A stretch of 60,146 nt of DNA, from positions 3,943-64,088 of the forward strand of contig CAYWYQ010000002.1 of assembly GCA_964462325.1 (NCBI GenBank), read 5' to 3'. The notes under the pieces are model-generated. The model was not told the DNA's origin. It saw only the letters and a list, made by a program, of their open reading frames with translations, and did not search any database. Of the stretch, positions 1 through 60,146 are shown piece by piece. The translations under genes and the position numbers were made by a program. This DNA is from an uncultured Gammaproteobacteria bacterium. Its GTDB lineage: Bacteria > Patescibacteriota > Patescibacteriia > UBA9934. Numbering within the stretch: position 1 is the first letter of the stretch; the number at the start of each line of letters is the position of its first letter.

Positions 1-362
1 AAGATGACACACTGTACCAAAACTGGATATATCGATACTCACTTACATTTCCGAATTCATGGGGCGATATAAAAGAAAGGGTTGATAATGGGCCAGATGG
101 ATCGAAAATCTACCAAACAATTCGTCTTACAGCGCAAAATGACGATGATAGATATATTCAAATTAATATTGTTCGGTCTGAGCATAGGGATGATGCTTCG
201 GTAACAGATGCTCCTCACACACTATTGAGCGGAGACAATGTTTGGACATTCTATTATTCTGGAGGTGGAGATTTTGCCGGAATGCCAGGTCTTGATGATC
301 AAAAGTATTTCGATATCGATGAGGAGGTAGATGACATTAGTGAAACATTTACAAAATTCTAA
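1..362 (+). CDS. 3' end of a hypothetical protein, 5'-truncated by the window edge
   Basis: Frame is open from position 3 (DDTLYQNWIYRYSLTFPNSWGD...DISETFTKF) to TAA at 360-362. It is absent from the ORF track because no start lies in the window. A hairpin terminator follows immediately. Confidence 0.6.
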   Translation, partial: DDTLYQNWIYRYSLTFPNSWGDIKERVDNGPDGSKIYQTIRLTAQNDDDRYIQINIVRSEHRDDASVTDAPHTLLSGDNVWTFYYSGGGDFAGMPGLDDQKYFDIDEEVDDISETFTKF

Positions 363-370
363 ATATCATA

Positions 371-400
371 AAAAACCACCACCACTTGCGGTGGTTTTTT
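371..400 (+). terminator. rho-independent terminator
   Basis: aaaaaCCACC-accacttgc-GGTGGtttttt: stem followed by a T-run, right after the TAA at 360-362. Confidence 0.7.
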
Positions 401-417
401 GTTTAGGGCTAAGATAT

Positions 418-939
418 ATGTATATGGATTACATTTATCATCTTGTTCCGAAAGAAATGCGAGGAGATCACTTACATCCTGTAAGTCGGCTTAAGTTACA
501 TTTTCCAGAACTGTATCGGCACAAGCGTGCGAAAAGGGAAGATAAGCGGTACAGACATTCCGAAGTTATTCCATATGTGAATGCAAAATGGAGTGAGACA
601 TTACATTTTTTCATGGTAGATCCAAAGAAAATAAAAGATGTTCTTGCAAAACATGGTGTACAAAAATCTTTACGGGTTTGGAAAATACCTGTTCAATTAT
701 TACGTCAAAATCGCTCTATTATATTTCACGGTAAGCGTGGAGACGATTGGTATCATATGGCAAATTTTTCAAGTTTTGATAAAAAGGCGGTACAAGATTA
801 TCGTAAACTTTCTCCAGCGATTATTGATTATTATAAACGACATGCAGCAACAGATGATATCGATATTCTCCATCCATTGCCTCAGGTGCTTTTTAAAGGG
901 AGTGTAAATATCGCCAACTGTGAAATCATGGAACTCTGA
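418..939 (+). CDS. conserved hypothetical protein
   Basis: ORF track 331..939. I trimmed the start to the ATG at 418 (or 424) because the upstream part overlaps the previous gene and its terminator. The sequence is protein-like (MDYIYHLVPKEMRGDHLHP...), but I recognise no family. Confidence 0.65.
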   Translation: MYMDYIYHLVPKEMRGDHLHPVSRLKLHFPELYRHKRAKREDKRYRHSEVIPYVNAKWSETLHFFMVDPKKIKDVLAKHGVQKSLRVWKIPVQLLRQNRSIIFHGKRGDDWYHMANFSSFDKKAVQDYRKLSPAIIDYYKRHAATDDIDILHPLPQVLFKGSVNIANCEIMEL

Positions 940-976
940 TTTGTGCTAGATGAATGTATAATGTGTATTTGAAAGT

Positions 977-1003
977 AAAATCACCACTATTTGTGGTGAT
1001 TTT
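977..1003. terminator. bidirectional hairpin terminator between convergent genes
   Basis: aaaaTCACCAC-tattt-GTGGTGAtttt: an 11-bp stem flanked by an A-run and a T-run. Confidence 0.7.
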
Positions 1004-1023
1004 ATACCGTTTACTTACAAATA

Positions 1024-1701
1024 TTAGAAGGTTTCCTCCATGCACTTTGCCTGCTCTGCTTCGGCCGCTTCTGTAATTTCTTCCGGTAATTCGTATGGGG
1101 TGAGGCCGGCAAGAGGATTGTCAAGATCTAGGCTGAAATGCATCAGAGAGTCTGAAGTGCTGAAATCTAGATATGATGAGAAGCATGGTCCTGGGGAGAA
1201 GTCTCCATGTGGTTGGGTGAGTACAATCAGTTGACCATCATCATAACCGATTGGCCAAAATACAGGGATAATGTTCGCGGTAATTCCTTCAATGGATTGA
1301 CGCTCGAATGTAGATTTGTATAGGCGTTCCCATTCCCAGTTGAGATAATCGTACTCATACACGTTTGTTTGAATAGAAACGGGTGCAGCCGTATCTTCTG
1401 TGACCTCGACGGTATTACTAGTTATGAAATAATAGATATTTTCATCGACAGGACTTTGTACAAAACCACCGTTCAAAACCTGTTTAGATTCAGATTCCAG
1501 GGACTGTACAGATTCAAGGACAGCTGCCGCGCGATCAAATGAAGTAGAGGAGATTGCTGAAAAATTATGTTTTGGTTCAGAGGGTGTAGCAAATCCCGTA
1601 GATCCATCATTGCCATCTAGGGCGACGGGTGCTTGGTCATTTATGGGTGAATTTGTTGTATCACTGAGGGTAAAAATAACCCATGCTCCAACAGCAATCA
1701 A
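1024..1701 (-). CDS. secreted/membrane-anchored hypothetical protein, paralog of 3761..4399
   Basis: ORF track entry with a TTG start. The C-terminal half aligns by eye with 3761..4399 (ERLYK, LI(V/M)L(T/A)QP, SP.PC, (S/E)LDNP). An ATG at 1749 is in frame but separated by a TAG at 1723-1725 (see findings). Confidence 0.7.
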   Translation of the reverse strand: MIAVGAWVIFTLSDTTNSPINDQAPVALDGNDGSTGFATPSEPKHNFSAISSTSFDRAAAVLESVQSLESESKQVLNGGFVQSPVDENIYYFITSNTVEVTEDTAAPVSIQTNVYEYDYLNWEWERLYKSTFERQSIEGITANIIPVFWPIGYDDGQLIVLTQPHGDFSPGPCFSSYLDFSTSDSLMHFSLDLDNPLAGLTPYELPEEITEAAEAEQAKCMEETF

Positions 1702-1750
1702 TAAAAGGGCTATAGCCCATGCCTATATATTAGAATTTTGTGTTTTCATA

Positions 1751-2740
1751 TTATTTTACTTTATTAGGTATTTTTTTATTATCGATATAAGCAAGGATAT
1801 TTTTTGCCGCAACTCTACTCATTGCCTGACGCGTTTCCACAGTGGCAGATGCGGTATGTGGAGTCAGTATAACATTTTTTAATTTGCGAAGTTCATAATT
1901 GTCACGTGGATTGCAATCTATCATTGGCTCGCATTCATATACATCGAGTCCGGCACCTGCAATATCGCCGTGCGTCAATGCCTTCACAAGTGCGAGTTCA
2001 TCGACAACGGGACCGCGTGCTGTATTGATAAGGAAGGCAGTTTTCTTCATCGCACGCAATTCTTTTGCGCCGATAAGGTGGCGCGTAGAATCGAGGAGGG
2101 GAACATGCAAACTCACAAAGTCTGCTTCTTTCAATAATTGCATCTTACTTCTGTATTTCGCTTTATACTTCTTTTCAAGTTTAAGCTTCCTTTCTATGTC
2201 ATTATAGATAACCTTTACACCGAATCCATCATACATACGTTTTGCAATAGATTCACCGATTCTTCCGGTTCCAATAATTCCGAGGGTTTTTCCTTTTACA
2301 TCGGTCCCAAGTAGTAATTCAGGACCCCAACTTTTATATTTTCCCGCGCGAGTGAAATCATCTGTCTCAACAATGCGATGCGCGAGTCCAAAGATCATTG
2401 CGATCGCATGTTCAGCAACGGATTCGCCGACTTCTTTTGCTGGGGCATTTGTGATGACGATACCACGCTCTTTTGCTGCATCAAGATCAATATTATTAAA
2501 GCCGACGGCATAATTCGCGATCATCTTCAATTGTGGACCAGCCGCATCCATGACCTTCGCATCAATTTTTTCTGTGAGTATTGAAAGGACAATGTCGGAT
2601 CCTTTAACGCGCTTGAGTAATTCTTTTCGAGGGATGGGCTTGTCCTCTTTCCAGATATCTAGCTTAATACTTTTACGCCTCTTAAGCATTTTTATCCCTT
2701 CGTCGGGTATATTCCTTGTAATATATATTTTTGTTTTCAT
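1751..2740 (-). CDS. D-isomer-specific 2-hydroxyacid dehydrogenase (glyoxylate/hydroxypyruvate/glycerate dehydrogenase-like)
   Basis: 329 aa. NAD fold GIIGTGRIG, then NTARGPVVDE and TPHTASAT, the catalytic Arg/Glu/His arrangement of this family. Confidence 0.85.
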   Translation of the reverse strand: MKTKIYITRNIPDEGIKMLKRRKSIKLDIWKEDKPIPRKELLKRVKGSDIVLSILTEKIDAKVMDAAGPQLKMIANYAVGFNNIDLDAAKERGIVITNAPAKEVGESVAEHAIAMIFGLAHRIVETDDFTRAGKYKSWGPELLLGTDVKGKTLGIIGTGRIGESIAKRMYDGFGVKVIYNDIERKLKLEKKYKAKYRSKMQLLKEADFVSLHVPLLDSTRHLIGAKELRAMKKTAFLINTARGPVVDELALVKALTHGDIAGAGLDVYECEPMIDCNPRDNYELRKLKNVILTPHTASATVETRQAMSRVAAKNILAYIDNKKIPNKVK

Positions 2741-2741
2741 A

Positions 2742-3713
2742 TTAGAGCGTCTTTATAGAAATACGTGAACGAGATTTTTTAGAAGGGACTTTTTTTAGAA
2801 TACCTTGTTTTGCTCCAAACGATTGAATAACGGATTCGGCATTCAATATACCGATCTGAATTGCTTCCTCTATACCTTTCCTCAGGAGTAGTGATGCAAC
2901 AAAACTAGATCCAAGTGCATCTCCTGCACCAGTCCTTGAGATGGCGTTTACGCCTGTAGGACGCCCATGATATACTTTTCCATTTTTACAAACATGCACG
3001 CCTCGTATGCCGTCAGATACTAATACAATATTGTCTTTGTATGTCAGATTTTCACAAAGTTTTTTTGATTCTGCATTTGTTCCAGATAGAATTCTTGCCT
3101 CCTCTTTATTAACTAAAAGAACATCAACGAGTTTCAAGAGTGGGTTTAATTTTCTTTTTCCGCTTTTTAATTCCTTTGATCCTGGATTCCATGCAATACG
3201 TATTCCTTTTTTCTTCGCCTTTGTGAAAACCATGCGAGCGAGAGCAATGTCACCACCTAACGATGATACATAGAGCCACTTTGTATTACAGGTGTTAATG
3301 GGTATATCTGCTGCAGAGAAATTATTTGAAACACCGCGATGCACCAGTACAGATCGTTCACCATCTGTCGTTGTTAGAAGGGTGCTGTATCCGGTCATTC
3401 CTTTTTTTAGAATGCGGATGAATTTGGTACTCACCTTATATTTTTTTAAATCCGATAAAACAGCATTTCCGGGAGCATCATTTCCGATGCGTGTAATGCA
3501 AGCTGTTTTTAATCCAAGGCTCGCAAATGTGGCGGCCGTATTTGTCCCTCCACCTCCAGTCGTAAGATAAAAATCATCAACCTCGATTTTACTACCGAGA
3601 GAGACACATTCGCCAACTCCCGTTCGAAATTTTGTTGAACGGATGATTTGAAAATCACGAGAGACAAGAAATGCATCCTGAACCGCAGATCCTATAGTGA
3701 TTACATCAAACAT
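2742..3713 (-). CDS. PfkB-family carbohydrate kinase (ribokinase-like)
   Basis: 323 aa. N-terminal GGGGTNTA and C-terminal TGAGDALGSSF motifs. Confidence 0.8.
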   Translation of the reverse strand: MFDVITIGSAVQDAFLVSRDFQIIRSTKFRTGVGECVSLGSKIEVDDFYLTTGGGGTNTAATFASLGLKTACITRIGNDAPGNAVLSDLKKYKVSTKFIRILKKGMTGYSTLLTTTDGERSVLVHRGVSNNFSAADIPINTCNTKWLYVSSLGGDIALARMVFTKAKKKGIRIAWNPGSKELKSGKRKLNPLLKLVDVLLVNKEEARILSGTNAESKKLCENLTYKDNIVLVSDGIRGVHVCKNGKVYHGRPTGVNAISRTGAGDALGSSFVASLLLRKGIEEAIQIGILNAESVIQSFGAKQGILKKVPSKKSRSRISIKTL

Positions 3714-3760
3714 ATATGCAGATTATATTAGAACTTTAAATACTATTATTAACTCAATTA

Positions 3761-4399
3761 TCATGATATACACATATCTCTCTCATGCCTTAATGGCCCA
3801 AGTATTTCTTCTGAAGGCTTATAATAATTAAAAGTAGCATAAGGATTATCGAGTTCAAAACTTACGAGTGCACGAGTTCCTCCTTGAGCACCAATAACGA
3901 GTGGCTGTGCGCATGGGTGTGGCGAGTCATCTATTGGTTGAGCGAGCATGATAAGTTCATTTCCATCAATTCCAATAACTCTTAGAATTTCATGCATGTC
4001 GATATCTTCCTTTCCGGTTAAGCCAGATTCACCCTCAACAGAAAATGTTTTATAGAGTCTTTCAAAGTTGTGATTTTCATTATCGTATCGATACACGCTT
4101 AATAAATATGAATTATCATCCTGTCTTGAGGAAGTTGCAAAATAAGAAATATTTTCTTCATAAGGCGAATAGACGATGCCAGATTCAAAGAACTGATTTG
4201 GTTCCAGTTCGCGAATAGAAGAAAGAGCAATTCGATAATTTGCCCATTCTTTTGGTTCTAGGTATGCGAATACTACCTGCTGTTCTACAGAATATTCTTC
4301 TTGCACGGCAAGGTCAGGTGTTGACGGTGCGTCATAGGACTTATCGCAACCTGCACCGATAAGGAGTAAAGAACAAAAAATAAGAAGATATTTATACAT
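3761..4399 (-). CDS. lipoprotein of unknown function, paralog of 1024..1701
   Basis: Signal peptide with lipobox LLLIGAGC. Shares C-terminal motifs with 1024..1701. Confidence 0.8.
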   Translation of the reverse strand: MYKYLLIFCSLLLIGAGCDKSYDAPSTPDLAVQEEYSVEQQVVFAYLEPKEWANYRIALSSIRELEPNQFFESGIVYSPYEENISYFATSSRQDDNSYLLSVYRYDNENHNFERLYKTFSVEGESGLTGKEDIDMHEILRVIGIDGNELIMLAQPIDDSPHPCAQPLVIGAQGGTRALVSFELDNPYATFNYYKPSEEILGPLRHERDMCIS

Positions 4400-4501
4400 A
4401 TGTTTTCAGTATAGCACTTCATTCTATCCATTCTATCTCCGATTTAAAACAAGGGTTTTATCTCAGAGATAGGATTGTATAGTAGAAACAAAACTAGCCC
4501 T

Positions 4502-5425
4502 TCACGCTTTTCCGCTAGAGCCAAGCATTTGTATTTTCTGTCTTACGACTTTTGTCATCAATGCTTGCGCAGGTTTTAGTATTTTACGAGGATCAATGAC
4601 TTCAGGGTTTTCTTGTAAAAATTTACGTACTCCAGCATCAAAGGCTATACGTAAGTCACTATCGATGTTCACTTTGCAAATTCCATTTCGTACGGCGGCT
4701 TTAAGGGAAGTGTCTGAAACACCTTTCGCATCTGCAATTTTACATCCATAATCCATGCATATTTTTTTTATATTTGCGGGTATTCCGGAAGCTCCGTGCA
4801 AAACGAGAGGAATGTGCACATTCTTTTGAATTTCTCTCAAACGTTTTTGATCAAGTTTAGAAGTTCCTTTGAATTTGTATGCGCCATGGCTCGTTCCAAT
4901 TGCAACCGCTAGAGCATCACAACCGGTACGTTTTACAAAATCAACGGCTTGTTCGGGGTCTGTGAAGGTTGCGTCCCGCTCTGCGACGCTTACAAAATCT
5001 TCTGTACCGGCAATAGATCCAAGTTCTGCTTCAACGGATATTCTTCTTCTATGCGCCATTTTTACAATTTGTCTTGTCTTTTTTATATTCTCTTCATAGG
5101 GAAGGGAAGATCCGTCAAACATCACGCTTGAATAATAGCCACTCTTTATCGCCTTGGCGACAAGATCATAATTTTTTCCGTGGTCTAGATGAAAAACGAT
5201 TGGTATCTGTTCCCGTTTTGCACTGATATGTGTAAGTGCAGCTAGCTCTTCCATGCCAGCATAGTCTATCGCCCCTTCGCTTGTTGAAATAATAACAGGG
5301 GATTTTTCCTCGACGGCGGCTTTAATAATGGCATGGAGTATCTCCATATTATTGATATTGAATGCTCCAACAGCGTATCCCCCCCGCTGAGCCTTTTTTA
5401 ATACTCTGTTTAAATTGACGAGCAT
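4502..5425 (-). CDS. fba: class II fructose/ketose-bisphosphate aldolase
   Basis: 307 aa. Motifs VGAFN, HLDHG, LVLHGASG and NIDSDLR are typical of class II aldolases. Confidence 0.85.
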   Translation of the reverse strand: MLVNLNRVLKKAQRGGYAVGAFNINNMEILHAIIKAAVEEKSPVIISTSEGAIDYAGMEELAALTHISAKREQIPIVFHLDHGKNYDLVAKAIKSGYYSSVMFDGSSLPYEENIKKTRQIVKMAHRRRISVEAELGSIAGTEDFVSVAERDATFTDPEQAVDFVKRTGCDALAVAIGTSHGAYKFKGTSKLDQKRLREIQKNVHIPLVLHGASGIPANIKKICMDYGCKIADAKGVSDTSLKAAVRNGICKVNIDSDLRIAFDAGVRKFLQENPEVIDPRKILKPAQALMTKVVRQKIQMLGSSGKA

Positions 5426-5426
5426 A

Positions 5427-6398
5427 TTATAGATCAGTTACCTTATATTTTTTATTACTGCGTAATCGTTTTTGTATTTGCGCTGTTGAAAGAAGTCCTG
5501 CGGTTGGCCCGATATGTTGTACAACCTCTGAGGCGTTTACACTACCCCAAGCAAGGGCTGTTTTTTTATCTTTCTTGTGAAGTATCGCACCTAAGAAGCC
5601 TGTTAGAAAAGCATCCCCTGCGCCTGTAGCTTCTTTGCGCGCACCTGGAAACATTGGTGCAAAATCCATATTCTCACCATCAAAACTATATGCTCCTTTT
5701 TTTCCATTTGTGATAACCACTATTCCTGGTCCTAATTGCATGAGCTCTACAAGAAGTCGTTTCATGTTTCCGTTTTTGGTCTTTTTTAATAATTGTTCTG
5801 CTTCCAGTTTATTCACAACGAGAATATCTGTGACACGAATGAGTTTATAAATGATATTCTTCCGCTCTTTTATTTGTAGTGACCCTGGGTTAAAAATCAA
5901 TCTCGTTTTAGATTTTTCAACATGTTTTACTAAACGTTCAAACATTTTTTCATACCCTTCTCCGAGTTCAGAAAGATGAATCCATTTCGAGGTAGGAATT
6001 GTTCTTGGAAGCTTAAACTCGATATCGCTGTGCGAGGCTAGTTGCGTTGATTCGCCCTTGTAATTGAGTACGGCAGAAAAGCTACTTTTCTTTCCTTTTT
6101 TAGATGAAATATATTGCGTACCTACCCCCAGTTTTTTTAAATAGCTAAGTGCCTGCTCGTAAATACTGTCTTGCCCCATGACAGAATAAACTGCAGACGT
6201 CTTCTTCATTTTTTTTATACCAATGGCAACATTGGGAGCACTACCGGCGATCTGTGTATCTGTTTCTTCGACGGGAATCTTTTTCCCATGTGCAATGCAA
6301 AGTTCGCAGGTAAGGCGATCGGCTCTGCAAAGTACACTTGCATTTGGGATTTTTATAAAAGCATCTAATTTGATATCTCCTATTGTGAATACATCCAT
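5427..6398 (-). CDS. PfkB-family carbohydrate kinase (second copy)
   Basis: 323 aa with the TGAGDAFLTGFLG anion-hole motif. Only 1 nt separates it from fba. Confidence 0.8.
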   Translation of the reverse strand: MDVFTIGDIKLDAFIKIPNASVLCRADRLTCELCIAHGKKIPVEETDTQIAGSAPNVAIGIKKMKKTSAVYSVMGQDSIYEQALSYLKKLGVGTQYISSKKGKKSSFSAVLNYKGESTQLASHSDIEFKLPRTIPTSKWIHLSELGEGYEKMFERLVKHVEKSKTRLIFNPGSLQIKERKNIIYKLIRVTDILVVNKLEAEQLLKKTKNGNMKRLLVELMQLGPGIVVITNGKKGAYSFDGENMDFAPMFPGARKEATGAGDAFLTGFLGAILHKKDKKTALAWGSVNASEVVQHIGPTAGLLSTAQIQKRLRSNKKYKVTDL

Positions 6399-6456
6399 AT
6401 GAATGCATTATAGCGTATTCAAAAAAAACCTACGATATTCAGATTGATATTCTTCA

Positions 6457-7008
6457 CTATTTCTCACGCATATCCGAAAAGGGGCTCATTGCTGATTGCT
6501 TTATACGATATTCAAAAATCTTCAAAATGCCTTGTTTTTCAAAAATATATTCCGGTGTTTGGTGAGGGAGCGGCCATGCTTCAACGAGTATCCTCGCATC
6601 TGGTTTTAACTCCTTCTGAAATTTCTTTTGAAGACGAGCATAGGCCTTGTCGAGCAAAAAAGTAATAACAATATCGGCATTTGAAATATCTTTCTTGAAT
6701 AGATTGCCGTATCGCAAGGATACATTTTTATACTGACCAATATATTTTCTTGCAATACTCCAAAGGAAAGGAGCTAGAGAAAGCTCAATGCCTATGAGTT
6801 TGGCTTCAGGTAGCTGTTTAGATAGAGCAAATAAAATACGACCATCTCCTGACCCTAAATCGTAAATTGTTAAACCGTCCGCGTCTTCGAGTGCTGTTTT
6901 AAGAAGTGCGATCTCTCCCTTACGTGTTGGAAGCCAAGGGGCAGCTGAAAGTCCTGCAACTCCAGCTGTACCAAGCACGAGAACAACAATGACCCAAAAT
7001 AAAATCAT
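6457..7008 (-). CDS. class I SAM-dependent methyltransferase with N-terminal TM helix
   Basis: DLGSGDGRILF motif I. I trimmed the start to the ATG at 7008, which forms an ATGA overlap with the stop of the upstream pseudouridine synthase. Confidence 0.65.
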   Translation of the reverse strand: MILFWVIVVLVLGTAGVAGLSAAPWLPTRKGEIALLKTALEDADGLTIYDLGSGDGRILFALSKQLPEAKLIGIELSLAPFLWSIARKYIGQYKNVSLRYGNLFKKDISNADIVITFLLDKAYARLQKKFQKELKPDARILVEAWPLPHQTPEYIFEKQGILKIFEYRIKQSAMSPFSDMREK

Positions 7009-7694
7009 ACATGTTCCATTAACCCGCGTCTCTCTTTCTTCGTAAGAGGTCTCCAATTTCCAGGTCCAAGTGTTCCAAGTTTTACATTCATGATTCGAAC
7101 ACGCTTGAGTGATTTTACTTCATAGCCAAGCGCTTTACACATACGGCGAATTTGTCGATTTTTTCCTTCTGTGATCGTGAGTCTAAAACGTGTATTCGAT
7201 TCTTTTTTAAAATTTGCTGGTTTTGTGATGTATCCATCATCTAGTTCAACGCCAGATTTCATCGCTGCATAAAAGCTGCGAGTATAAAGCTTGTCGACGG
7301 TTACGACATATTCCTTTTCATGATTTGTCTCAGGCCTTGCAATGGTATTTGCAAGGTCACCATCATCCGTAAGAATCATAAGTCCCGAAGAAGCGACATC
7401 TAATCTTCCGATATAAAAAACACGTTCCGGTACATCTACATAATCGAATATGGTGTTATTCGCTTCAGGATCCGCTGTTGATATGACGCCCTTTGGTTTA
7501 TTGAAGGCAAGGTAAACACGTTTTTCTGCTGGAATAATAGAAGCTCCATCTATGGTGACATGATCTCCTGTCTTTACCGTGTCACCGAGTCCTGCGGTAT
7601 TTCCATTGATTTTCACTTCTCCTTTTTCAATGAGTATATCGGCTTTTCTTCGCGAACAATAGCCGGCATTTGCAAGGTATTTATTGATTCTCAT
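7005..7694 (-). CDS. pseudouridine synthase, RsuA/RluB family, with S4 domain
   Basis: MRINKYLANAGYCSRRKAD (S4 domain) and the GRLDVASSGLMILT catalytic motif. I trimmed the ORF-track start (7817) to the ATG at 7694. Confidence 0.85.
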   Translation of the reverse strand: MRINKYLANAGYCSRRKADILIEKGEVKINGNTAGLGDTVKTGDHVTIDGASIIPAEKRVYLAFNKPKGVISTADPEANNTIFDYVDVPERVFYIGRLDVASSGLMILTDDGDLANTIARPETNHEKEYVVTVDKLYTRSFYAAMKSGVELDDGYITKPANFKKESNTRFRLTITEGKNRQIRRMCKALGYEVKSLKRVRIMNVKLGTLGPGNWRPLTKKERRGLMEHV

Positions 7695-7736
7695 ATGACG
7701 GGAGTTTAACATACTCGTCGAAACCCTGCTACAATT

Positions 7737-8651
7737 ATGATAGAAATTAACGATAGTATGGAAGTGATCAAGAATGAAAACGAATCTAGTACGGTAGCTG
7801 CCTCGCCGGAGTTTCAAAATCGGCCGCAGGGAGATCAGTCAGAAATGCGAATGCATCATTATGAATATGATCACCTAGCCGAAGAATTAAGAAATGAAGT
7901 CGTGCGTTCAGGGATGAAGGAATTTAGAGATATACTCAAGGGGATTGATGATTATACGGTTTTTGCGAGTACCTCTTTATTTTTGATAGGAGATAAATAC
8001 AATGAGCCAGAATTGAAAACTGCGCCGGGAGATCTTGATGTGAATGTTGATTCTAAAGAGTCATTTTATAAAATACATAAACGACTATCTGGCCATGAAC
8101 ATGTTCAGATTGAAATACCCGAGGGGAATGATCAGGAAAGTCCATTCCTAAAATCTGCATTAGACGGGGCGATGATTCTACGCGGGTTTATAACATTGAA
8201 ATGTGATGGCGGTGAAACAGAGTACCCCTCTGAGATATTCCAAGGCTCTAGCATTGTTCCGGCAGATGCAGAGTTCAAAACAAATATTTCTGGTTTGAAT
8301 ACATTGACACTCGAAGGTTTAAAGATACAATATGCCAAAAATCTTGATATAGAGAAGCGCGTAGATCGTACGGTACGAGAAATAGAAGAGGCATTATATT
8401 CGCAGGAAAGTGACATTAAAGAATCGCAAGCGAGAATGAATATTGTTGCAGAAGAATTAGATATTTCCGTTACGGAATTAATGGATTTATTTGCTTTACG
8501 CGCGCATTATGTCGAAAGAGAAGAGGGAACAGAAAGTCCAATATACAGAAAAAAGGTTGAAGGAGTGTTAAGCGGGCTGAAAACGAAGATAAAAAAGAGA
8601 AGAGAGAATTTGGAATTATTACAAAAAATGACGGGAATTGAAGAAGATTAG
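7737..8651 (+). CDS. hypothetical protein; weak nucleotidyltransferase-like GDLDV motif
   Basis: 304-aa ORF, divergent from the pseudouridine synthase gene, with protein-like composition. Function is not recognised. Confidence 0.6.
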   Translation: MIEINDSMEVIKNENESSTVAASPEFQNRPQGDQSEMRMHHYEYDHLAEELRNEVVRSGMKEFRDILKGIDDYTVFASTSLFLIGDKYNEPELKTAPGDLDVNVDSKESFYKIHKRLSGHEHVQIEIPEGNDQESPFLKSALDGAMILRGFITLKCDGGETEYPSEIFQGSSIVPADAEFKTNISGLNTLTLEGLKIQYAKNLDIEKRVDRTVREIEEALYSQESDIKESQARMNIVAEELDISVTELMDLFALRAHYVEREEGTESPIYRKKVEGVLSGLKTKIKKRRENLELLQKMTGIEED

Positions 8652-8731
8652 GAGTGGGTGAATTAGGCCCTTATATTAACAAAAAGATACTTCTTTGGTA
8701 AAAATAAGCTCACAATTTTGGAGGATTGGTA

Positions 8732-8950
8732 ATGCTTTTTTTGTTGAAAGGTGGCTATACGGTGCCTCGCTCAAGCTTGAAAAAACGTAAAGGCGTAACA
8801 TTGCAGGTGCAGGGTACTGGTTCTATTGAATTCATCCCCGAATCCGAAGAAGGAGATGTAATTGTAGGACACTCGGCAGATAATCCGAATCATAAGTACT
8901 GTGTACACTTCGATGAAAATGACATTGCAACAGAAGTCACTCGTATGTGA
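8732..8950 (+). CDS. small hypothetical protein
   Basis: GGAGG at 8720-8724 lies 7 nt before the ATG at 8732, and a terminator hairpin follows. Confidence 0.55.
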   Translation: MLFLLKGGYTVPRSSLKKRKGVTLQVQGTGSIEFIPESEEGDVIVGHSADNPNHKYCVHFDENDIATEVTRM

Positions 8951-8963
8951 TCTTGATGCAGTG

Positions 8964-8995
8964 AAACCCTTCTGAACGCAGAGGGGTTTTTATTT
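8964..8995. terminator. hairpin terminator between convergent genes
   Basis: aaaCCCtTCTG-aacg-CAGAgGGGttttt. Confidence 0.6.
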
Positions 8996-9994
8996 TGCGC
9001 GTTTTTGTTTTATAACCTGCTTCGTTGCTTTTATAATAGCAGGAGCTGTTAACTGAAAGTGTTCTAATAATTCATTTGGTTCACCAGATTCCCCAAATCT
9101 ATCTTGCATGCCTATGCGATGAATAGGAACAGGGTAATGTTCTGAAGTAAGTTCGCAAACAGCGGAACCCATTCCAGCTGCCACTTGAGCTTCCTCTACC
9201 GTTACGATGCATTCGCAGTCCTTCGCCGCTTGTAAAATAGTCGTTTCATCCATCGGTTTTAAAGATGCATTATTAATCACCCGCGCTTCAATGCCGAGTT
9301 TAGATAACTCTTCTGCTGCAAGAAGGCATTCATACAGGAGGGGGCCGCAGCCGATAATGGCGACATCATTTCCATTTCTGAATATCTGAGCTTTACCTAC
9401 TTCAAATGGAGTCGATTCCGTTGTAAATACGGGACTTTTTTCTCGAGCAAATCGAATATAAACAGGGCCATCAATTTTTGCAGCTTCAATTGTAGCTTTT
9501 CGTGTTTCAATAGCATCGCATGGAATAAAGACTTTCATTTCAGGGAGTACGCGCATAAGGGCAATATCTTCTAGCATCTGATGTGTTGCTCCGTCCGGAC
9601 CGACTGAAACACCGGCATGCGCACCAACAATTTTAAGATTTGTTTTTTGTAGGCATCCTGTTGTACGAATCTGTTCCCAATTTCTTCCAGGAGAGAAACA
9701 AGCATAACTTGAAATGAACACGGTTTTTCCGGCTAATGCCATTCCGGCTCCTACGGCTGCCATAGATTGTTCTGCGACGCCAAATTGTACAAATCGATTT
9801 GGAAATTGTTTTTTGAATTCGGTACTTCGTGTTGAGTCCGTTAAATCAGCGCAAATAACATAGATATTAGGATCATTTTTTCCCGCAAGAACAATGCCTT
9901 CACCGTATCCATCACGGGTGGGGATTTGCTTCAACATGTCTTTATTTCTCCAACCTTTATTTAATTTTGGATTTGGATATTTCATACTATTCAC
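8990..9994 (-). CDS. tkt: transketolase, C-terminal (pyrimidine-binding) subunit
   Basis: 334 aa with FGVAEQ, GPDGATHQ and EDIA. It overlaps the N-terminal subunit gene by 8 nt, the split-tkt arrangement. Confidence 0.9.
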   Translation of the reverse strand: MNSMKYPNPKLNKGWRNKDMLKQIPTRDGYGEGIVLAGKNDPNIYVICADLTDSTRSTEFKKQFPNRFVQFGVAEQSMAAVGAGMALAGKTVFISSYACFSPGRNWEQIRTTGCLQKTNLKIVGAHAGVSVGPDGATHQMLEDIALMRVLPEMKVFIPCDAIETRKATIEAAKIDGPVYIRFAREKSPVFTTESTPFEVGKAQIFRNGNDVAIIGCGPLLYECLLAAEELSKLGIEARVINNASLKPMDETTILQAAKDCECIVTVEEAQVAAGMGSAVCELTSEHYPVPIHRIGMQDRFGESGEPNELLEHFQLTAPAIIKATKQVIKQKRAK

Positions 9995-10892
9995 ATTCTG
10001 AAGTTATGCATCCGCCGAGTGTTCGCAGATCCTTTAGTGCTTCTTTCAATTGATCTTCATGCTTCACTTCATCCTCGGGTCCTTTTCCGGGAGGAGCACC
10101 ATGCCACGTGTAATCACCCTCCATGAAATCGACTCCCTTTCCAGGAATAGTGTGTGCAATAATAACAACGGGCTTTTCCCAAACACTTTTTGCATAATTG
10201 CATGCATCGATAAATTCACGAATATTATGACCATCAATTTCCACAACCTCGAAATTAAAACTTTGGAATTTCTCTCGCAATGGTTCAAGGGGCATGACAT
10301 CTTCGGTGTATCCATCAATTTGAATATTATTTCTATCGATAATCCATGTCAGATTATGAAGATGATGTTTCCCAGCAAACATGGCAGCCTCCCAAGTAAT
10401 TCCTGCTTCTAGTTCTCCGTCGGACATGATGCAATAGACATGCCAAGGCTTACCTTCTTGTTTTCCAATATAGGCCATACCCGCAGCCTGTGGCGACCCA
10501 TCACCGAGTGGTCCCGATGTATTTTCGAGTCCCTTCATATGTGTGATTTCTGGATGACCCTGTAAAGGAGATCCAAGTTTACGCAGGGTACTCAATGTCT
10601 TTTTTGGAAAGTATCCAGCATGCGCCATTGCAACATAACGAATAGGAACAACATGTCCGCAAGAAAGTAGTAGCCGATCCCGCTCTTCCCATTCCGGTTT
10701 TTTTGGATCATGGTAAAGAATGTGTCCGTAGAGTGTTGCGAATATATCAGCAAGTCCAAGCGGACCAGCAGAATGGCCGCTTTTTGCCTCTGTGAGCATT
10801 TTGAGCAAATCTTGACGCATATTATTTGCACTCTTTTCAAGCTCAAGAAGTTTTTGTTCGGTCAGGGTAGGGATGGATCGAATATCTGGCAT
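9987..10892 (-). CDS. tkt: transketolase, N-terminal (TPP-binding) subunit
   Basis: 301 aa with GHSAGPLG, a GDG..EG-type MSDGELEAG segment and IIDRNNIQIDG. Confidence 0.9.
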   Translation of the reverse strand: MPDIRSIPTLTEQKLLELEKSANNMRQDLLKMLTEAKSGHSAGPLGLADIFATLYGHILYHDPKKPEWEERDRLLLSCGHVVPIRYVAMAHAGYFPKKTLSTLRKLGSPLQGHPEITHMKGLENTSGPLGDGSPQAAGMAYIGKQEGKPWHVYCIMSDGELEAGITWEAAMFAGKHHLHNLTWIIDRNNIQIDGYTEDVMPLEPLREKFQSFNFEVVEIDGHNIREFIDACNYAKSVWEKPVVIIAHTIPGKGVDFMEGDYTWHGAPPGKGPEDEVKHEDQLKEALKDLRTLGGCITSECE

Positions 10893-11161
10893 ATGTACGT
10901 ATTATAACCCAATGACCGTACAAGGAAGAAATGCTATAATTGACACTGTATGCAGTACCATCAAGAGAGCATTGGAGCTTCATGCCCGAGCAAGATGAGA
11001 GGGAGCATAAGCTCAATTCTTCACAGAGATTATTTGAGCTGACAAAGCATTGAAAAGATGAGGTTGGCTTGAGGGCTGTTGCTGGCTTTGTCTTGGATTT
11101 GAATAAAGAAGAGTTTCGGTCATTACTGCAGGATATGGAGCCGCTACATAGAGCTGAAATG

Positions 11162-11578
11162 CTATTTAATTTGTGCCGATTTTGCGCGCAGTGTTTCTTG
11201 AATTGCTGTTTCCGCCCCCTCAAGCCCTAAAAAGGCTTGTACGCTAGGAAGGGTACTCTGGCTTTTATAGATATCGATAATACCAGGTAAAATAGCGCCT
11301 AAACTTTGTTTTGTAATTTTTAAGGCCGCTTCCTGTTTATTGTAAACATTCCATATATTCGATGGATCTTGCGCCTCAAATGCCGTTTGCTTTCCTTCTG
11401 TGGCTAATATTAGCCATTTTTCTTGTAAGGACTGTAAAATATGGTATAAATTAGCCCTTTTTATAGACGTTTCATTCAATAAATCACGTACAATAGAACG
11501 CCCTTTTCGCAATAATAACTCATATATTTCTACTTCATGGTCATTTAAACCCAACTCTTTTAGTAGTGGAAATTGCAT
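11162..11578 (-). CDS. TrmB-like winged-helix transcriptional regulator (short; N-terminal domain only)
   Basis: LGLNDHEVEIYELLLRKG..IVRDLLNETSIKRANLYHILQSLQEK is the TrmB-type HTH pattern. The 138-aa ORF is followed by about 270 nt with no ORF. Confidence 0.55.
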   Translation of the reverse strand: MQFPLLKELGLNDHEVEIYELLLRKGRSIVRDLLNETSIKRANLYHILQSLQEKWLILATEGKQTAFEAQDPSNIWNVYNKQEAALKITKQSLGAILPGIIDIYKSQSTLPSVQAFLGLEGAETAIQETLRAKSAQIK

Positions 11579-11869
11579 AATAGTGATCGATTTCTACTTA
11601 TTTTCAATTAAAAACTGACAAAATACTCATATTTATATTAGCTAATATTAGTCAAAATATGCCAGAAAACACTTGATAGAACTTGTCAATTATGTTAATG
11701 AGTAGCTATCGAGGATGAAGAACCGAAACGGAAGAAATACAAGACAGAATATTACAACAATTTGAGAGAGCTCAAGTTCCTGGGTAAAAGGAACATATAA
11801 AGTATAACACTTTATGAAAGCGCATATGCTGATCTCCCCACTAGAAATCAATATATGCGCTTTTTCTAC

Positions 11870-13115
11870 GGAAAAAGTACTACGACGTAACAGATTTACT
11901 TATATGGAATGTCCGAGACGCAAGTCTGAGAGAGATGACGTTCTATGTAGAGAAACTGTTTTCTCAAACCCTTCATTCTACTAATAATGAAGCGTTGGTC
12001 TTCAAAGGAATACATTAATCGCCTTCGGGCAAGGGAAACAACGGAATGACTCCCAATGTCTATGAGAGGCATTGTGGTAAAGAGTGCATCCTTCTTCGAC
12101 TCCCTTCTAGGTCGAGTCAAGGAGGAATCAGTCCTTACCACGGCAATCGAGGAATAGCAAAGAGGTGGTGACACCTGCTGGGCCAAGGATGAACATTCAC
12201 AATTGAATATTCATTAACGAAAGTTACCCGTTTTTGCTTTGCAAAAATGAGAGAGACTTCTAGTTTCAACCGAATATACACCCTTCATTCCGCTGCGACC
12301 ATTTGGCCGATCAGCGGGTCAATGAACGTATATTGCAGGTGTCACCGGAGGGAGGGTAACTTTCCTTGCCCATTCTGCTCACGATGCGGACAAGGTTCAA
12401 CCTTCTCCAAATTGAAGTACCGACTAAACCGCTCTGCGGTATAAGTCGGACTTCTCAAAGAATCGCAGATTTCTCGCGAGCAAAATGGGCAAATAACTTC
12501 CTATATATGGCAGTGCGTCAAGGTTAAACCTTGTATGTAATACGGAAAGGTTGAACCTTTTCCGAATCGAAGTACCGACTGAATCAGTCAAGCTGATTGA
12601 AGTCGGACTTCTCATGTCGAACTTGCTGAGAATCGCAGATAATTTTCTGCATGGATGTAAAAGGTATGTGGGTATATTTGGGAGTGAGTTTGGAACTCTC
12701 TCCCGACTCACTTCTAAATAGCAAAGCAAATCTTTTATATCCATGCGGGGAATCATCCCCTAAAAAAAGCCCTGAAAAGGGCATGGAGGTCCAATGGACC
12801 AGTTCGACACCCCTCGCGCCGAGCGCGAGGAAAGTTCCATCACCTTGCGAAAGGTGATGGAATCCGTTTTTCTCATCGTGGCGGTAATCGCCACGATGAG
12901 TTGCGGAGCCTTTATGGCATCCGCGCCGCTGTTTTTTGCAACGGAAACCAGCGTGCAGACGCTGGTGATTGCAGGCAATGTCCTGCTTGGCGCCAGCCTC
13001 GTGTTGGCTGGCGCCTGGATCGGAGGTGAACTCCTCCGAGACATGGCGACGGGAGAATTCTTCCGTCGCTGAAACGTGCAGGGCGTAGTCACACTCGACT
13101 ACGCCCTGCAAAATT
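11870..13115 (+). ncRNA. candidate large, highly structured ncRNA or palindrome array (unclassified)
   Basis: GC-rich island in an AT-rich genome with no credible ORF. Dozens of stems, a duplicated module with compensatory changes, and 11-12 bp long-range helices. UUCG/GNRA loops read on the + strand only. The ends are approximate. Confidence 0.4.
12794..13072 (+). CDS. doubtful: 92-codon hydrophobic (2-TM-like) ORF inside the hairpin array
   Basis: GGAGG at 12785-12789 with only a 4-nt spacer. The product has two hydrophobic segments, but the ORF is almost fully covered by perfect palindromes and both strands are open here. Confidence 0.25.
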   Translation: MDQFDTPRAEREESSITLRKVMESVFLIVAVIATMSCGAFMASAPLFFATETSVQTLVIAGNVLLGASLVLAGAWIGGELLRDMATGEFFRR

Positions 13116-13127
13116 TCTAACATTAAT

Positions 13128-13156
13128 ATTGACAGGAAGCAAAAATAGAATATACT
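13128..13156 (+). promoter_or_regulatory. sigma70-like promoter (TTGACA, 16-nt spacer, TATACT)
   Basis: TTGACA at 13128-13133 and TATACT at 13150-13155 in an intergenic region, with no ORF downstream before the terminator at 13249. Confidence 0.45.
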
Positions 13157-13248
13157 GAAAAATCAATGATGTCGGTCGACAATCGGAAATGAAAGTTTAT
13201 CATCTCTCTCGATGAACCGTCATGTCTTGAGTCGCCGGCCTCTAAAAT

Positions 13249-13281
13249 AAAAGAACTCCCATAAGGGAGTTCTTTTATTTT
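13249..13281. terminator. bidirectional rho-independent terminator
   Basis: AAAAGAACTCCC-ataa-GGGAGTTCTTTT: a 12-bp stem with A/T runs on both sides, downstream of the minus-strand gene that ends at 13299. Confidence 0.8.
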
Positions 13282-13298
13282 GATAATATTTCCTTGAA

Positions 13299-14117
13299 TT
13301 ACTGTACAAAGATCGCTCCTGTACTTGATGAATTTAATCCATCGAAGAATGTGTAGGTTCCTGCTTCATCAAAACTGCGAATCTTTGATGCTCCTGGTTG
13401 AATGGTTCCTGTACCCCATTTTAGATTATCTGCGGTAGCATTATGCGTTGTTGATCCGGTATTTGTGAATCGGACCCCTTGTCCAACATCGATTGTGACA
13501 TCGATTGGGCTAAATCCATTGTCCGTAATAGAAATTTCTGCTGGCGCAACGAGTCCTTTATCGTCATCGATTGAACTTGTTCCGGCTTCGACGCTTGCCA
13601 CGTCATACTGACTTCCGCTTGTGATTTCTGAACCAATTGCATAGGTATTACCGAAGAATGAATCAGGCATATCATCGATCATGGTATTCCATGCAGATCC
13701 ATAGAGTTCTACAGCAATTGCTTCTGATCCTACATGTCGAAGGACTCCACCCTCTGAAACAGCATAGGTCTTAGGGTCACTATTGATTTTGAGCATGCGT
13801 GCACCTGGCTTGTAGGAAATATTTCCACCAATCTGTACTTTTGGTAAATCTGAATCTGCAACGGTTTTCACATCATCGAAATTGTCATACCAAGTAAAGT
13901 AGGTTCCGCTGGTTGGGAATACATATCGGTATCCGTCTGCCCCTAGATAATAAACAGCAGGAAGTGTTTCTCCGCGGAAAAGGTCACCGGCGCTGAGGCT
14001 TTCAATGGTAGAAAGGGCTCGAGCTTGTGGTGCGGCTGCGGTAAAGTAGCCCGCGAATGCGATAGACGTCGCAATTGCGATAAGTGCGAAGTGCTTAAAT
14101 GATAGTGTAGTACTCAT
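13299..14117 (-). CDS. secreted protein with C-terminal cupredoxin-like domain (function unknown)
   Basis: I trimmed the start to the ATG at 14117, giving the signal peptide MSTTLSFKHFALIAIATSIAFAGYFTAAAPQARA. The C-terminus (ISITDNGFSP..VRFTNTGSTTHN..GTYTFFD) resembles plastocyanin-like folds. Confidence 0.7.
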   Translation of the reverse strand: MSTTLSFKHFALIAIATSIAFAGYFTAAAPQARALSTIESLSAGDLFRGETLPAVYYLGADGYRYVFPTSGTYFTWYDNFDDVKTVADSDLPKVQIGGNISYKPGARMLKINSDPKTYAVSEGGVLRHVGSEAIAVELYGSAWNTMIDDMPDSFFGNTYAIGSEITSGSQYDVASVEAGTSSIDDDKGLVAPAEISITDNGFSPIDVTIDVGQGVRFTNTGSTTHNATADNLKWGTGTIQPGASKIRSFDEAGTYTFFDGLNSSSTGAIFVQ

Positions 14118-14185
14118 AAAAAATATATTCTTTAAATCACAAGAATTATAACATGATAATTTTTGTGTGCAAGAAATACTTGTGT

Positions 14186-14830
14186 TTAAAGGGATGAATA
14201 ATAATCGTAGACAGTTGCGAGGTCTTCTGCATCCCAGAGTCCAGATCCAATACATAATTGGTCAGCTCCTGCTTGAACAATGGCTGGAGCATTATGTTCT
14301 TTTACGCCTCCGTCAACCGCAATGGTAAGGGCAGGATAGGAATTTTTTGCTTCTTTTATTTTCTGTATGATTTGTTCTCCAAGGAATCGTTGGCCGGATG
14401 CCCCTGGGTGCACGCCCATAATAAGGAGCAGGTCAATGTATTCATACGCATTTTCAATGCAGTCGAGTGTTGTCTCTGGATTGATGGCAATTCCAACTTC
14501 TACACCAAGTTCACGCAAAGCAAGGACTATTTCTTCAAGGGGCTCACCAATTTCTGCGTGAATAATAACTCTTGTTACAAATGGAGTTAATTCATGCCAA
14601 TTAAGTACCGTTTTAAGAGGGTCTTGAATCATGAGATGTAATTCCAAATTTGGAAGTGAAGGCAGTATGGCAATTATATTCGGATCAGCCCATGAGTGAG
14701 CATGAAACATACTTCCATCCAGAACATCTATTTGCCATGTTTTTGCATGTGCACGTAAAGCGATATTCTGTATTTTTTCAGTAAATTCTTCTTCATTTTG
14801 AGCGAGAATGGCAGGGATAACTTCCGTCAT
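14186..14830 (-). CDS. rpe: ribulose-phosphate 3-epimerase
   Basis: Motifs IDVLDGSMF, LELHLM, IAINP, MGVHPGASGQ.F and AVDGGV. I trimmed the start to the ATG at 14830, 1 nt after the rpiB stop. Confidence 0.85.
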   Translation of the reverse strand: MTEVIPAILAQNEEEFTEKIQNIALRAHAKTWQIDVLDGSMFHAHSWADPNIIAILPSLPNLELHLMIQDPLKTVLNWHELTPFVTRVIIHAEIGEPLEEIVLALRELGVEVGIAINPETTLDCIENAYEYIDLLLIMGVHPGASGQRFLGEQIIQKIKEAKNSYPALTIAVDGGVKEHNAPAIVQAGADQLCIGSGLWDAEDLATVYDYYSSL

Positions 14831-14831
14831 A

Positions 14832-15284
14832 TTAATTTGATTCTTCGATTGATTGTAGTTGCTGTAATCGACGTCGGTGACGTGCTTTATTTGAAAACGG
14901 CGTTGTAAGGAATATGTCGGTAATAGCAAGGGGGTCATCATTCGTCTGCAGACGTCCCGGTAATGAGAGAATATTTGCATTATCGTCTTGCCGCATCGTG
15001 GCGGCGGCTTCTTTTGAATAACCAATGCCGGCGCGTATACCATCAAATTTATTTGCAGCGATCATAATTCCTTCCGCATTTCCGCAGGCGAGAATTCCGA
15101 ATGAATTTGGATGGCTTAAAACTGCTTCTGCCACTTTTTCGGCATAAACAGGGTAATCATCTGATGGGTTGAGTGTGTGCGCGCCAAGATCCTCAACATG
15201 GAATCCTTGTAATTCCAAGTGTTCTTTAATGCTATTTTTTAAATCAAAGCCCGCATGATCGGCTCCAAGAAATACCGTTTGCAT
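14832..15284 (-). CDS. rpiB: ribose-5-phosphate isomerase B
   Basis: 150 aa with GADHAGFDLK and ILACGNAEG motifs. Confidence 0.9.
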   Translation of the reverse strand: MQTVFLGADHAGFDLKNSIKEHLELQGFHVEDLGAHTLNPSDDYPVYAEKVAEAVLSHPNSFGILACGNAEGIMIAANKFDGIRAGIGYSKEAAATMRQDDNANILSLPGRLQTNDDPLAITDIFLTTPFSNKARHRRRLQQLQSIEESN

Positions 15285-15382
15285 ATAGGGGATTATACAA
15301 AATTCGTTAGATTATTGCGATCAAGTATGTTTTTACTTGCGTTTCGAGGGTGTTGAATATAAAGTGCTGAAAGGAGGGAAAC

Positions 15383-15874
15383 ATGAACAGTTCATTGATT
15401 GATGCACTTCGCTTGGCAGAGACAGGTGACCATATGCAACTCTTTTTTGATGGATTTGGTCGCATTGTGCGACTGAGCTCACCATGTCACCGCGGTTCAA
15501 TCTGGCCACTCGGACTATCCCTCGGTATTCCGGCACCAGAGGACCCGAATGGAACAATTATTCATACATTTCTATGGGACGAAGACTTGTATGGAAATGG
15601 CGGTCTTGCAACACTTGCAAGTATTGTTGCACGCATTAATAGAACGAAGGAGACTGTTCAGCAATACGTCCACAATTGGGAATTTAGAGTGGTGCTTCCG
15701 AAGAGCATTGATTCTCGAAGTGGTTATACGTCGTGGGGAAGAGGAGTAAGACTTTCTGAGCAACGGCATTATTTTCGTGAGGCAGAGCCTTCGCGTAGGA
15801 TACTTGTAGGTCATCTGTATTTTCATGCGATTTGCTATGTGCAAAATCTACCGAAGAGAAATTCGGTCTTTTGA
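15383..15874 (+). CDS. hypothetical protein
   Basis: Strong RBS (AAGGAGGG) about 6 nt before the ATG at 15383. 163 aa, visibly GC-richer than its neighbours. Confidence 0.6.
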   Translation: MNSSLIDALRLAETGDHMQLFFDGFGRIVRLSSPCHRGSIWPLGLSLGIPAPEDPNGTIIHTFLWDEDLYGNGGLATLASIVARINRTKETVQQYVHNWEFRVVLPKSIDSRSGYTSWGRGVRLSEQRHYFREAEPSRRILVGHLYFHAICYVQNLPKRNSVF

Positions 15875-15934
15875 TCCGACTCAAGGACGAGGCGGATTTT
15901 TTATTTATGTAGGGGGTAGGGAGTAGTCGATTAG

Positions 15935-16113
15935 CCACCTAGCAAGTTAGCTTATAGCACGCTTTCCGTCATTTCGACCGAGTAAAGGGAGTGGAGAAAT
16001 CTCCTGTAGATTTGTGCCACAAGAAGATCCTAGATCGGGGTCGGGGATGACGATTGCCATGAACGGAAGATCGGTAAACCAAATCGAGGTTGAACCTCGA
16101 GGTTCAACCTCGG
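15935..16113. repeat. mosaic REP-like intergenic repeat block upstream of ileS
   Basis: Contains ttagccacctagc, gtggagaaatctcctgtag (15991-16009), gatcggggtcggggatgacg, and a perfect 28-nt palindrome CGAGGTTGAACCTCGAGGTTCAACCTCG (16085-16112). Confidence 0.8.
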
Positions 16114-16187
16114 GCGCGGAAAATGCCGTAAATAGATTCATTGTCCCTCTTGTTTGATAGGTGGTTTATTGATAACCTTAGCGATAT

Positions 16188-19070
16188 ATGTCAGAGCAAA
16201 AAACATCAAAACACAGCATAGAAGAAGAACGGGTATTATCATTCTGGAAAGAGCACGATATTTTTAAGCGATCAATTTCAGAACGGAGCGAAGGTAACCC
16301 GTATGTTTTTTATGATGGTCCTCCATTTGCGACAGGTTTGCCGCATTATGGTCATTTAGTTGCGAGTACGATGAAAGATGTTGTTCCTCGTTATTTTACG
16401 ATGCGCGGATTCCGCGTTGAACGCACATGGGGATGGGATTGTCACGGTTTGCCTATTGAAGCAATCGTCGAAAAGAAGCATGGCCTGAAGAATCGACAGG
16501 AGATTGAAGAAATGGGCGTTGCTGCGTTTAATGAAAGTTGTGATGCGGAAATCATGACCTATGCGGAGGATTGGAAGCAGGTGATTCATCGCCTTGGCCG
16601 TTGGGTGAATATGGATGAGCCTTACATGACGAAGGATTTGCAATTCATGGAATCGGTTTGGTGGGCCTTTTCGGAACTCTATAAAAAGGGTCATATTTAC
16701 GAAGGGTATAAGGTAATGCATGTTTCGCCGGCGCTTGAAACTGTACTTTCAAATATGGAAGTCAGCGATAATTACAGTGACCTTACAGATATTTCTGCTT
16801 ATGCGAGTTTCACACTTACAAGCGGAGAGTATGAAGGAGTAAAAATGATTGCATGGACAACAACACCTTGGACGCTTCCAGGGAATGCATTGCTTGCGGT
16901 TGGAAATACGATTGAATATACTCTTGTTGTATTTGAGGATGCAAAATATATTGTTGCGAAAGAACTTCTTGAAGAAGCTTTTGAAGGGAAAGAGTATCAA
17001 GTAAAGTCAGAATTGAAGGGTTCTGATCTTGTGGGGGCGTCGTATGAGCCGCTTTTCCCGTATTTTGCAGATCATAAAAACGCTTTCCGAGTTGTACATG
17101 CAGATTTTGTGACGACGGATGACGGAACAGGGATTGTGCATATCGCCCCAGGATTTGGAGAAGATGATTTGGAGCTTGGAAAGAAAGAGGGTGTTGAGCC
17201 AATTATGCATGTGCAAATGGACGGACGCTTCATTCCGGAAGTCGAACAGTCATTGGTAGAGGAGGGGTATGATGTAAAAGATTGGCCGGTCAAGAAAAAG
17301 GATGACAATATGCATGTCGATATTGAAATCATCAAATGGCTTGCACATAAAGGAAAGCTCTTTGCGAAGAAAAAGATTAAACATAATTATCCATTATGTT
17401 GGCGTACGGATTGTGCGCTTATCAATTACGCGACGACTTCCTGGTTTGTAAAAGTAGAAGATATTCGCGACACACTTGTAAGAACAAACAAAGAAATACG
17501 CTGGGTGCCGGAACATATAAAAGAAGGAAGATTCGGGAAGGGACTGGCACAGTCTCCGGATTGGTCTATTTCTCGTTCACGGTATTGGGGAACACCTATG
17601 CCGCTTTGGCGTTCAGAAGATGGCGACATTATTGTCGTTGGTTCCGTAGATGAACTGGAAGAATTAACAGGGACACGTGTTGATAATCTGCATAAGCATA
17701 TTGTAGACGAATTAACGATTGAAAAGGACGGGAAAACCTATACAAGGATTCCAGAAGTACTGGACTGTTGGTTTGAGTCTGGCTCCATGCCATACGGACA
17801 AATGCATTATCCATTTGAGAATAAAGAAAAATTTGACCGTGGTTTCCCGGCAGAATTTATTGCCGAGGGGCAGGATCAGACACGTGCGTGGTTCCATAAA
17901 TTACATGTACTTTCAAATATTTTATTTGGAATGCCCGCCTTTAAAAATGTTATCGTAAATGGAATTGTTCTTGCGGAAGACGGAAAAAAGATGAGTAAAC
18001 GATTACAGAATTATCCAGATCCAACAGAGGTAATGAATACATATGGTGCAGATGCGGTTCGGTACTATTTGATGACGAGCTCTGTTGTTCATGCAGAAAA
18101 TTTACGATTTAAGGAATCGGATGTTGATGAAGTGGCAAAGAAGTTTATTGCCATTTTGAGAAATGTCGTAAGTTTCTATGCACTCTATAAAGAGCATGAC
18201 GATGGACGAGAAGCGAGCGGAGAACATGTACTAGATAAGTGGATTTTAGCAAGACTCAATCAGGCACTAGCAACTGAGACAGAAGCAATGGACAATTATG
18301 ATTTGCAGGCGGCATCAAGACCTCTTCAACATTTTGTTACTGATTTGTCGACATGGTATGTGCGTCGTTCGCGTGATCGTGTAAAAACAGATGGGGAAGA
18401 TCAAAAAGAGGCACTTGCAACGCTTCGGACCGTTCTTGATACCTTCAGTAAGATGATTGCGCCATTTATGCCATTCCTAGCAGAGATGGTATATCAGGAA
18501 ATAGATGGGTCATATGACAGCGAAGAGAGACCATCTGTTCATTTAGAAATGTGGCCAGAGGCACAAGAAGTGGATGAAACTATTCTTGAACAAATGGGAG
18601 AGGCTCGCGCGCTTGTGAGTCGCATTCTTGATGCGCGCGAAGAGACGGGGCTTCCTGTGAAGCAAGTTCTTGGATCTGTACAGGTCACGACACCAGCAGG
18701 ATCAGTACGACCAGAAATTCAGGAAGTCATTTTGAACGAGGTAAATATAAAAGAAATGCATGTAGAGGAGGGGGAGCTTTCTGCTAAGCCAGATTTTACT
18801 TTGACACCAGAACTCAAACGAGAAGGAATGTTGCGGGAATTATCTCGGAAGATTAATGGAATGCGCAAAGATGCAGGACTTACGATTGATGACCGCATTA
18901 CGGTAAATGTATGGTCCGAATCTACCGAGGTGAATACGATGCTTGATGAGCATGAAGGTGCATTAAAAGATGCTGTTTTGGCACATGAAATTGTACGCGC
19001 GAAGCCAGATGTGGATGGAGTGCAAGTACGAATCATGGAGCAAGAAATTGAGTTGGGTATTTGTGATTAG
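16188..19070 (+). CDS. ileS: isoleucyl-tRNA synthetase
   Basis: 960 aa with the HYGH (PHYGHLV) and KMSKR signatures, a CP1 editing-domain-like insertion and no in-frame stops. Confidence 0.95.
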   Translation: MSEQKTSKHSIEEERVLSFWKEHDIFKRSISERSEGNPYVFYDGPPFATGLPHYGHLVASTMKDVVPRYFTMRGFRVERTWGWDCHGLPIEAIVEKKHGLKNRQEIEEMGVAAFNESCDAEIMTYAEDWKQVIHRLGRWVNMDEPYMTKDLQFMESVWWAFSELYKKGHIYEGYKVMHVSPALETVLSNMEVSDNYSDLTDISAYASFTLTSGEYEGVKMIAWTTTPWTLPGNALLAVGNTIEYTLVVFEDAKYIVAKELLEEAFEGKEYQVKSELKGSDLVGASYEPLFPYFADHKNAFRVVHADFVTTDDGTGIVHIAPGFGEDDLELGKKEGVEPIMHVQMDGRFIPEVEQSLVEEGYDVKDWPVKKKDDNMHVDIEIIKWLAHKGKLFAKKKIKHNYPLCWRTDCALINYATTSWFVKVEDIRDTLVRTNKEIRWVPEHIKEGRFGKGLAQSPDWSISRSRYWGTPMPLWRSEDGDIIVVGSVDELEELTGTRVDNLHKHIVDELTIEKDGKTYTRIPEVLDCWFESGSMPYGQMHYPFENKEKFDRGFPAEFIAEGQDQTRAWFHKLHVLSNILFGMPAFKNVIVNGIVLAEDGKKMSKRLQNYPDPTEVMNTYGADAVRYYLMTSSVVHAENLRFKESDVDEVAKKFIAILRNVVSFYALYKEHDDGREASGEHVLDKWILARLNQALATETEAMDNYDLQAASRPLQHFVTDLSTWYVRRSRDRVKTDGEDQKEALATLRTVLDTFSKMIAPFMPFLAEMVYQEIDGSYDSEERPSVHLEMWPEAQEVDETILEQMGEARALVSRILDAREETGLPVKQVLGSVQVTTPAGSVRPEIQEVILNEVNIKEMHVEEGELSAKPDFTLTPELKREGMLRELSRKINGMRKDAGLTIDDRITVNVWSESTEVNTMLDEHEGALKDAVLAHEIVRAKPDVDGVQVRIMEQEIELGICD

Positions 19071-19074
19071 CTGT

Positions 19075-19320
19075 TAGCAAATTAGCCACTTAGCTTTTAG
19101 CCCGTAGCGCAAGGACGTGCTTTATGTGATCCGCCGTAGCTTTAGCGTAGGCGGAGAGTGGAGAAATCTCCTGTAGGGGTCACCGAGGTTCAACCTCGAG
19201 GTTGAACCTCGGGAGGGTGATCTGTGCAAAAATAGCATTATTTAATCACTTTTGGGTACTCGAGGTTGAACCTCGGTGGAGATAATGTATAGAGGTTGAA
19301 CCTCGAGGTTGAACCTCGGG
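19075..19320. repeat. mosaic REP-like intergenic repeat block downstream of ileS
   Basis: TAGC-periodic stretch (ttagccacttagc), gtggagaaatctcctgtag (19158-19176), a 30-nt palindrome at 19183-19212, a single unit at 19261-19275 and tandem units at 19292-19320. Confidence 0.8.
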
Positions 19321-19368
19321 AGGGGTGCGATGGTGTCTTGTTTTCTCTCTTCTGGTCCATCATGTACA

Positions 19369-20214
19369 ATGGGCGATATGATTGATGTCAGAACAGTAGT
19401 TTTACTAACGCCGATAAATGATCCAGAATCTGTAACGATACGTCGTATTGCAGATGCATTTGAAATTCCGGTACTTGTATCGAAGCAGCCGCATGGGGCA
19501 ACGCTCGCAAAAGAATCAAAGCTGCTTGCAAGAATTCAAGAAACAAACCCAAATGCGCAGACAATTGTCATTGTAGAAATTCCTGGACTGAAGGAGGAGG
19601 ATGAATTGAGACAAACAGGAATGAAGGTCGAAATTATCGATCATCATCGATACGGAGAAATCGATAGGACGAATAACATAAGTTCGCTTGAACAATTTTT
19701 GGCTTATTTCAAAATTTCTTTGGATGAATTGAGGCTTAAAGGGTTTGACCCACTCCTTATTCAAGGGGTCGCTGACATGGATCAGGGTTTTGTTTGGAAA
19801 GTAAAATCTCGAAATCATACGAAGGATGACGAAGAACGTATTTTTGAACACTATCATCACTTACTACTTGAGCTTGGCGGGGAAAAGAGAAAAGAACAAG
19901 AAGCAATTGCGGTGCGTGCATTTGAACAACGCATAGAAGAAGATAGGTATGTCTTTGTAGAAAATCCAGTTCATGGAATAGGGATTCGTGATGCGCTTTC
20001 ATTTGAAGTAGCGAAATTCTATGGACGGCCAACGACGCTCATTTTACACGAGAATCGTATTATTTACGTACAAGAAACAAGTAAAGCACTTGAGCTTTTA
20101 GAAAAATTTGGGGGGTTCACATACGGAGGGGATACCTGTTGGGGCATTTGGCAAAAAGAAGGTCAAAATATTTTAGAAGAAGTAAAACAAATTGTTGGTC
20201 GGGACTTGGTATAA
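19369..20214 (+). CDS. hypothetical protein; single DHH-like motif (IIDHH)
   Basis: I trimmed the ORF-track start (19309, inside the repeats) to the ATG at 19369 or 19378. Confidence 0.6.
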   Translation: MGDMIDVRTVVLLTPINDPESVTIRRIADAFEIPVLVSKQPHGATLAKESKLLARIQETNPNAQTIVIVEIPGLKEEDELRQTGMKVEIIDHHRYGEIDRTNNISSLEQFLAYFKISLDELRLKGFDPLLIQGVADMDQGFVWKVKSRNHTKDDEERIFEHYHHLLLELGGEKRKEQEAIAVRAFEQRIEEDRYVFVENPVHGIGIRDALSFEVAKFYGRPTTLILHENRIIYVQETSKALELLEKFGGFTYGGDTCWGIWQKEGQNILEEVKQIVGRDLV

Positions 20215-20221
20215 TAGATCC

Positions 20222-21430
20222 ATGCAATTATTTGGAGCCATTAAGCGTAAAAAAGAGACGAAATTTTTTTCCGAATGGATGAAATCAGTTGTTTTAATTC
20301 CGGAACATATTCAGTCAGCAGAAAATGCATGGATTGATGCAAAATTGCTTGTGCCGAAATTAATGGAATTAGAACGTACGCCTCAGTCTGCACCTCATCA
20401 TGCCGATGGCCCGACGGTTGATGTACATGTAAAAAGAATATTAGCTGCGGTTTTTGCATTTGCATCTGGTGCTTCTTTGACAGATATAGAAGAATTCAAG
20501 CGTGAAAAAACATTGTTTTCAGATATAAAACATCTGGATCTTGTCTTAAAAGAACAGGTAGCAACCATGCAAGCGTTTGCACTTTTACACGATATAGCAA
20601 AACCAGATACAGTACATTTCTTTGCCTCAAAAGATTCTGATGGTGCAGCGAAAACACTCTTCCAGCATGAGAAACGTCTGCAATCTCATGCAACCACAGA
20701 GGAGAAACAACTATACTTAAAACTATTTCGAGGTATTGAAGCGAGATATCCTTTATATCCCCGCGAACAAGTCATGGCGGCATTTTATGATAAATATGAA
20801 GTGCAGGTTAAGTATCCTAGGCATGCAGAGTTAGGGGTTTCTGACCGATTCTTGCAAGCAAGGGAGGCGATTGCGGAACATTTACATTTATCCGTACGTA
20901 GTAGAGAGATTTTACATTTTCTGATTTTACATCATATTCATGTGATTGAATTTGTCATGGATGGTGCAAATCCTGGAAATATAGATATCCTAACAAGGAA
21001 GGCGCATAAGGCTGGATTCGATGCAGGGAGTATCCTAGATCTGCAGGTATGCGTGCTCTTTCTTGATGCTATAGTGGGCGGCATAACATACAGAAATGGA
21101 GAATTTTTGCACCAAACAGATTTACTTGTACATTTTTTGCAATCTGAAGAGCAGGCGGATGCAGAGCACAGAATAAAACGTAGAGAGATAATTCGAGAAA
21201 AAGAAGAAGAAGATTTTAAGCGCATATTAAAACAGACTGGCCTGACATCTGAAGAAATATTCTCTAGAATGGATATCCCTTTTGGACCTAAGAGAGGGGA
21301 GATTGTTGAAAAAATTCACGACCTCATTCGTTTCCCAAGCAAACAGATTGATTTTGGAGCACATACCTCAGATATGGAAAAACGTATACATTCTGCAAGA
21401 CAATATTTTGACGCCATTTCTTCCACGTGA
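20222..21430 (+). CDS. HD-domain phosphohydrolase-like protein
   Basis: LLHDIAKPDT and PRHAELG are HD-superfamily H...HD...D pattern elements. I trimmed the start to the ATG at 20222. Confidence 0.6.
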   Translation: MQLFGAIKRKKETKFFSEWMKSVVLIPEHIQSAENAWIDAKLLVPKLMELERTPQSAPHHADGPTVDVHVKRILAAVFAFASGASLTDIEEFKREKTLFSDIKHLDLVLKEQVATMQAFALLHDIAKPDTVHFFASKDSDGAAKTLFQHEKRLQSHATTEEKQLYLKLFRGIEARYPLYPREQVMAAFYDKYEVQVKYPRHAELGVSDRFLQAREAIAEHLHLSVRSREILHFLILHHIHVIEFVMDGANPGNIDILTRKAHKAGFDAGSILDLQVCVLFLDAIVGGITYRNGEFLHQTDLLVHFLQSEEQADAEHRIKRREIIREKEEEDFKRILKQTGLTSEEIFSRMDIPFGPKRGEIVEKIHDLIRFPSKQIDFGAHTSDMEKRIHSARQYFDAISST

Positions 21431-21444
21431 GAAAATAACTTCGT

Positions 21445-21996
21445 ATGATGCGGTATATTGAAGGTGAAGTAATACAGGTTGAACAAGATGGCTTGGTTTT
21501 AAAAACAGGAGGAGTCGGTTATTTTATTTATACCGTTGCTTGTTTTGGTGAAGTTGGAAATGCGATGCAGCTCTGGCTTCATGATTTGGTTCGGGAAGAT
21601 AAACGGGAATTGTATGGTTTTGTCGATAAAGATGTTCTGCATCTATTTGAAAAACTGATTAGTATTTCTGGCATAGGACATAAGATGGCACAGAAAATAT
21701 TAATGGCGCATAAGCCGGTGGATATCACACAGAGCATAGTGAGTGGTGATATACCTTTTTTAACCAGTTTACCTGGTATTGGGAAAAAGACTGCTCAAAA
21801 GATTGTACTTGAATTGAAGGGAGTTCTTGTAGAAGATGATGCATCTGGCGAACAAGTTGATCATGACGCACTCGAGGCACTTGAAAGTTTAGGATATGCA
21901 AAGAAGGATGCACATGCGGCATTAAAAGGACTTTCTGCGCATACAACAGAGACAAGAATTAGACAGGCACTTAAATTATTAAGCAATCATTCATGA
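21445..21996 (+). CDS. ruvA: Holliday junction DNA helicase subunit RuvA
   Basis: 183 aa. N-terminal OB fold (I.G.V......VL.TGGVGY), two HhH motifs (ISGIGHKMAQKIL, LPGIGKKTAQKIV) and C-terminal domain III. Confidence 0.85.
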   Translation: MMRYIEGEVIQVEQDGLVLKTGGVGYFIYTVACFGEVGNAMQLWLHDLVREDKRELYGFVDKDVLHLFEKLISISGIGHKMAQKILMAHKPVDITQSIVSGDIPFLTSLPGIGKKTAQKIVLELKGVLVEDDASGEQVDHDALEALESLGYAKKDAHAALKGLSAHTTETRIRQALKLLSNHS

Positions 21997-22934
21997 ATTC
22001 TAAGGATTGGAACGCGTATGTTACGCAATATTCTCCAAAATTTGGAGCTTTTTTACAGTCCTATGAATGGGGTGAATTTCAAAAAGCGCTTGGTCGTCCG
22101 GTTGAACGCATATTTCTTGAACAAGAAGGTAAGACGATGCTTGGACAAGTGGTACAGATGTCTTTACCTCTAGGTCAGTATTATTGGTATATTCCAAAAG
22201 GACCACTTGGAAATATGGAACCAAATGATGCTATTAGGATGCTGAGAGACCATCTTGATGGTGCAATGTTTTTACGACTAGAGCCAAGCGTTCATCATGG
22301 ATTGAAACGTGTGCAGGATATGCAGCCGCGTGCAACAACTATACTCGATTTACGGAAAGATATAGAAGAAATTCTTGCAGGAATGAAATCAAAAACACGT
22401 TATAATATTCGTTTAGGATTAAGGAAAAAGGTAGATGTGCGTTTTGTGGACGCAAAGGAATATCTGGGTGATTTTATACGTCTTATGAATCAAACAAAGG
22501 TTCGCGATGGCTTTTCTGCACATCCGACCGGATATTATGAACAATTACTTAATGTGTTATCTGATGGGGAAGTACGCGCAAGGCTTGCGATGGCCTTTTA
22601 TGAGGAAATTCCAATAGCGGCAAATATTATTATTGATTTTGATAAGACGAGAACCTACTTACATGGTGCGACAAGTAATTTGCATCGCAATGTTATGGCA
22701 CAATATGTACTCCATCATTTTTTGATTGAGGATGCTAAAAAACAAGGATTTGAATGGTTTGATTTTTGGGGCATTGCACCGCAAGATACAAATGAAAAAT
22801 CCAGCTGGGCTGGAATTACACGGTATAAATTAAGTTTCGGAGGGGAGTATAGACTAATGGATGGTACATTTGAACTCCCAATGAAACAATTATGGTACGG
22901 GGCTTATTCACTTGCAAAAAGATTGCGTAGATAA
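21993..22934 (+). CDS. FemAB-family peptidoglycan bridge aminoacyltransferase
   Basis: 313 aa. FLQSYEWGEFQ, KTRYNIR, YLHGATS and the WGI..YKLSFGG tail are typical of FemX/MurM-like proteins. Confidence 0.75.
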   Translation: MNSKDWNAYVTQYSPKFGAFLQSYEWGEFQKALGRPVERIFLEQEGKTMLGQVVQMSLPLGQYYWYIPKGPLGNMEPNDAIRMLRDHLDGAMFLRLEPSVHHGLKRVQDMQPRATTILDLRKDIEEILAGMKSKTRYNIRLGLRKKVDVRFVDAKEYLGDFIRLMNQTKVRDGFSAHPTGYYEQLLNVLSDGEVRARLAMAFYEEIPIAANIIIDFDKTRTYLHGATSNLHRNVMAQYVLHHFLIEDAKKQGFEWFDFWGIAPQDTNEKSSWAGITRYKLSFGGEYRLMDGTFELPMKQLWYGAYSLAKRLRR

Positions 22935-22944
22935 TTGCAGGTTA

Positions 22945-24789
22945 TCATTCCGCAGGGGAAACAATTCCATTTTCTGTATTATGTGGATCTTGTTTTAGAT
23001 CGGTATTTGTTGATTCTGCAGATGTTTGTAAAAATGTATTTGTTTCAAGATTGAGTGCAGTTAACAATGATTCGCTGAATAACCTTACAAAGCTATTTGT
23101 CATCTGTTCATTAGGCGTAATACTTGTGAGAACGTAGCTTGTTTGTAAACCTGAATTTGCTGGTAAGAAATCTATCGTCCATGCAAGCTCACGTGTCGTT
23201 TCATTATATGTAAGAGACCCTATGGATGCTTGAGTACTATTTTTCCATACCGCATCAGGGGAGAGCGTTGTTTCAAGACGAATGTCTTCAAGATCATGCA
23301 TGCTATTCCCGATCGTCCAAACAAATTCATAGGCAGTTTCTTTTCCTACCATTGGAGGAAGGGGACCAAATCCAACGGCGGAACCTGTATCATCGAAATA
23401 TCGCATATGTGCATTCAAAGATAGTTCGGATGTGATGGTGATTGGAATGAGTTTTGAACGTATGGTGCCTTGACCGTGATCAATGTGCGCAATGACGGTG
23501 AGTTTATCAGCATCTTGCTGTGCCAAAGAATCATGTATAGGGAAACGTAAATTATAGATTTTCTTTTCACCAGCCGCGATTGTCCCTATAGCACTTTCAG
23601 ACCAATAAACGCCATCACTTGTTAGTGTTCCTCCATCATAATCAGATCCACTCCAATGAAGAGGCATACGTCCATCTTCGGGCGTCTGAAAATCCAGTAA
23701 TGCCGTTACAGACTCTATGTCCGTTATTCCTGTATTATGTATGGCAAGCGTAATGCGTAAGTCATCTCCAAGCATGGCAGACGCTTGTGCATCTGATCCA
23801 TTCGCAACTATCTGCACCTGTAAAGCACTTGTGAGTACATCGGTAAAATGCTGTTCTTCAGATTGTAGGTATCGATCATTCGCATTTGTGAAGTAGGTAT
23901 TTGCCGTTAGATATTCAAACCCTTCAATTTCCGAAGCAAAAGATCCGTGTATGGTGACCGTGAACTCTTCTCCTTCTGCGAGTCCTTCATGGTAAAAAAT
24001 AGGTGCAGTACCGCTTTCAAGAGCAGGGGAGCTGCTATCAATGGAAAATCCATCTGGAATATCTAAATCTATCTCGAGCGGTGGTGTATTAAAAACGCTA
24101 GGATTGTTTATGGTAATGGTATATGTTCCAATTTCTCCTGGTGAAAGCTCTTCAGGACCCTCTATGGATGTTTCAACAATGCTGTGAATGGATTGAATCT
24201 GTATGGTTTCAATTGTTTGAAAGTCCGCGTTAAAATTACTTGGTTTATACGAGGCAAATGCTTGAATAGACTGAGTTGAGGGCACGGAACCTATCCAAAC
24301 ACCTTCAAAGGTAATGATGCCATCAGATTGACCTGGTATTGATCCAATAGACCAAATATATTCTTCCTTATTTGTTGCTTCTTTGCTGAAGGATTGAGGC
24401 AAGAAACCTTTTGGGAAATTAATATCAATATCAAGATTGGCAAGTGGAGCTTTTGCTTCATTACGGTATACAACGGTGAATTCAGAAGTACTACCACTTG
24501 CAATCTCACCCTCATGCTCTATGGAAAGTGTTAAAATATCATTTGTCTCATTCTGAAAAAACTTTTGATAGATGAAAAAGCTTGTCCAGGCAAGCGTGGC
24601 GATAATACCAAGGAATAGTACTGTTCTGAGGAGCAATGAAGTCAGATCACGTTTTTTTCGTTCAAGTTTTGTAAAATCAACGGTTGTTTTTTCTCCGTAA
24701 ATTGCTTCTAGACCTTCGTCAATCTGTTTCGCATTCGTATGTCCTTTTTTTGAACGATGAGATGTTTTTTTATGTTTCCCTTTTGACAT
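22945..24789 (-). CDS. large membrane-anchored surface protein with repeated Ig-like/DUF11-like segments
   Basis: 614 aa with a basic N-terminus, one TM helix and repeated beta-rich segments. Confidence 0.75.
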   Translation of the reverse strand: MSKGKHKKTSHRSKKGHTNAKQIDEGLEAIYGEKTTVDFTKLERKKRDLTSLLLRTVLFLGIIATLAWTSFFIYQKFFQNETNDILTLSIEHEGEIASGSTSEFTVVYRNEAKAPLANLDIDINFPKGFLPQSFSKEATNKEEYIWSIGSIPGQSDGIITFEGVWIGSVPSTQSIQAFASYKPSNFNADFQTIETIQIQSIHSIVETSIEGPEELSPGEIGTYTITINNPSVFNTPPLEIDLDIPDGFSIDSSSPALESGTAPIFYHEGLAEGEEFTVTIHGSFASEIEGFEYLTANTYFTNANDRYLQSEEQHFTDVLTSALQVQIVANGSDAQASAMLGDDLRITLAIHNTGITDIESVTALLDFQTPEDGRMPLHWSGSDYDGGTLTSDGVYWSESAIGTIAAGEKKIYNLRFPIHDSLAQQDADKLTVIAHIDHGQGTIRSKLIPITITSELSLNAHMRYFDDTGSAVGFGPLPPMVGKETAYEFVWTIGNSMHDLEDIRLETTLSPDAVWKNSTQASIGSLTYNETTRELAWTIDFLPANSGLQTSYVLTSITPNEQMTNSFVRLFSESLLTALNLETNTFLQTSAESTNTDLKQDPHNTENGIVSPAE

Positions 24790-24791
24790 AG

Positions 24792-27437
24792 CTATTTCAA
24801 TGTTTCGATTAAGAAATGCATCGTTTCATTGTGTGAATTGTCTAAGAGAATATTCTCACCTTGGTCATGTGAACTCCAAACAACAACTTTTCCACTTGGG
24901 AGGATGACCTGCACATTTGTTTCTCGTTTTTTTACGCCAGATTGTTTTTGTACGAGTAAACTATACGTTTCAAGCTGTCGAAGTCCTATTTTATATTTTA
25001 TTTGATCAAGGATGGTATTTGAATTACCTAAATCAAGTGTGAATGGGAGTTGATAGGTAAAGGTGAGTTCCTCTGTTTCTCCTGGTTTTGTTTGTACCCA
25101 GTTCCCAAATACCGTTTTTCCATTCTCGTTCCAAATATCTGTTCCACTTATCTGATGTTTGGTTTTATCCGACATGATAAAGTCGAGGTCTTCGTCCGCA
25201 TAGAGAGGGACGGAGCTTTCTTGAAAGAGTTCTTCTGGAGGAATTTCAAATCCATTCGCTTCCAGTAGGAGTGATCCTTGTGGTACATATAACCGAATAT
25301 AATCAACATTATTCTGTCCCTCGAAAAGAGCAGACCTTAGTCCTCGATGTGTCTTCGTGATTTGAACCGTATTAATAAGAGATCCATCTTCTTGTATCTC
25401 GATTTGTAGATGAATGTCTTGATCGATAATTCCATCCGTTTTTCCTCCACCAATATTTGTATTGATTACTTGAAGATAATCAAGGGAGGAGGGAAGTTGC
25501 TTTCCGGCCCATCCAAGGTCCTCTATGTTCGCCTGTAAATCATTATCTGTAAAGAAGAATTGAATTTCGCTTTGACTTAAGTTGTCGATAAGAATATCTG
25601 CAATACGAAGAAGAGATTGCATGTCTAGCTCACCAATTCGTTCAACGATAATCGGGGTAATGTCACCAATAAATTGTTTCGGGGATGGAGAATCTTGCTC
25701 GTATTCTGCTGCATACTCACTATATTCATTCTCAACAATTTTCTGCATTTCAAAAAGGATATTGTCACTATGTAATGTTCGCTCATAGGCTGGCATATCT
25801 ATTGGTCCAAGAACGGTAAGTAATTCTGGGAGAACACTGGCATTTATCGCAATAAGCCCATCGACCGTTGGTCCACCGGCGGCATCATAAAAATCAATCA
25901 TTTTTCTTGCAGAGAGTCTGAAATCAGGGAACCAATTTGCATCCTGAAACTCCCATCGAGGATTGATGAGTTGTAATGGTTCTGGTGCTTCGACAAAATC
26001 ACGTAATTGTCCTTGTATGTCATAACTTCCGCCACCTGGAATGTTCATCTCCTTTATGGCTCCCTTTGAAAGATCAATTTGTGCATAACTACCGACAAAT
26101 CCACCGGTTGCTCTTAATTCTGTATTATTTTGGAAGGTAATAAGATAACGCTTATCCATTTCTGCACCTAAAATCTCTTGAATAATGGCAGAATACGTAT
26201 TGAATTCCTGAACACTTTTCAAAATAGCAGGAGTTTTCTTTTGTAATTCTTGTATATCAGATTGATATTCCGTTGGTACGATTGATGAATCTACACGTGC
26301 AAGTGCCTGTTCGGCAATGGCGAGTTGAGGGGCAATTTGTGCAAAATAGGTATCAAGTATAAGGAATTTATCGGTTAATGCCGCATCATTTTGTACCTGT
26401 ATCTCATCGGCAGCTTTTGCGAATAATCTGGCAGACTCTGAGAGAGATTTTCCGGCAGTGATAAGGTTTGTAACCGAGTCAAATGTTCTATTCGTTTGCG
26501 GAATAATGTTTACGAGCAAGGTAATCCCGTCACTTACTTCACCAATGGTATTTTCTGCATCACTGAAAGCAGATTCTGCTTGTGAAAAATTTGTTTCTGC
26601 CGTTGTAAAATCTGCAGAAGAGATTGCATCTGCGGCAGAACTAATGCTGGATAAAGCCCCCTTGCTTAACTCGGTTGTTTTTTGTTCGATATTTGGCAAT
26701 GCGCCAAACCCTTGCATGGCATGTATCGGTCCTACAACAAGTAGTGACAAAACAACAAAACTTGCGAGTGCTTTTGTTTGAAAGGTGAGAACGGAAAAAG
26801 ATATCTTCAGAGGTTTTCGCACTTTCTTTTTCTTTTTTCGCTTAGATGGGGTGGTAATGGTGCTGGTTGCAACAGGTGTGATATGTGTTTCAACGTGCTT
26901 TGGCAGTGTTTCTTCTATGAACGATTCAGGTACATGAACAGAGAGTGGTGCTTCTGAAGGAAGTGCGGGTTCATGAAATGAATTCAGTGTTTGTGGCACG
27001 ACTTTTTTTGGCTGTATATCAAACTCTCGTAATTGCTCATGGAGGGAATCGAGCGTCACTTCAAGAGATTCTTCTTCCATATCATCGCTATCTTCCGCAA
27101 AAAGATCAGCACTTTGTAAGAGATTTGCTTCAAGAGCTACAATAGGGTCTGGGTCTTCCGTCTGTGATGCTTCTTCTCGACTGAGTTGAATAATATAAGG
27201 AGATAGCTTTGCCTCTTGGCCTATATAGATACGGGGTGAGGATGTAGATTTATTTTGTATCCCTTCAAATAAAAGAGATTCTGGTAATGCAGAATCGAAA
27301 AGAGGAGAGACATTTTCTGTCTCGTGAATACGATGATTTGGCGCGTGATTTTTTTTCTGCTCAAGCATGGGGGTTGTCAATCTATCCCAAGAAGTATCCC
27401 TTTCAAGGAACACATGTTGAGATATATTTGTGTACAC
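24792..27437 (-). CDS. DUF4012 domain-containing membrane protein
   Basis: 881 aa. The ELRATGGFVGSYAQIDL..G core matches my memory of DUF4012, which often sits next to polysaccharide clusters. Confidence 0.7.
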   Translation of the reverse strand: MYTNISQHVFLERDTSWDRLTTPMLEQKKNHAPNHRIHETENVSPLFDSALPESLLFEGIQNKSTSSPRIYIGQEAKLSPYIIQLSREEASQTEDPDPIVALEANLLQSADLFAEDSDDMEEESLEVTLDSLHEQLREFDIQPKKVVPQTLNSFHEPALPSEAPLSVHVPESFIEETLPKHVETHITPVATSTITTPSKRKKKKKVRKPLKISFSVLTFQTKALASFVVLSLLVVGPIHAMQGFGALPNIEQKTTELSKGALSSISSAADAISSADFTTAETNFSQAESAFSDAENTIGEVSDGITLLVNIIPQTNRTFDSVTNLITAGKSLSESARLFAKAADEIQVQNDAALTDKFLILDTYFAQIAPQLAIAEQALARVDSSIVPTEYQSDIQELQKKTPAILKSVQEFNTYSAIIQEILGAEMDKRYLITFQNNTELRATGGFVGSYAQIDLSKGAIKEMNIPGGGSYDIQGQLRDFVEAPEPLQLINPRWEFQDANWFPDFRLSARKMIDFYDAAGGPTVDGLIAINASVLPELLTVLGPIDMPAYERTLHSDNILFEMQKIVENEYSEYAAEYEQDSPSPKQFIGDITPIIVERIGELDMQSLLRIADILIDNLSQSEIQFFFTDNDLQANIEDLGWAGKQLPSSLDYLQVINTNIGGGKTDGIIDQDIHLQIEIQEDGSLINTVQITKTHRGLRSALFEGQNNVDYIRLYVPQGSLLLEANGFEIPPEELFQESSVPLYADEDLDFIMSDKTKHQISGTDIWNENGKTVFGNWVQTKPGETEELTFTYQLPFTLDLGNSNTILDQIKYKIGLRQLETYSLLVQKQSGVKKRETNVQVILPSGKVVVWSSHDQGENILLDNSHNETMHFLIETLK

Positions 27438-28570
27438 TATTTTCGTTTAGAAAATGAAGTGTATACATCAAGTGTTCGTTGCGCTGTATCCTCCCAATTA
27501 TACAATGATATTTGTTTCTTTGCTTCCTCTCTATCAACAGTTAGAGCAGAAGAATTTCTTGAAATATCTTGCATGATTTTTGTAAGTTGATCTGGACGGT
27601 CAGGATCGAAATAAATAGCAGCATTTCCTAAGATTTCTGGAAGAGAACTTGCATGCGCCGCGGCGACAGGGGTGCTATGCATAAGCGCTTCTAGCGGCGG
27701 CATACCAAAGCCTTCTAGACGTGACGGATAGACGAAAAGTGCTGCTTTTTTATACAATGTTGCTATTTCTTCATCTGTTGGTAGGTCGATAAAACGCAAT
27801 CGATCATTTTTTATACCTAATGTTCTTGCTCTTTTTTCAAGTGCATGTGAAAAAATGTCACGTCTTCCAGCGATGACCATTTGTATATGCGGTGTCTTTT
27901 TAGAAAATAATGCGAATGCTTCAAGCATGACATCTAAATTTTTATGCGGGTAGGCATTTCCAACATACAGAAAATAGGGCTCATAGACACCGAGCTTATA
28001 CAGATCTACTGATTTTGATGCGGAAAATTGTTTTATTCCATTATAGGTAACAGTAATTTTTTCTGGCTTAATACCAAAATGTTTTAAAAGAGATTGCTTA
28101 CTGTAGTTTGAAACGGTAAAAATATGACGACTTGAATGAATAGCGGTTTCGAGCACAGTTCTGAAAGCCGCATATTTAAACCCGTGTATAATAGGGTTTC
28201 TTGAGCTCGACCTTGCAGAATGTCGGTCTTCTATAAGAATGAGGTCATGTATGGTGACGAAAAAAGGAATCGGGGAAAATAATGGAATATTCCAGTGAGG
28301 GTAATGAATGAAATCCAGTCTCGCTCTCTTAATGAGTCGTGGCATAGTGAACTGCTCACGCAATCCATACCAATGCACATCCGCCATTACTTTTTTAAAA
28401 CGATGATTTGTGATTTTACATTCATGAAAATTATCTTTTTTCAAAAAGAGAACATAATCATTTTCTTGATCAATAATTTGTAGATGAGTAATGAGCTCTT
28501 CTACATATCGACCAATTCCACCACCTCCAGTGGTTGGTCCAAAAAATCTTGCATCAATTCCTATACGCAT
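27437..28570 (-). CDS. glycosyltransferase family 4 (GT-B)
   Basis: 377 aa with a C-terminal E(G)FG..PLEA motif. Confidence 0.8.
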   Translation of the reverse strand: MRIGIDARFFGPTTGGGGIGRYVEELITHLQIIDQENDYVLFLKKDNFHECKITNHRFKKVMADVHWYGLREQFTMPRLIKRARLDFIHYPHWNIPLFSPIPFFVTIHDLILIEDRHSARSSSRNPIIHGFKYAAFRTVLETAIHSSRHIFTVSNYSKQSLLKHFGIKPEKITVTYNGIKQFSASKSVDLYKLGVYEPYFLYVGNAYPHKNLDVMLEAFALFSKKTPHIQMVIAGRRDIFSHALEKRARTLGIKNDRLRFIDLPTDEEIATLYKKAALFVYPSRLEGFGMPPLEALMHSTPVAAAHASSLPEILGNAAIYFDPDRPDQLTKIMQDISRNSSALTVDREEAKKQISLYNWEDTAQRTLDVYTSFSKRK

Positions 28571-28607
28571 ATAGATATTTTATCATGAATGCGTATGGAA
28601 CATGCAG

Positions 28608-29702
28608 TCACGGTAATAGGCTTTTAAATGTTTTGAGTGTTTTGTGTGCTGACTCTTCCCAAGAAAAAGAAATTTTATGTGGTGAGGGCAGGGATGTCGT
28701 TACAATGCTTAATGCCTGTTGTATGGCAGAAATATTATAAGGATTCACTAAAATGGCTTGTCCATTTGTTATCTCTGGTAAGGAAGAATTATCGGAACAA
28801 ATGACAGGGGTACCTGACTTAATGGACTCGATCACAGGAAGGCCAAACCCCTCATAGTAAGAAGGAAAAATAAATCCCTCGGCCTGTCTATAGAGCGCTG
28901 GTTTATCTTTTTCTGCAACATAGTCAATATGCAGTATGTCATTTGTTGCCCGTTTTAGGATACGTTTCGCCTGGAATCCTTTTTTCCCTGCAATCACCAG
29001 TCGATGTGGTGATCCTGTTATACGTTTCCAGTCAAGAAATGCCTCGATAACTGACTCAATATTTTTTCGGGGTTCTATAGTGGAAAGTGTTAAGAAATAG
29101 GGGGTTCTTATTCCGTATTTACGATAATTTGTTCTATCATTCTTTTCCTTTTTTGGTGAGAAATTATCTGCAACTCCAAGATGAATAGTGTCAATATTTT
29201 TTGCATGTATATTCCAGATAATTTGCAAATCTTGTCTCGTGCTTTCCGAAACGGCAATGAGTTTCTTCGCTTGTTTTGCAAGTCGTTCTATATTGCAGGC
29301 CTTATGCCACGCTCTGGTTTTCAGTGAATAGAACTCAGGAAAAAATTCGAAACTTAAATCATGAATTGTAAGAATGTAGGGAAGATTCGTCCGAATTATA
29401 TTCGCATTTGGAAACCACCAACCATCAACAGGGTAGGCTAATAATTTATCTAATGTGAAATTTGGTCTGGATTTGAGATAAAAAGAAAGAAGTCTATTCG
29501 GCATCTCTTTTTTTTGCACCGTGATGTTCTTTGCGGGAAAGGATGGGATGTATTGCAACGATTTTTCTGATCCAGATGCAAAGAGAAGAAAATCGATCTG
29601 AGGAGCGAGTTTGGCAAGTCTTGGGATCATTTCAAGCGTATACCTTCCGATACCGGATGGATTCGGTGAAGCAAGGTGACGAATATCTATTGCAATTTTC
29701 AT
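28608..29702 (-). CDS. glycosyltransferase family 4 (GT-B)
   Basis: EGFGLPVIES motif. I trimmed the start to the ATG at 29702 (MKIAIDIRHL), 1 nt after the upstream stop. Confidence 0.8.
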   Translation of the reverse strand: MKIAIDIRHLASPNPSGIGRYTLEMIPRLAKLAPQIDFLLFASGSEKSLQYIPSFPAKNITVQKKEMPNRLLSFYLKSRPNFTLDKLLAYPVDGWWFPNANIIRTNLPYILTIHDLSFEFFPEFYSLKTRAWHKACNIERLAKQAKKLIAVSESTRQDLQIIWNIHAKNIDTIHLGVADNFSPKKEKNDRTNYRKYGIRTPYFLTLSTIEPRKNIESVIEAFLDWKRITGSPHRLVIAGKKGFQAKRILKRATNDILHIDYVAEKDKPALYRQAEGFIFPSYYEGFGLPVIESIKSGTPVICSDNSSLPEITNGQAILVNPYNISAIQQALSIVTTSLPSPHKISFSWEESAHKTLKTFKSLLP

Positions 29703-29703
29703 A

Positions 29704-30819
29704 CTACAAACGATGAAGAACTTCGCGTTTATGTTTTCTCCATTTTTCCGAAACAAACTGATCCATTTTTTTACGAAATTCTTTTACGGAGTACTGCTCG
29801 GCATATTCCTTGATGATGGATGGGTCAAATTTATGTTCGTCAAAGTGCAATACGGTATCTGCAATTTCTACCCAACTTTGCTCATCAAATAAAATACCCG
29901 TTTTCCCATCTATGACTGTCTCTGAGGCACCGCCACGGTTGTAGGCAATAACTGGTCGTCCTGCCGCCATGGATTCAACAGGCGTAATACCAAAATCCTC
30001 TTCCTGCGGATGGATAAAGGCAATGGCATTTGAAAAAAGTTCACTGCGTTTCTGATCAGAAACACGACCAAGAAATTCAATATTACTCTTCGCCATCTTT
30101 TTCAACTCTTTCTCTTGCGGTCCCGTACCAAATATTTTCAATGGCTTGCCTAATTTGTTAAATGCCTCAATGACAATGTCATATCGTTTATAGGAAACAA
30201 GGCGTCCACCAATTAAATAATAACGTTTAGGTTCTTCAGAAATGGTAAATGTATCTGTGTCGACAGGTGGATGAATGACCACGGAATCTCGACCATAGTA
30301 GCGACGAATACGGTGACGAACGGTTTCTGAATTTGCAATAAAATAATCAACACGATCTGCAGAAGCATTATCCCAAATACGTAAATATGTCATCATGAAT
30401 GGCAAAAGTGATTTGGCAATACGAGGTACGTTTAATCCGCGTAAGTATTCATTTGTATGTGTCCAGAGGTAGCGGGGAGGTGTATGACAATAACAAATAT
30501 GTAATCCGTGTTCTGGTGGTACAATACCTTTTGAGAGAGCGCTTGAACTAGAAACGATGACATCGAATTCGCTCAGGGAATAGCTCTCTGTTGCTGTCGG
30601 CATAAGGGGAAGGAGCCAGCGATATTTTTTTAATGCGAAAGGAATATTTTGAAGGAATGAGGTTCGTATATCTCTATGACCAAATAAAGTGTTCATCTTT
30701 TCTTTATCATAAAGAAGAGTATAGGTTGGTGCAGTTGGCCATAGTGCCTGCATTGCTTCCAATACTCGTTCGGCTCCTCCATTTTGCATCATGTGATCAT
30801 GCGTCAATGCGACCTTCAT
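29704..30819 (-). CDS. glycosyltransferase family 4 (GT-B)
   Basis: 371 aa with EDFGITPVESMAAGRPVIA. Confidence 0.8.
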   Translation of the reverse strand: MKVALTHDHMMQNGGAERVLEAMQALWPTAPTYTLLYDKEKMNTLFGHRDIRTSFLQNIPFALKKYRWLLPLMPTATESYSLSEFDVIVSSSSALSKGIVPPEHGLHICYCHTPPRYLWTHTNEYLRGLNVPRIAKSLLPFMMTYLRIWDNASADRVDYFIANSETVRHRIRRYYGRDSVVIHPPVDTDTFTISEEPKRYYLIGGRLVSYKRYDIVIEAFNKLGKPLKIFGTGPQEKELKKMAKSNIEFLGRVSDQKRSELFSNAIAFIHPQEEDFGITPVESMAAGRPVIAYNRGGASETVIDGKTGILFDEQSWVEIADTVLHFDEHKFDPSIIKEYAEQYSVKEFRKKMDQFVSEKWRKHKREVLHRL

Positions 30820-30857
30820 ATATACCAGACCTTATCGATTAATCTGATGCTCGTCAA

Positions 30858-32276
30858 TTAAAATGCACCTTTTGTAAGAAGAACCGCGAAAGGGGTTTTA
30901 AGTAATATTATTAAGTCAAAAAGAGGGGACCAGTTTTGAATATAATGCATGTCGAGCGATACTTCATTTGAGAATTGCAAAGAGGCTCTTCCGCTGATTT
31001 GTGTTATGCCAGTAATGCCGGGTTTTATGGTGAGAACGCGCCGTTGGTCAGGCTCATATAAGTTCACTTCTTCAGGAAGGTGTGGACGTGGACCGACAAG
31101 GCTCATATGACCAAGTAAAACAAGATAAAATTGGGGGAATTCATCAATACTAAGCTTACGTATCCATTTTCCAAATGGAGTAACGCGCGGATCGTTTTTA
31201 ATTTTAAAAAGGGGTGTTCCATCACGGTCATTCCCATATTCTGCAATAAAATCAGGATCAAACCGTAATATATGTGCATCTTTTACCATAGATCGGAATT
31301 TGATAAAGGTAAACTCTTTTCCGAATCTTCCAACACGTTTTTGTGTGTAAAAAATGCTCCCTTGTCTTTCTGTGAGGAGAATAGCAGCGGTAATCATTTG
31401 AATAGGGAATGTAATCACGATGAGGAATAATGATATGAAAATATCAAAGATTCGTTTATAAATAGCACCCCAACCATCAAGAGGTGTTTTTGGGAGTTCG
31501 ATAACTGGTTGTCCAGAAAATGTATGAATGATAGGGGATTGAGCAGCGACAGGGAAAAGGGCGGCTGAGTAAAGAAATGTGAGATGTTCATTGTCGGCAA
31601 AGGCTTTTATTGCATCTAATGTGTCACGGTCAATATCAGTTTGCGCAACGATAATTGTGTCCACGCAGCCACGATTACGTTTCTTTAAAATTGCTGTTTC
31701 TGCATCTTTGGAAAAGACGCCGTACTGAGCAATAATTTTATACCCAAGTTGAGGATACTGCTTAAAAAATTGCGTCAATTCATTTCCAACCTTTGTTTTC
31801 CCGATAATGATTGTTTTATGAAGTCCATACCCTTTTTTACGGAGATGCCTTTGCAAGATACGCACGATAAGTCGCTCTATACTTACAAAAAGAATAGATA
31901 AAATCCAAACAGCAAGAAAAATGAAACGAGAGTCAAATAGTTCTCGTGAGAAAAAAGCAATCATCAAAATAAGACCGATCCCAGTACTTATAGATAGTCC
32001 AATACGAATGACTTCACTTGTTAATCGTGCTGGACGCATGGAATAAAGGCCAGCAAATGCAAAAATAATGATCCATAGTACCGCTCCCCAGGCAGCAACT
32101 TGTAGATATTCTGAAAAAGGTAAATCAAATGTCACGTCTCGAATGCTGCGAAGGGTAGGGGAAAATCGAATAGAATAGGCAGAAATCGCCGCCAAAAGAA
32201 GCGCACCATAATCGAGAGGAACGCGAATTGCGGCAAAGAAGAGATGAATCTGTCTCATAATGAAAAACCTTAACAT
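30858..32276 (-). CDS. polyprenyl-phosphate glycosyl-1-phosphate transferase (WbaP/EpsB-like priming sugar transferase)
   Basis: 472 aa. Multi-TM N-terminus and a C-terminal bacterial sugar-transferase domain (KFRSM, DE.PQ, G.MSLVGPRP, KPG.TG). Confidence 0.85.
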   Translation of the reverse strand: MLRFFIMRQIHLFFAAIRVPLDYGALLLAAISAYSIRFSPTLRSIRDVTFDLPFSEYLQVAAWGAVLWIIIFAFAGLYSMRPARLTSEVIRIGLSISTGIGLILMIAFFSRELFDSRFIFLAVWILSILFVSIERLIVRILQRHLRKKGYGLHKTIIIGKTKVGNELTQFFKQYPQLGYKIIAQYGVFSKDAETAILKKRNRGCVDTIIVAQTDIDRDTLDAIKAFADNEHLTFLYSAALFPVAAQSPIIHTFSGQPVIELPKTPLDGWGAIYKRIFDIFISLFLIVITFPIQMITAAILLTERQGSIFYTQKRVGRFGKEFTFIKFRSMVKDAHILRFDPDFIAEYGNDRDGTPLFKIKNDPRVTPFGKWIRKLSIDEFPQFYLVLLGHMSLVGPRPHLPEEVNLYEPDQRRVLTIKPGITGITQISGRASLQFSNEVSLDMHYIQNWSPLFDLIILLKTPFAVLLTKGAF

Positions 32277-32285
32277 TTAACGCGG

Positions 32286-32315
32286 AAAAACAAAAGAACC
32301 AGCCGAAGCTGATTC
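32286..32315 (-). terminator. rho-independent terminator after rnpB
   Basis: On the minus strand: GAAUCAGC-UUCG-GCUGGUUC followed by UUUUGUUUUU. Confidence 0.7.
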
Positions 32316-32319
32316 TTTT

Positions 32320-32757
32320 TTCCGGGAAGCATGTAAGCCGAATTCTGTCCTTGTTTTGCTAGCAGTCTAGCATTTCAAGTGATGATCATCTATCTAGGAT
32401 ATATGTTGCCATATATCTCATGCGAGCTACCAAATTTGCTCTTGCACCGGAACGGGTTTACCACGCATCCATGTCACCATGGAGCGAATCGTGTAGCCGA
32501 CTGACCTCACGATACTTTTCACCTTTCCTCACAAAATGTGAGTAGTATTGTCTCTGTGGCACTGTCCCTAGGCTTATATGAGTCTTCTGGGAACGGGCGC
32601 ACTGCACCCTGTGAACTCACGTTCTCCAGTTCCCTGAAAACTCATGTTATTCCCTGGTCGCCGTTAGCGACGCTCCGCTTCCGTACCTATTGCTAGGTTA
32701 CGAGGTGTTCGGACTTTCCTCTCACGCAACTGCGCAAGCGATCATCCAACTTCCTAG
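32320..32757 (-). ncRNA. rnpB: RNase P RNA (bacterial type)
   Basis: The minus strand reads GAGGAAAGUCCGAAC (P4/CR-I, + coordinates about 32707-32721), AGUGCCACAGAGACAA, GGUAAACCCGUUCCGGUGCAAG and ACAGAAUUCGGCUUA (CR-V, about 32334-32348). P1 is GGAAG/CUUCC. The ends are approximate. Confidence 0.9.
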
Positions 32758-32884
32758 ATCGTTAAGCTAAGCCTAACTAGGCGGAATATAACATATAATA
32801 TGTCAATTGTCAATTAAAATAGAGTAAAATAAATGCCCCCGACACTTAAGTGGGGGCTGTTAGATGTGGTGTGATGATGTATTT

Positions 32885-33313
32885 CTACACACCACCTCTG
32901 CTTCTGTCTTCACTGCCACTAGTATCGCTATATGTGATGAACACATCATCAGTATCTTTGAGCGTTCTCCATGCGGCGCTTGTTGCGTCGGCAAAACCCG
33001 TGTCAACAAATAGTTCAGCGAATTCGCTGAGACTGATATTGTTTTGAATGCTTTGAATCGCACCCTTCATAAAATCCTCAAATCTACTTGCATCTTTGAT
33101 GCTCTTGCACGTCTGAATTACTCTTCCATGTAGCCATGATGTCATCTTATGCTGATCACCACCACATCTAAAGGTACTCATTAACGTTTTTAGTCGATTG
33201 AGAATCTTTCCCGAAGGACAGTGATGGCCTTCATCTAAGAATTGTGGTAGAGAACGAAGGGTAGAAGGTGACTCAGAGTTGGTCTCTGTGTCGGAGGGGG
33301 TTGCTCTATTCAT
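32885..33313 (-). CDS. hypothetical protein
   Basis: 142-aa ORF followed on its own strand by a hairpin (GCCCCC...GGGGGC, 32836-32862) and a T-rich run. No family recognised. Confidence 0.5.
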   Translation of the reverse strand: MNRATPSDTETNSESPSTLRSLPQFLDEGHHCPSGKILNRLKTLMSTFRCGGDQHKMTSWLHGRVIQTCKSIKDASRFEDFMKGAIQSIQNNISLSEFAELFVDTGFADATSAAWRTLKDTDDVFITYSDTSGSEDRSRGGV

Positions 33314-33452
33314 TTTTTTGAGCTCTTTCTAGCGGGTTAATGCTCCAAAACATCGGAATGATGTACGAAGCAATACGATACTACCGCAACCAACAATTCC
33401 TGTAAAGCAAGAAAGGACAAAATTTTGCTAATTTAAGCAGTTTATATATAGA

Positions 33453-34439
33453 CTAATCAATTTTTAATCCCATGATTTTATATACACCCTGTAGCTTTTC
33501 ATGGGCTTCATGATGTGCTTTTTCTGATCCTTGTTTTACAATTTTGAGCAATTCATCCTCTTGATCAAGTAATTGATTCACCTGCATTTGTAGTGGGGAA
33601 AGAATGTGTTCAAGTGCTTCAGTAAGTCCGTCCTTGAGTTCCCTCATACCGTTATCTCTATAGTCGATAGCAATTTCATCTTGCGTTTTACCGGTCGCTA
33701 GAGAGAAGAGTGTTAATAGATTATATAGTCCGTGACGTTCTTTATCTGCTGTGATTGTCGGATTTGAATCGGTCATAGCACTTCGGATCTTTTTCTGAAC
33801 CAAGTCCGCATCATCCATAATAGAGATATAACTCTTCGCAGAAGGGTCAGATTTACTCATCTTCTTTGAGGGGTCTTTTAATGACTTGATTCGAGCTCCA
33901 GATGTACCGATTATTGGTTCTGGAACCGTAAATGTTTTTCCGAAACGGTTATTAAAACGTTCCGCAAGGTTTCGTGCGAGCTCCAGATGCTGTTTTTGAT
34001 CTTCTCCTACGGGTACTGCATTAGCGTCATATAGAAGGATATCTGCTGCCATGAGAGCAGGGTAGGTGAAGAGTCCAACAGAAACACCTTTCTCGTTTTT
34101 TGCAGACTTATCTTTGAATTGTGTCATGCGATTTGCCTCTCCCATCATGGTAAGCGTTTGCATAACCCATCCGAGTTCAGCATGTTCTGGTACGCGCGAT
34201 TGTTGGAAAAGGACTGTCTTTTCTGGATCAATTCCGGCGGCGAGATATGCTGCTGCACCGAATAGAATATTTTTCTTTAATATTTGTGGATCTTGAGGAA
34301 CGGTGATGGCATGAAGATCAGCAATCATCATGTACACTTGGTATTCTTCCTGAAGTTTTACGGCGGGTAATAATGCTCCAAAATAATTTCCGATATGGAG
34401 GAGATTCGTAGGTTGTATTCCGGTAAGTGCTTTCTTCAT
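33453..34439 (-). CDS. trpS: tryptophanyl-tRNA synthetase
   Basis: TGIQPTNLLHIGNYFG (HIGH-like) and KMSKS motifs. I trimmed the start to the ATG at 34439 because the longer ORF runs into a terminator hairpin. Confidence 0.9.
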   Translation of the reverse strand: MKKALTGIQPTNLLHIGNYFGALLPAVKLQEEYQVYMMIADLHAITVPQDPQILKKNILFGAAAYLAAGIDPEKTVLFQQSRVPEHAELGWVMQTLTMMGEANRMTQFKDKSAKNEKGVSVGLFTYPALMAADILLYDANAVPVGEDQKQHLELARNLAERFNNRFGKTFTVPEPIIGTSGARIKSLKDPSKKMSKSDPSAKSYISIMDDADLVQKKIRSAMTDSNPTITADKERHGLYNLLTLFSLATGKTQDEIAIDYRDNGMRELKDGLTEALEHILSPLQMQVNQLLDQEDELLKIVKQGSEKAHHEAHEKLQGVYKIMGLKID

Positions 34440-34500
34440 ATGGACGCATTGTACCAAAAAACCGAGCATATGGCTCGGTTTTGGACTTTTATTATTGAAC

Positions 34501-35130
34501 TTACTCTAATGTAATTGAATTCAAGATGAGATCCCATTCATCGTCTAAATCACTGTTACCAACACCTCTTTGGTACTCTAATTTGTAATTATTACCATCA
34601 TTATCTTGGAATGATGCCGTTGTGTGCGACCAGGGTCCACCCAATGTGTTCTCAGAGATGTTGTCGACAGATACATTGTTAACTGTTATGTCATTAATCT
34701 GCACGGAAGATTTTTCAAAATTTACGAAATCTTCAGAACTGTAATCAATGATTATTGGAGTTTTTCCATTTGCGGTGAATGTAATTGGAGTGTATAACCC
34801 GACATCTCCTGGTGCAAAGTAAACAAGCGGATCTGGAGAAAGATTGGCTGAACCAACGCCTATTTCAAAGCCTCCATTCATATGCCACCCGAGTGGATAG
34901 CTGAAATGTACATTTCCCGCATCGAATGTTCTTGTGATCACTCCCATATCGTTCTTAAACACAGGGGTGTCCCCATCATCGTTATCTGTGTCTGCGTCGA
35001 CTATTACTTCTGTTGAGTCATTGTCAACAGATGGTGCTGTAGCATCTGCAGAAAGTAATAGGACTAAATTAACAATGGACAGTATGAAGGCAGTCGTTAC
35101 AATGGTGATAAGTATTTTAAAATGATGCAT
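34501..35130 (-). CDS. secreted/TM-anchored hypothetical protein (copy 1)
   Basis: 209 aa with an N-terminal hydrophobic anchor and an acidic D-rich linker. Identical to 35225..35854. Confidence 0.75.
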   Translation of the reverse strand: MHHFKILITIVTTAFILSIVNLVLLLSADATAPSVDNDSTEVIVDADTDNDDGDTPVFKNDMGVITRTFDAGNVHFSYPLGWHMNGGFEIGVGSANLSPDPLVYFAPGDVGLYTPITFTANGKTPIIIDYSSEDFVNFEKSSVQINDITVNNVSVDNISENTLGGPWSHTTASFQDNDGNNYKLEYQRGVGNSDLDDEWDLILNSITLE

Positions 35131-35224
35131 AAGGTATAATATTTAATCTATGAGAATAATACCATTTTTTGCTAGCAACAAAAAACCGAGCATATGGCTC
35201 GGTTTTGGACTTTTATTATTGAAC

Positions 35225-35854
35225 TTACTCTAATGTAATTGAATTCAAGATGAGATCCCATTCATCGTCTAAATCACTGTTACCAACACCTCTTTGGTAC
35301 TCTAATTTGTAATTATTACCATCATTATCTTGGAATGATGCCGTTGTGTGCGACCAGGGTCCACCCAATGTGTTCTCAGAGATGTTGTCGACAGATACAT
35401 TGTTAACTGTTATGTCATTAATCTGCACGGAAGATTTTTCAAAATTTACGAAATCTTCAGAACTGTAATCAATGATTATTGGAGTTTTTCCATTTGCGGT
35501 GAATGTAATTGGAGTGTATAACCCGACATCTCCTGGTGCAAAGTAAACAAGCGGATCTGGAGAAAGATTGGCTGAACCAACGCCTATTTCAAAGCCTCCA
35601 TTCATATGCCACCCGAGTGGATAGCTGAAATGTACATTTCCCGCATCGAATGTTCTTGTGATCACTCCCATATCGTTCTTAAACACAGGGGTGTCCCCAT
35701 CATCGTTATCTGTGTCTGCGTCGACTATTACTTCTGTTGAGTCATTGTCAACAGATGGTGCTGTAGCATCTGCAGAAAGTAATAGGACTAAATTAACAAT
35801 GGACAGTATGAAGGCAGTCGTTACAATGGTGATAAGTATTTTAAAATGATGCAT
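35225..35854 (-). CDS. secreted/TM-anchored hypothetical protein (copy 2)
   Basis: Translation identical to 34501..35130. Confidence 0.75.
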   Translation of the reverse strand: MHHFKILITIVTTAFILSIVNLVLLLSADATAPSVDNDSTEVIVDADTDNDDGDTPVFKNDMGVITRTFDAGNVHFSYPLGWHMNGGFEIGVGSANLSPDPLVYFAPGDVGLYTPITFTANGKTPIIIDYSSEDFVNFEKSSVQINDITVNNVSVDNISENTLGGPWSHTTASFQDNDGNNYKLEYQRGVGNSDLDDEWDLILNSITLE

Positions 35855-36397
35855 AAGGTATAATATTTAATCTATGAGAATAATACCATTTTTTGCTAGC
35901 AACAAAAAACCGAGCTATATGCTCGGTTTTCCGATTCAGAGCCTTGTCCGTGCAGAAAACGGGATGCGCTAGATTCCGGCTCGGTGGCCGGAATGACAGA
36001 GCGCGCTAAAGGCTAAGTAGATAATCGACTCATTGTTATTCTACTCGATCTGAGGTTCCGACTGAATCAATACGACTTAAGGTCCGACCTCTCGATTGAG
36101 GTACGGACCTTTCAAGGGCACCAATAGACAAACGGAACCTGTCCGAGCAATAGACTGGATGTAATTTGTTTGAATCATCGAGCACTGAGCGGAAGTGTAC
36201 TAGAACGTACAGTGCAGCGAAGCGCACAGATGTGAAAACAAAGTACGCCAGTCTATAAGCGGATGCCCTGTCCGCGCAGAAAACGGGATGATATTTCCTT
36301 GAAGATTAAGAAAATACCGCAGATGTACTAGAAAAGTACATTGAGGATATTTTTGCAAATCTGAATGGATAGATCGCCCATTTTCAAGCGGAATGTC

Positions 36398-38329
36398 TTA
36401 CATTTCTATGACGACTGGCATAACCATCGGCCGCCGCTCTGTCTTTTGGAAGAGGAATTTACCTACTTCGTCCCGCACGATTTTTCGTACATGATCTGCA
36501 TCTGCTGGTGATTTTGGATCTGTTTTTTCACGAATCAATTTTTGTATCAACTTACGTGTTGAATTGATCAATTCCTTGTTTTCACGCATATGCACGAATC
36601 CGCGACTGACGATATCTGGTAGCCCAATAACTTTTCCGGTTGATTTTTCAATTTGTACAATTGCAACAACGATTCCATCATCTGCAAGTGCTTGACGATC
36701 TCGAAGAACGACTTGCGAGACATCCCCAACGCCAAGTCCATCTACGAAGACATAATCCGTAGGAACTTTTGTCTTTGTAAGAACTGCATCTCCGATTTCG
36801 CCCGCTTTTTTACTCTTTCGCAGTTCTAGAATCTGTCCATTATCCGCAACGAAAACATGGTCCTCGTCCCATCCCATAGAATAGGCAACCTCTGCATTTT
36901 CACGTAAGAGGAAGTGATTTCCTTCAATTGGCATGTAATACTTCGGCTTGAAGAGCGAAAGCATTAATTTAATGTCTTCTTGTTTTGCATGTCCACCTGC
37001 ATGTACATCCATAATATCTTTATGAATAACTTTCGCTCGTTTACGGTAGAATGTATCTTTTAATTTCTGCACGGAAGATTCATTTCCTGGAACGACAGAA
37101 CTTGAAAAGATAATCGTATCGTTTTTCTTTACCTTAATGAATCGATGTTCATCATGCGCAATTCGAGAAAGAGCGGCACGTTTTTCTCCTTGTGCCCCCG
37201 TACAAACGATGGTTACTTTTTCATCAGGTGTTTTATTAATTCGCTCCATTGGAACGAGGGTTCTGTCGCTAATGGAGATATAGCCAAGATGCCGCGCGAT
37301 TTCTACATTTGTTTTCATCGAATATCCATCAATAGCTACTTTACGTCCCAGACGTTCTGAAATTTCCAGAATCTGTTTTACACGTGAAAGAAGGGAAGCG
37401 AATGTCCCAACAATGACACGTCCTGGTGCTTTATCAATAATGCGTTCAAGTTCTGCACCAATAACACGTTCAGATGTTTGATGCCCTGGCAGACTCGCAT
37501 TTGTTGAATCTCCCATAAGAAGGAGAAGTCCTTCCTCACCAATGCGCGCCATTTTGTGAAAGTCGGCTGGCCCAGTGCCTACAGGGTGGAAATCATATTT
37601 CCAGTCACCTGTGTGACAAATGGTTCCTGCAGGTGTTTCAACAACAATTCCTGCTGAATCCGGAATATTGTGATTAATGTGGAAGAAGTGCACCTTGAAT
37701 ACTCCAAGTTGTAACTCGGATTCAATGGTAATATTTTTTACATTTACTTTTGCCGATTTAAAATCGTCCTGTCGCTTATTAATAATCCCTGCCGCAATTG
37801 GTAGAGCATAAACGGTCGGATTTCCGATATAAGGAACGGTATGAGGGATTGCCCCAATATGATCATAATGACCATGAGTAATAATAGCTCCTCGTACATT
37901 TTTTTCCTTTCCACGAAGATATTCCATATTTGGAATAATATAGTCGACTCCCGGCATATCTTCTTCTGGGAATTGTAGACCAAGATCGATAATGATGATG
38001 TCATCTTTATATTCAATCAAGGTACAGTTTCGGCCAACTTCTTCGAGCCCTCCGAGTACGATTACACGTACTTCTTCTCCGGTAGGGGACTTGAAGGTTT
38101 TTGTTGATCGGGTAACAGGTGGCGTATTCGGTCGCGAGATGTGACCTTTTTTATGATACGCAGACACTTGTTTTTTGCGCCCAGTTGATGGACGTCTTTT
38201 TCCTTGTGGGCGATTATTACGTGTTCCATGTTGCACACGTTTTTTCCCTGCAGGTCTTGTATTACGTTGTGGTGGACGTGATTGTCCTCCGGTTCGACGC
38301 TTTGGTGCGTCAGATTTTTTTTCTGTCAT
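36398..38329 (-). CDS. rnj: ribonuclease J with a basic N-terminal extension of about 80 aa
   Basis: Metallo-beta-lactamase HGHYDH motif, beta-CASP region and a C-terminal domain. The N-terminus is Arg/Lys/Pro/Gln-rich and low-complexity. Confidence 0.9.
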   Translation of the reverse strand: MTEKKSDAPKRRTGGQSRPPQRNTRPAGKKRVQHGTRNNRPQGKRRPSTGRKKQVSAYHKKGHISRPNTPPVTRSTKTFKSPTGEEVRVIVLGGLEEVGRNCTLIEYKDDIIIIDLGLQFPEEDMPGVDYIIPNMEYLRGKEKNVRGAIITHGHYDHIGAIPHTVPYIGNPTVYALPIAAGIINKRQDDFKSAKVNVKNITIESELQLGVFKVHFFHINHNIPDSAGIVVETPAGTICHTGDWKYDFHPVGTGPADFHKMARIGEEGLLLLMGDSTNASLPGHQTSERVIGAELERIIDKAPGRVIVGTFASLLSRVKQILEISERLGRKVAIDGYSMKTNVEIARHLGYISISDRTLVPMERINKTPDEKVTIVCTGAQGEKRAALSRIAHDEHRFIKVKKNDTIIFSSSVVPGNESSVQKLKDTFYRKRAKVIHKDIMDVHAGGHAKQEDIKLMLSLFKPKYYMPIEGNHFLLRENAEVAYSMGWDEDHVFVADNGQILELRKSKKAGEIGDAVLTKTKVPTDYVFVDGLGVGDVSQVVLRDRQALADDGIVVAIVQIEKSTGKVIGLPDIVSRGFVHMRENKELINSTRKLIQKLIREKTDPKSPADADHVRKIVRDEVGKFLFQKTERRPMVMPVVIEM

Positions 38330-38515
38330 ATTTTTTTCTGTTGTCTTCTTTTATTTCAAACAAAAGAATGACTATTTAATTTATATTTCATTTTTGAGAA
38401 GAGAAACTGGACCAGTTCTATACACAATAAAAAAGGTTCAAATTCCCTCCTGGGTAGATATGCAAGCCTCTTATTAAGAGAAAATCATACCTTATACAGG
38501 TGGAATTGTCAATGA

Positions 38516-40360
38516 TTATTCTTTTCGCGACAGTGCATTCCTTGTCTTAATGAACCAAGAAGATACGGTACTAAATCGATCAGACGGACTCATGATGCGC
38601 TCAAGGGTTCCGCCTTGGATTTTCTTTGCTTGTGCATAAGGATAGAAGGGTTGATACAGGAATATCGCTGGAATTTCATTTGCAATAATTGACTGAAGTT
38701 CTGTATATGCTTCTGTCCGTTCTTCGATATCATTCGTTGATCGTCCTGTAATGATGTATTCATCTGCCTTCCGATTTGAGAATCGTGCCAGATTTAATCC
38801 TTGTCCTGAGATTTGGGATGAGTGCCAGAAAATATACGGATCAAGTTCTGTACCGTACAATTCACCAGACAAGAGAATGTCATAGGATTTATTTGGAATA
38901 ATGTCATTTTGTAATTCGGTATTACTGATAATACGTATATCTATTTGAATACCGATTTCTTTCCATTGTGATTGAATTGATTCTGCAACGGCAATTAACT
39001 CACTTGAGTTTACCGTCGTGATCGTGAAGGAAAGGACATCTTCATCTTTTGTACGGAATTCAGCCTCTTCTTCAAGAACCCAACCGGCTTCTTCTAATAA
39101 TTCAATTGCCTTGGATTGATTGAATGAATAGACGGTAAAGTCAGCATCTGAACCAATCATTCCTGGCAGGATGAATGAATCAATTGGCCGCGCTAATTCT
39201 AGAAGTACCTGTTCGGTGAGGATTGATTTATCCGTACCATAACTTAATGCTTGTCTTACCTCATCTATCTGTAATTCGTCAGCAATTTTTTGATTGAAAA
39301 ATAATGCTGTGTATTGCTGAAGAGCTGGTAGATTTATCTTTATGGCATTTACTTTTGAAAAATCGTGTACATGTTCTGCTGGAATATAGGCGAGTCCCTC
39401 CACATTTTGATTACGAAGTGCTTCGATTCCTGATGTAATTTCAGGGTAAAACTTGATATCGAGTGTTTGAATATAAGGTCCATCCCCATGATACCGTTCA
39501 TGTCTTACGAGGGTATAGCTATGAATATTTCCTTTTCCGTCACGGGTAATTTTTTCTAAAGAATAGGGTCCGCTTCCTACAGGTTTTCGGTTAAGTTCTG
39601 CGACCGGTGCATTAATAGGGGTGATATCTTGCCATAAATGTGACGGAAGAATACCAATAGTCATGAGCGACAAAAAAGGAGAAAAAGGTTCATCGAGTGT
39701 AAATTTGACGGTTCTTTCATCTATTTGCTCGACATCGATACCTGAAAAACTTACCTCTAGAGGACTACGATATTCCGTATTCTGAATAGCGCTGATGGTG
39801 AAGATAACGTCATCGACACGGACAGGTTGACCGTCATGCCATTTTGCATCATCGCGCAATGTGAATGTATATTCCGTTTGATCTTCAGAAATTTCATAGC
39901 TTTCTGCTAAGTCGGTTACGAGTCCCTGATTACTATCAAAATGCATTAATCCACTAAAAATAAGAGCGGCAAGATCAGAGTCAACATCACTCGTACTCGC
40001 ATAAAGGGGGTTAATGAGTTGTGGAATGCCGATAAAACCTTCCGTATATTCACCTCCAATAGCCGGGACAACGGTCCGAGTGCTATTAATGAGTCGTATT
40101 CCAAGGGCGGTACTTGTAATGACAAGTACGAGTAAGGTAAATCCAGCGAGTCGACGTTCTGTTTTTGATAGAAGTCGCGGTAGTTCACGTAATTGTGACC
40201 ATTTTGGAATTCGGCCTACATTGCGCGCCTTAAGAACTTGACCCATGGCGAGGTCATGACTTGCGCGCTTTGCACTCCCAGAAGATCGTTTAAAAAGTCT
40301 TTGTATGACTTTTGTAAAACGTGATTGCTTTGGAGGGGTTTGTGAGCCAGTATCTGGCAT
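38516..40360 (-). CDS. ABC transporter substrate-binding protein, family 5 (peptide/nickel, OppA/DppA-like), TM-anchored
   Basis: 614 aa with an N-terminal TM anchor and an SBP_bac_5-like core (F.LR....WHDG.P....DV.F). Confidence 0.8.
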   Translation of the reverse strand: MPDTGSQTPPKQSRFTKVIQRLFKRSSGSAKRASHDLAMGQVLKARNVGRIPKWSQLRELPRLLSKTERRLAGFTLLVLVITSTALGIRLINSTRTVVPAIGGEYTEGFIGIPQLINPLYASTSDVDSDLAALIFSGLMHFDSNQGLVTDLAESYEISEDQTEYTFTLRDDAKWHDGQPVRVDDVIFTISAIQNTEYRSPLEVSFSGIDVEQIDERTVKFTLDEPFSPFLSLMTIGILPSHLWQDITPINAPVAELNRKPVGSGPYSLEKITRDGKGNIHSYTLVRHERYHGDGPYIQTLDIKFYPEITSGIEALRNQNVEGLAYIPAEHVHDFSKVNAIKINLPALQQYTALFFNQKIADELQIDEVRQALSYGTDKSILTEQVLLELARPIDSFILPGMIGSDADFTVYSFNQSKAIELLEEAGWVLEEEAEFRTKDEDVLSFTITTVNSSELIAVAESIQSQWKEIGIQIDIRIISNTELQNDIIPNKSYDILLSGELYGTELDPYIFWHSSQISGQGLNLARFSNRKADEYIITGRSTNDIEERTEAYTELQSIIANEIPAIFLYQPFYPYAQAKKIQGGTLERIMSPSDRFSTVSSWFIKTRNALSRKE

Positions 40361-40374
40361 GGTTTCAATTCTGA

Positions 40375-40584
40375 TTAGAAAAGAATATTAGCAAGAGAAG
40401 CACCAAAGAAGAGAATAGCAAGGATAATCGTTACGGTATGTAATTTCTTCTCGACGCCTCGTTTTGTTCGGAAAACCTCTCCACCTCCGCCAAAGCCGGC
40501 ACCAAGACCTGTTCCTTGTGCTTGCATCAGAATAGCTCCTATTAACAGGATGGAAAGAATTGTAATGAGAATAGTAAAAATCAT
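40375..40584 (-). CDS. secG: preprotein translocase subunit SecG
   Basis: 69 aa from the ATG at 40584: two TM helices flanking the Gly-rich loop QAQGTGLGAGFGGGG. The longer ORF-track N-terminus is rejected. Confidence 0.8.
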   Translation of the reverse strand: MIFTILITILSILLIGAILMQAQGTGLGAGFGGGGEVFRTKRGVEKKLHTVTIILAILFFGASLANILF

Positions 40585-40651
40585 ATCGAGGAAAAGCCTA
40601 GCATGCACTGTGGAGAGCGTCAATCCGTTCTCATTCGTTATGATAGAATAG

Positions 40652-42154
40652 ATGCATATGATACGCATCTTCTTTCTTCTGGTATTTAGTATAGCACTTT
40701 TACTGCCTTCATTTCCAGTGACGGTTTTTGCACAAAATGCAGGTGAGGCTTGTAGTTGTTTTTGTGAATCATCTGCGGGAGCATATGAATTAGAGAGGGT
40801 GAATGATACAAAATCATGTCGCGCACAATGTAAGGCACAAGAGGGGTCTTCCATTTTAGGATGATTAACACATAAGCAAGCAAATTTACGACCCGAAAAT
40901 AATTCACTTTGCTGGACACCTTCTGAATGTGAAGAAGAGTTTCATCGTCGCGTTTCAGAAGATGGACTCACAGGAATTGCTTGGGAAGAAAGCGTCTATT
41001 GGAGTCAGTCACCAAGCTGTTTGCCTCGGGAGGGAGCATGTTACCCGCCGCATGGACGTTTTAATCTTAATCAAGTAATAGGTGGTTCATCATCTGTTCA
41101 AGGAATAGGAGATTATGTGAATATTATTTATAATCTTCTTTTGGTATTTGCATCCGTTGTGGCCATTATTAGTATTATGATTGCCGGTCTTATGTGGATG
41201 ACAGCGCGCGGGAATGCGACGCAAACAGGGAAGGCAAGGGCACTCATTGGAAAATCATTAATGAGTATTGTAATTTTATTAATCATTGTTGCCGCAGCAG
41301 AACTCATAGATCCGCGTCTAACAAAGTTCAATGTGCTCAAAACAAATCTGATTCAAAAGGTGCAATATATTCCAGAAGGGCAGAGCTGCGAGGCGCTTAT
41401 TGAGAAATACGATGCAACTATTACAGCGAAGACTTCCGACGAATCCTGTGGTGATGTTGGTATTATTGAGGATTTGGGTACCGCTGCAGAAGGGAAGACC
41501 GTTGGACTAACAGAGGGTGGTGAGTGTATCTACCAATTTTGTGGTGAAAATAGTGCAGAATCCTGTGTGCAAGTAAAGGGAGAGTGGGAATGTATTCGTT
41601 GTGGAAATGTTGTTAAGGCAGGTACAGGGGGAGCGGCACTGGACCTAAAACCATCGGCAAGTGTCTGTTCGCAACTTACCATCTTACCAAGTATTGAAGA
41701 GCGTCTAGCTGGTAATGGAATATTACACATGTGTAGATATTATGATGCCGGTTGGATTTCGTGGGATTCTATTGTAGAAAATGACGCTTGTGTCGAGTTA
41801 ACATACCCGGCAAGTGACGGAGCCGGAATTAATTGTAAAAGTTTAGCTGAACAGGGGTGTAAAGGATACGATGATGTATCTGTTTTCTTGAGGCAAACTG
41901 TAGGGGCGCAAGTTGCATCTATGCTAGCAGGGAATACGGTAGATTGGTATGAGGGAGTTAATAATGACTACCCTCTTTGGGCTGATATTTGTAACAATGA
42001 TGTCTGTAATGTGAGCGCGAGTGGGTGCTTGCTGGATACGCGAAGAGAGATAGGGGATGGTTTATTGGTAGATTTAGACGATTATTCGGAATATATTCCG
42101 GATTCGATCGAAACTGGACTACAAGAAAACATATTAGGTTGTCGAGAAAGGTAA
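40652..42154 (+). pseudogene. Cys-rich secreted protein with T4SS-pilin-like (TrbC/VirB2-type) TM hairpin, interrupted by one in-frame TGA (40862-40864)
   Basis: ORFs 40652..40864 (signal peptide plus CxCxC) and 41021..42154 share a frame, and the stretch between them is open (LTHKQANLRPENNSLCWTPSECEEEF...). The only interruption is the TGA. Confidence 0.55.
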
Positions 42155-42255
42155 AGAGATGACCAATAAAAAACGCAGAATATCTCATTCTACGTCACGG
42201 TAAAGCCATGATTGGAAAATCATAATGCAGGTTGTGCTGACGATAGCTACATCGA

Positions 42256-42284
42256 TTGACATTAGGCATTTTTATTGATAATGT
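42256..42284 (+). promoter_or_regulatory. sigma70-like promoter of the cassette (TTGACA, 17-nt spacer, TAATGT)
   Basis: TTGACA at 42256-42261 and TAATGT at 42279-42284, about 30 nt upstream of the methyltransferase ATG. Repeated at 43943-43971. Confidence 0.5.
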
Positions 42285-42315
42285 GACCTCTGCTCTTTAA
42301 CAGAAGGGAGATGGT

Positions 42316-43083
42316 ATGAGTCAGGATCATTTTGATGAAATCGCTTGTACGTATAGTGATATGCGTCCATCGAACCAGGAACTCTTGCGCTTGGTGTATG
42401 ACCGAGCTGAATTGAAACCCGGCATGTCGCTATGGGACATCGGTTGCGGTCCAGGGGGTGATTTGGCCTGGTTTTCTTCGAAAGGGCTGAGCATTATGGG
42501 GATTGACCGCTCTGCGAAGATGGTACAGATCGCATGTCGTAGACTTGGCGAATACAAAGTGCTTTGTGGTGACGTCACGGATCTACTCAAGCAGGAAGAT
42601 GATGTGAATATGAGAATCGCTACAGATGCTTTTCTCTTTAAATTCTCATTGCACCTCATGGATGATCCAGTGAATGTGTTGCGATTGGCGTGGAATCATG
42701 TTCCCGTTGGTGGCTGCATTGTCATTGTGTCGATGCTTTACGATCAACAAGTCAAGAGTCTGCCGACGCATGGCTACTTTCCTTCGATGGATCGTGATGT
42801 TCTGCGAAGCGTCAATGATCTTCGCGCGACGATACTCTCTGTGAGAGAGGAGTTGGATGCAGATCTTCGGATCTTCAATACCACATTGTGGGAGGAGGCA
42901 CTAGACGATAATTGGATTCAACGTGTAGAGAATCGTTATATGTCAACACTCAGGAATATACCGGAGGATGAGTGGGAGCAAGGGCTTGCAGATCTCAAAG
43001 ATAATTTGAAAGTTTGGACCAGCGTCAACGATGCTCCATTGGTGAGTGTGGAAGGGTCTATTGCAATTCTGCGAAGGAGGTGA
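42316..43083 (+). CDS. class I SAM-dependent methyltransferase (cassette copy 1)
   Basis: 255 aa with motif I LWDIGCGPGGD. RBS GGGAGATGG lies upstream. Confidence 0.8.
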   Translation: MSQDHFDEIACTYSDMRPSNQELLRLVYDRAELKPGMSLWDIGCGPGGDLAWFSSKGLSIMGIDRSAKMVQIACRRLGEYKVLCGDVTDLLKQEDDVNMRIATDAFLFKFSLHLMDDPVNVLRLAWNHVPVGGCIVIVSMLYDQQVKSLPTHGYFPSMDRDVLRSVNDLRATILSVREELDADLRIFNTTLWEEALDDNWIQRVENRYMSTLRNIPEDEWEQGLADLKDNLKVWTSVNDAPLVSVEGSIAILRRR

Positions 43084-43086
43084 AAT

Positions 43087-43824
43087 GTGAACGTCGAACT
43101 AAAGTGGCTGGCGCGTCAACAGATGTCTTCTGGTCAGTTCCCGACTACGGTTTTGTACAAACCAACAGGTCTTGTTCGGAATGTGTCTACGATTTGTCCA
43201 ACGTACTTGATCGTATTCATACTCACACTATTGCGTGAGCGGAAAGGTTCTTCGGATCCTGTGCTTGATCGCATGGTCAAACAAGGTTTGGATTTTCTCG
43301 AGGAGAGAATGTATGTCGATCCAGTGGAGGGCTTTCGTGCTTGGCACTTCAATGCCTTTTATCCGCCGGATTGGGAAGAGACATGCTGGTGTTCCTTGCT
43401 TCTTGCAAATGCGGGACGTATGGGGCGTGACGAGCTGGATCCTCTGCGGCGACTTCTCGATGAAAATACTACGGACATGGGGATTGGTGTTTGGCTGAAA
43501 GATCCGTATACGCCAAATAACGGAGCTGCAAATACTTTTGATCCCATTGTAGCAATGTCGATTCAGTATTGGCTTCGCCGACTGTACGATGATCATATCG
43601 AATCGGTTGATGACTTTGTCGCGTCGGCATTGAAAAAGAAGATGGCGTCACTGTACTATGATCGTCAATTTCAAGAGTTTTTCTACTGGATAATGGGGCT
43701 GCGATGTGATGCACCGTCTCTTGATCGAGATGATCATATCGTGTTCCATAATGCGCGTCGAAAACGCTTGAATTATGCATCAGAAGAAGTGTGGCGAGCA
43801 GCTGAACTACTCATGTCTACTTGA
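43087..43824 (+). CDS. alpha/alpha-toroid, prenyltransferase/terpene-cyclase-repeat-like protein (cassette copy 1)
   Basis: GTG start 6 nt after AGGAGG. LKWLARQQMSSGQFP (QW-like repeat) and PPDWEETCWCSLLLA (compare the D.DDTA motif) suggest a squalene-cyclase/prenyltransferase-type toroid. Assignment is tentative. Confidence 0.55.
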   Translation: MNVELKWLARQQMSSGQFPTTVLYKPTGLVRNVSTICPTYLIVFILTLLRERKGSSDPVLDRMVKQGLDFLEERMYVDPVEGFRAWHFNAFYPPDWEETCWCSLLLANAGRMGRDELDPLRRLLDENTTDMGIGVWLKDPYTPNNGAANTFDPIVAMSIQYWLRRLYDDHIESVDDFVASALKKKMASLYYDRQFQEFFYWIMGLRCDAPSLDRDDHIVFHNARRKRLNYASEEVWRAAELLMST

Positions 43825-44002
43825 AGGGTCAATAGGCCTTTTTTTATTTGAATAAAAAAACGCAGAATATTTCATTCTACGTCGCGATAAAGCCATGATT
43901 GGAAAATCATAATGCAGGTTGTGCTGACGATAGCTACATCGATTGACATTAGGCATTTTTATTGATAATGTGACCTCTGCTCTTTAACAGAAGGGAGATG
44001 GT

Positions 44003-44770
44003 ATGAGTCAGGATCATTTTGATGAAATCGCTTGTACGTATAGTGATATGCGTCCATCGAACCAGGAACTCTTGCGCTTGGTGTATGACCGAGCTGAATT
44101 GAAACCCGGCATGTCGCTATGGGACATCGGTTGCGGTCCAGGGGGTGATTTGGCCTGGTTTTCTTCGAAAGGGCTGAGCATTATGGGGATTGACCGCTCT
44201 GCGAAGATGGTACAGATCGCATGTCGTAGACTTGGCGAATACAAAGTGCTTTGTGGTGACGTCACGGATCTACTCAAGCAGGAAGATGATGTGAATATGA
44301 GAATCGCTACAGATGCTTTTCTCTTTAAATTCTCATTGCACCTCATGGATGATCCAGTGAATGTGTTGCGATTGGCGTGGAATCATGTTCCCGTTGGTGG
44401 CTGCATTGTCATTGTGTCGATGCTTTACGATCAACAAGTCAAGAGTCTGCCGACGCATGGCTACTTTCCTTCGATGGATCGTGATGTTCTGCGAAGCGTC
44501 AATGATCTTCGCGCGACGATACTCTCTGTGAGAGAGGAGTTGGATGCAGATCTTCGGATCTTCAATACCACATTGTGGGAGGAGGCACTAGACGATAATT
44601 GGATTCAACGTGTAGAGAATCGTTATATGTCAACACTCAGGAATATACCGGAGGATGAGTGGGAGCAAGGGCTTGCAGATCTCAAAGATAATTTGAAAGT
44701 TTGGACCAGCGTCAACGATGCTCCATTGGTGAGTGTGGAAGGGTCTATTGCAATTCTGCGAAGGAGGTGA
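44003..44770 (+). CDS. class I SAM-dependent methyltransferase (cassette copy 2)
   Basis: Translation identical to 42316..43083. Confidence 0.8.
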   Translation: MSQDHFDEIACTYSDMRPSNQELLRLVYDRAELKPGMSLWDIGCGPGGDLAWFSSKGLSIMGIDRSAKMVQIACRRLGEYKVLCGDVTDLLKQEDDVNMRIATDAFLFKFSLHLMDDPVNVLRLAWNHVPVGGCIVIVSMLYDQQVKSLPTHGYFPSMDRDVLRSVNDLRATILSVREELDADLRIFNTTLWEEALDDNWIQRVENRYMSTLRNIPEDEWEQGLADLKDNLKVWTSVNDAPLVSVEGSIAILRRR

Positions 44771-44773
44771 AAT

Positions 44774-45511
44774 GTGAACGTCGAACTAAAGTGGCTGGCG
44801 CGTCAACAGATGTCTTCTGGTCAGTTCCCGACTACGGTTTTGTACAAACCAACAGGTCTTGTTCGGAATGTGTCTACGATTTGTCCAACGTACTTGATCG
44901 TATTCATACTCACACTATTGCGTGAGCGGAAAGGTTCTTCGGATCCTGTGCTTGATCGCATGGTCAAACAAGGTTTGGATTTTCTCGAGGAGAGAATGTA
45001 TGTCGATCCAGTGGAGGGCTTTCGTGCTTGGCACTTCAATGCCTTTTATCCGCCGGATTGGGAAGAGACATGCTGGTGTTCCTTGCTTCTTGCAAATGCG
45101 GGACGTATGGGGCGTGACGAGCTGGATCCTCTGCGGCGACTTCTCGATGAAAATACTACGGACATGGGGATTGGTGTTTGGCTGAAAGATCCGTATACGC
45201 CAAATAACGGAGCTGCAAATACTTTTGATCCCATTGTAGCAATGTCGATTCAGTATTGGCTTCGCCGACTGTACGATGATCATATCGAATCGGTTGATGA
45301 CTTTGTCGCGTCGGCATTGAAAAAGAAGATGGCGTCACTGTACTATGATCGTCAATTTCAAGAGTTTTTCTACTGGATAATGGGGCTGCGATGTGATGCA
45401 CCGTCTCTTGATCGAGATGATCATATCGTGTTCCATAATGCGCGTCGAAAACGCTTGAATTATGCATCAGAAGAAGTGTGGCGAGCAGCTGAACTACTCA
45501 TGTCTACTTGA
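44774..45511 (+). CDS. alpha/alpha-toroid, prenyltransferase/terpene-cyclase-repeat-like protein (cassette copy 2)
   Basis: Translation identical to 43087..43824. Confidence 0.55.
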   Translation: MNVELKWLARQQMSSGQFPTTVLYKPTGLVRNVSTICPTYLIVFILTLLRERKGSSDPVLDRMVKQGLDFLEERMYVDPVEGFRAWHFNAFYPPDWEETCWCSLLLANAGRMGRDELDPLRRLLDENTTDMGIGVWLKDPYTPNNGAANTFDPIVAMSIQYWLRRLYDDHIESVDDFVASALKKKMASLYYDRQFQEFFYWIMGLRCDAPSLDRDDHIVFHNARRKRLNYASEEVWRAAELLMST

Positions 45512-45558
45512 AGGGTCAATAGGCCTTTTTTTATTTGAATAAAAAAACGCAGAATATT

Positions 45559-45885
45559 TCATTCTACGTCGCGATAAAGCCATGATTGGAAAATCATAAT
45601 GCAGGTTGTGCAGAGTCCGACCAGGTCAGCGGGCAGAATGTACCATGCCTCGCTCGCGATGGAATAGGGTACGCGCGTGAGGTACACGCCGAGTCCCAGT
45701 AGTACGAACATGAGGGGCATTCCGGCTGTACCCTCTCGGTAGTTCTTCAGAATCTGCATTGGGAATCCGATAACAGAAACCAGAACTGAAAATACGCGTG
45801 TCGCTGTTCCGAGTGAATCTGTATACGGACTCAGGATTGGAACAAGGTCCAGAAAGAATTGCTGAATTAGGTGAATATGTTCCAC
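45559..45885 (-). CDS. PQ-loop / SemiSWEET-like 3-TM membrane protein
   Basis: 108 aa with three hydrophobic helices and a GFPMQILKNYREG PQ-loop-type motif. Confidence 0.6.
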   Translation of the reverse strand: MEHIHLIQQFFLDLVPILSPYTDSLGTATRVFSVLVSVIGFPMQILKNYREGTAGMPLMFVLLGLGVYLTRVPYSIASEAWYILPADLVGLCTTCIMIFQSWLYRDVE

Positions 45886-46140
45886 GCTTCCTCCAATGTG
45901 GCGCAGGAAAAGTACATGAATACTAATGAACGGTCAAATAATGAAACTCCACGACCTAACAGCCGTGGTATCTTTATATTTCAAGCTGCGCTTGTCCTCC
46001 TGCCGTCATCCTTTGTCATCCCGGACTTGATCCGGGATCCATCGATCTCGTATTGCGCTAGATTCCCGCTTTCGCGGGAATGACAGGGGGGATTAAGCGG
46101 AAACTCACGGCCTAACGGCCGTGGTTTTGGTTGGATACAA

Positions 46141-46163
46141 AAAAACAGGCCCGAAGGCCTATT
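46141..46163 (-). terminator. rho-independent terminator of rplS
   Basis: On the minus strand: AGGCC-UUCG-GGCCU followed by GUUUUUUUG. Confidence 0.75.
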
Positions 46164-46164
46164 T

Positions 46165-46674
46165 TTATTTTTTGATCTCTTTAAGCTTGCGTTTGAAGTC
46201 TCCGCGTAGGTAACTGAGCTTTGCTCGGCGTACTCGATATTGCTTCACCACCTCAATCTTATCGATATTTGGTGAGCTAAGCGGGAAGATCTTTTCAACC
46301 ATCCAACCCTTTGAGTTCTTTCGAACCGTCATGGTTCGTGAATGACCTGCTCCGCGTGTTCCGATAACTAATCCTTCAAAGACCTGAACACGTTCTTTCT
46401 CAACTCCTTTACTGTTCACGTCTTTAATCTTTTCATGAACACGTACAAGCATTCCCGTCACAATATCGCTATTTGGCAATACTTCAACTTCTGCATCTTT
46501 TTCAATTTCTTCCGGAATTACAGAGTCCTTTGCTGCTTCTTCTCGTGCTTTTGCATCATCTTCTGTAGATGCGATTTCTTCGTTCATAGCAGGCTTTTCT
46601 TCTGTTTTTACTTCCTCGACTTTAGGAGCTTCTTCTTTTACAGCTTCTTCTGTCTTTTTTTCTTCCTCTGACAT
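46165..46674 (-). CDS. rplS: 50S ribosomal protein L19 with an acidic N-terminal extension of about 60 aa
   Basis: The C-terminal roughly 110 aa match L19 (RVQVFEG.VI..RG.G...T.TVRK...[14 protein letters not shown]). The N-terminus is Glu/Lys/Ala-rich. Confidence 0.9.
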
Positions 46675-46779
46675 AATGTGTCGGTTACATCGCCATGCCA
46701 GAGGAGTACATAAATGAACTCATTCACAGACTGTTTAATACGGCGGAATATTACTGTTTCTTGTAAAAAATGTCAAGCG

Positions 46780-47379
46780 TTAGCGCTGTTGTAAAAATTG
46801 CGCGATTTGAATAACCGTTTGACGATATACTTCATCGACACTTTCTGCAGATGTGTCATGAACGATATGGAAATTATTGAGATCCCGTATATCGATTGCA
46901 TAGAATTCTTTAAATCTTTGCTGATTCGATGCAGCGCGTTCTTGGTCCGCTTTTAATAGTGCTTCCTTTGTCGCAAAAGAATCTCGTAATTTATTCTCTG
47001 TATCTTTGAATACACGATCTACGGCGATATGTGGGTCAACAGAGAAGTAAACATTAACATCAGGATTTTCAATAAAATGCCATGCTGTCCGTCCTTCAAA
47101 AACGCCACGTTCAATTTCTCTTCCTTTCTGCGTTTGAATCGCATCCATTTGTTTATCTATTTCCGGATCCTGTTCTAATAATGTGTGCAATTCTTGAACA
47201 GTGAGATTACGACGTTTTGCTTCTTCACGCATCAATTGACCGATATACACGCGTGGAATGTCTAATTCCTCGGAGAGCCTTTTTGCAAAAGTAGATTTTC
47301 CCGCACCAATATCTCCACTTAATGTGATTCGTAATGGAGTGATATTTTTTAGGTATTGCAAGGCGTCTTTAAAGGTCAT
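46780..47379 (-). CDS. P-loop nucleotide kinase, cytidylate-kinase-like family
   Basis: ITLSGDIGAGKST Walker A motif, about 200 aa. Specificity is unknown. Confidence 0.55.
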   Translation of the reverse strand: MTFKDALQYLKNITPLRITLSGDIGAGKSTFAKRLSEELDIPRVYIGQLMREEAKRRNLTVQELHTLLEQDPEIDKQMDAIQTQKGREIERGVFEGRTAWHFIENPDVNVYFSVDPHIAVDRVFKDTENKLRDSFATKEALLKADQERAASNQQRFKEFYAIDIRDLNNFHIVHDTSAESVDEVYRQTVIQIAQFLQQR

Positions 47380-47504
47380 AATTATTGAATTTATTATTTT
47401 TGCGACCTGTTCATCCGTAGCTCATAGGGTGATGGATGAATAAAGGAATCTGGCATATTCGATTAGCACCGGATCCCGGATCGGGGTCCGGGATGACGGG
47501 AGGA

Positions 47505-48416
47505 TTATAATTTCGGAATATCTTCAAGGACCTGTTCTAATTTTGCTGGTAATGGTGCTTCGAATACGGTGGTCTCTCCATCCGGTAATGTAATGGTCAG
47601 TTCTCGGGCATGCAGGAAGAGTCGACCAATATCACGAGGAGTTTTTCCTTTTAATCTGTAGAGCGTGTCACCAACAACAGGGTGTCCTATTGCAAGCATA
47701 TGTACGCGGATTTGATGCGTTCTTCCCGTTTCAATACGTACATCAAGCAAGGAGTGATGTGGAAACTGCTTTATGACATCGTAATGAGAAATAGCTTCTT
47801 TCCCAGATTCTTGTGATCGTGGTTTTGCCGCCATTCTTCCTGTTGACTTAGATCGTTCAATAGAAAAATCAATAGTATCTTCTAATTTCTCCATGCGATT
47901 TTCGACCAATACAGTATATTTTTTGGTTGTTAACCTTTCACTGAATTGCTTTTTGAGATGCGCAAAAGCTGCTTGTGTTTTTGCCGTAATCAAAACACCG
48001 GAAGCATATTTATCTAAGCGATGCACAATACCAGGACGCGCTGCATCGTCTCCGACTTCTTTCATTTGCGGACAATGTGCGAGAAGGCCATCGACAAGCG
48101 TAGGAGAAACATTTCCCGGCGCATCATGTACAAGAATACCGTCGGGCTTATTTACCACGAGGACATCATCATTTTCAAAAATAATATCAAGGTCGGGCGG
48201 GGAAGTATCACGTTCGGGAATGTAAAAAACATCATCGCTCACATTGATTGTGTCTTCAGATGTGACGAGCGCTTTTACGGGCACTGGTTCACCGTTAAGG
48301 AGAATCTGACCTGCTTTAATTGCTTTTTGAACCTTTGTGCGACTTAATGCAAGAAGCTCTGTTGCGACAGAATCAAGTCTTTGAGGTTCAGAATTTTTTG
48401 GGGTATAGGTAGGCAT
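47505..48416 (-). CDS. RluA-family pseudouridine synthase (RluD-like) with S4 domain
   Basis: HRLDKYASGVL catalytic Asp motif, TGRTHQIRVH and an N-terminal S4-like segment. Confidence 0.85.
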   Translation of the reverse strand: MPTYTPKNSEPQRLDSVATELLALSRTKVQKAIKAGQILLNGEPVPVKALVTSEDTINVSDDVFYIPERDTSPPDLDIIFENDDVLVVNKPDGILVHDAPGNVSPTLVDGLLAHCPQMKEVGDDAARPGIVHRLDKYASGVLITAKTQAAFAHLKKQFSERLTTKKYTVLVENRMEKLEDTIDFSIERSKSTGRMAAKPRSQESGKEAISHYDVIKQFPHHSLLDVRIETGRTHQIRVHMLAIGHPVVGDTLYRLKGKTPRDIGRLFLHARELTITLPDGETTVFEAPLPAKLEQVLEDIPKL

Positions 48417-48545
48417 AGGCGCAGTCTGCCATAAAAACGTGGTTTTTGAAAGCTAAATATCTAATATTATGATGGTAATAATTGATTTTTGTTCTATATT
48501 TGTGTAATATATGCTCACCGCGAATGGTTATTATTCGTGAATAAG

Positions 48546-48621
48546 GGCCCGTAGCTCAGCTGGTTAGAGCGCAGAGCTTATACCTCTGTGGTCGATGGTT
48601 CGAGTCCATCCGGGCCCACCA
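48546..48621 (+). tRNA. tRNA-Ile, anticodon UAU, CCA encoded
   Basis: The cloverleaf folds by hand: acceptor GGGCCCG/CGGGCCC, D arm GCTC..GAGC, anticodon stem CAGAG/CTCTG with loop CTTATAC, T arm GATGG-TTCGAGT-CCATC. The body closely resembles a bacterial tRNA-Ile. Confidence 0.9.
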
Positions 48622-48749
48622 AGGAAAATATGATCCAAGTTTGCCCTCTACATTGTTGCGTCTGTGGTGCTCGACACCGTACCTATCAGTACGGCTTACT
48701 CCGCTCCTCGATGCGCCTCGTAGAGAATAAACTTAATCATATTTTCTCC
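48622..48749 (+). repeat. hairpin element of about 125 nt abutting the tRNA-Ile CCA end (copy 1)
   Basis: Terminal arms GGAAAATATGAT..AAGTTT..CTCTAC / GTAGAG..AAACTT..ATCATATTTTC, with internal stems GGTG/CACC and CCGTAC/GTACGG. Confidence 0.8.
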
Positions 48750-48774
48750 AAGTGATTGTGTAGGTGAATGAGAT

Positions 48775-48792
48775 GTCCATCCGGGCCCACCA
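48775..48792 (+). repeat. orphan direct copy of the tRNA-Ile 3' end (18 nt)
   Basis: gtccatccgggcccacca is identical to 48604-48621. Confidence 0.85.
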
Positions 48793-48893
48793 CCGAGCTC
48801 AGCTCGGTTTGGTACGATACGATATGAAAGCTAAGCTTTCACTATATGCCAAACATATTGACTGCTGAGTGAAGGTAATCCAGCTAAGCTGGA

Positions 48894-48921
48894 CAAGGAA
48901 AATATGATCCAAGTTTGCCCT
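48894..48921 (+). repeat. partial third copy (left arm only) of the tRNA-abutting element
   Basis: caaggaaaatatgatccaagtttgccct is identical to 48620-48647 and 49866-49893. Confidence 0.8.
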
Positions 48922-48970
48922 GCGTTTTTCATATTACTAAGTGCAAATTGGGTTATTTTTCTTATGAATT

Positions 48971-48979
48971 TGCTATAAT
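48971..48979 (+). promoter_or_regulatory. extended -10 promoter element (TGcTATAAT)
   Basis: TGCTATAAT lies 12 nt upstream of the ATG at 48991. Confidence 0.45.
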
Positions 48980-48990
48980 GAATCCCGTAT

Positions 48991-49155
48991 ATGATTTATT
49001 TATCCGTATTCATTTTTCTCAGCTCTCTATTCTTCTTCATAAAGAGTATTCGAGAAAAATCAACAGGTGATAGAGATATTGCACTGATTTTGTTTATTGT
49101 ATCACTGGCGACGATTGGCATGTCTTATGTCGCCTTAACTATTATGAATACATAA
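48991..49155 (+). CDS. small membrane protein (54 aa), below the ORF-track cutoff
   Basis: Translation MIYLSVFIFLSSLFFFIKSIREKSTGDRDIALILFIVSLATIGMSYVALTIMNT. The stop lies 1 nt before the next ATG, suggesting an operon. Confidence 0.4.
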   Translation: MIYLSVFIFLSSLFFFIKSIREKSTGDRDIALILFIVSLATIGMSYVALTIMNT

Positions 49156-49156
49156 T

Positions 49157-49576
49157 ATGTGGGGATCGATTTTCTTCATTGGATTTATCGTATTTCTGTT
49201 TTATTGGATTATTGGTGGAGCAATGTTTGCTGCCTTTTCTTTTATTCGTAATAATAAATTTCACAAAGCACGTTTTGGATGTTTGTACACACTTTTATCG
49301 GTATTGTGCGCGATAGGAGCAACGTATAGTACTTCAGTGATAGGGAGGGATGAAATACAGAGTTGTTTGAATGATTCGACGGATATTTTTGGGGATTTAG
49401 CGAGTTTTGTTGGATGCGGTATTCTTTCGCTCAGCTTGATGATTGTGGCTTGGTTTGGAGTGCTGATTATTTTTGGAGGGATATCATTGTTTCTTTCAAG
49501 GGCGAAAAATCAATCATGGATGGATGAGGAATTTGAGGAAGATACGGCGCTTGAGATTTCATTCGATCATCTGTAA
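49157..49576 (+). CDS. membrane protein of unknown function (4 predicted TM segments)
   Basis: 139-aa hydrophobic ORF. Confidence 0.6.
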   Translation: MWGSIFFIGFIVFLFYWIIGGAMFAAFSFIRNNKFHKARFGCLYTLLSVLCAIGATYSTSVIGRDEIQSCLNDSTDIFGDLASFVGCGILSLSLMIVAWFGVLIIFGGISLFLSRAKNQSWMDEEFEEDTALEISFDHL

Positions 49577-49791
49577 AATACTGTCTACAGATTGAATATT
49601 TTTGTTCTTCTGCTAGGCGAAACAGAGTAGCGACAATATGTACATGGAATATCTTTGGTAAGATGCATGTACCTGTGTATCAAAATGGAATGAAATACAA
49701 GGAAGTTTTTGAGCACCGAGTGCACGTACCTAAATGTACGTAAGCGAGAGCGCAGAAAACTGACAAAGTAGTTCGTTCATTTTGTAACAGA

Positions 49792-49867
49792 GGGCCTATA
49801 GCTCAGGGGTTAGAGCGTTACATTGACATTGTAAAGGTCGGTGGTTCGAATCCACCTAGGCCCACCA
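49792..49867 (+). tRNA. tRNA-Val, anticodon GAC, CCA encoded
   Basis: Acceptor GGGCCTA/TAGGCCC, anticodon stem TTACA/TGTAA with loop TTGACAT, T arm GGTGG-TTCGAAT-CCACC. Confidence 0.9.
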
Positions 49868-49993
49868 AGGAAAATATGATCCAAGTTTGCCCTCTACATT
49901 GTTGCGTCTGTGGTGCTCGACACCGTACCTATCAGTACGGCTTACTCCGCTCCTCGATGCGCCTCGTAGAGAATAAACTTAATCATATTTCCC
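49868..49993 (+). repeat. hairpin element of about 125 nt abutting the tRNA-Val CCA end (copy 2)
   Basis: Identical to 48622-48746 except for the length of one T-run. Confidence 0.8.
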
Positions 49994-50210
49994 ACCATTT
50001 ACTTTCTTGAATAAATGTCCATCTAGATACCATGAAAACGCCCTCACCGAAAGGAGAGAGCGTTTTCATATAAGCATATAAGTATTTAGAGATTCGAACC
50101 CGGAAAGGGTTTGGAGAAACGTGTATTTCTCACTTTTGTAGAGGAGGTGCAACCTCGAGGTCGGACCTTTAATGTGGATAAGTAGGTCGGACCTTGAGAT
50201 ATATGATTCA

Positions 50211-51353
50211 TTATCCTGCCAATTCGGACAATTTTTGTTTCAAGTGGCTGATAACCTCTTTTTCGCTTTTTACAATATCTTCTGAAGCGATATGTAAAAT
50301 AGCTTCTTCGCGGGTCCCTGTTGCAGAAAAGGCTGCACCAAGTGCAAGAGCATCATATGGACGTACCGCATGTAATAAGACATCAATACGATCTTCTATC
50401 TCATAAAATATAGCAACGACATTTGATTGTGGTGATGTAGAAATAAGTTCATCAACAATACTATTGAGTGCATCTGTACCAGCGCCTGCATTCACAAAAT
50501 CTTTCTTTGTGAGCATCGTCCAAATAAGCGCATGTTTCGTATCGGCTTTTAGTCGCGCGAGCGCACGTCCCCATAGTCTTAATGTTTCTACAGTCTTTGT
50601 TTTATACAAATGTTGAACAATAAGGTCTCGATCGCCACCTTTTTCAATTAAAGACCCTGCAACAGAAAGAGTACGAGGTGAAACATGTTGTGCTTTGAAA
50701 CTATTTGTTTTAAAGATCATGCCTGTTAATAGCACGGTCGCCATTTCTTTATCGAATAAACTTCCGTCGATGCGTTCAAATAAATCATGACATACCTCTG
50801 TACATGAAACCGCATTCATATCGACAATGTTTAACTGTCCAAAATGTTCATTATCTGATCGGTGGTCAATATTAACAACCGGAGTCGTAAAGAAAAAATC
50901 CGGATAGAGTGTATACATGGAACCGATCTGTGCCAGATCTCGAACTCCTATAGTGATCACTAAATCGTATTTGTATGCGTCAGTCTTTACAGATAAATCT
51001 TCTTGATGCCAGACACCTGTCTTTGGTACCAAATGTATTGATAGTTTTCCATCCACCTCTTCATAGGAAAGTTCATCAACCATTGCAGACTTTGTATCAA
51101 TTTCAATTGTCATTTTTCGAATCTGCGTTAAATCTCCTCGTACGGACGTTTCTTGATTAAGAAACGAAATATTTTTTGGAATCATGCCACCGGTTGTTGC
51201 TATTTCGGCAGACTTACCCATTTTACTCAGTATAGAAATAATACTAAAAGCACTCGCAAAATCATCAATATCTGCTGTTTCGGTCAAAATAATAATGGGA
51301 CGATTGGATCGTTCAATTGCTCCTAAAAATTGTTCATGTATAGATAGACCCAT
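50211..51353 (-). CDS. DHH-family phosphoesterase (NrnA-like), divergent motifs
   Basis: 380 aa with an NrnA-like layout: N-terminal D.D region (TADIDDFAS), NIDHRSDN in place of DHH, and a C-terminal DHHA1-like domain. Confidence 0.55.
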   Translation of the reverse strand: MGLSIHEQFLGAIERSNRPIIILTETADIDDFASAFSIISILSKMGKSAEIATTGGMIPKNISFLNQETSVRGDLTQIRKMTIEIDTKSAMVDELSYEEVDGKLSIHLVPKTGVWHQEDLSVKTDAYKYDLVITIGVRDLAQIGSMYTLYPDFFFTTPVVNIDHRSDNEHFGQLNIVDMNAVSCTEVCHDLFERIDGSLFDKEMATVLLTGMIFKTNSFKAQHVSPRTLSVAGSLIEKGGDRDLIVQHLYKTKTVETLRLWGRALARLKADTKHALIWTMLTKKDFVNAGAGTDALNSIVDELISTSPQSNVVAIFYEIEDRIDVLLHAVRPYDALALGAAFSATGTREEAILHIASEDIVKSEKEVISHLKQKLSELAG

Positions 51354-51460
51354 AAGGATAGTTGATAAACTTACAAGGGGATTGCAATCCTGTCAATACA
51401 TGATTCTCATCGGCATAACCGTATTGAAGTATTCTGTATTTTTCGCTAGTATTCCTTTAT

Positions 51461-54118
51461 ATGAAAGATGATTTTTTGATGCCGAAGACCTATGATCCGA
51501 GAATGGTGGAAGACGAGGTCTATGCTTTATGGGAGAATGCAGGGTATTTTAATCCAGATAATTTACCAAATGTAGATGAAGAGGCAGAACATTTTTCCAT
51601 TGTTTTACCGCCACCAAATGTGACAGGGACGCTTCATATGGGGCATGCCATGATGATTGCAATTGAAGATGCAATGGTTCGATTCGCGCGCATGCAAGGA
51701 AAGAAAACACTTTGGTTACCAGGGACAGATCATGCAGCAATTGCGACTCAATCAAAAGTAGAGAAGATCTTGAAAAATGAAGAAAATCTTTCACGTCATG
51801 ATTTGGGTCGAGAGGCATTTCTCGAAAAGGTTCGCGTTTTTGCTCAAGATAGCCATGACACCATTGTAAATCAGGTGCGTAAAATGGGAGCAAGCGTTGA
51901 TTGGTCGCGCGAGGCATATACACTTGATGATGAACGTAATAATGCCGTAAATCATGCGTTTAAGCGCATGCATGAAGATGGGCTTATTTACAAAGGATAT
52001 CGTGTTATTAATTGGGATCCCATTGGGCAGACGACTGTTTCAGATGATGAAGTTGTACACAAGGAAAGTACGGCAAAACTCTATACATTTAGGTATGGAG
52101 AGGATTGTCCAATACCAATTGCAACAACAAGGCCAGAAACGAAAGTGGGGGACACGGCAATTGCGGTGCACCCTGAAGGTAAATGGAAGAAATATATCGG
52201 CGAGACATTTTCGGTAGAGTTTGCAGGAGTAAAATCATCTCTTTTGGTAATTGGTGATGAAGAGGTGGACGATGCATTTGGTACGGGTGCTCTTGGTGTG
52301 ACACCGGCACATAGTCAGACTGATTATGAAATGGCGCAAAAAAATGATCTGAAGATGGTTCAGGTCATCAATGAAGATGCTCGAATGACGGATGATGCCG
52401 GTGATTTGGTCGCTGGAAAAACGACGCTCGAGGCTCGTGAAATAATTATCGCATGGCTGCAAGAGAATACATTACTCGAAAAAGAGGAAGAAATTTCTCA
52501 GAATTTATCTGTTGCAGAACGAACAAGTGGAACGATTGAGCCGCTTCCAAAAGAGCAGTGGTTTATAGATGTGAATAAAACATTTTCTTTCAAGAACTCT
52601 GAACGTGTACCGATTGAGGGAATTGAAAGTGATGAAGAAGTTACTCTGAAATCACTCATGCAACATGTTGTTGAATCTGGGCAAATAGAGATTCTTCCAG
52701 ATCGATTCAAGAAAACGTATTTTCACTGGATTGATAATTTGAGAGATTGGAATATTTCTCGCCAAATTTGGTTTGGGCATCGTGTGCCTGTTTGGTATAA
52801 GGACGATGAGGTACGAATCGGTGAAGCACCATCAGAAGAAGGTTGGAAGCAAGACGACGATACGCTTGATACTTGGTTCAGTTCCGGACTTTGGACATTT
52901 TCGACGCTTGGTTGGCCAAGTGACCAGGCGAAAGATTTTCAGAATTTTCACCCGACTTCTGTTCTTGAAACAGGGTATGACATTCTGTTTTTCTGGGTTG
53001 CACGCATGATTTTAATGTCGACATATCTTGTTGGTGAGGTGCCATTTAAAACAGTGTATTTGCATGGCCTGGTTCGTGACGAAAAAGGTCGCAAGATGAG
53101 TAAATCACTTGGTAATGCAATGAATCCTCTTGATATGATTGAGGAATATGGGGCTGATGCAACACGTCTTTCTCTTTTGATTGGTGCAACACCTGGAAAT
53201 GACATGAAGCTTTCGGAAGAAAAAGTGGCAGGGTTCAGAAACTTTACGAATAAGCTCTGGAATATTTCGCGTTTTGTTTTTGCAAGTGTTCAACAGGTTC
53301 AAATTATTGAAAATGTTGATGCAGATACACTCGCAGATCGTTGGATTTTAGGAAGATTATCAGAGGTGACGAAGGAAGTAACAGATCACTGCGAAAAATA
53401 TGAATATTCACTCGCAGGGGAAAAGCTACGGGACTTTACATGGAATGAATTTGCAGATTGGTATATTGAAATTGCGAAGATTCAAAATCAAAATCAAAAC
53501 GGTTCTTCGGATTCGGTATTATTGTATGTATTACAAAGTATTCTAAAGCTCTGGCACCCATTCATGCCATTTGTGACGGAAGAAATTTACAAACAATTCA
53601 ATGCGGGGCAATTAATTATTGCTTCTTGGCCTGAATCGCAAATGAATTTGAGTGCATCTGATAAAAGACATTTTGAATTATTGCAAAGTATTGTTTCTGG
53701 TATTCGTAACATACGCGCAAATTATTCCATCGCTCCAAATAAGAGTGTGAATACAATTTTTGTTCATGCAAATGCTCTTCAAAATTCTGAGGAGGTATTA
53801 CGCCGATTGGCACGAATTGATACAATAACATGGACAGATGAAATTCCTGTTGTAAAGCAGGCGTCACGCTTCATGGTGGGTAGGCAGCAAGTAATCATTC
53901 CTCTTGAGGGATTGATTGATATTGATGCAGAAAAAGAGCGTATTCATGCAAAAATCACGGAAGCGAATACGTACAAGGAAAGCTTGGAATCACGACTCGG
54001 GAATGATTCTTACGTAGAAAATGCACCAGAACAGGTCGTTGCGGAAAGTAAGAATCAACTTGAAGAGGTAAAGGAAAAAATTCAATTGCTCGAAGAAGAG
54101 CTAAAAAACTTTGATTAA
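51461..54118 (+). CDS. valS: valyl-tRNA synthetase
   Basis: 885 aa with PPPNVTGTLHMGHA (HIGH), KMSKSLGN and a C-terminal coiled coil. Confidence 0.95.
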   Translation: MKDDFLMPKTYDPRMVEDEVYALWENAGYFNPDNLPNVDEEAEHFSIVLPPPNVTGTLHMGHAMMIAIEDAMVRFARMQGKKTLWLPGTDHAAIATQSKVEKILKNEENLSRHDLGREAFLEKVRVFAQDSHDTIVNQVRKMGASVDWSREAYTLDDERNNAVNHAFKRMHEDGLIYKGYRVINWDPIGQTTVSDDEVVHKESTAKLYTFRYGEDCPIPIATTRPETKVGDTAIAVHPEGKWKKYIGETFSVEFAGVKSSLLVIGDEEVDDAFGTGALGVTPAHSQTDYEMAQKNDLKMVQVINEDARMTDDAGDLVAGKTTLEAREIIIAWLQENTLLEKEEEISQNLSVAERTSGTIEPLPKEQWFIDVNKTFSFKNSERVPIEGIESDEEVTLKSLMQHVVESGQIEILPDRFKKTYFHWIDNLRDWNISRQIWFGHRVPVWYKDDEVRIGEAPSEEGWKQDDDTLDTWFSSGLWTFSTLGWPSDQAKDFQNFHPTSVLETGYDILFFWVARMILMSTYLVGEVPFKTVYLHGLVRDEKGRKMSKSLGNAMNPLDMIEEYGADATRLSLLIGATPGNDMKLSEEKVAGFRNFTNKLWNISRFVFASVQQVQIIENVDADTLADRWILGRLSEVTKEVTDHCEKYEYSLAGEKLRDFTWNEFADWYIEIAKIQNQNQNGSSDSVLLYVLQSILKLWHPFMPFVTEEIYKQFNAGQLIIASWPESQMNLSASDKRHFELLQSIVSGIRNIRANYSIAPNKSVNTIFVHANALQNSEEVLRRLARIDTITWTDEIPVVKQASRFMVGRQQVIIPLEGLIDIDAEKERIHAKITEANTYKESLESRLGNDSYVENAPEQVVAESKNQLEEVKEKIQLLEEELKNFD

Positions 54119-54119
54119 T

Positions 54120-55322
54120 ATGTCTATTGATACAGATCAAAAGAAGATTGAAGAAATACTCAGCCGCGGTGTTGAGGAAATCTATCCAAAGAAAAAAACA
54201 TTGGAAGACCTTCTTTTATCTGGAAAGAAAATACGATTATACGTCGGTGTTGATCCAACAGGGAAGGATTTACATATAGGTCATGCCATTCAATTTCGTA
54301 AATTGAAGCAATTTCAGGAGCTTGGACATGAAGTCATTTTGCTTATTGGTTCATTTACGGCGATGATTGGCGACCCAACGGACAAAGGAGCAGCGCGTAA
54401 ACAACTTACGAAGAAAGAGGTACTGGCAAATGCGGCAACGTATAAAAGACAAGCGGGTAAAATTCTGCGATTCACAGGGAAGAATCCTGTAAAGATCATG
54501 TTTAATGATAAGTGGCTATCAAAAATGAATTTTTCGGATGTATTGGAGCTATCGAGTCATTTTACGGTTCAACAGATGAGTGAACGGGATATGTTTGCAA
54601 AACGTATGCGTGCCGGAAAGCCCGTATATTTACATGAATTTATGTATCCGCTTATGCAAGGGTATGATTCAGTTGCAATGAATGTTGATCTTGAAATAGG
54701 CGGAAATGACCAGATGTTTAATATGCTTGCGGGTCGTACACTGATGAAATCAATGAAAGGGAAGGGAAAGTGTGTCATGACATTACGATTGCTGACAAAT
54801 GATGAAGGAAAGAAGATGAGTAAGTCGGAGGGAGGTTTTGTCGCATTGACAGACAAGTCGGAAGAGATGTATGGAAAAATCATGGCAATGAGTGATGATG
54901 TCATTTTGACCTATTTTGAAATTGCGACAGATGTACCTCTTGATGAAATCGAAGGAATGAAATTGCAGTTAGAGAAAGGTACAAATCCGCGAGACTTAAA
55001 AGCAAGGCTTGCGAGAGAAATTGTTACTATTTTTCATGATGCGGCGTCGGCGGAACAAGCAGAAAAACACTTTGATTCTGTTTTTAGATCCAAAGAGATT
55101 CCAGATGATATGCCGGAATATACATTAAGCGCAGAAATAGGGATTATTGATGCACTTGTTCAGGCGGAATTGGTGAGTTCTAAATCTGAGGCAAGACGCA
55201 TGATTCAGCAGAAGGCGGTGAAGATTGATGGTGTTGTTGTCGAGGATGTAAATATGATTCTTGCTCCGAAGACAGAAATGGTGCTACAAAGAGGAAAACG
55301 AAAATTTGCTCGACTAAAATAA
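54120..55322 (+). CDS. tyrS: tyrosyl-tRNA synthetase
   Basis: DLHIGHA (HIGH), KKMSKSEG and a C-terminal S4 domain. The ATG at 54120 lies 1 nt after the valS stop. Confidence 0.9.
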   Translation: MSIDTDQKKIEEILSRGVEEIYPKKKTLEDLLLSGKKIRLYVGVDPTGKDLHIGHAIQFRKLKQFQELGHEVILLIGSFTAMIGDPTDKGAARKQLTKKEVLANAATYKRQAGKILRFTGKNPVKIMFNDKWLSKMNFSDVLELSSHFTVQQMSERDMFAKRMRAGKPVYLHEFMYPLMQGYDSVAMNVDLEIGGNDQMFNMLAGRTLMKSMKGKGKCVMTLRLLTNDEGKKMSKSEGGFVALTDKSEEMYGKIMAMSDDVILTYFEIATDVPLDEIEGMKLQLEKGTNPRDLKARLAREIVTIFHDAASAEQAEKHFDSVFRSKEIPDDMPEYTLSAEIGIIDALVQAELVSSKSEARRMIQQKAVKIDGVVVEDVNMILAPKTEMVLQRGKRKFARLK

Positions 55323-55355
55323 TGATTTGATATTGCCGTATCGGCATAAAAAACT

Positions 55356-57062
55356 ATGTACGCAATACAACAAGCGAAGCAAGAAGCGGTTGCCGCATTA
55401 AAACGAGCTATTGGAAAAGGATTCAGTATTCATACGGATGATTTAGAGCATCCACCCAATAGAAATATGGGAGATTTAGCCTTTCCATGTTTTATTTTAG
55501 CAAAAGAGCAGGGGAGAAACCCTGCCGAGATTGCAACGGAATTATCGGCAAAGATTGGCGAAAGTAGTCTTATAGAGAAAGCGGTACCACAAGGTCCTTA
55601 TGTAAATTTTTGGTTTAAAAATGATGCACTTACCGGGCAGGTTCTTTCTGAAATCCTTTCAAAAAAAGGGGAGTATGGTCAGTCAGATTTTGGAAAAGGG
55701 AGAAGCGTCCTGGTGGAGTATGCACAACCGAATACGCATAAAGAATTTCATGTAGGACATATACGAAACGCGGTACTTGGTCAGTCTATTGTCAATATGC
55801 TACAAGGAGTTGGATATAAAGTAATTGCTGCTTCCTATATAGGGGATATAGGTGCTCACGTTGCGAAAGCGCTTTGGGGGTATAAAGAGTTTCAGGGCGA
55901 GAAGGAAATTCTAAAAACCGATCGTACAAAACGACTTGGAGAAATTTACACACTCGCAACAAAACAGATTGAAGAACATGAAGAAGATAAAAAAGAGGTG
56001 GACGAAGTGCAGCAAAAATTGGAATCAGGTGATGATGAGTGGACGAAGTTATGGAAAGAAACACGGGAATGGAGCATGGATGAATTCCGAAGGATCTTTA
56101 AAGAACTTCATGTAAAGCCTGACGTTTGGTATTACGAAAGTGAGGTGGAAGGTCCTGGGAAGTTATTGGTAAATAAAATGCTCACGGAAGGTATTGCAAA
56201 GAAAAGTGAAGGCGCAACGATTGTGGATCTTGAAGAGGAAGGACTTGGTGCATTTCTTGTTCTAAAATCAGATGGATCTTCCCTGTATGCAACGAAAGAT
56301 TTGGCACTTGCGATCAAAAAGGAAGAGACCTATGCGCCTGATCGTCAAATTTTTGTCGTTGACACAAGGCAGTCGTACTATTTTAAACAGCTATTTGCGA
56401 CACTGAAACGTATGGGATTCACCAAGAAGTTGACGCATGTTGCCTATGATATGGTGACATTGCCCGAAGGAGCCATGTCTTCACGTAAAGGGAATATTGT
56501 AACCTATGACGCCTTGAGAAACACAATGGTTGATACATTGAAGGAAGAAACAAAGGCTCGTCATGAAGATTGGAAAGAAAGTAAGGTACAAGAAGTCGCG
56601 GAAACGATTGCAGGGGCTTCTATTACTTTTTTTATGTTGCGGCAAGATCCGACAACAGAAATTACGTTTAGCATTGAAGAGGCATTATCTTTTGATGGAT
56701 ATTCGGGTCCTTCGATTCTCTATACTATTGCTCGAATTGAACGCATGAAGAAAAAGGCGGGAGTAAAGCCTAAAGTGCAGGCAGAAATGCTAAGGACTGA
56801 TCTTGAGAAACAATTAATTCGCATGCTTGCAATGTATCCGCAGATTCTTGAAGAGGCGGCACAGGGATTTAAGCCGTCTATAATTGCGCAATGGGCATTT
56901 GATGTTTCAAAGTTATTTGCGGAATATTATCACGCAGAACGTATTATTGATGAAGACGAAAAAGAGTTAACGCAAGCAAAATTAGCATTGGTAGAATCTG
57001 TGAGACAGGTGCTGAATAATGCACTCATAATGCTTGGAATAGTTCCAGCAAAAGAGATGTAG
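55356..57062 (+). CDS. argS: arginyl-tRNA synthetase
   Basis: 568 aa with PNTHKEFHVGHIRN (HIGH) and a DALR-type anticodon-binding C-terminus. Confidence 0.9.
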   Translation: MYAIQQAKQEAVAALKRAIGKGFSIHTDDLEHPPNRNMGDLAFPCFILAKEQGRNPAEIATELSAKIGESSLIEKAVPQGPYVNFWFKNDALTGQVLSEILSKKGEYGQSDFGKGRSVLVEYAQPNTHKEFHVGHIRNAVLGQSIVNMLQGVGYKVIAASYIGDIGAHVAKALWGYKEFQGEKEILKTDRTKRLGEIYTLATKQIEEHEEDKKEVDEVQQKLESGDDEWTKLWKETREWSMDEFRRIFKELHVKPDVWYYESEVEGPGKLLVNKMLTEGIAKKSEGATIVDLEEEGLGAFLVLKSDGSSLYATKDLALAIKKEETYAPDRQIFVVDTRQSYYFKQLFATLKRMGFTKKLTHVAYDMVTLPEGAMSSRKGNIVTYDALRNTMVDTLKEETKARHEDWKESKVQEVAETIAGASITFFMLRQDPTTEITFSIEEALSFDGYSGPSILYTIARIERMKKKAGVKPKVQAEMLRTDLEKQLIRMLAMYPQILEEAAQGFKPSIIAQWAFDVSKLFAEYYHAERIIDEDEKELTQAKLALVESVRQVLNNALIMLGIVPAKEM

Positions 57063-57126
57063 TGTCAACAAGGGCACTTGCGCCCTTGTAATAGGCTCTA
57101 TAACATGAATTTGTAAGAAAAAAACT

Positions 57127-57546
57127 ATGGCTAAGAATAATGGTGAAACGACGGTAATCGCACAGGGGGTGAAAGTGGAGGGGAACTTTGTGTGTGAAGG
57201 AGATATTCATATTGCAGGGGAAGTGGAGGGAATGATTCAATCTCAAGGAGACTTGCAGGTTGGTGAAGGGTCAAAGATTCGGGCAGATATTGTTGTGCAG
57301 AATGCATATGTGGCGGGCGACATTCGGGGGAATATGTTGATATCAGGTCGGCTTGAGTTGACTGAATCGGCAAATATTATTGGGGATGTTTCTGCAGAAG
57401 TACTCTCTATTGCTCCAGGCGCGAAAGTAAATGGGAATATATCAATGGGAGATACGACAGGTGCAGAGGCTGTTGATAAGAATGTAAAAGAAAAGGAAGC
57501 GGACCTTGAAGATGAGGAACAGGAGGATGAGCATCTAAACGTTTAA
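57127..57546 (+). CDS. bactofilin-family cytoskeletal protein
   Basis: 139 aa with repeated beta-helix pattern (V.G...G.I...G.L.V) and an acidic tail. Confidence 0.8.
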   Translation: MAKNNGETTVIAQGVKVEGNFVCEGDIHIAGEVEGMIQSQGDLQVGEGSKIRADIVVQNAYVAGDIRGNMLISGRLELTESANIIGDVSAEVLSIAPGAKVNGNISMGDTTGAEAVDKNVKEKEADLEDEEQEDEHLNV

Positions 57547-57603
57547 TACGAAGTGCTTTTGTTTGAAGGAGAGTGCTGCACTCAAAAAGAATAGCAAAAT
57601 TGC

Positions 57604-58359
57604 ATGTATTATTACGTCTATGACGAGTTCGTTCAAGATCAGAAATATGAACGCGAGCTCGCTAATATTGAAACACGATTAACGGATCTTGGCATAAGCG
57701 GAAAAATCGCCCGGTTAGCTTTATTTCGGGATCCAGAAGAAATGATACGTGACGAGGTGCGCAAAGGGGTAAAAACCGTGATAGCTGTTGGGAATGATGT
57801 CACTTTGCGAAAGGTCATTGATGCGGTTTCAAGCTTGGGAGCGACACTTGGAATTATCCCAATTGGGAAGGAAAGAAATAGTATCGCACGTATTTTGGGT
57901 GTTCCGGCAGGTGTTGCGGCATGTGACACAATTTCTGCGCGCATTGTAGAAGAAATAGATGCAGGAAAGATTAATGGTGCACAATTTTTGCATCAAGTTG
58001 AATTACAGGCACCTGCGGGGGTTCAAATACAGTGTGGAGATGATTTTAAATTATTTATCCCTCGTTTGTCAGAAATTTACTTACGTAATTTAGCAAGCGC
58101 AGCAGGGGAATTTCAGGCATCACATCCGGCTGACGGTAAATTAGAATTGATCATTCGATCGCCGCAAAAAGGGTGGTTCGGTCAAAAGAATTGGAAAACA
58201 AGTTTTCTGCCTGTAAAAAATTTACAGCTAACATGTGAAAAAGAAATGGTTGGCATGGTGGACAATCAACCGATCGGTTCAGATGTGTTCACGGTGTATA
58301 TTCATGAAAAACAAATACGTTTAATCACGGGGAAGGAAAGGAATTTTTCGACGGAATAA
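57604..58359 (+). CDS. diacylglycerol/lipid kinase (or NAD kinase)-like catalytic domain protein
   Basis: VIAVGNDVTLRKVIDA resembles the GGDGT region of DAGK_cat/YegS-like kinases. Divergent. Confidence 0.45.
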   Translation: MYYYVYDEFVQDQKYERELANIETRLTDLGISGKIARLALFRDPEEMIRDEVRKGVKTVIAVGNDVTLRKVIDAVSSLGATLGIIPIGKERNSIARILGVPAGVAACDTISARIVEEIDAGKINGAQFLHQVELQAPAGVQIQCGDDFKLFIPRLSEIYLRNLASAAGEFQASHPADGKLELIIRSPQKGWFGQKNWKTSFLPVKNLQLTCEKEMVGMVDNQPIGSDVFTVYIHEKQIRLITGKERNFSTE

Positions 58360-58379
58360 TCTTCTGCAAAAATAATATC

Positions 58380-59288
58380 ATGGAGAAATTTACGGAAGGA
58401 TGGTTTAAAAAACGCGCCATCGCATCAGTAAAAAAAATTACTGATGGTGTTTTTGATTATTCAGATTCCCTCCTCTTATATATTCCTGGATCTGATAATG
58501 ATTACGAGGAGATACAAAATGATCAAAATGAATATTATTCATTAGTCACAAAACCGGAGCATACATATTTAAAAGTAATAACTCAAAAACTCATTGCATA
58601 TTTACCAAATTACTTTAGGTATATAGATTTAGGACCCGGTTCAGAGCAAAAAGAACAGTATTTTTTTGATGCAATACAGAATCAGGGTAAAAGTTGCATT
58701 TATACACCTGTCGATATTAGTAAAAAATTTATACGAAAAGCAAAACAGTACCAGCAAGAGCAGGGAATACAGGTTCAAGTCTTGCATATTCCGTTTGAAG
58801 AAGTGTCAGATACATTAAAAGATTCAGAAATACCACACTTTGTATCGCTTGGATTAACATATTCAAACTATTTCCCTCAAGAGATATTAAGATTACTTGC
58901 GAATATAGCAGGTGAGGGAGGATATGTTTATGTTACTGCTCAAATTCGTGATCGAATTGATATGGATGCACTTGTCTCCACCTATAAAAAAGACACATTG
59001 TCTATCGTGACTTCAAAAATAAAACTTCTTGATCTTGATCCAGTAAAAGACGTAGAGAATTTTGAAATCGATAATGGAATACGGGTATGGTGTACCTTGA
59101 GAAATATAAATACAAAACTTGCAAACAAAGGAATGAAACCGGGAGACAAGTTACTATTATTCCAATCGATTCGTTCTTCAGTAAATGAATTTGAGAATGA
59201 AATCAGTAAAGCAAGGATAGGGGATTATGTTTTGCTAGATACGAACACAACATTTGTTGGCGCATTGATCAAAGTAGGGGGGAGATGA
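58380..59288 (+). CDS. SAM-dependent methyltransferase, EgtD-like (Methyltransf_33-like)
   Basis: YIDLGPGSEQK ... YTPVDIS pattern. 302 aa. Assignment is tentative. Confidence 0.45.
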   Translation: MEKFTEGWFKKRAIASVKKITDGVFDYSDSLLLYIPGSDNDYEEIQNDQNEYYSLVTKPEHTYLKVITQKLIAYLPNYFRYIDLGPGSEQKEQYFFDAIQNQGKSCIYTPVDISKKFIRKAKQYQQEQGIQVQVLHIPFEEVSDTLKDSEIPHFVSLGLTYSNYFPQEILRLLANIAGEGGYVYVTAQIRDRIDMDALVSTYKKDTLSIVTSKIKLLDLDPVKDVENFEIDNGIRVWCTLRNINTKLANKGMKPGDKLLLFQSIRSSVNEFENEISKARIGDYVLLDTNTTFVGALIKVGGR

Positions 59289-59324
59289 ATAGATCCTACA
59301 TAAAATAGATTCCAGACAAAATTT

Positions 59325-59348
59325 AAAAGCGCACATCGGTACGCTTTT
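59325..59348. terminator. hairpin terminator between convergent genes
   Basis: AAAAGCG-cacatcggta-CGCTTTT. Confidence 0.5.
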
Positions 59349-59356
59349 AGTAGTGG

Positions 59357-59698
59357 TCAATTTGGTCGATTGGCTTTCCGGAACGTAACAGGCCCCGTAC
59401 AGTGCTTCTCCTCTTGTGGTTGCATCATGGTTGCGGCGGGATATATTTTCAAGTATCCCGTTCCGGACTGCGGATAGTATTCTCCGTTTTCTACGAATTG
59501 TTCCTGACCATCAACTTCAACTGTCCCGGTCATACAATTGTTGACCGTATAGCTGTAGACAAAGAAGACAATCTGCCTCTCCTCTCCTCCTTTATGTGAT
59601 ATGTGAAGCACGATGCTGTTTTCATTACTCTCATCCTCACCGAACAGGGCGGCAGCGAGTTCTTTGATGTTTGGGCCTTTCACGATATCGAAGTTCAT
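59357..59698 (-). CDS. hypothetical protein
   Basis: 113-aa ORF, GC-richer than the surroundings. No family recognised. Confidence 0.5.
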   Translation of the reverse strand: MNFDIVKGPNIKELAAALFGEDESNENSIVLHISHKGGEERQIVFFVYSYTVNNCMTGTVEVDGQEQFVENGEYYPQSGTGYLKIYPAATMMQPQEEKHCTGPVTFRKANRPN

Positions 59699-59817
59699 TT
59701 TTCCCTCTCTAGGTTTTGAAACGACAACGACAATAATACTATTTTATAGACCTTTTGTCAATGAAAATATGTGTAAAAACGCTTATATTGGCTAAATATT
59801 TTCAAAAAAACAGAATT

Positions 59818-59872
59818 AAATTGGTTTACTTCAACGCTAAATGAAAAAGACCCAGTCTTGCGACTGCGTCAT
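59818..59872. repeat. 55-nt direct repeat, copy 1 (contains a terminator-like hairpin)
   Basis: aaattggtttacttcaacgctaaatgaaaaagacccagtcttgcgactgcgtcat is identical to 60092-60146. It contains the hairpin GACCCAGTC-ttgc-GACTGCGTC. Confidence 0.85.
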
Positions 59873-60091
59873 TTTCTGGTGGGCGTTGAGGGACTCGCCT
59901 TCACCTCTCGTTTCTGCAGAAGCTCGGGATTCAGGTCCAGGCCTCGTCATGCTCGCTGCTGCTCGCATATCCACTCCATAAGGAACTCTGTTTTTTGATT
60001 TTTACTGGAGTCTTGCACCGCTCGTCACGCTCGCAGCTCACTCCGGCCGCCTGCCTGCCGGCAGGCAGGTTCTCGTCCCACGTAAACCAAG

Positions 60092-60146
60092 AAATTGGTT
60101 TACTTCAACGCTAAATGAAAAAGACCCAGTCTTGCGACTGCGTCAT
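60092..60146. repeat. 55-nt direct repeat, copy 2 (runs to the window edge)
   Basis: Identical to 59818-59872, offset 274 nt. Confidence 0.85.

Follow-up and report, generated by a model that had tools for sequence, protein, structure and literature searches.

A lineage-specific insertion in Patescibacteria carries a strongly folded locus that may combine an RNA leader with a hairpin-rich gene for a small membrane protein

An insertion of ~2.3 kb (~10911-13242) lies between the terminator of a cupredoxin gene and the promoter of tktN in the 60,146-nt stretch of Patescibacteria DNA analysed here (the window), and holds a strongly folded locus (11870-13115) together with a truncated TrmB-like gene (Table 1). 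The host genome is tiny and mostly leaderless, with very short intergenic regions. In relatives the gene order is rpiB-rpe-cupredoxin-tktN-tktC, and the cupredoxin-tktN gap is either 57-147 nt long (L053, L010-L013, L019, L096 and L100) or occupied by unrelated small genes. When these syntenic gaps were compared, the structured segment was absent from all recovered relatives; the two with the nearest cupredoxins (76% and 73% identical) both lack the insert, and comparison with L053 places its left boundary at ~10911, directly upstream of TTATAAT, the -10 box of tktN. Judging from these comparisons, the gap is a variable insertion hot spot with cargo differing by lineage, and the insertion appears specific to one Uhrbacteria-like lineage. 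Several metagenome samples and assemblies yielded the locus, in copies that are all 100% identical; exact-protein look-ups likewise brought up 100% identical copies only, and the carriers belong to one clonal lineage. The contig occurs in JGI samples 3300007504, 3300007512, 3300008954 and 3300008735, in runs SRR8062318 and SRR9166051, and in ENA ERZ23498677 and ERZ23498963.

The TrmB-like gene is divergent to the structured region and has weak 3-base periodicity. Its homologs in L019 and L015 (249-251 aa) align solely with residues 5-137, nothing like their C-terminal domain was found downstream of the 138-aa gene, and a search of 5.8 billion proteins returned only the fragment itself and one 99% variant; the truncation suggests that the adjoining region is decaying. 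No convincing promoter was identified in the AT-rich spacer (11579-11816), nor was one found for a plus-strand unit comprising the structured leader and the ORF that follows it (ORF92, below). The hairpin at 11817-11869, directly before the structured region, could act as an attenuator or mark the end of a short upstream transcript. On the right, a bidirectional terminator (13243-13282) ends both the small-RNA-like unit (13129-13285) and the cupredoxin gene. A link between this unit and the locus was rejected, the complementarity between them being at chance level (-54.3 vs. -52.4 +/- 3.9 kcal/mol for shuffled sequences).

Table 1 Features of the insertion and the structured locus, in window coordinates (z, folding z-score against dinucleotide shuffles).
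Feature	Position	Strand	Evidence and details
Non-coding remnant between truncated TrmB-like gene and tktN start	10893-11161	-	Left part of insertion
Truncated TrmB-like helix-turn-helix gene	11162-11578	-	138 aa, N-terminal domain only; Pfam PF01978, E=1.2e-11
AT-rich spacer, presumed divergent promoter region	11579-11816		Composition, 27-30% GC
Terminator-like hairpin GCGCATAT...ATATGCGC, then TTTTTCT	11817-11869	+	Inverted repeat I7, 20 nt, 85% complementary
Domain 1, local hairpin string	11870-12160	+	GCAA and UUCG tetraloops, 68-nt hairpin 12074-12141; z=-3.2
Domain 2, multibranch	12167-12346	+	Closed by perfect 12-bp helix 12167-12178/12335-12346; inverted repeat I20; z=-5.6 (12160-12350)
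Domains 3 and 4, paralogous modules A (12392-12470) and B (12547-12640)	12366-12640	+	Repeat families D1, D2, D3, D8; inverted repeats I2, I8; z=-7.4 (12350-12640)
Long imperfect hairpin, 57-nt arms	12638-12757	+	Folds well solely as + strand RNA
Hairpin GCCCT-GAAA-AGGGC	12769-12782		GNRA loop on +, just before ORF92 RBS
GGAGG ribosome-binding site (RBS; 12786-12790) and ORF92 (12794-13072, 92 aa)	12786-13072	+	Periodicity, RBS, AF2, hydropathy
Chain of ~10 consecutive hairpins within ORF92, all different sequences	12812-13069		Stems 5-13 bp, all Watson-Crick
Perfect 14-bp GC-rich hairpin, 5 nt past ORF92 stop codon	13077-13110		Inverted repeat I14
Separate small-RNA-like unit	13129-13285	+	Right part of insertion; promoter TTGACA-16-TATACT, 11/12 positions, then ~120 nt

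The first-pass annotation had described 11870-13115 as a GC-rich locus packed with hairpins, and its folding proved to be far past chance. The region is the strongest-folding part of the 60-kb window, the five most over-stable 150-nt windows all lie in 12601-13125, and z-scores against dinucleotide shuffles fall stepwise along the leader (Table 1) and reach -15.2 for 12760-13115. Within 300 nt there are six perfect hairpins, each with a stem of 8-14 bp, and no cluster of at least three such hairpins exists in 1.35 Mb from 80 related loci. The individual stems cited earlier are present (GAGAAA/TTTCTC, 11950-65; CTTCATT/AATGAAG, 11971-92; C(UUCG)G, 12021-30; CCGCTG/CAGCGG, 12290-12317; GGGAG.GAGTT/AACTC.CTCCC, 12680-12704), and the G+C counts of 12 and 38 per 60 nt are exact. 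G+C content is 0.41 for the window, 0.44 for 11870-12759 and 0.57 for 12760-13115; this signature had been thought to mark otherwise only rnpB and the tRNAs, which is too narrow, as GC of at least 54% also occurs at ~45600 (a small membrane-protein ORF) and ~59850.

Scanned against Rfam at gathering score, the whole window yielded rnpB and two tRNAs only; at E<=10, both strands of 11500-13400 gave nothing credible, only sub-threshold chance matches, mostly at the terminator 13243-13282. The non-match reported from the letters alone is thereby borne out: group I and II introns, tmRNA, SRP, 6S, T-box and riboswitches had no match near gathering score, and a group II intron was rejected separately, a domain V-like hairpin being absent. 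As had been proposed, special tetraloops read on the plus strand only. Among hairpins with stems of at least 4 bp in the full-length fold, GNRA loops close 4 of ~9 tetraloop hairpins on the plus strand and none on the minus strand (background 8.3%); the plus-strand GNRA/UUCG enrichment has P=0.015 in the chunked fold (3/7) and ~0.004, by our own estimate, in the full-length fold (4/~9), and the pattern is similar to that of the rnpB control. Stability over shuffles and strand-specific RNA motifs, as expected of structured ncRNAs in general, are thus both found at the locus.

Within the leader (~11870-12760), no coding signal was detected: the sliding periodicity profile stays at background over 11600-12760, and Domain 1 has no 3-base periodicity. 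The centroid structure of Domain 2 is the same as its minimum free energy (MFE) structure. Modules A and B of Domains 3 and 4 each consist of a AAGGTTSAACCTT palindrome, followed by a bulged hairpin (GAAGT-A-CCGACT...AGTCGGACTTC) and then AGAATCGCAGAT, and alternative long-range helices are available to these domains (12366-84/12474-92; 12382-12404/12547-69). The apical stems of the two modules differ in sequence and both pair (CCGC/GCGG vs. AAUCAGU/GCUGAUU). A homologous hairpin of the same shape, with another apical sequence, is present in the syntenic gap of L096, in a bulge-free form (AAGTCCGACTT-N-AAGTCGGACTT), and the structure of all three appears, from the sequences compared, to have been kept after duplication despite sequence change; no other element of the locus showed a retained shape with altered sequence. 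The long hairpin at 12638-12757 is more stable by 18 kcal/mol on the plus strand (MFE -63.2 vs. -44.7 kcal/mol on the minus strand), where allowing G-U pairs gains -21.9, vs. -2.5 on the minus strand, and its transition mismatches comprise nine G.T and one A.C. Elsewhere, transition mismatches favour the minus strand (2 G.T vs. 8 A.C; 11 vs. 9 in total); G-U evidence for a plus-strand RNA is confined to 12638-12757. Overall, the 5' ~900 nt carry modest plus-strand RNA signatures.

The locus had been taken to lack any credible coding sequence, a view that does not fit ORF92: this ORF of the GC-rich last third is periodic like a gene, is preceded by a Shine-Dalgarno site and has a product resembling a membrane protein. 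Coding-type periodicity is restricted to 12794-13072, where it is as strong as in the cupredoxin gene nearby; its chi2 of 28.7 equals or exceeds the median of same-size segments of real genes. Codon-position GC is 0.60/0.47/0.70 (GC1/2/3), with position 1 of the plus frame rich in G and position 2 rich in T; the GC3 is foreign to host genes (~0.3). A hairpin-preserving null (P=5e-5), in which the frame was open in 2.7% of sequences, led us to reject the idea that the hairpins or the requirement for an open frame had produced this periodicity. Antisense ORFs over the same region translate into His/Arg-rich sequence. The GGAGG lies 4 nt before the ATG, and such a site, at a spacing of 3-5 nt, precedes three of 35 genes in the genome; ORF92 agrees in spacing with the few RBS-led genes of an otherwise leaderless genome. 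RBS and AUG are partly paired in a hairpin (GGUCC-AAU-GGACC). The AF2 model of the product is a helical hairpin (pLDDT 75, vs. 41.5 for an antisense ORF control), hydropathy has two peaks above 1.6, and the product looks like a small membrane protein with two predicted hydrophobic helices. Open frame, 3-base periodicity, start signal and protein-like product, the usual marks of a protein-coding gene, thus coincide in ORF92.

Searches for relatives of ORF92 returned only itself among 1.84 billion representative proteins, and purifying selection was not seen; nothing significant was found in Pfam, PHROGs, NCBIfam or PADLOC, tblastn against phage and plasmid collections gave nothing, and Foldseek of the model against viral structures gave no match at E<=0.001. 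Small membrane ORFs in the same gap of L014-L018, L104 and L105 were considered as homologs and rejected, with no homology. At the nucleotide level, 80 loci of related genomes queried with 11579-13298 by blastn and nhmmer gave no match, nor did phage and plasmid collections queried with the locus by blastn; protein searches with a spurious minus-strand ORF (ORF179), intended to reach homologous loci by way of gene calls, found only itself. A metagenome pattern scan with the module signature GAAGTACCGACN{6,36}GTCGGACTTC, which represents the bulged form of the module (the bulge-free L096 form was judged the better probe), gave six chance matches in GC-rich coding DNA, and scans of viral sequences for the module, for the two palindrome families and for a hairpin of the chain yielded no real match. 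As homologs were not found and all copies are 100% identical, neither covariation nor purifying selection can be read from comparison.

About two thirds of the nucleotides of the GC-rich block holding ORF92 lie in perfect hairpins (z=-15). Six hairpins of the chain have stems of 7-13 bp (12812-30, 12834-63, 12872-12900, 12947-66, 12989-13015 and 13020-39); 12834-63, with loop GCGA followed by CCGTTTTTCT, also scores as a plus-strand terminator, while 13043-72 forms an 11-pair interrupted stem in the fold and has a perfect 7-bp outer stem (13046-52/13063-69). The native MFE of ORF92 is -162.8 kcal/mol, vs. -106.9 +/- 5.6 for synonymous permutations (z=-10.1), so folding is far above what coding needs. 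The loops share no common motif, and the stems, being purely Watson-Crick, carry no RNA-specific signal. A fixed phase of the hairpins relative to the reading frame was rejected: nine hairpins checked by hand (12812-30, 12835-62, 12872-12900, 12903-24, 12947-66, 12971-86, 12989-13015, 13020-39 and 13046-69; our own arithmetic) split 3/3/3 over the three phases. The hairpin at 13077-13110 has no T-run on either side and ends the GC-rich block. The hairpin before the RBS (12769-12782) is followed by T7 on the minus strand and scores there as an intrinsic terminator, of antisense or read-through transcription; this minus-strand terminator (12782-12769) is the only hint of an RNA antisense to ORF92.

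We tentatively favour, at less than even confidence, a composite plus-strand unit made up of a long structured leader and, downstream of it, the hairpin-locked mRNA of a small membrane protein. The leader would be a strongly folded, ORF-free segment of ~0.9 kb, built partly from genome-specific palindromes and a duplicated hairpin module; the gene would be RBS-led and encode a two-helix membrane protein of 92 aa, its mRNA lying in ~10 consecutive perfect hairpins capped by the 14-bp hairpin. We infer that leader and ORF92 are linked and transcribed together, and that the ORF is translated into a possibly toxic product. RNA structure may then gate and stabilise expression of a potentially harmful small membrane protein, as in type I toxin or holin mRNAs, the candidate gating elements being the partly paired RBS and AUG and the terminator-like hairpin at codons 14-27, while the very stable stems could slow ribosomes and block exonucleases. 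In favour of this composite stand the insertion in a variable gap, the extreme folding, the restriction of the coding signal to 12794-13072, the folding of ORF92 in excess of coding need, the plus-strand RNA signatures and the structure retained after duplication. Counted against it are the missing promoter, the lack of homologs of ORF92, leader and TrmB fragment, the identity of all copies, chain stems that are all Watson-Crick and would equally fit palindromes at the DNA level, the minus-leaning mismatches outside the long hairpin, the foreign GC3, the terminator-like hairpin inside ORF92, the failure to find an antisense or complementary small RNA, and the truncated TrmB gene.

The first-pass annotation had placed the locus in the class of GOLLD/ROOL/OLE-like RNAs. 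Its picture of a real, extraordinarily structured element without an Rfam family stands; the class itself was not recovered, with ORF92 present, no conserved class seen and the segment absent in relatives. It is unlikely, in our estimate, that the whole of 11870-13115 (~1.25 kb) is one large ornate plus-strand ncRNA, maybe protein-partnered like OLE, ROOL or GOLLD, with ORF92 an untranslated by-product of GC-rich stems. Such an RNA would suit the extreme z-scores throughout, the GNRA/UUCG loops on the plus strand only, the dependence of 12638-12757 on G-U pairs, the orphan status of ORF92 and the several overlapping ORFs that cover the GC-rich block on both strands, as composition artefacts typically do. 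However, hairpin-preserving randomisation does not reproduce the periodicity of 12794-13072 (P=5e-5), and an RBS at the correct spacing and a product that is protein-like relative to its control argue for translation; an Rfam match is lacking, the locus is absent in all relatives, unlike the conserved families compared, and the folding is mostly a beads-on-a-string series of local perfect hairpins, where known ornate RNAs have conserved junctions and loops. GOLLD, ROOL, HEARO and raiA (Rfam) are likewise ~1 kb or longer, fold densely and contain GNRA tetraloops, but the locus lacks a covariance-model match, conservation, association with tRNA or phage genes and a multi-way junction core, and one third of it has coding signal. 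Because the insertion is species-specific and its GC-rich last third is gene-like, the locus is probably not one giant ncRNA.

A novel palindrome array had been named as the fallback, and this is still a live rival, although the chain hairpins are not copies of one unit. Here the locus would be a DNA-level array or mobile-element scar, with extragenic palindromes of REP/BIME-like, operator or single-stranded-DNA hairpin type gathered as a mosaic in the hot spot, and any function would lie in protein binding, recombination or replication; we hold this to be improbable, though worth weighing. REP/BIME clusters and Rickettsia palindromic elements place palindromes between genes or in frame within them, and this genome or a relative does contain repeated copies of two families of short palindromic motifs. 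Against 0.85 copies expected, the window has 10 of AGGTTSAACCT, three of them within the locus and seven flanking the IleRS gene; the 1-nt centre of this palindrome precludes a hairpin on its own core. An AAGTCSGACTT hairpin recurs in L096 in the corresponding intergenic position, between a terminator and a promoter. The perfect chain stems with zero wobble pairs, the different cargo per lineage in this gap, the truncated TrmB gene and the overall lack of strand bias in G.T vs. A.C also fit. In REP/BIME arrays, however, copies of one unit recur, whereas each chain hairpin is unique, with no second copy in the window, there is no repeat unit and most other stems are unique too; the tetraloops confined to one strand and the long hairpin rich in G-U pairs speak for RNA, and an array would not account for the coding periodicity of the GC-rich block. 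Non-functional foreign DNA, that is, a recent fragment, perhaps of a higher-GC donor or a degraded element, decaying beside the truncated regulator with hairpins from the donor or from template-switch mutation, is very unlikely: it would suit the mosaic, foreign composition, the truncated and weakly periodic TrmB gene and the confinement to one lineage, but decay would erode the perfect 12-14 bp stems and the 92-codon frame, both of which are intact, the duplicated modules still pair despite changed sequence, and the locus is identical in all recovered assemblies from several samples.

For the composite of leader and membrane-protein gene, the closest parallels are with known small-protein and RNA systems. 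Type I toxin-antitoxin loci (hok/sok, tisB/istR-1, fst/RNAII) encode a small hydrophobic membrane protein on a very stable, folded mRNA with occluded RBS, and lie in variable or horizontally acquired regions, often without detectable homologs. ORF92 resembles them in its small hydrophobic product, structured mRNA, partly occluded start, variable region and lack of homologs. Type I toxins are usually <60 aa with one helix, their mRNAs folding by 5'-3' fold-back, whereas ORF92 is longer (92 aa) with two predicted helices, its folding consists of many independent perfect hairpins inside the coding sequence, and the leader is ~0.9 kb. A search for an antitoxin RNA gave no minus-strand promoter next to ORF92, and the small-RNA-like unit is complementary at chance level only. 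Staphylococcus RNAIII/hld is likewise a multi-hairpin, dual-function RNA encoding a small membrane-active peptide; in RNAIII the coding part is minor and the hairpins bear conserved C-rich loops for target pairing, while the loops here have no common motif.

In architecture only, the locus also recalls OLE RNA, in which a big structured RNA region is followed by a same-strand gene for a small multi-helix membrane protein: the commonest immediate downstream neighbour of OLE is oapA, whose product is predicted to be a dimeric membrane protein with four transmembrane helices, and the OapA protein binds palindromic sites in OLE RNA (PMC12265935). ORF92 differs in having two helices and belonging to no detectable family; the locus has no match to the OLE covariance model and occurs in one lineage, whereas OLE is reported from 730 species (PMC12265935), and in the present locus no part is more structured than the coding sequence of the membrane protein. 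An RNA-protein system of unknown type in Patescibacteria, in which an ornate plus-strand RNA of ~0.9-1.25 kb works with the two-helix membrane protein from its own 3' end, either as a membrane ribonucleoprotein of the OLE/OapA kind or as a dual-function RNA of very large size, with the hairpin chain as both coding sequence and structural scaffold, is accordingly conceivable, if very improbable.

With the locus in only one clonal lineage, comparison offers no confirmation of these readings. If the composite reading is true, ORF92 would show, in extreme form, two constraints acting on a single sequence, gene-level periodicity and perfect hairpins, and would be a test case for how far RNA structure can overlay coding sequence. 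It would equally serve as a test case for the silencing of small membrane proteins, possibly toxic ones, and for the entry of accessory cargo into insertion hot spots of episymbiotic Patescibacteria. Should leader and protein form a complex, the OLE/OapA principle would gain a second example, from an unrelated phylum.

Strong folding and the lack of an Rfam match are confirmed observations for the locus at 11870–13115, which is real and statistically extreme. Every stem and loop quoted for it in the first-pass annotation was found in place, and the quoted G+C counts (12 and 38 per 60 nt) are exact. The whole 60 kb was folded in 150-nt windows, with energies regressed on GC; the top five for excess stability lay within 12601–13125. 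In the shuffle control proposed earlier, + strand stability exceeded that of dinucleotide shuffles, with z from −3.2 to −15.2 by segment. Six perfect hairpins (8–14 bp stems) fall inside one 300-nt stretch of the locus, and no cluster of ≥3 perfect hairpins per 250 nt was found in 1.35 Mb of 80 related loci. Consistent with the earlier failure to assign a known RNA family, Rfam gave no match at gathering score or E≤10 on either strand.

Features of the locus and its flanks, with segment z-scores against dinucleotide shuffles
Feature	Position	Strand	Detail
AT-rich spacer	11579–11816		
Terminator-like hairpin	11817–11869	+	
String of local hairpins	11870–12160		includes GCAA and UUCG loops
Multibranch domain	12167–78 with 12335–46		closing helix, perfect 12 bp
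Module A	12392–12470		
Module B	12547–12640		paralog of A
Imperfect hairpin	12638–12757		57-nt arms
GAAA hairpin	12769–82		
GC-rich chain	12812–13069		~10 perfect hairpins
Closing hairpin	13077–13110		14 bp
Small-RNA-like unit, separate, beyond the chain	13129–13285	+	near-consensus promoter TTGACA-16-TATACT at 13129–56
Folded segment	11870–12160	+	z = −3.2
Folded segment	12160–12350	+	z = −5.6
Folded segment	12350–12640	+	z = −7.4
Folded segment	12760–13115	+	z = −15.2

The accompanying claim that the locus holds no credible coding sequence does not stand: on six lines of evidence, drawn from sequence and structure prediction, ORF92 (12794–13072, +, 92 aa) is a credible gene coincident with the GC-rich chain. 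Its GC1/2/3 values are 0.60/0.47/0.70 and its periodicity (chi2 = 28.7) matches or exceeds the median (23.9) for real-gene pieces of the same size from the window; across the 5′ two-thirds of the locus the ORFs show none (P=0.2–0.8). In a sliding profile 12820–13060 is as periodic as the adjacent cupredoxin gene, and 11600–12760 stays at background, with no coding periodicity. When the sequence was randomised with each base pair of the fold preserved (20,000 trials), this periodicity was reached once; an open frame survived in 2.7% of trials, and 0/540 such cases reached it. GGAGG lies 4 nt upstream of the ATG. Among ~35 window genes surveyed for start signals, most have a −10 box 5–8 nt before the ATG, and a GGAGG-type site (spacing 3–5 nt) is present in 3/35. 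Genes where a TATAAT/TATACT box ends 5–8 nt before the ATG without a ribosome-binding site include 2742–3713, 3761–4399, 5427–6398, 9987–10892 and 14832–15284, and the genome's mRNAs thus seem mostly leaderless. The predicted product, with two hydrophobic segments between charged N- and C-termini, is modelled by single-sequence AlphaFold as a two-helix hairpin (pLDDT 75, versus 41.5 for the antisense ORF of the same DNA). ORF92 and the minus-strand ORF179 were each gene-called, by different assemblies; the overlapping minus-strand ORFs behave like shadow frames of a GC3-rich gene.

Folding of ORF92 far exceeds what coding requires: synonymous permutations average −106.9 ± 5.6 kcal/mol, whereas the native MFE is −162.8 (z=−10.1). 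The chain hairpins are spread over all three phases of the frame. One sequence appears to meet two constraints simultaneously, coding and structure. Third-position GC enrichment fits selection for stem stability on a coding frame, and fits horizontal origin from a GC-richer donor equally.

The confinement of special tetraloops to the + strand, as first described, was reproduced in the full-length fold, which has four GNRA hairpins with stems of ≥4 bp (GCAA, GUAA, GAAA, GCGA), one weakly closed UUCG and another GAAA on the + strand, and none on the minus strand. In MFE hairpins elsewhere in the window the empirical background of special tetraloops is 8.3%; here they number 3/7 in the chunked fold (P=0.015) and 4/~9 in the full-length fold (P ~0.004, our own estimate); the rnpB control has the same asymmetry (4/7 vs 0/5). 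Hairpin 12638–12757 reaches −63.2 kcal/mol on the + strand and −44.7 on the minus strand, its transition mismatches being 9 G.T vs 1 A.C; other imperfect helices have 2 G.T vs 8 A.C (overall 11 vs 9). A + strand RNA is favoured for the leader (~11870–12760), not proven; the chain, with zero wobble pairs in its stems, is strand-neutral.

Within the leader, modules A and B each contain a palindrome (AAGGTTSAACCTT), then a bulged hairpin (GAAGT-A-CCGACT...AGTCGGACTTC) and AGAATCGCAGAT; hairpin shape is kept and the apical stems differ (CCGC/GCGG in A, AAUCAGU/GCUGAUU in B). At the syntenic spot of L096 (Logan SRR30207613 contig; 73% cupredoxin relative), in the terminator-promoter interval, a hairpin TTAAGTCCGACTTAATC...GATTTAAGTCGGACTTAA is homologous to those of the modules. 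This perfect hairpin (2236–2279; 15-bp arms, TTAAGTCCGACTTAA-N10-TTAAGTCGGACTTAA) corresponds to 12412–12453 and 12568–12610 of the window. For the small-RNA-like unit a transcript of ~120 nt is predicted, ending at a perfect 17-bp bidirectional terminator (13243–82) common to the cupredoxin gene; its complementarity to the locus is unremarkable, and neither an Rfam match nor a target was found for it.

As protein-space queries ORF179 and ORF92 each matched itself alone, ORF92 having no homolog or family match in the searches made, and the TrmB fragment recovered only itself and one 99% variant. For the cupredoxin, the nearest homologs share 76% and 73% identity, none closer being present among 5.8 billion proteins, and contigs carrying the locus are all 100% identical across 8–11 kb. 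Only chance matches came from four viral scans and from a metagenome scan that used the module signature. The proposed homolog check came back negative: blastn/nhmmer of the locus against related loci, phages and plasmids gave no match, leaving the internal modules A/B as sole comparative signal.

A transketolase-based scan of GTDB genomes placed the window in Patescibacteria, near Candidatus Uhrbacteria MAGs (TktN identity 77–81%). The order rpiB-rpe-cupredoxin-tktN-tktC is present in all recovered relatives, and the cupredoxin-tktN gap is 57–147 nt, with only a terminator and −10 box, in L053, L010–L013, L019, L096 and L100. It carries a membrane ORF (125–142 aa) in L014–L018, a 192-aa ORF in L104 and a 172-aa ORF in L105, none resembling the window's insert. 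Between the cupredoxin terminator and tktN promoter of L014 lies a different perfect palindrome (~26 bp). In the window the gap is ~2.4 kb, with terminator 13243–13282 and the tktN-ATG-adjacent −10 box both still recognisable; given the short or variable gap in relatives and these retained flanks, ~10911–13242 is a lineage-specific insertion within a hot spot of variable content. Also carried by this insertion is the TrmB-like gene (11162–11578), the N-terminal DNA-binding part of a ~250-aa family. It aligns solely to the first ~134 residues of 249–251 aa homologs (L015, L019), hence its truncation. Because the ~270 nt that follow it (10893–11161) are non-coding, the gene is probably either a fragment or a free-standing helix-turn-helix protein.

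The window has 10 copies of AGGTTSAACCT (0.85 expected), three of them in the locus and seven flanking the IleRS gene; its 1-nt centre marks the core as a DNA-type palindrome. The IleRS gene (16188–19070) is flanked at 15989–16112 and 19156–19320 by a 15-nt palindrome, CGAGGTTSAACCTCG (two copies upstream, five downstream, in inverted and direct arrangements), with an identical 21-nt GAGTGGAGAAATCTCCTGTAG on both sides; these look like an operator cluster or REP-like family, whose GGTTSAACC core has three copies in the locus. Short GC-rich REP-type hairpins (ATCCCGGA-loop-TCCGGGAT and ATTCCCGC-TTTC-GCGGGAAT) are dispersed at 46018–46081, 47473–47494 and ~16033–16052, often beside GTCAT.

Elsewhere in the window, a GC-rich (~55%) ORF at 45559–45885 (−; 108 aa, below the 110-aa cut-off of the gene map) combines hydrophobic segments with a putatively PQ-loop/SemiSWEET-like motif, PMQILKNYR. 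Tandem duplications at 34455–35930 and 42168–45547 copy a gene of 209 aa and a unit of two genes (255 aa + 245 aa), terminator hairpins included (repeat families D1, 100%, and D2, 99% identical over reported 300-nt stretches; start-to-start spacing 724 and 1687 nt). A tRNA-Ile with UAU anticodon, an unusual means of AUA decoding among bacteria, lies at 48545–48621. At the window end, two direct copies of a sequence at least 52 nt long (AAATTGGTTTACTTCAACGCTAAATGAAAAAGACCCAGTCTTGCGACTGCGTCAT; 59820–59873 and 60095–60146) bracket a GC-rich segment of ~220 nt that has no Rfam match at E≤0.1.

The likeliest reading, though a tentative one, is that the accessory insertion holds a + strand expression unit, in which a hairpin-locked mRNA for a small membrane protein would follow a long structured leader. 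In ORF92 both the ribosome-binding site and the AUG are partly paired in GGUCC-AAU-GGACC, and a terminator-like hairpin (12834–63) followed by CCGUUUUUCU falls at codons 14–27. If type I toxin and holin-type genes are a guide, such folding would both hold back and stabilise the expression of a membrane protein that may be harmful; transcription, translation and toxicity are inferred. That the whole locus is one giant non-coding RNA, as originally proposed, is unlikely, and the first interpretation is partly right at most: the structure stands, and the coding signal and absence of conservation are the main objections to a single ncRNA. Just as unlikely is a DNA-level palindrome mosaic or mobile-element scar, which would suit the perfect stems, dispersed palindromes, insertion hot spot and truncated TrmB gene, but not the 3-base periodicity, the strand bias of the loops or the fact that each hairpin is unique. 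Inert foreign DNA is improbable, being hard to reconcile with perfect stems and an intact frame.

By architecture the nearest analogue is OLE, a large ornate RNA whose commonest immediate downstream neighbour is a membrane-protein gene, oapA, the product of which binds palindromic sites within the RNA (PMC12265935). However, the OLE model has no match here, ORF92 does not resemble OapA, and OLE conservation spans hundreds of species whereas the locus is restricted to one lineage. Type I toxin mRNAs and dual-function RNAs (RNAIII/hld, for example) share a small membrane peptide inside a structured RNA but differ in size, antisense partners and hairpin placement. REP/BIME arrays show similar palindrome clustering but consist of one repeated unit, whereas hairpins of the chain are each unique. 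The locus is outside all families compared (OLE, type I toxin, dual-function RNA, REP/BIME). We classify it within a known theme, in which a small membrane protein has a structured mRNA or leader; that it is a truly new RNA-protein system is a long shot. Interest is tempered by its being an orphan in one clonal lineage, beside a truncated gene; the surprise lies in a dual-constraint hairpin-coding block and a ~0.9 kb leader in a compact, seemingly leaderless genome.

What the first reader, a model, noticed from the sequence alone, without database searches (positions are those of the whole stretch)
12812..13110. Ten back-to-back near-perfect hairpins overlapping a 92-codon hydrophobic ORF
These stems follow one another almost without spacers: 12812-12830 (8 bp), 12837-12860 (10 bp, GCGA loop), 12872-12900 (12 bp, GTAAT loop), 12903-12924 (8 bp with a bulge), 12947-12966 (8 bp, GCAG loop), 12971-12986 (5 bp), 12989-13015 (10 bp), 13020-13039 (7 bp), 13046-13069 (7 bp) and 13077-13110 (14 bp). 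Nearly all pairs are Watson-Crick, so the structure would exist on either RNA strand or in DNA. The same 300 nt carry ORF 12794..13072, whose product has two hydrophobic TM-like segments (VFLIVAVIATMSCGAFMASAPLFF and LVIAGNVLLGASLVLAGAWIGG). An internal in-frame ATG (12857-12859) lies inside the 3' arm of the 10-bp GCGA hairpin. This leaves three readings. It may be the 3' domain of the large ncRNA, with the ORF an artefact of GC-rich palindromes. It may be a small membrane toxin-like gene with a heavily structured, translation-occluding mRNA, in type I toxin-antitoxin style. Or it may be a new kind of palindrome array. A weak minus-strand terminator-like element (GCCC-TTTTCA-GGGC plus T7, 12761-12782) leaves the transcribed strand ambiguous.
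Basis: partly seen in the sequence, partly recalled or inferred. Interest (0 to 1): 0.7.

Follow-up and report, generated by a model that had tools for sequence, protein, structure and literature searches.

The report
Hairpin-packed orphan small gene in CPR bacterium
A 300-base stretch in an uncultured marine Magasanikbacteria genome folds into eleven back-to-back, almost perfect hairpins and also carries the statistical fingerprint of a gene for a small two-helix membrane protein; the combination has no known relative, occurs in only this lineage, and its function is inferred, not shown.

Summary
Window 12812-13110 holds 10-11 adjacent hairpins. There are 7 perfect stems of at least 7 bp against 0.13 expected. 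The fold energy is -196 kcal/mol (z = -14), and mean pair probability is 0.98.

The ORF is probably not a palindrome artefact:
- The stretch has codon-type 3-periodicity as strong as real genes (chi2 28.7; null mean 5.9; P about 1e-4). The signal holds separately in loops and in stems.
- GGAGG lies 4 nt before the ATG.
- The stop codon lies just before the last and largest hairpin.

ORF92 has no homologue among 1.84 billion representative proteins. Its codon usage is unlike the host's, and the host's own genes lack Shine-Dalgarno sites.

Stems are 70% GC and unpaired bases 33%, in a 40% GC genome. This suggests the stems themselves are selected.

The array belongs to a 2.4-kb lineage-specific insert (trmB, a conserved structured RNA, then the array) between the cupredoxin and transketolase genes. 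Relatives carrying the homologous RNA have other SD-led, GC-rich ORFs in its place.

No antitoxin, repeat family, TIGR/Tas, integron or Rfam match was found.

Best reading (0.4): an orphan small membrane-protein gene whose mRNA is folded into independent hairpins that stabilise the RNA and throttle translation. Function is untested.

The parts
12785..12789 (+). GGAGG, Shine-Dalgarno-like, 4 nt before the ATG of ORF92
   Evidence: Read directly from the sequence. None of 26 host genes has such a motif upstream. The SD-led genes of the L005 GC-rich island do.
12794..13072 (+). ORF92: 92 codons, two predicted membrane-type helices, orphan
   Evidence: 3-periodicity chi2 is 28.7 against a null mean of 5.9, P about 1e-4. 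It holds in both unpaired and stem positions. T at codon position 2 is 38%, G at position 1 is 40%, and GC3-GC2 is 0.23. No homologue was found. Codon usage is unlike the host's.
12812..12830 (+). Hairpin 1: 8 bp, CGA loop
12834..12863 (+). Hairpin 2: 12 WC pairs plus a closing G.U, GCGA (GNRA-type) loop. It is followed by CCGTTTTTCT and contains the in-frame ATG at 12857.
   Evidence: Flagged as terminator-like on the + strand.
12872..12900 (+). Hairpin 3: 12 bp, GTAAT loop. Encodes LIVAVIATM.
12902..12925 (+). Hairpin 4: 9 pairs with a one-base bulge
12926..12944 (+).
12947..12966 (+). Hairpin 5: 8 bp, GCAG loop
12971..12986 (+). Hairpin 6: 5 bp
12989..13015 (+). Hairpin 7: 10 bp. Built of GNC-type self-complementary codons (GGC GCC AGC ... 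GCT GGC GCC).
13016..13043 (+). Hairpin 8: 7 bp core (13020-13039) plus 2 outer pairs
13045..13070 (+). Hairpin 9: 11 pairs on the + strand, including two G.U, and fewer on the - strand. It ends at the stop codon.
13077..13110 (+). Hairpin 10: 14 bp, the strongest. It starts 5 nt after the stop codon and has no U-tract. It is the likely 3' end or protective cap of the transcript.
   Evidence: Its role is inferred.
11700..12760 (+). Upstream structured RNA (leader or ncRNA). It is homologous in part to L005 9286-9860 and L006 16790-17214, and includes a tandem duplicated domain (about 12385-12480 and 12545-12650).
   Evidence: L005 against L006 is 98.4% identical here, against 87.5% in trmB and 84% in other coding DNA. 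There are 3 compensatory pairs between the window and L005/L006. Rfam gives no match.
11162..11578 (-). trmB-family regulator gene, divergent from the structured RNA
   Evidence: Pfam TrmB, 1.2e-11. The same divergent pairing is seen in L005/L006.
12761..12782 (-). Weak minus-strand terminator-like element (4-bp stem plus T7) just upstream of ORF92
   Evidence: No minus-strand promoter was found downstream of the array.
13129..13282 (+). Near-consensus promoter (TTGACA-16-TATACT, 13129-13156) and bidirectional terminator (13243-13282). Together they bracket a possible sRNA of about 120 nt.
   Evidence: Its complementarity to the ORF92 mRNA is not above chance.

Best explanation
The stretch is a lineage-specific, Shine-Dalgarno-led small gene (ORF92, a two-helix hydrophobic protein). 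It lies at the 3' end of a + strand transcript of about 1.4 kb. That transcript starts at the promoter divergent from trmB and runs through a conserved structured RNA.

The coding sequence has been shaped into 10-11 independent, GC-clamped hairpins, separated by short AU-rich linkers. This is workable because much of it uses self-complementary GNC/RNY-type codons and a simple hydrophobic sequence.

The hairpins act at the RNA level in three ways:
- They make the 3' part of the RNA a compact, nuclease- and Rho-resistant 'beads on a string'.
- They force ribosomes to melt one strong helix after another, so the membrane-active peptide is made slowly or only rarely.
- The 14-bp hairpin after the stop codon caps the 3' end.

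Shown: the hairpins and their significance; coding periodicity; SD-ATG; orphan status; GC confined to stems; the lineage-specific insertion; the conserved upstream RNA.

Inferred: + strand transcription, translation, and the stabilising and throttling role.
For: Hairpins:
- 7 perfect stems against 0.13 expected; pair probability 0.98.
- z = -14.
- G+C is 70% in stems and 33% in unpaired bases. GC3 is 0.83 in stems and 0.41 outside, with a host GC3 of 0.32. So stem stability, not a foreign base composition, explains the GC richness.

Coding:
- Nucleotide-by-codon-position chi2 is 28.7. Real genes give 7-41, windows of the upstream RNA give 2-10, and the architecture-preserving null has a mean of 5.9, P about 1e-4.
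- The signal is significant in unpaired positions alone (P = 0.02) and in stem positions alone (P = 9e-4).
- T2, G1 and GC3-GC2 each exceed a null conditioned on an open frame.
- GGAGG lies 4 nt before the ATG, and the stop is 5 nt before the largest hairpin.
- The model has two long helices.

Strand:
- The + fold is about 11 kcal/mol better, through G.U closing pairs, and it has a GNRA loop.
- The upstream RNA has many G.U pairs on +.
- No minus-strand promoter was found.

Context:
- In L005 the homologous RNA is also followed by SD-led, GC-rich ORFs with clear coding periodicity.
- The local fold leaves the SD and AUG unpaired, so initiation is possible.
Against: - There is no homologue in 5.8 billion clustered proteins or 1.84 billion representatives, and none in Pfam, PHROGs or PADLOC.
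- All copies found are identical, so selection cannot be measured.
- Codon usage scores -0.25, against +0.06 to +0.32 for host genes.
- None of 26 host genes uses an SD; many look leaderless. It is therefore unknown whether host ribosomes would use this GGAGG.
- Three of the six frames are open. The in-phase antisense frame shares the periodicity.
- 71% of the ORF's bases are locked in stems.
- Internal G.U pairs are almost absent. RNA-only selection in an AT-biased genome does not predict this.
- Periodicity could be the fossil of a former gene.
Confidence: 0.4

Rival explanations
1. It is a non-coding RNA hairpin array. The hairpins form a lineage-specific 3' extension of the trmB-linked structured RNA. 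They act as a protective or scaffolding tail that blocks exonucleases, blocks Rho loading, or provides a dsRNA-binding platform. ORF92 is either chance or the fossil of a gene that was once there.
For: - It is directly contiguous with a real conserved RNA on the same strand.
- An open frame of at least 92 codons arises by chance in 29% of architecture-preserving randomisations.
- Three frames are open.
- The ORF is an orphan.
- The host does not use SD sites.
- The hairpins continue beyond the stop codon (hairpin 10).
- GC is confined to stems.
Against: - Codon-type periodicity is as strong as in real genes and is present even in loops and linkers.
- GGAGG lies at -4.
- The array is absent from the homologous RNA of L005/L006.
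- The loops share no motif that would suggest a protein-binding sponge (read from the sequence).
Confidence: 0.28
2. It is a both-strand or DNA-level element. In one version the palindromes must be Watson-Crick on both strands because a sense RNA and a cis-antisense RNA both fold and meet by loop-loop kissing. The antisense RNA would end at the 12782-12761 terminator. In another version the DNA hairpins or cruciforms are themselves the functional or self-perpetuating unit, with the arms kept identical by intrastrand template switching (quasi-palindrome correction).
For: - There are only 6 G.U among 111 pairs, all at helix ends, and no internal mismatch apart from one bulge. The unpaired bases have drifted to 33% GC.
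- The minus strand folds almost as well (z = -15).
- A minus-strand terminator-like site lies exactly at the upstream edge.
Against: - No minus-strand promoter was found between the array and the strong cupredoxin terminator.
- The minus-strand terminator has only a 4-bp stem.
- Ten different palindromes would need ten different DNA-binding specificities.
- Stems of 5-14 bp are short for cruciform extrusion (established knowledge).
- No transposase, integrase or HUH enzyme is nearby.
- This reading does not explain the coding periodicity.
Confidence: 0.15
3. It is a decaying remnant of foreign DNA. A fragment of an SD-led, GC-rich mobile island, like the one after the same RNA in L005, is left without present function.
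For: - In L005 the homologous RNA is followed by an island of 60-73% GC. Its genes are SD-led and coding, while the host genes are leaderless.
- ORF92 shares the SD-led, GC-rich style. It lies in a 2.4-kb insert that is absent from the closest relatives.
Against: - GC richness is confined to stems, and unpaired bases are host-like.
- There is no similarity to the L005 island at the DNA or protein level.
- A decaying fragment would not keep 111 near-perfect pairs.
Confidence: 0.1
4. It is a TIGR-like stem-loop guide-RNA array, or another RNA-guide array of the kind found in CPR bacteria.
For: TIGR-Tas systems occur in CPR bacteria. One variant has tandem stem-loops with variable palindromic stems (PMC12045711, section 9).
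Against: - The loops here are 3-7 nt. They cannot hold two 8-12-nt spacers plus box C/D motifs.
- There are no recurring RUGAUGA/CUGA motifs (read from the sequence).
- None of the roughly 35 proteins scanned has a Nop/Tas domain. These include nearly all called genes within about 20 kb of the array; three small upstream ORFs were not scanned.
Confidence: 0.02

Closest known systems
Dual-function structured RNAs that also encode a small membrane-active peptide (e.g. Staphylococcus aureus RNAIII with hld; from established knowledge, not tested here)
   Same: A long, multi-hairpin RNA has a short ORF for a hydrophobic peptide embedded in its helices. It is transcribed next to a dedicated regulator.
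   Different: - Here the hairpins are nearly perfect and purely local, and they cover almost the whole ORF.
- The ORF is 92 codons.
- There is no sequence or Rfam relationship.
- The peptide and any regulatory role are unproven.
Type I toxin-antitoxin toxin mRNAs (hok/sok, tisB/istR, aapA1/IsoA1, bsrG/SR4; from established knowledge)
   Same: A small hydrophobic ORF sits on a very stable, heavily folded mRNA. The expected role of the folding is to limit translation.
   Different: - No antitoxin RNA was found.
- The SD and AUG are not sequestered locally.
- The ORF has two helices and 92 aa, against the usual single helix of under 60 aa.
- There is no match to toxin families or Rfam antitoxins above chance.
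TIGR stem-loop arrays (Faure et al. 2025, PMC12045711)
   Same: Tandem hairpins have stems that differ from unit to unit. The family is reported in CPR bacteria and their phages.
   Different: TIGR units carry two spacers and box C/D motifs inside large loops, and they lie next to a Nop-domain Tas gene. Here the loops are 3-7 nt, there are no box motifs, and no Tas gene is present.
Clustered extragenic or intragenic palindromic repeats (REP/BIME; Rickettsia palindromic elements inside ORFs; from established knowledge)
   Same: Palindromes lie in close succession. In Rickettsia, palindromic DNA is read through as part of proteins.
   Different: Those are multi-copy families with a shared consensus. 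Here every stem is different. No other copy exists in the 60-kb window or in the roughly 1.5 Mb of related-genome loci fetched here (1.66 Mb of loci in all).

Membership tests
Type I toxin-antitoxin | Small hydrophobic membrane peptide ORF | tested here: met
   The ORF has 92 aa and two hydrophobic helices. That is longer than typical members, and translation is not shown.
Type I toxin-antitoxin | Antisense or partly complementary sRNA antitoxin encoded at the locus | tested here: not met
   No minus-strand promoter was found. The duplex between the neighbouring + strand sRNA-like unit and the ORF92 mRNA is not above shuffles (10 of 60 do as well). Only a weak minus-strand terminator is present.
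Type I toxin-antitoxin | Translation start sequestered in the stable mRNA fold | tested here: inconclusive
   The local fold leaves 12785-12811 largely unpaired. The 1.1-kb fold pairs it with about 11994-12005, but that helix has no comparative support.
Type I toxin-antitoxin | Homology to a described toxin or antitoxin family | tested here: not met
   Pfam, PHROGs and PADLOC give no match. The Rfam OrzO-P hits, at E = 3-6, lie on the terminator only.
TIGR-Tas stem-loop array | [quoted passage not shown] | tested here: not met
   Loops are 3-7 nt. No recurring box C/D motif is present (sequence read). The criteria are from PMC12045711.
TIGR-Tas stem-loop array | Adjacent Nop-domain Tas protein gene | tested here: not met
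   No Nop domain is found in nearly all called genes within about 20 kb (three small upstream ORFs were not scanned). Those scanned are sugar-metabolism, tRNA-synthetase and cell-envelope genes or unknowns.
REP/BIME/MITE-type palindromic repeats | Many dispersed copies sharing a consensus | tested here: not met
   No second copy of any arm exists in the window beyond chance 14-mers. Relatives have no comparable array. The whole genome is not available.
Integron attC sites | Conserved R/L boxes with extrahelical bases, cassette ORFs between the sites, and intI nearby | tested here: not met
   The stems are perfect with no shared boxes (sequence read). Spacers are 0-9 nt. No integrase is present.
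3' domain of the trmB-linked structured RNA | Conserved together with that RNA in other lineages | tested here: not met
   L005/L006 carry the homologous RNA but no array. L005 has only 4 perfect hairpins in the 3.8 kb from the trmB start codon to the contig end.
Any Rfam family | Covariance-model score at or above the gathering threshold | tested here: not met
   There is no hit at 11400-13400. Hits with E up to 10 are generic hairpins.
Ordinary host protein-coding gene | Host-like codon usage and initiation signals, and homologues in relatives | tested here: not met
   The codon score is -0.25 against +0.06 to +0.32. GC3 is 0.69 against 0.32. The ORF is SD-led while 0 of 26 host genes are. 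No homologues exist.

The most novel reading that the evidence does not exclude
The same 300 nt are selected at once as a protein-coding sequence and as a chain of perfect, mutually orthogonal hairpins, built largely from self-complementary (GNC/RNY) codons. This would be a 'hairpin-coded' small membrane protein gene. It might have been born de novo from, or been converted into, a palindrome array at the variable 3' side of a conserved CPR regulatory RNA. It would be a previously undescribed way of coupling RNA stability or strand-symmetric folding to the production of a membrane peptide.
Probability: 0.2. Interest if true: 0.75.

Novelty: new variant of a known kind. Interest (0 to 1): 0.55.

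Why it matters
If the peptide is made, this would be an extreme natural case of one sequence meeting two dense codes at once: 71% of its bases lie in near-perfect helices while it keeps gene-like codon periodicity. That bears on three questions:
- How far mRNA structure can be pushed before translation fails.
- How small membrane proteins or toxins are kept silent in tiny-genome CPR bacteria, which otherwise use leaderless, SD-less genes.
- Whether genes can arise de novo from palindromic DNA.

It also points to a conserved, unclassified trmB-linked structured RNA. Its downstream side carries different SD-led, GC-rich cargo in different Magasanikbacteria. That RNA may be the more general discovery.

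If the array is non-coding, it is still an unusually clean natural 'beads-on-a-string' RNA. It would be useful as a model for exonuclease or Rho shielding.

Tried and rejected
- **Rfam**, at gathering and E-value thresholds: nothing at the locus.
- **ORF92 protein homology**: only itself was found. Pfam, PHROGs and PADLOC gave no match.
- **Variants of the locus**: four contigs are all 100% identical, so no covariation or dN/dS test was possible.
- **Homologous arrays in relatives**:
  - 80 Magasanikbacteria/Patescibacteria ileS loci.
  - 11 loci around cupredoxin homologues at 64-76% identity.
  - No array and no sequence match in any of them.
- **Metagenome scan with a TrmB profile**: it gave only one short, irrelevant contig. 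A TrmB protein search at E <= 1e-10 gave only a 99% variant on a 648-nt contig. That threshold was probably too strict.
- **Viral-contig scans**: the 14-bp hairpin, the conserved ncRNA loop motif, TrmB and the L005 island protein gave nothing or chance hits. Phage-genome BLAST of the array gave no match.
- **Replication origin**: rejected, as there is no DnaA-box cluster.
- **Antitoxin role for the downstream sRNA-like unit**: its complementarity is not above chance.
- **Conserved SD-ATG junction between the window and L005**: the local alignment is not significant (P = 0.31), so it was dropped as evidence.
- **Target-site duplications around the 2.4-kb insert**: none found.
- **TIGR-like array**: rejected on loop size, motifs and the absence of Tas.
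- **CsrB-like sponge**: rejected, as the loops share no motif (sequence read).
- **MDA or assembly chimera**: rejected, as independent assemblies are identical.
Full report
**1. The observation**

Three small corrections apply:
- The GCGA hairpin is longer than stated, 12834-12863.
- The 13045-13070 hairpin reaches 11 pairs on the + strand through two G.U pairs.
- An extra weak hairpin lies at 12926-12944.

In 12794-13125 there are 7 perfect stems of at least 7 bp with 3-8-nt loops. 3000 dinucleotide-preserving shuffles give a mean of 0.13 and never more than 3. The rest of the 60-kb window has about one such hairpin per kb and no other cluster.

The 336-nt stretch folds at -196.3 kcal/mol on + (z = -14.2) and at -188.0 on - (z = -15.1). 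It has 111 pairs covering 71% of the bases. Mean pair probability is 0.98, and ensemble diversity is 16, against 90 for shuffles. The fold is therefore one sharply defined chain of local helices.

Four contigs from ENA and JGI samples are 100% identical across 11400-13400, so this is not an assembly artefact.

**2. Organism and context**

The IleRS gene places the window in Candidatus Magasanikbacteria (Patescibacteria/CPR). The nearest species representatives share 66% IleRS identity. The neighbouring genes are core sugar-metabolism genes: transketolase, Rpe, RpiB, FBP aldolase and PfkB kinases.

In the two nearest species representatives (L005, L006), the cupredoxin gene is followed directly by the transketolase N-terminal subunit gene (tktN). 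The same is true in most loci around closer cupredoxin homologues. These include a 768-kb contig at 76% identity (L099), plus L100, L105 and L107-L109. A few lineages instead have some other small ORF at that junction, often a membrane-protein ORF (L101, L102, L103/L106).

The window has a 2.4-kb insert at this junction. It contains a trmB-family regulator gene (11162-11578, minus strand) and 1.7 kb with no credible host-type gene. The hairpin array is the last 300 nt of that stretch.

**3. The upstream RNA is real, but the array is not one of its conserved parts**

In L005 and L006 the trmB homologue lies elsewhere in the genome. There too it is divergently paired with a non-coding stretch that shares sequence patches with window 12180-12400.

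Between L005 and L006 that stretch is 98.4% identical. trmB is 87.5% identical, and other coding DNA is 84%.

Between the window and L005/L006, one stem around the conserved loop CGACCnnTTGGCCGA keeps pairing through three double substitutions.

It has no Rfam match.

L005 shows no hairpin array after this RNA. It has only four perfect hairpins in the 3.8 kb from the trmB start codon to the contig end. L006's contig ends within the RNA. In L005 a 60-73% GC island follows, carrying ORFs with clear coding periodicity.

The array is also built differently from the upstream RNA. It gives -0.63 against -0.36 kcal/mol per nt, and 66% against 42% G-C pairs.

No comparable array exists in the roughly 1.5 Mb of related-genome loci examined (1.66 Mb of loci fetched in all). 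No arm of the array recurs in the window.

**4. Is ORF92 an artefact?**

Some tests say nothing or argue against coding:
- Length alone says nothing. 29% of randomisations that keep the hairpin architecture have a frame open for at least 92 codons. Three of the six frames are open.
- Codon usage is unlike the host's. The per-codon score is -0.25, against +0.06 to +0.32. GC3 is 0.69, against 0.32.
- No homologue exists in 5.8 billion clustered proteins or in 1.84 billion representatives read by HMMER. Pfam, PHROGs and PADLOC give nothing.

Other tests argue for coding:
- The stretch has strong 3-periodicity. The nucleotide-by-codon-position chi2 is 28.7. That is the same range as 276-nt pieces of real genes (7-41). 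Windows of the upstream RNA give 2-10. The architecture-preserving null has a mean of 5.9 and a 99.9th percentile of 21.7, so P is about 1e-4.
- The signal is of the usual coding type. G and purines are enriched at position 1. T is 38% at position 2. G/C is 70% at position 3. Each of these exceeds a null conditioned on having an open frame.
- The signal holds separately in the unpaired positions (permutation P = 0.02) and in the stem positions (P = 9e-4).
- GGAGG lies 4 nt before the ATG, and the stop codon lies 5 nt before the strongest hairpin.
- A single-sequence AlphaFold model gives two long helices with pLDDT 75. This is consistent but weak evidence.

My reading is that the stretch is, or recently was, a coding sequence in frame +0. 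The in-phase antisense frame shares the periodicity. But it has no start signal, and it runs on through a terminator-like site into the upstream RNA.

**5. Are the hairpins themselves selected?**

G+C is 70% in paired bases and 33% in unpaired bases. Third codon positions are 83% GC in stems and 41% outside. The genome is about 40% GC, with GC3 of 0.32.

The GC richness is therefore a property of the stems. It is not a foreign base composition. This is what selection for helix stability in an AT-biased genome would give.

Several stems use GNC-type codons whose reverse complements are again GNC codons, for example GGC GCC AGC ... GCT GGC GCC. This is how one sequence can be both palindromic and coding for a simple Gly/Ala/Leu/Val-rich helix.

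Only 6 of the 111 pairs are G.U, and all 6 lie at helix ends. RNA-only selection would tolerate G.U pairs. The near-exclusive Watson-Crick pairing therefore remains unexplained. There are three candidates:
- a recent origin;
- a need to fold on both strands;
- arm-to-arm correction by template switching, a known mutational bias at quasi-palindromes (established knowledge).

**6. Strand and signals**

Several features favour the + strand:
- Its fold is 8-11 kcal/mol better, owing to G.U closing pairs.
- The GCGA loop is GNRA-type only on +.
- The upstream RNA is rich in G.U on +.
- No minus-strand promoter was found by scan or by eye.

A weak minus-strand terminator-like site at 12782-12761 keeps an antisense transcript possible.

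Hairpin 2 followed by CCGTTTTTCT is terminator-like on +. Some transcripts may therefore end 70 nt into the ORF.

An unexpected point is that none of 26 host genes has an SD motif. At least four have a perfect TATAAT box ending 7-10 nt before the ATG, and others have −10-like boxes there, which suggests leaderless mRNAs. The same holds for L005 host genes. The L005 island genes, by contrast, are SD-led. ORF92 therefore resembles the 'cargo' that follows this RNA in another lineage, not the host genes. Whether the host ribosome uses the GGAGG is unknown.

**7. What it is not**

- It is not a type I toxin-antitoxin system by the tests available. There is no antitoxin candidate, no local occlusion of the start, and no family match.
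- It is not a TIGR stem-loop array. That family is the closest published 'variable tandem hairpins in CPR'. It requires large loops holding two spacers and box C/D motifs, plus a Nop-domain Tas gene (PMC12045711). Loops here are 3-7 nt, and no such gene lies within 20 kb.
- It is not a REP/MITE family, an integron, an origin of replication, or phage-derived DNA detectable by BLAST.

**8. Verdict**

The best-supported reading has confidence 0.4. The stretch is an orphan, SD-led small membrane-protein gene at the 3' end of a trmB-linked structured transcript. Its mRNA has been moulded into a chain of GC-clamped hairpins that stabilise the RNA and throttle translation.

The main rival has confidence 0.28. 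The array is a purely non-coding 3' hairpin tail, and the coding signal is a fossil.

A both-strand or DNA-level constraint (0.15) is kept alive by the strict Watson-Crick pairing.

The object is real, highly non-random and without a known family. It is seen in one lineage only, with no sequence variation, so its function is inferred.

Noticed in passing
window 11700-12760 (+); L005 9286-9860; L006 16790-17214: A conserved, unclassified structured RNA lies divergent from a trmB-family gene. L005 and L006 are 98.4% identical here, against 84-87% in the flanking genes. A stem shows three compensatory pairs between the window and L005/L006. There is no Rfam match. Its self-complementary GGCC loop (CGACCnnTTGGCCGA) could mediate kissing dimers.
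   Followed up: partly
window 12385-12480 and 12545-12650; L100 2236-2279: A tandem duplicated domain of about 100-110 nt lies inside that RNA. Both copies have the stem GAAGTACCGACT/AGTCGGACTTC, closed by different terminal hairpins. The 11-mer AAGTCGGACTT otherwise occurs only in L100. There it forms a 15-bp perfect palindrome pair exactly at the cupredoxin-tktN junction, where the window has its insert.
   Followed up: partly
window 11402-11415 and 11640-11653; L005 about 9214-9229; L006 about 16717-16732: The palindrome GGCTAATATTAGCC (AGCTAATATTAGTC in the intergenic copy) is conserved between trmB and the RNA promoter in all three lineages. It is a candidate TrmB operator. The window has a second copy inside trmB.
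   Followed up: no
whole window, e.g. upstream of 3713, 6398, 10892, 15284; L005 host genes: Host genes lack Shine-Dalgarno motifs (0 of 26). Several have a TATAAT box ending 7-10 nt before the start codon, which suggests widespread leaderless mRNAs.
   Followed up: partly
window 13129-13282 (+): A near-consensus promoter (TTGACA-16-TATACT) is followed about 90 nt later by a 17-bp bidirectional terminator shared with the cupredoxin gene. Together they bracket a possible sRNA of about 120 nt with unknown function.
   Followed up: partly
L005 9600-12846: A 60-73% GC island follows the conserved RNA in a host of about 50% GC. It carries SD-led ORFs of no known family. One (301 aa) is weakly similar to an ORF of a 485-kb uncultured phage. 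The last is a 92-aa two-helix protein with a Lys-rich tail, which is holin-like.
   Followed up: partly
cupredoxin-tktN junction: L101 7882-8400, L102 7942-8520, L103 7873-8247, L106 5873-6247: This junction is a hotspot. Different lineages carry different small ORFs here, mostly membrane-protein ORFs, while most relatives have none.
   Followed up: partly
window 15285-16187: A second stretch is absent from L005/L006, lying between rpiB and ileS. It holds orphan ORFs of 163 aa (+) and 64 aa (-). An ORF of similar size (160 aa) lies at the same place in the closer relative L099; its similarity to the 163-aa ORF was not tested.
   Followed up: no
window 48545-48621: A tRNA-Ile with a UAU anticodon, which is uncommon in bacteria.
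   Followed up: no
window 34501-35130 / 35225-35854 and 42316-43824 / 44003-45511: These look like tandem gene duplications. One is two 209-aa ORFs with the same internal hairpins 724 nt apart. The other is a repeated pair of 255-aa and 245-aa ORFs.
   Followed up: no
L101 12833-13831: A reverse-transcriptase (RVT_1) gene lies next to the FBP aldolase gene in a related Magasanikbacteria contig.
   Followed up: no

Follow-up and report, generated by a model that had tools for sequence, protein, structure and literature searches.

A tandem methyltransferase and cyclase-like gene pair bracketed by 70-nt direct repeats

That short direct repeats recombine unequally and thereby duplicate or amplify genes in tandem is classical bacterial genetics. 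Methyltransferases are also known to be paired with terpene synthases, as with the GPP C-methyltransferase and 2-methylisoborneol synthase, or SodC/SodD of sodorifen. The 2-methylisoborneol- and sodorifen-type cyclases are class I enzymes with an alpha fold and a DDxxD motif. In class II cyclases, the middle Asp of the catalytic motif is described as "strictly conserved", and the D303E variant of drimenyl diphosphate synthase served for a complex with intact substrate (PMC12232559). The catalytic Asp is D333 in AsDMS, the drimenol synthase of Aquimarina spongiae (PDB 9M7D-F, 9MHS), and belongs to a DxD motif in the merosterolic acid synthase MstE (PDB 6SBB) (PMC12365925, PMC12414744). AsDMS needs no Mg2+, and the phosphate is held by Arg/Tyr residues (PMC12232559). 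A 2025 survey of the cyclase superfamily does not mention Patescibacteria at all.

The locus described here lies in a 60,146-nt stretch of DNA (the window). A first-pass annotation had proposed that it contains two head-to-tail units followed by a third copy of their first 70 nt, and direct comparison reproduced these coordinates exactly (Table 1). The two units mismatch solely at 42184 (C/T, unit 1/unit 2), 42197 (A/G) and 42200 (G/A). These were the very positions at which the leftmost repeat had been said to differ; all are within the repeat, and the remainder of the units is identical, also as claimed. The third repeat equals the second over 70 nt and divergence begins at 45612. Blastn of 42165-43924 against 43851-45611 gave 99.8% (E=0), and of R1 against R3 E=2e-25. 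The homology stretches 3-4 nt more to the left if one A-run indel is allowed. The repeats are 96% identical with a 37-nt exact stretch, and their left edge is the end of the terminator of the PQ-loop-like gene (hereafter PQ). Their derivation from the PQ 3′ end was confirmed, except that they contain not the last 17 codons but 16 full ones, 2 nt of the 17th and the stop codon of the minus-strand ORF. The two differences within the coding part are indeed synonymous (TAC/TAT and CGT/CGC).

Table 1. Features of the tandem locus, in positions of the window
Feature	Position	Strand	Remarks
Tandem unit 1 (1687 nt)	42168..43854	+	R1, promoter-like site, methyltransferase gene, 245-aa gene, terminator-like hairpin
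R1, non-coding 70-nt copy of PQ 3′ end and terminator hairpin	42168..42237	-	C/A/G at 42184/42197/42200
Promoter-like TTGACA-17 nt-TAATGT, upstream of methyltransferase gene	42257..42285	+	read directly; weak -10
Class I SAM-dependent methyltransferase, 255 aa, copy 1	42316..43083	+	Pfam Methyltransf_11/12/25/31/23
245-aa class-II-terpene-cyclase-beta-domain-like protein, copy 1	43087..43824	+	predicted fold; invariant D95-W-E97-E98-T motif
Tandem unit 2 (1687 nt)	43855..45541	+	same as unit 1 save three positions in repeat
R2, middle repeat, T/G/A type	43855..43924	-	novel duplication junction: R2-type repeat then unit start
Methyltransferase, copy 2 (identical)	44003..44770	+	
245-aa cyclase-like protein, copy 2 (identical)	44774..45511	+	
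R3, functional PQ 3′ end (16 codons + 2 nt, stop) and intrinsic terminator	45542..45611	-	
PQ-loop/SemiSWEET-like membrane protein gene, 108 aa	45559..45885	-	convergent with 245-aa gene; same GC3-rich block

In the first unit, an AGGGAG ribosome-binding site precedes the methyltransferase ATG, and the 245-aa gene begins with a GTG 3 nt past the methyltransferase stop. The promoter-like site noted at first pass is present, with TTGACA at 42257-42262 and TAATGT at 42280-42285; it went unreported by a promoter scan because its -10 element agrees with the consensus in no more than 3/6 positions. The assignment of a SAM methyltransferase also held. From end to end, this enzyme shares 31% identity with the methyltransferase upstream of a 245-aa homolog in L006; among PDB sequences, it best matches cyclopropane fatty-acid synthase and phosphoethanolamine methyltransferase, in their SAM-binding halves. 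For PQ, the ORF stands, being kept in a relative at 74% identity, but the PQ-loop assignment is weakened by a Pfam match (E=0.002, 18.3 bits) under the 22-bit cut-off. The three genes (methyltransferase, 245-aa and PQ) are flanked by a gene for a 377-aa membrane protein and by rplS. The cassette was correctly seen as GC-richer than its surroundings: the unit has 46.1% as compared with 41.0% in the whole window, which ranks it within the top 0.2% of windows of its size. Since GC3 is 0.49, 0.45 and 0.53 for the methyltransferase, 245-aa and PQ genes, respectively, and 0.29-0.36 for their neighbours, the three genes are one GC3-rich block.

Fold predictions agreed with the terpene-cyclase/prenyltransferase-like alpha/alpha barrel proposed earlier for the 245-aa protein. 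Its AF2 model (pLDDT 94.1, pTM 0.91) has about 9-10 helices and two beta-hairpins. With Foldseek, class II cyclase beta domains came on top, the best match being that of AsDMS (E=3e-7, TM 0.72 normalised to the query); further matches were MstE (E=5e-4), squalene-hopene cyclase (SHC) and farnesyltransferase beta. Searches of Pfam, NCBIfam and PDB sequences with the 245-aa protein gave no match, consistent with the view that it is not a described family, and no sequence homology to any cyclase family was detected. Using hhalign, D95-W-E97-E98-T99 fell on D374-V-D376-D377-T378 of A. acidocaldarius SHC (PDB 1GSZ, DVDDTA motif). Family positions 85-110 are placed on SHC 364-389 with P=0.001 for one comparison, a motif-level match only. 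Asp95, Thr99 and the preceding F-x-F-[DN]-x-x-Y-x-P are shared with SHC, a 631-aa beta-gamma membrane-associated enzyme, whereas its D376 and D377 are both Glu in the 245-aa protein. Because D-W-E-E is aligned with the cyclase DxDD, the catalytic middle Asp would be Glu here. D95, E97, F88, Y92 and W136 are invariant across 27 sequences.

The relatives of the locus were then compared. In the sister assembly L003, which shares 99.9% identity with the window over about 23 kb, there is a single unit flanked on its left by an R1-type repeat and on its right by an R2-type repeat. The duplication seen in the window therefore lies between repeats that were already there. In the outgroup L001, the 245-aa gene adjoins PQ without flanking repeat and without methyltransferase, in the same 245-PQ GC3 island; the 46-47 nt spacing between the two genes is common to L001 and the window. 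L001 carries TAC CGT, the state of R1, so that R1 looks like the older sequence. The 6-base A-run of R1 also matches L001, while the difference at 42184 cannot be polarised. The 245-aa protein is 80% identical to its L001 counterpart and the flanks are 79-81% identical in nucleotides, suggesting that it has diverged about as much as core genes. The methyltransferase gene has 5 SNPs clustered within 55 nt, which suggests recombination between strains.

The best explanation overall, which we narrowly favour, is that of a chromosomal block, a recombinational duplication and a cyclase-like protein. The locus would be part of the chromosome of an ultra-small bacterium with a Patescibacteria-type genome, to judge from gene content and from the labels of relatives, and not an active mobile element, with a two-gene operon (methyltransferase, then 245-aa protein) convergent to PQ. 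In the single-copy allele, the operon would already be bracketed by the two repeats, the right one being the genuine PQ 3′ end with its terminator and the left one a relic copy. A head-to-tail duplication, in the order A-R1-X-R2-X-R2-B, would then have arisen within the 37-nt identical stretch, by replication slippage or by unequal homologous recombination, and would have doubled the operon dose. The middle repeat is of the R2 type, as expected for a crossover within this stretch. The population may be polymorphic for the duplication, and copy number may exceed two. Like classical repeat-mediated duplications, the locus has head-to-tail units, flanking repeats already in the single-copy allele, the expected hybrid junction repeat and a near-identical strain with one copy. 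Nothing is unusual in this comparison; the repeats are short, and one of them is the relic of a gene 3′ end and terminator. The doubling itself is ordinary; what is new is the family of cyclase-like proteins. The duplication does not account for R1, whose origin needs an earlier event.

We consider it unlikely that the genome is single-copy, as in L003, and that the assembler walked twice round a cycle made by the 70-nt repeats. The single copy in L003 counts against the duplication, and outside the repeat nothing distinguishes the two copies. A graph assembler looping twice writes identical copies by construction, so that identical copies are no safe ground for the earlier deduction that the event was "very recent". 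In a de Bruijn graph with k≤37, the single-copy allele is already cyclic, and at k=21 and k=33 every tandem-junction k-mer is already present in it. The contig also has a second perfect tandem duplication, of 724 nt (34455-35902, absent from L003), and the window ends in an exact, loop-like 55-nt repeat. However, this terminal repeat suggests a k=55 graph assembler, and at k=55 17 junction k-mers (starts 43871-43887), absent from the single-copy allele, must derive from reads. Exact homology flanking the 724-nt duplication is limited to 13 nt, and even a k=21 graph would need new k-mers for it; its junction must therefore stem from reads and cannot be due to a graph cycle. Moreover, L004, an independent contig from another sample and assembly, starts 1 nt inside the repeat and carries the unit immediately after an R2-type repeat, with its break exactly at the repeat edge. 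The duplication junction is thus probably present in the DNA. Two perfect duplications on one contig are nevertheless unusual, which counts against the best explanation.

The first-pass annotation had rather seen an integrating element following attL/attR logic. Here, a 1687-bp circle carrying the methyltransferase gene, the 245-aa gene and a donor PQ 3′ end would have integrated at the resident PQ 3′ end through a Campbell-type homologous crossover, or with a recombinase whose gene lies elsewhere, and the former 3′ end would have been pushed leftward to become R1; the tandem array would reflect a second integration or co-assembled free circles. We judge this improbable. Part of the idea stands: as in attL/attR elements, direct repeats of a gene 3′ end flank a compositionally deviant segment and the displaced copy looks ancestral. 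R1 equals L001 at both synonymous sites and in the A-run, placing all polarisable differences on the R2 branch, which is what a diverged donor of R2 would produce, although with just three polarisable sites the chance P is about 0.125. The coincidence of the left edge of the repeat with the PQ terminator end, the R2-to-unit junction in a second sample (L004) and the inter-strain recombination suggested by the SNP cluster also fit an integration. What did not stand is an element targeting a resident PQ gene. The unit contains no recombinase gene, as had been noted, and no integrase or transposase was found among the window ORFs scanned (most of the 48 of at least 150 aa, a few of which matched no family; 58380-59288 was left out). 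The nearest tRNAs are 3 kb off. The supposed target PQ is itself deviant in GC3 and belongs to the same island, and the right junction is kept in L001, which lacks both repeat and methyltransferase. The core-like divergence of the 245-aa protein argues in the same direction. No relatives of its family were found in phage, plasmid and viral collections (viral contigs, phage records), no flanking repeats in the loci of 13 other relatives, and a search for an empty site found none. The second duplication, being unrelated, speaks for recombination as a general process. Because no recombinase and no mobile homologs were found, L001 is repeat-less and PQ shares the GC3, an integrating element is poorly supported, and it is quite likely that no dedicated recombinase was involved.

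Concerning function, the 245-aa protein may be a minimal relative of the class II (protonation-initiated) terpenoid cyclases, with a single beta domain, an invariant D-x-E-[ED] replacing DxDD and Glu97 as candidate general acid amid many conserved aromatics. Its predicted substrate is probably a polyprenyl-derived lipid, and in this lineage the methyltransferase would methylate its substrate or product. That it is a true isoprenoid cyclase seems to us somewhat less likely than not. Doubtful in our view is the alternative of an alpha/alpha-barrel non-cyclase, for instance a polyprenyl/lipid-binding or glycoside-hydrolase/epimerase-like protein with Glu/Asp acids, beside a functionally unrelated methyltransferase. 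Such a protein would fit the Glu at the middle of the motif, the low helix number, the silent Pfam search and the (alpha/alpha)6 epimerases and glycosidases among the lower Foldseek matches. It would also fit the gene context: the family is small (about 36 clusters, all in Patescibacteria MAGs) and in most of about 24 contexts the gene is solitary and chromosomal, mostly among housekeeping genes in tiny genomes. In contrast, cyclase beta domains lead all other fold classes by 3-5 orders of magnitude in Foldseek E-value, the hhalign match (FxFNxFYPPDWEET against FxFDNVYYPDVDDT) falls at the catalytic motif, the conserved core is aromatic-rich, and in L006/L007 a polyprenyl synthase gene lies directly upstream of the methyltransferase and 245-aa genes in a near-overlapping row.

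AsDMS and MstE, the best structural matches of the 245-aa protein, both are alpha/alpha-barrel beta domains that function with no gamma domain. As judged from the model, the 245-aa protein shares with them the barrel and an inner helix that carries an acidic D-x-acid motif at its N-terminus, with aromatic residues before this motif. A conserved basic/aromatic FHxxxRxxxxY segment of the family can be likened to the Arg/Tyr phosphate hold of AsDMS. The protein differs by its size (about 9-10 helices, as compared to 12 helices in roughly 290-350 aa for AsDMS; PMC12232559), by the invariant Glu in place of the catalytic Asp of AsDMS and MstE, by the lack of a fused HAD domain, and by its restriction to Patescibacteria. 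As in the known methyltransferase and terpene synthase pairs, a SAM methyltransferase gene adjoins a terpenoid-cyclase-type gene, to which L006/L007 add a prenyl diphosphate synthase; unlike in the GPP methyltransferase and SodC pairs, the partner is class II-like and the methyltransferase matches halves of other enzymes best. Besides the Glu in the motif and the lack of a sequence link to cyclase families, two observations count against a cyclase function: a methyltransferase is adjacent in just 3 of the contexts, with a polyprenyl synthase in one only, and the nearest solved relatives of the methyltransferase cover the generic SAM-binding half only. The N-terminal LxxxQxxSGQF of the 245-aa protein resembles a QW repeat.

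The tandem duplication was delimited by a repeat search and by direct comparison, and the boundaries proposed in the first-pass annotation proved exact to the base. The two units differ only at positions 42184 (C/T), 42197 (A/G) and 42200 (G/A), and sequence similarity to the third copy of the first 70 nucleotides is lost sharply from position 45612 on. Each unit contains a 255-aa ORF encoding a methyltransferase (MT), a 3-nucleotide gap and a 245-aa ORF (245). The 70-nucleotide repeats, named R1, R2 and R3 from left to right, cover the last 16 codons of the minus-strand PQ-loop-like gene (PQ) in full, 2 nucleotides of a 17th codon, the stop codon and 17 nucleotides downstream. R1 is 96% identical to R2 and R3 over the 70 nucleotides, and R3 forms the 3′ end of PQ. 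Codon comparison of the repeat copies confirmed that both differences within the coding part (2/2) are synonymous. On the minus strand, every repeat copy shows an 11-pair hairpin and then a T-run. Therefore, the repeat corresponds to the 3′ coding end of PQ together with its intrinsic terminator. Extending the PQ match upstream of MT by tblastn to 26 residues brought no identities past the 17 residues of the repeat, so the repeat does not reach further at the protein level. The unit is indeed GC-rich, with 46.1% as compared to 41.0% overall, a value reached by only 0.2% of same-size windows elsewhere.

Positions and strands of the features discussed in this section
Feature	Positions	Strand	Remarks
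Unit 1	42168-43854		1687 nt; repeat search, direct comparison
Unit 2	43855-45541		1687 nt; mismatches to unit 1 only at three positions
R3, repeat after unit 2	45542-45611		70 nt
PQ-loop/SemiSWEET-like gene (PQ)	45559-45885	minus	108 aa
SNP cluster in the MT gene	42534-42588, 44221-44275		five SNPs within 55 nt
724-nt unit, two copies	34455-35178, 35179-35902		0 mismatches; with partial third copy, span to 35930
209-aa gene, two copies	34501-35130, 35225-35854	minus	hydrophobic N-terminus, acidic stretch
155-nt direct repeat	48590-48744, 49836-49990		96.8% identical
tRNA-Ile (TAT)	48545-48621
tRNA-Val (GAC)	49792-49867
Exact 55-nt repeat	59818-59872, 60092-60146		274 nt apart; the second copy reaches the window's final base
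Short perfect palindromes and 13-nt repeats	16084-16112, 19183-19217, 19292-19324
Class I tRNA synthetase gene	16188-19070		960 aa
RNase P RNA	32318-32757	minus	bacterial class A, 173 bits

The same organism is represented in three further assemblies. In the first of these, L003 (ENA SUTE22-1 scaffold_791), which matches the window at 99.9% identity across about 23 kb, only one unit is present, with a C/A/G repeat (R1) on its left and a T/G/A repeat (R2) on its right. The repeats are therefore older than the duplication. With A and B as the flanks and X as the unit, the window has the structure A-R1-X-R2-X-R2-B, which is the outcome expected of a crossover within the 37-nucleotide perfectly identical part of the repeats. 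Three features of a tandem duplication by recombination between direct repeats are found, namely head-to-tail units, flanking repeats in the single-copy allele and a hybrid repeat at the junction. The single-copy allele is an MT-245 operon between 70-nucleotide repeats, and in the window an R2-type repeat links the two units. The contig L004, from another sample, begins 1 nucleotide inside the repeat and continues with an R2-type copy and then the unit, so that it shows this junction or else a left repeat that has been converted. The short contig L005 is identical to the window.

Self-comparison of the window revealed a second perfect tandem duplication, of 724 nucleotides, carrying a 209-aa gene whose product has no Pfam match. 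A terminator hairpin lies on either side of this unit; the two hairpins are similar and have only 13 nucleotides exactly in common. In L003 the unit is single-copy. The duplicated 209-aa gene lies between the genes for TrpRS and RNase J, a slot that holds a 245 homolog in two relatives at greater distance (L015, 1214-1960; L025, 6001-6744).

To assess both junctions, k-mers were counted. The tandem junction of the 1687-nucleotide unit adds no novel k-mer at k = 21 or 33 and 17 novel 55-mers, which start at 43871-43887, so that a low-k graph holds the cycle anyway and a k = 55 graph requires junction reads. At the 724-nucleotide unit, whose junction spans 35138-35178, the exact flanking homology is only 13 nucleotides and novel k-mers are needed at every k ≥ 21; this junction therefore cannot be a graph cycle. 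Overall, both junctions are probably present in the sequenced DNA; for the 1687-nucleotide unit, the k-mer counts and the L004 contig lend indirect support. The identity of the copies had been taken as a sign of a very recent event or of an assembly artefact. We do not retain the argument for recency, because a loop traversed twice gets written identically, and perfect identity is thus uninformative on age. The exact 55-nucleotide repeat at the end of the window would mark where a k = 55 de Bruijn contig stops in a 274-nucleotide loop; the L003 contig runs about 1.2 kb further. At five clustered SNPs within the MT gene, L003 and L004 carry the same bases and the window others; together these SNPs change a single amino acid. 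The L005 contig (a Logan contig) starts directly after this cluster, which suggests that both haplotypes are present in one sample; they could belong to two strains or to two non-identical tandem copies.

The doubling of the MT-245 operon most likely arose between the repeats, by unequal homologous recombination or by slippage, and no dedicated recombinase would be required. The duplication itself is a textbook phenomenon, routine structural variation. Its interest is mainly as a caution, since at two loci the copy number differs among near-identical assemblies of one organism.

The first-pass annotation had proposed attL/attR logic, with an integrating element that brought its own slightly diverged copy of the 3′ end of the target gene. 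Direct repeats do flank the segment, and R3 completes PQ, the supposed target. Moreover, an outgroup relative (L001) carries TAC CGT and a 6-base homopolymer run, which is the R1 state, so that all polarisable differences fall on the R2 branch. This would fit an R2 derived from a donor through Campbell-type integration of a circle carrying the unit and a repeat. With three informative sites, the polarity is equally compatible with chance (P ~0.125) following an older duplication and a deletion that took out UvrA and one copy. In L001, on a 768-kb contig, SecG is followed by a 518-aa homolog of the 377-aa membrane protein found to the left of MT in the window, and then by UvrA, 245, PQ (minus) and L19 (minus); UvrA, which there separates the 377-aa homolog from 245, is absent from the window. 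Identity to L001 is 80% for the 245-aa protein, 74% for PQ, with an ORF of the same length, and 79-81% at the nucleotide level in the flanks. The L001 locus has neither a methyltransferase nor a direct repeat, and 245 and PQ are likewise separated by 46-47 nucleotides. The right-hand 'junction' is therefore ancestral.

In GC3, MT and 245 stand out from their neighbours, and so does PQ. GC3 in the window is 0.49 for MT, 0.45 for 245 and 0.53 for PQ, as compared to 0.29-0.36 for ten neighbouring genes; in L001 (10001-11111) it is 0.55 for 245 and 0.65 for PQ, as compared to 0.34-0.42. The GC3-rich island thus takes in the supposed target and is older than the divergence of the window and L001. 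As already pointed out in the annotation, the unit contains no integrase or transposase. None was found either in a Pfam scan of most of the window's 48 ORFs of at least 150 aa, outside 58380-59288, a few of which remained without a family match; the scanned ORFs encode aminoacyl-tRNA synthetases, glycolytic and pentose-phosphate enzymes, glycosyltransferases, RuvA, RNase J, SecG and L19. The 245 family has no relatives in IMG/VR contigs, phage records or plasmids, and the 13 other relatives' loci tested have no flanking repeats around the 245 homolog. No empty site was found: an exact scan of JGI metagenome contigs with the 33-nucleotide repeat core gave no match, and a query with the 345-aa protein encoded upstream retrieved the L003 contig only and no further allele. 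Overall, the evidence is mostly against a mobile cassette. Of the proposed logic, the direct repeats and the outgroup state of R1 stand; an integrase, an empty site and occurrences of the element at other sites or replicons were not found in these searches, and we consider an integrative origin improbable. An integron cassette was dropped as no attC-like structure was seen, and a tRNA-targeting island was dropped as well, the only tRNAs listed for the window (at 48545 and 49792) lying 3 kb away.

MT is a class I SAM methyltransferase, as annotated, with five Pfam methyltransferase families above their gathering scores: Methyltransf_11 (38.4 bits, cut-off 21.2), Methyltransf_12, _25, _31 and _23. 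No NCBIfam equivalog scored above cut-off. Its best solved relatives, cyclopropane fatty-acid synthase (1.8e-7) and phosphoethanolamine methyltransferases, cover the SAM-binding half only. The single-sequence AlphaFold2 model (pLDDT 37) is unusable for structural typing. A word-index search at E ≤ 1e-10, a threshold that was too strict, returned MT itself only. For PQ, the match to the PQ-loop family PF04193 is weak (E = 0.002, 18.3 bits versus a 22-bit cut-off).

At the sequence level, the 245-aa protein falls into no described family: it has no match in Pfam, NCBIfam or PDB, 19 members gave no relevant Pfam hit at E ≤ 10, the family profile gave no PDB hit at E ≤ 10, and a profile search of proteins returned unannotated ones only. 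Among 1.84 billion proteins, a word-indexed search gave 19 clusters of the family, with 13 representatives at 50% identity; by profile, it extends to 36 clusters, including a subfamily of about 280 aa. A pattern scan of 185,579 species genomes yielded at least 6 true loci, a minimum set by the pattern used; their labels are Patescibacteria or Paceibacterota, or evidently wrong; one family member is labelled Candidatus Berkelbacteria. Myxococcota matches to 'FYPPDWEE' (L023, L024, L042-L046) were discarded as false positives of the pattern scan: these proteins of about 200 aa, PilZ-like by eye, have the octapeptide alone in common with the family.

AlphaFold2 with the 19-sequence alignment gave a confident model (pLDDT 94.1, pTM 0.91) with about 9-10 helices in hairpins and two beta-hairpins. 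The toroid anticipated from sequence was thereby recovered, as an alpha/alpha-barrel beta-domain fold. In a Foldseek search of PDB, the top 15 hits were all class II terpene cyclases (probability 1.00). The best was the beta domain of Aquimarina spongiae drimenol synthase (AsDMS; E = 2.8e-7, query-normalised TM 0.72), and the monodomain merosterolic acid synthase MstE was also retrieved; an Actinoplanes protein (6IJ1), a squalene-hopene cyclase (SHC) and farnesyltransferase beta followed at E ≥ 1e-3.

The most conserved segment of the family is W86-H-F88-N-x-F-Y92-P-P94-D95-W96-E97-E98-T99, and hhalign places it opposite A364-F-Q-F-D-N-V-Y-Y-P-D374-V-D376-D377-T378 of SHC. D95, E97, F88, Y92, G132, V135, W136 and D152 are invariant in 27 sequences. 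The family motif D95-W-E97-[ED]98 thus aligns with the DxDD region, but its middle residue is Glu and not Asp. The middle Asp of DXDD is described as the strictly conserved general acid (PMC12232559), and in AsDMS residues D331, D333 and Y427 are essential (PMC12365925). The 245-aa protein is therefore described here as cyclase-like and not as a member of the class II cyclases, because fold and motif position match but the defining residue and all sequence-level tests fail. It comes closest to the class II cyclases of the beta-only kind, namely MstE and the beta domain of AsDMS. Compared with these, the 245-aa family is shorter, carries D-x-E-E, shows no sequence homology and occurs in Patescibacteria only. 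A 2025 survey of the cyclase superfamily covers monodomain cyclases and a possible monodomain root, and Patescibacteria appear nowhere in its text. The origin of beta-gamma cyclases has been raised as an open question (PMC12414744).

Across about 24 distinct contexts, the 245 homolog mostly stands alone, surrounded by housekeeping genes, and the genomes are very small. One broad neighbourhood often recurs, with TrpRS, RNase J, SBP and SecG, and with L19 and RluD at a greater distance. Three of these contexts have a related methyltransferase next to the gene: the window lineage, L006/L007/L028, and L016, where it is convergent. In L006/L007 the order is trans-polyprenyl diphosphate synthase, MT and 245 homolog, and the MT stop overlaps the start of the 245 homolog, which is 55% identical to the window protein. 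The MT of this locus, 31% identical to the window MT over its full length, is the sole MT relative obtained, by tblastn on fetched loci (L006). This arrangement supports, short of proof, an operon acting on a prenyl chain, and it is the only direct tie to isoprenoid metabolism. The window organism itself probably uses polyprenyl lipids, since the window encodes a polyprenyl-phosphate sugar transferase and glycosyltransferases. After the L006 operon (8881-9110), two tRNA-3′-half look-alikes were seen by eye on the minus strand (49-nucleotide repeat, 78% identical). In L016, a 46-nucleotide direct repeat (93%) with a terminator hairpin (1-46 and 3816-3861) brackets 3.8 kb containing a RimK-like gene, the 245 homolog and the convergent UbiE-like methyltransferase gene; the contig starts exactly at the first repeat copy.

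Patescibacteria are thought to have almost no lipid biosynthesis and are usually described as host-dependent for lipids. In a possible reaction scheme, E97 of the 245-aa protein might protonate the terminal C=C of a polyprenyl-derived substrate, which might then be cyclised in the aromatic-lined barrel, and MT might methylate the substrate or the product. Taken together, the family may, as a tentative reading on which we would not insist, be an unrecognised minimal monodomain class II-type terpenoid cyclase with a Glu-based D-x-E-E, confined to Patescibacteria and a candidate for the basal monodomain form; with MT, and in some lineages the polyprenyl synthase, it would make a methylated cyclic isoprenoid lipid from a repeat-bounded, dosage-variable operon amplified by recombination. 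If active, the 245-aa protein would rank as roughly the smallest known cyclase of class II type, Glu would be able to stand in for the 'strictly conserved' Asp, and supposedly host-lipid-dependent organisms would have cyclic, possibly methylated, isoprenoid lipids. The family would then also allow the hypothesis that terpenoid cyclases evolved from a monodomain ancestor to be put to the test. The lasting value thus lies in this protein family, a confidently modelled 245-aa, beta-domain-only, cyclase-like barrel in ultra-small Patescibacteria genomes, rather than in the repeat-bounded 'cassette'.

Further repeats were observed elsewhere in the window. The 155-nucleotide direct repeat, also present in L003, starts inside the 3′ parts of the tRNA-Ile and tRNA-Val genes and extends about 120 nucleotides downstream; two small membrane-protein ORFs lie between its copies. 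The class I tRNA synthetase gene is flanked on both sides by short perfect palindromes and 13-nucleotide repeats (GAGGTTGAACCTC). Finally, an RNase P RNA was located on the minus strand.
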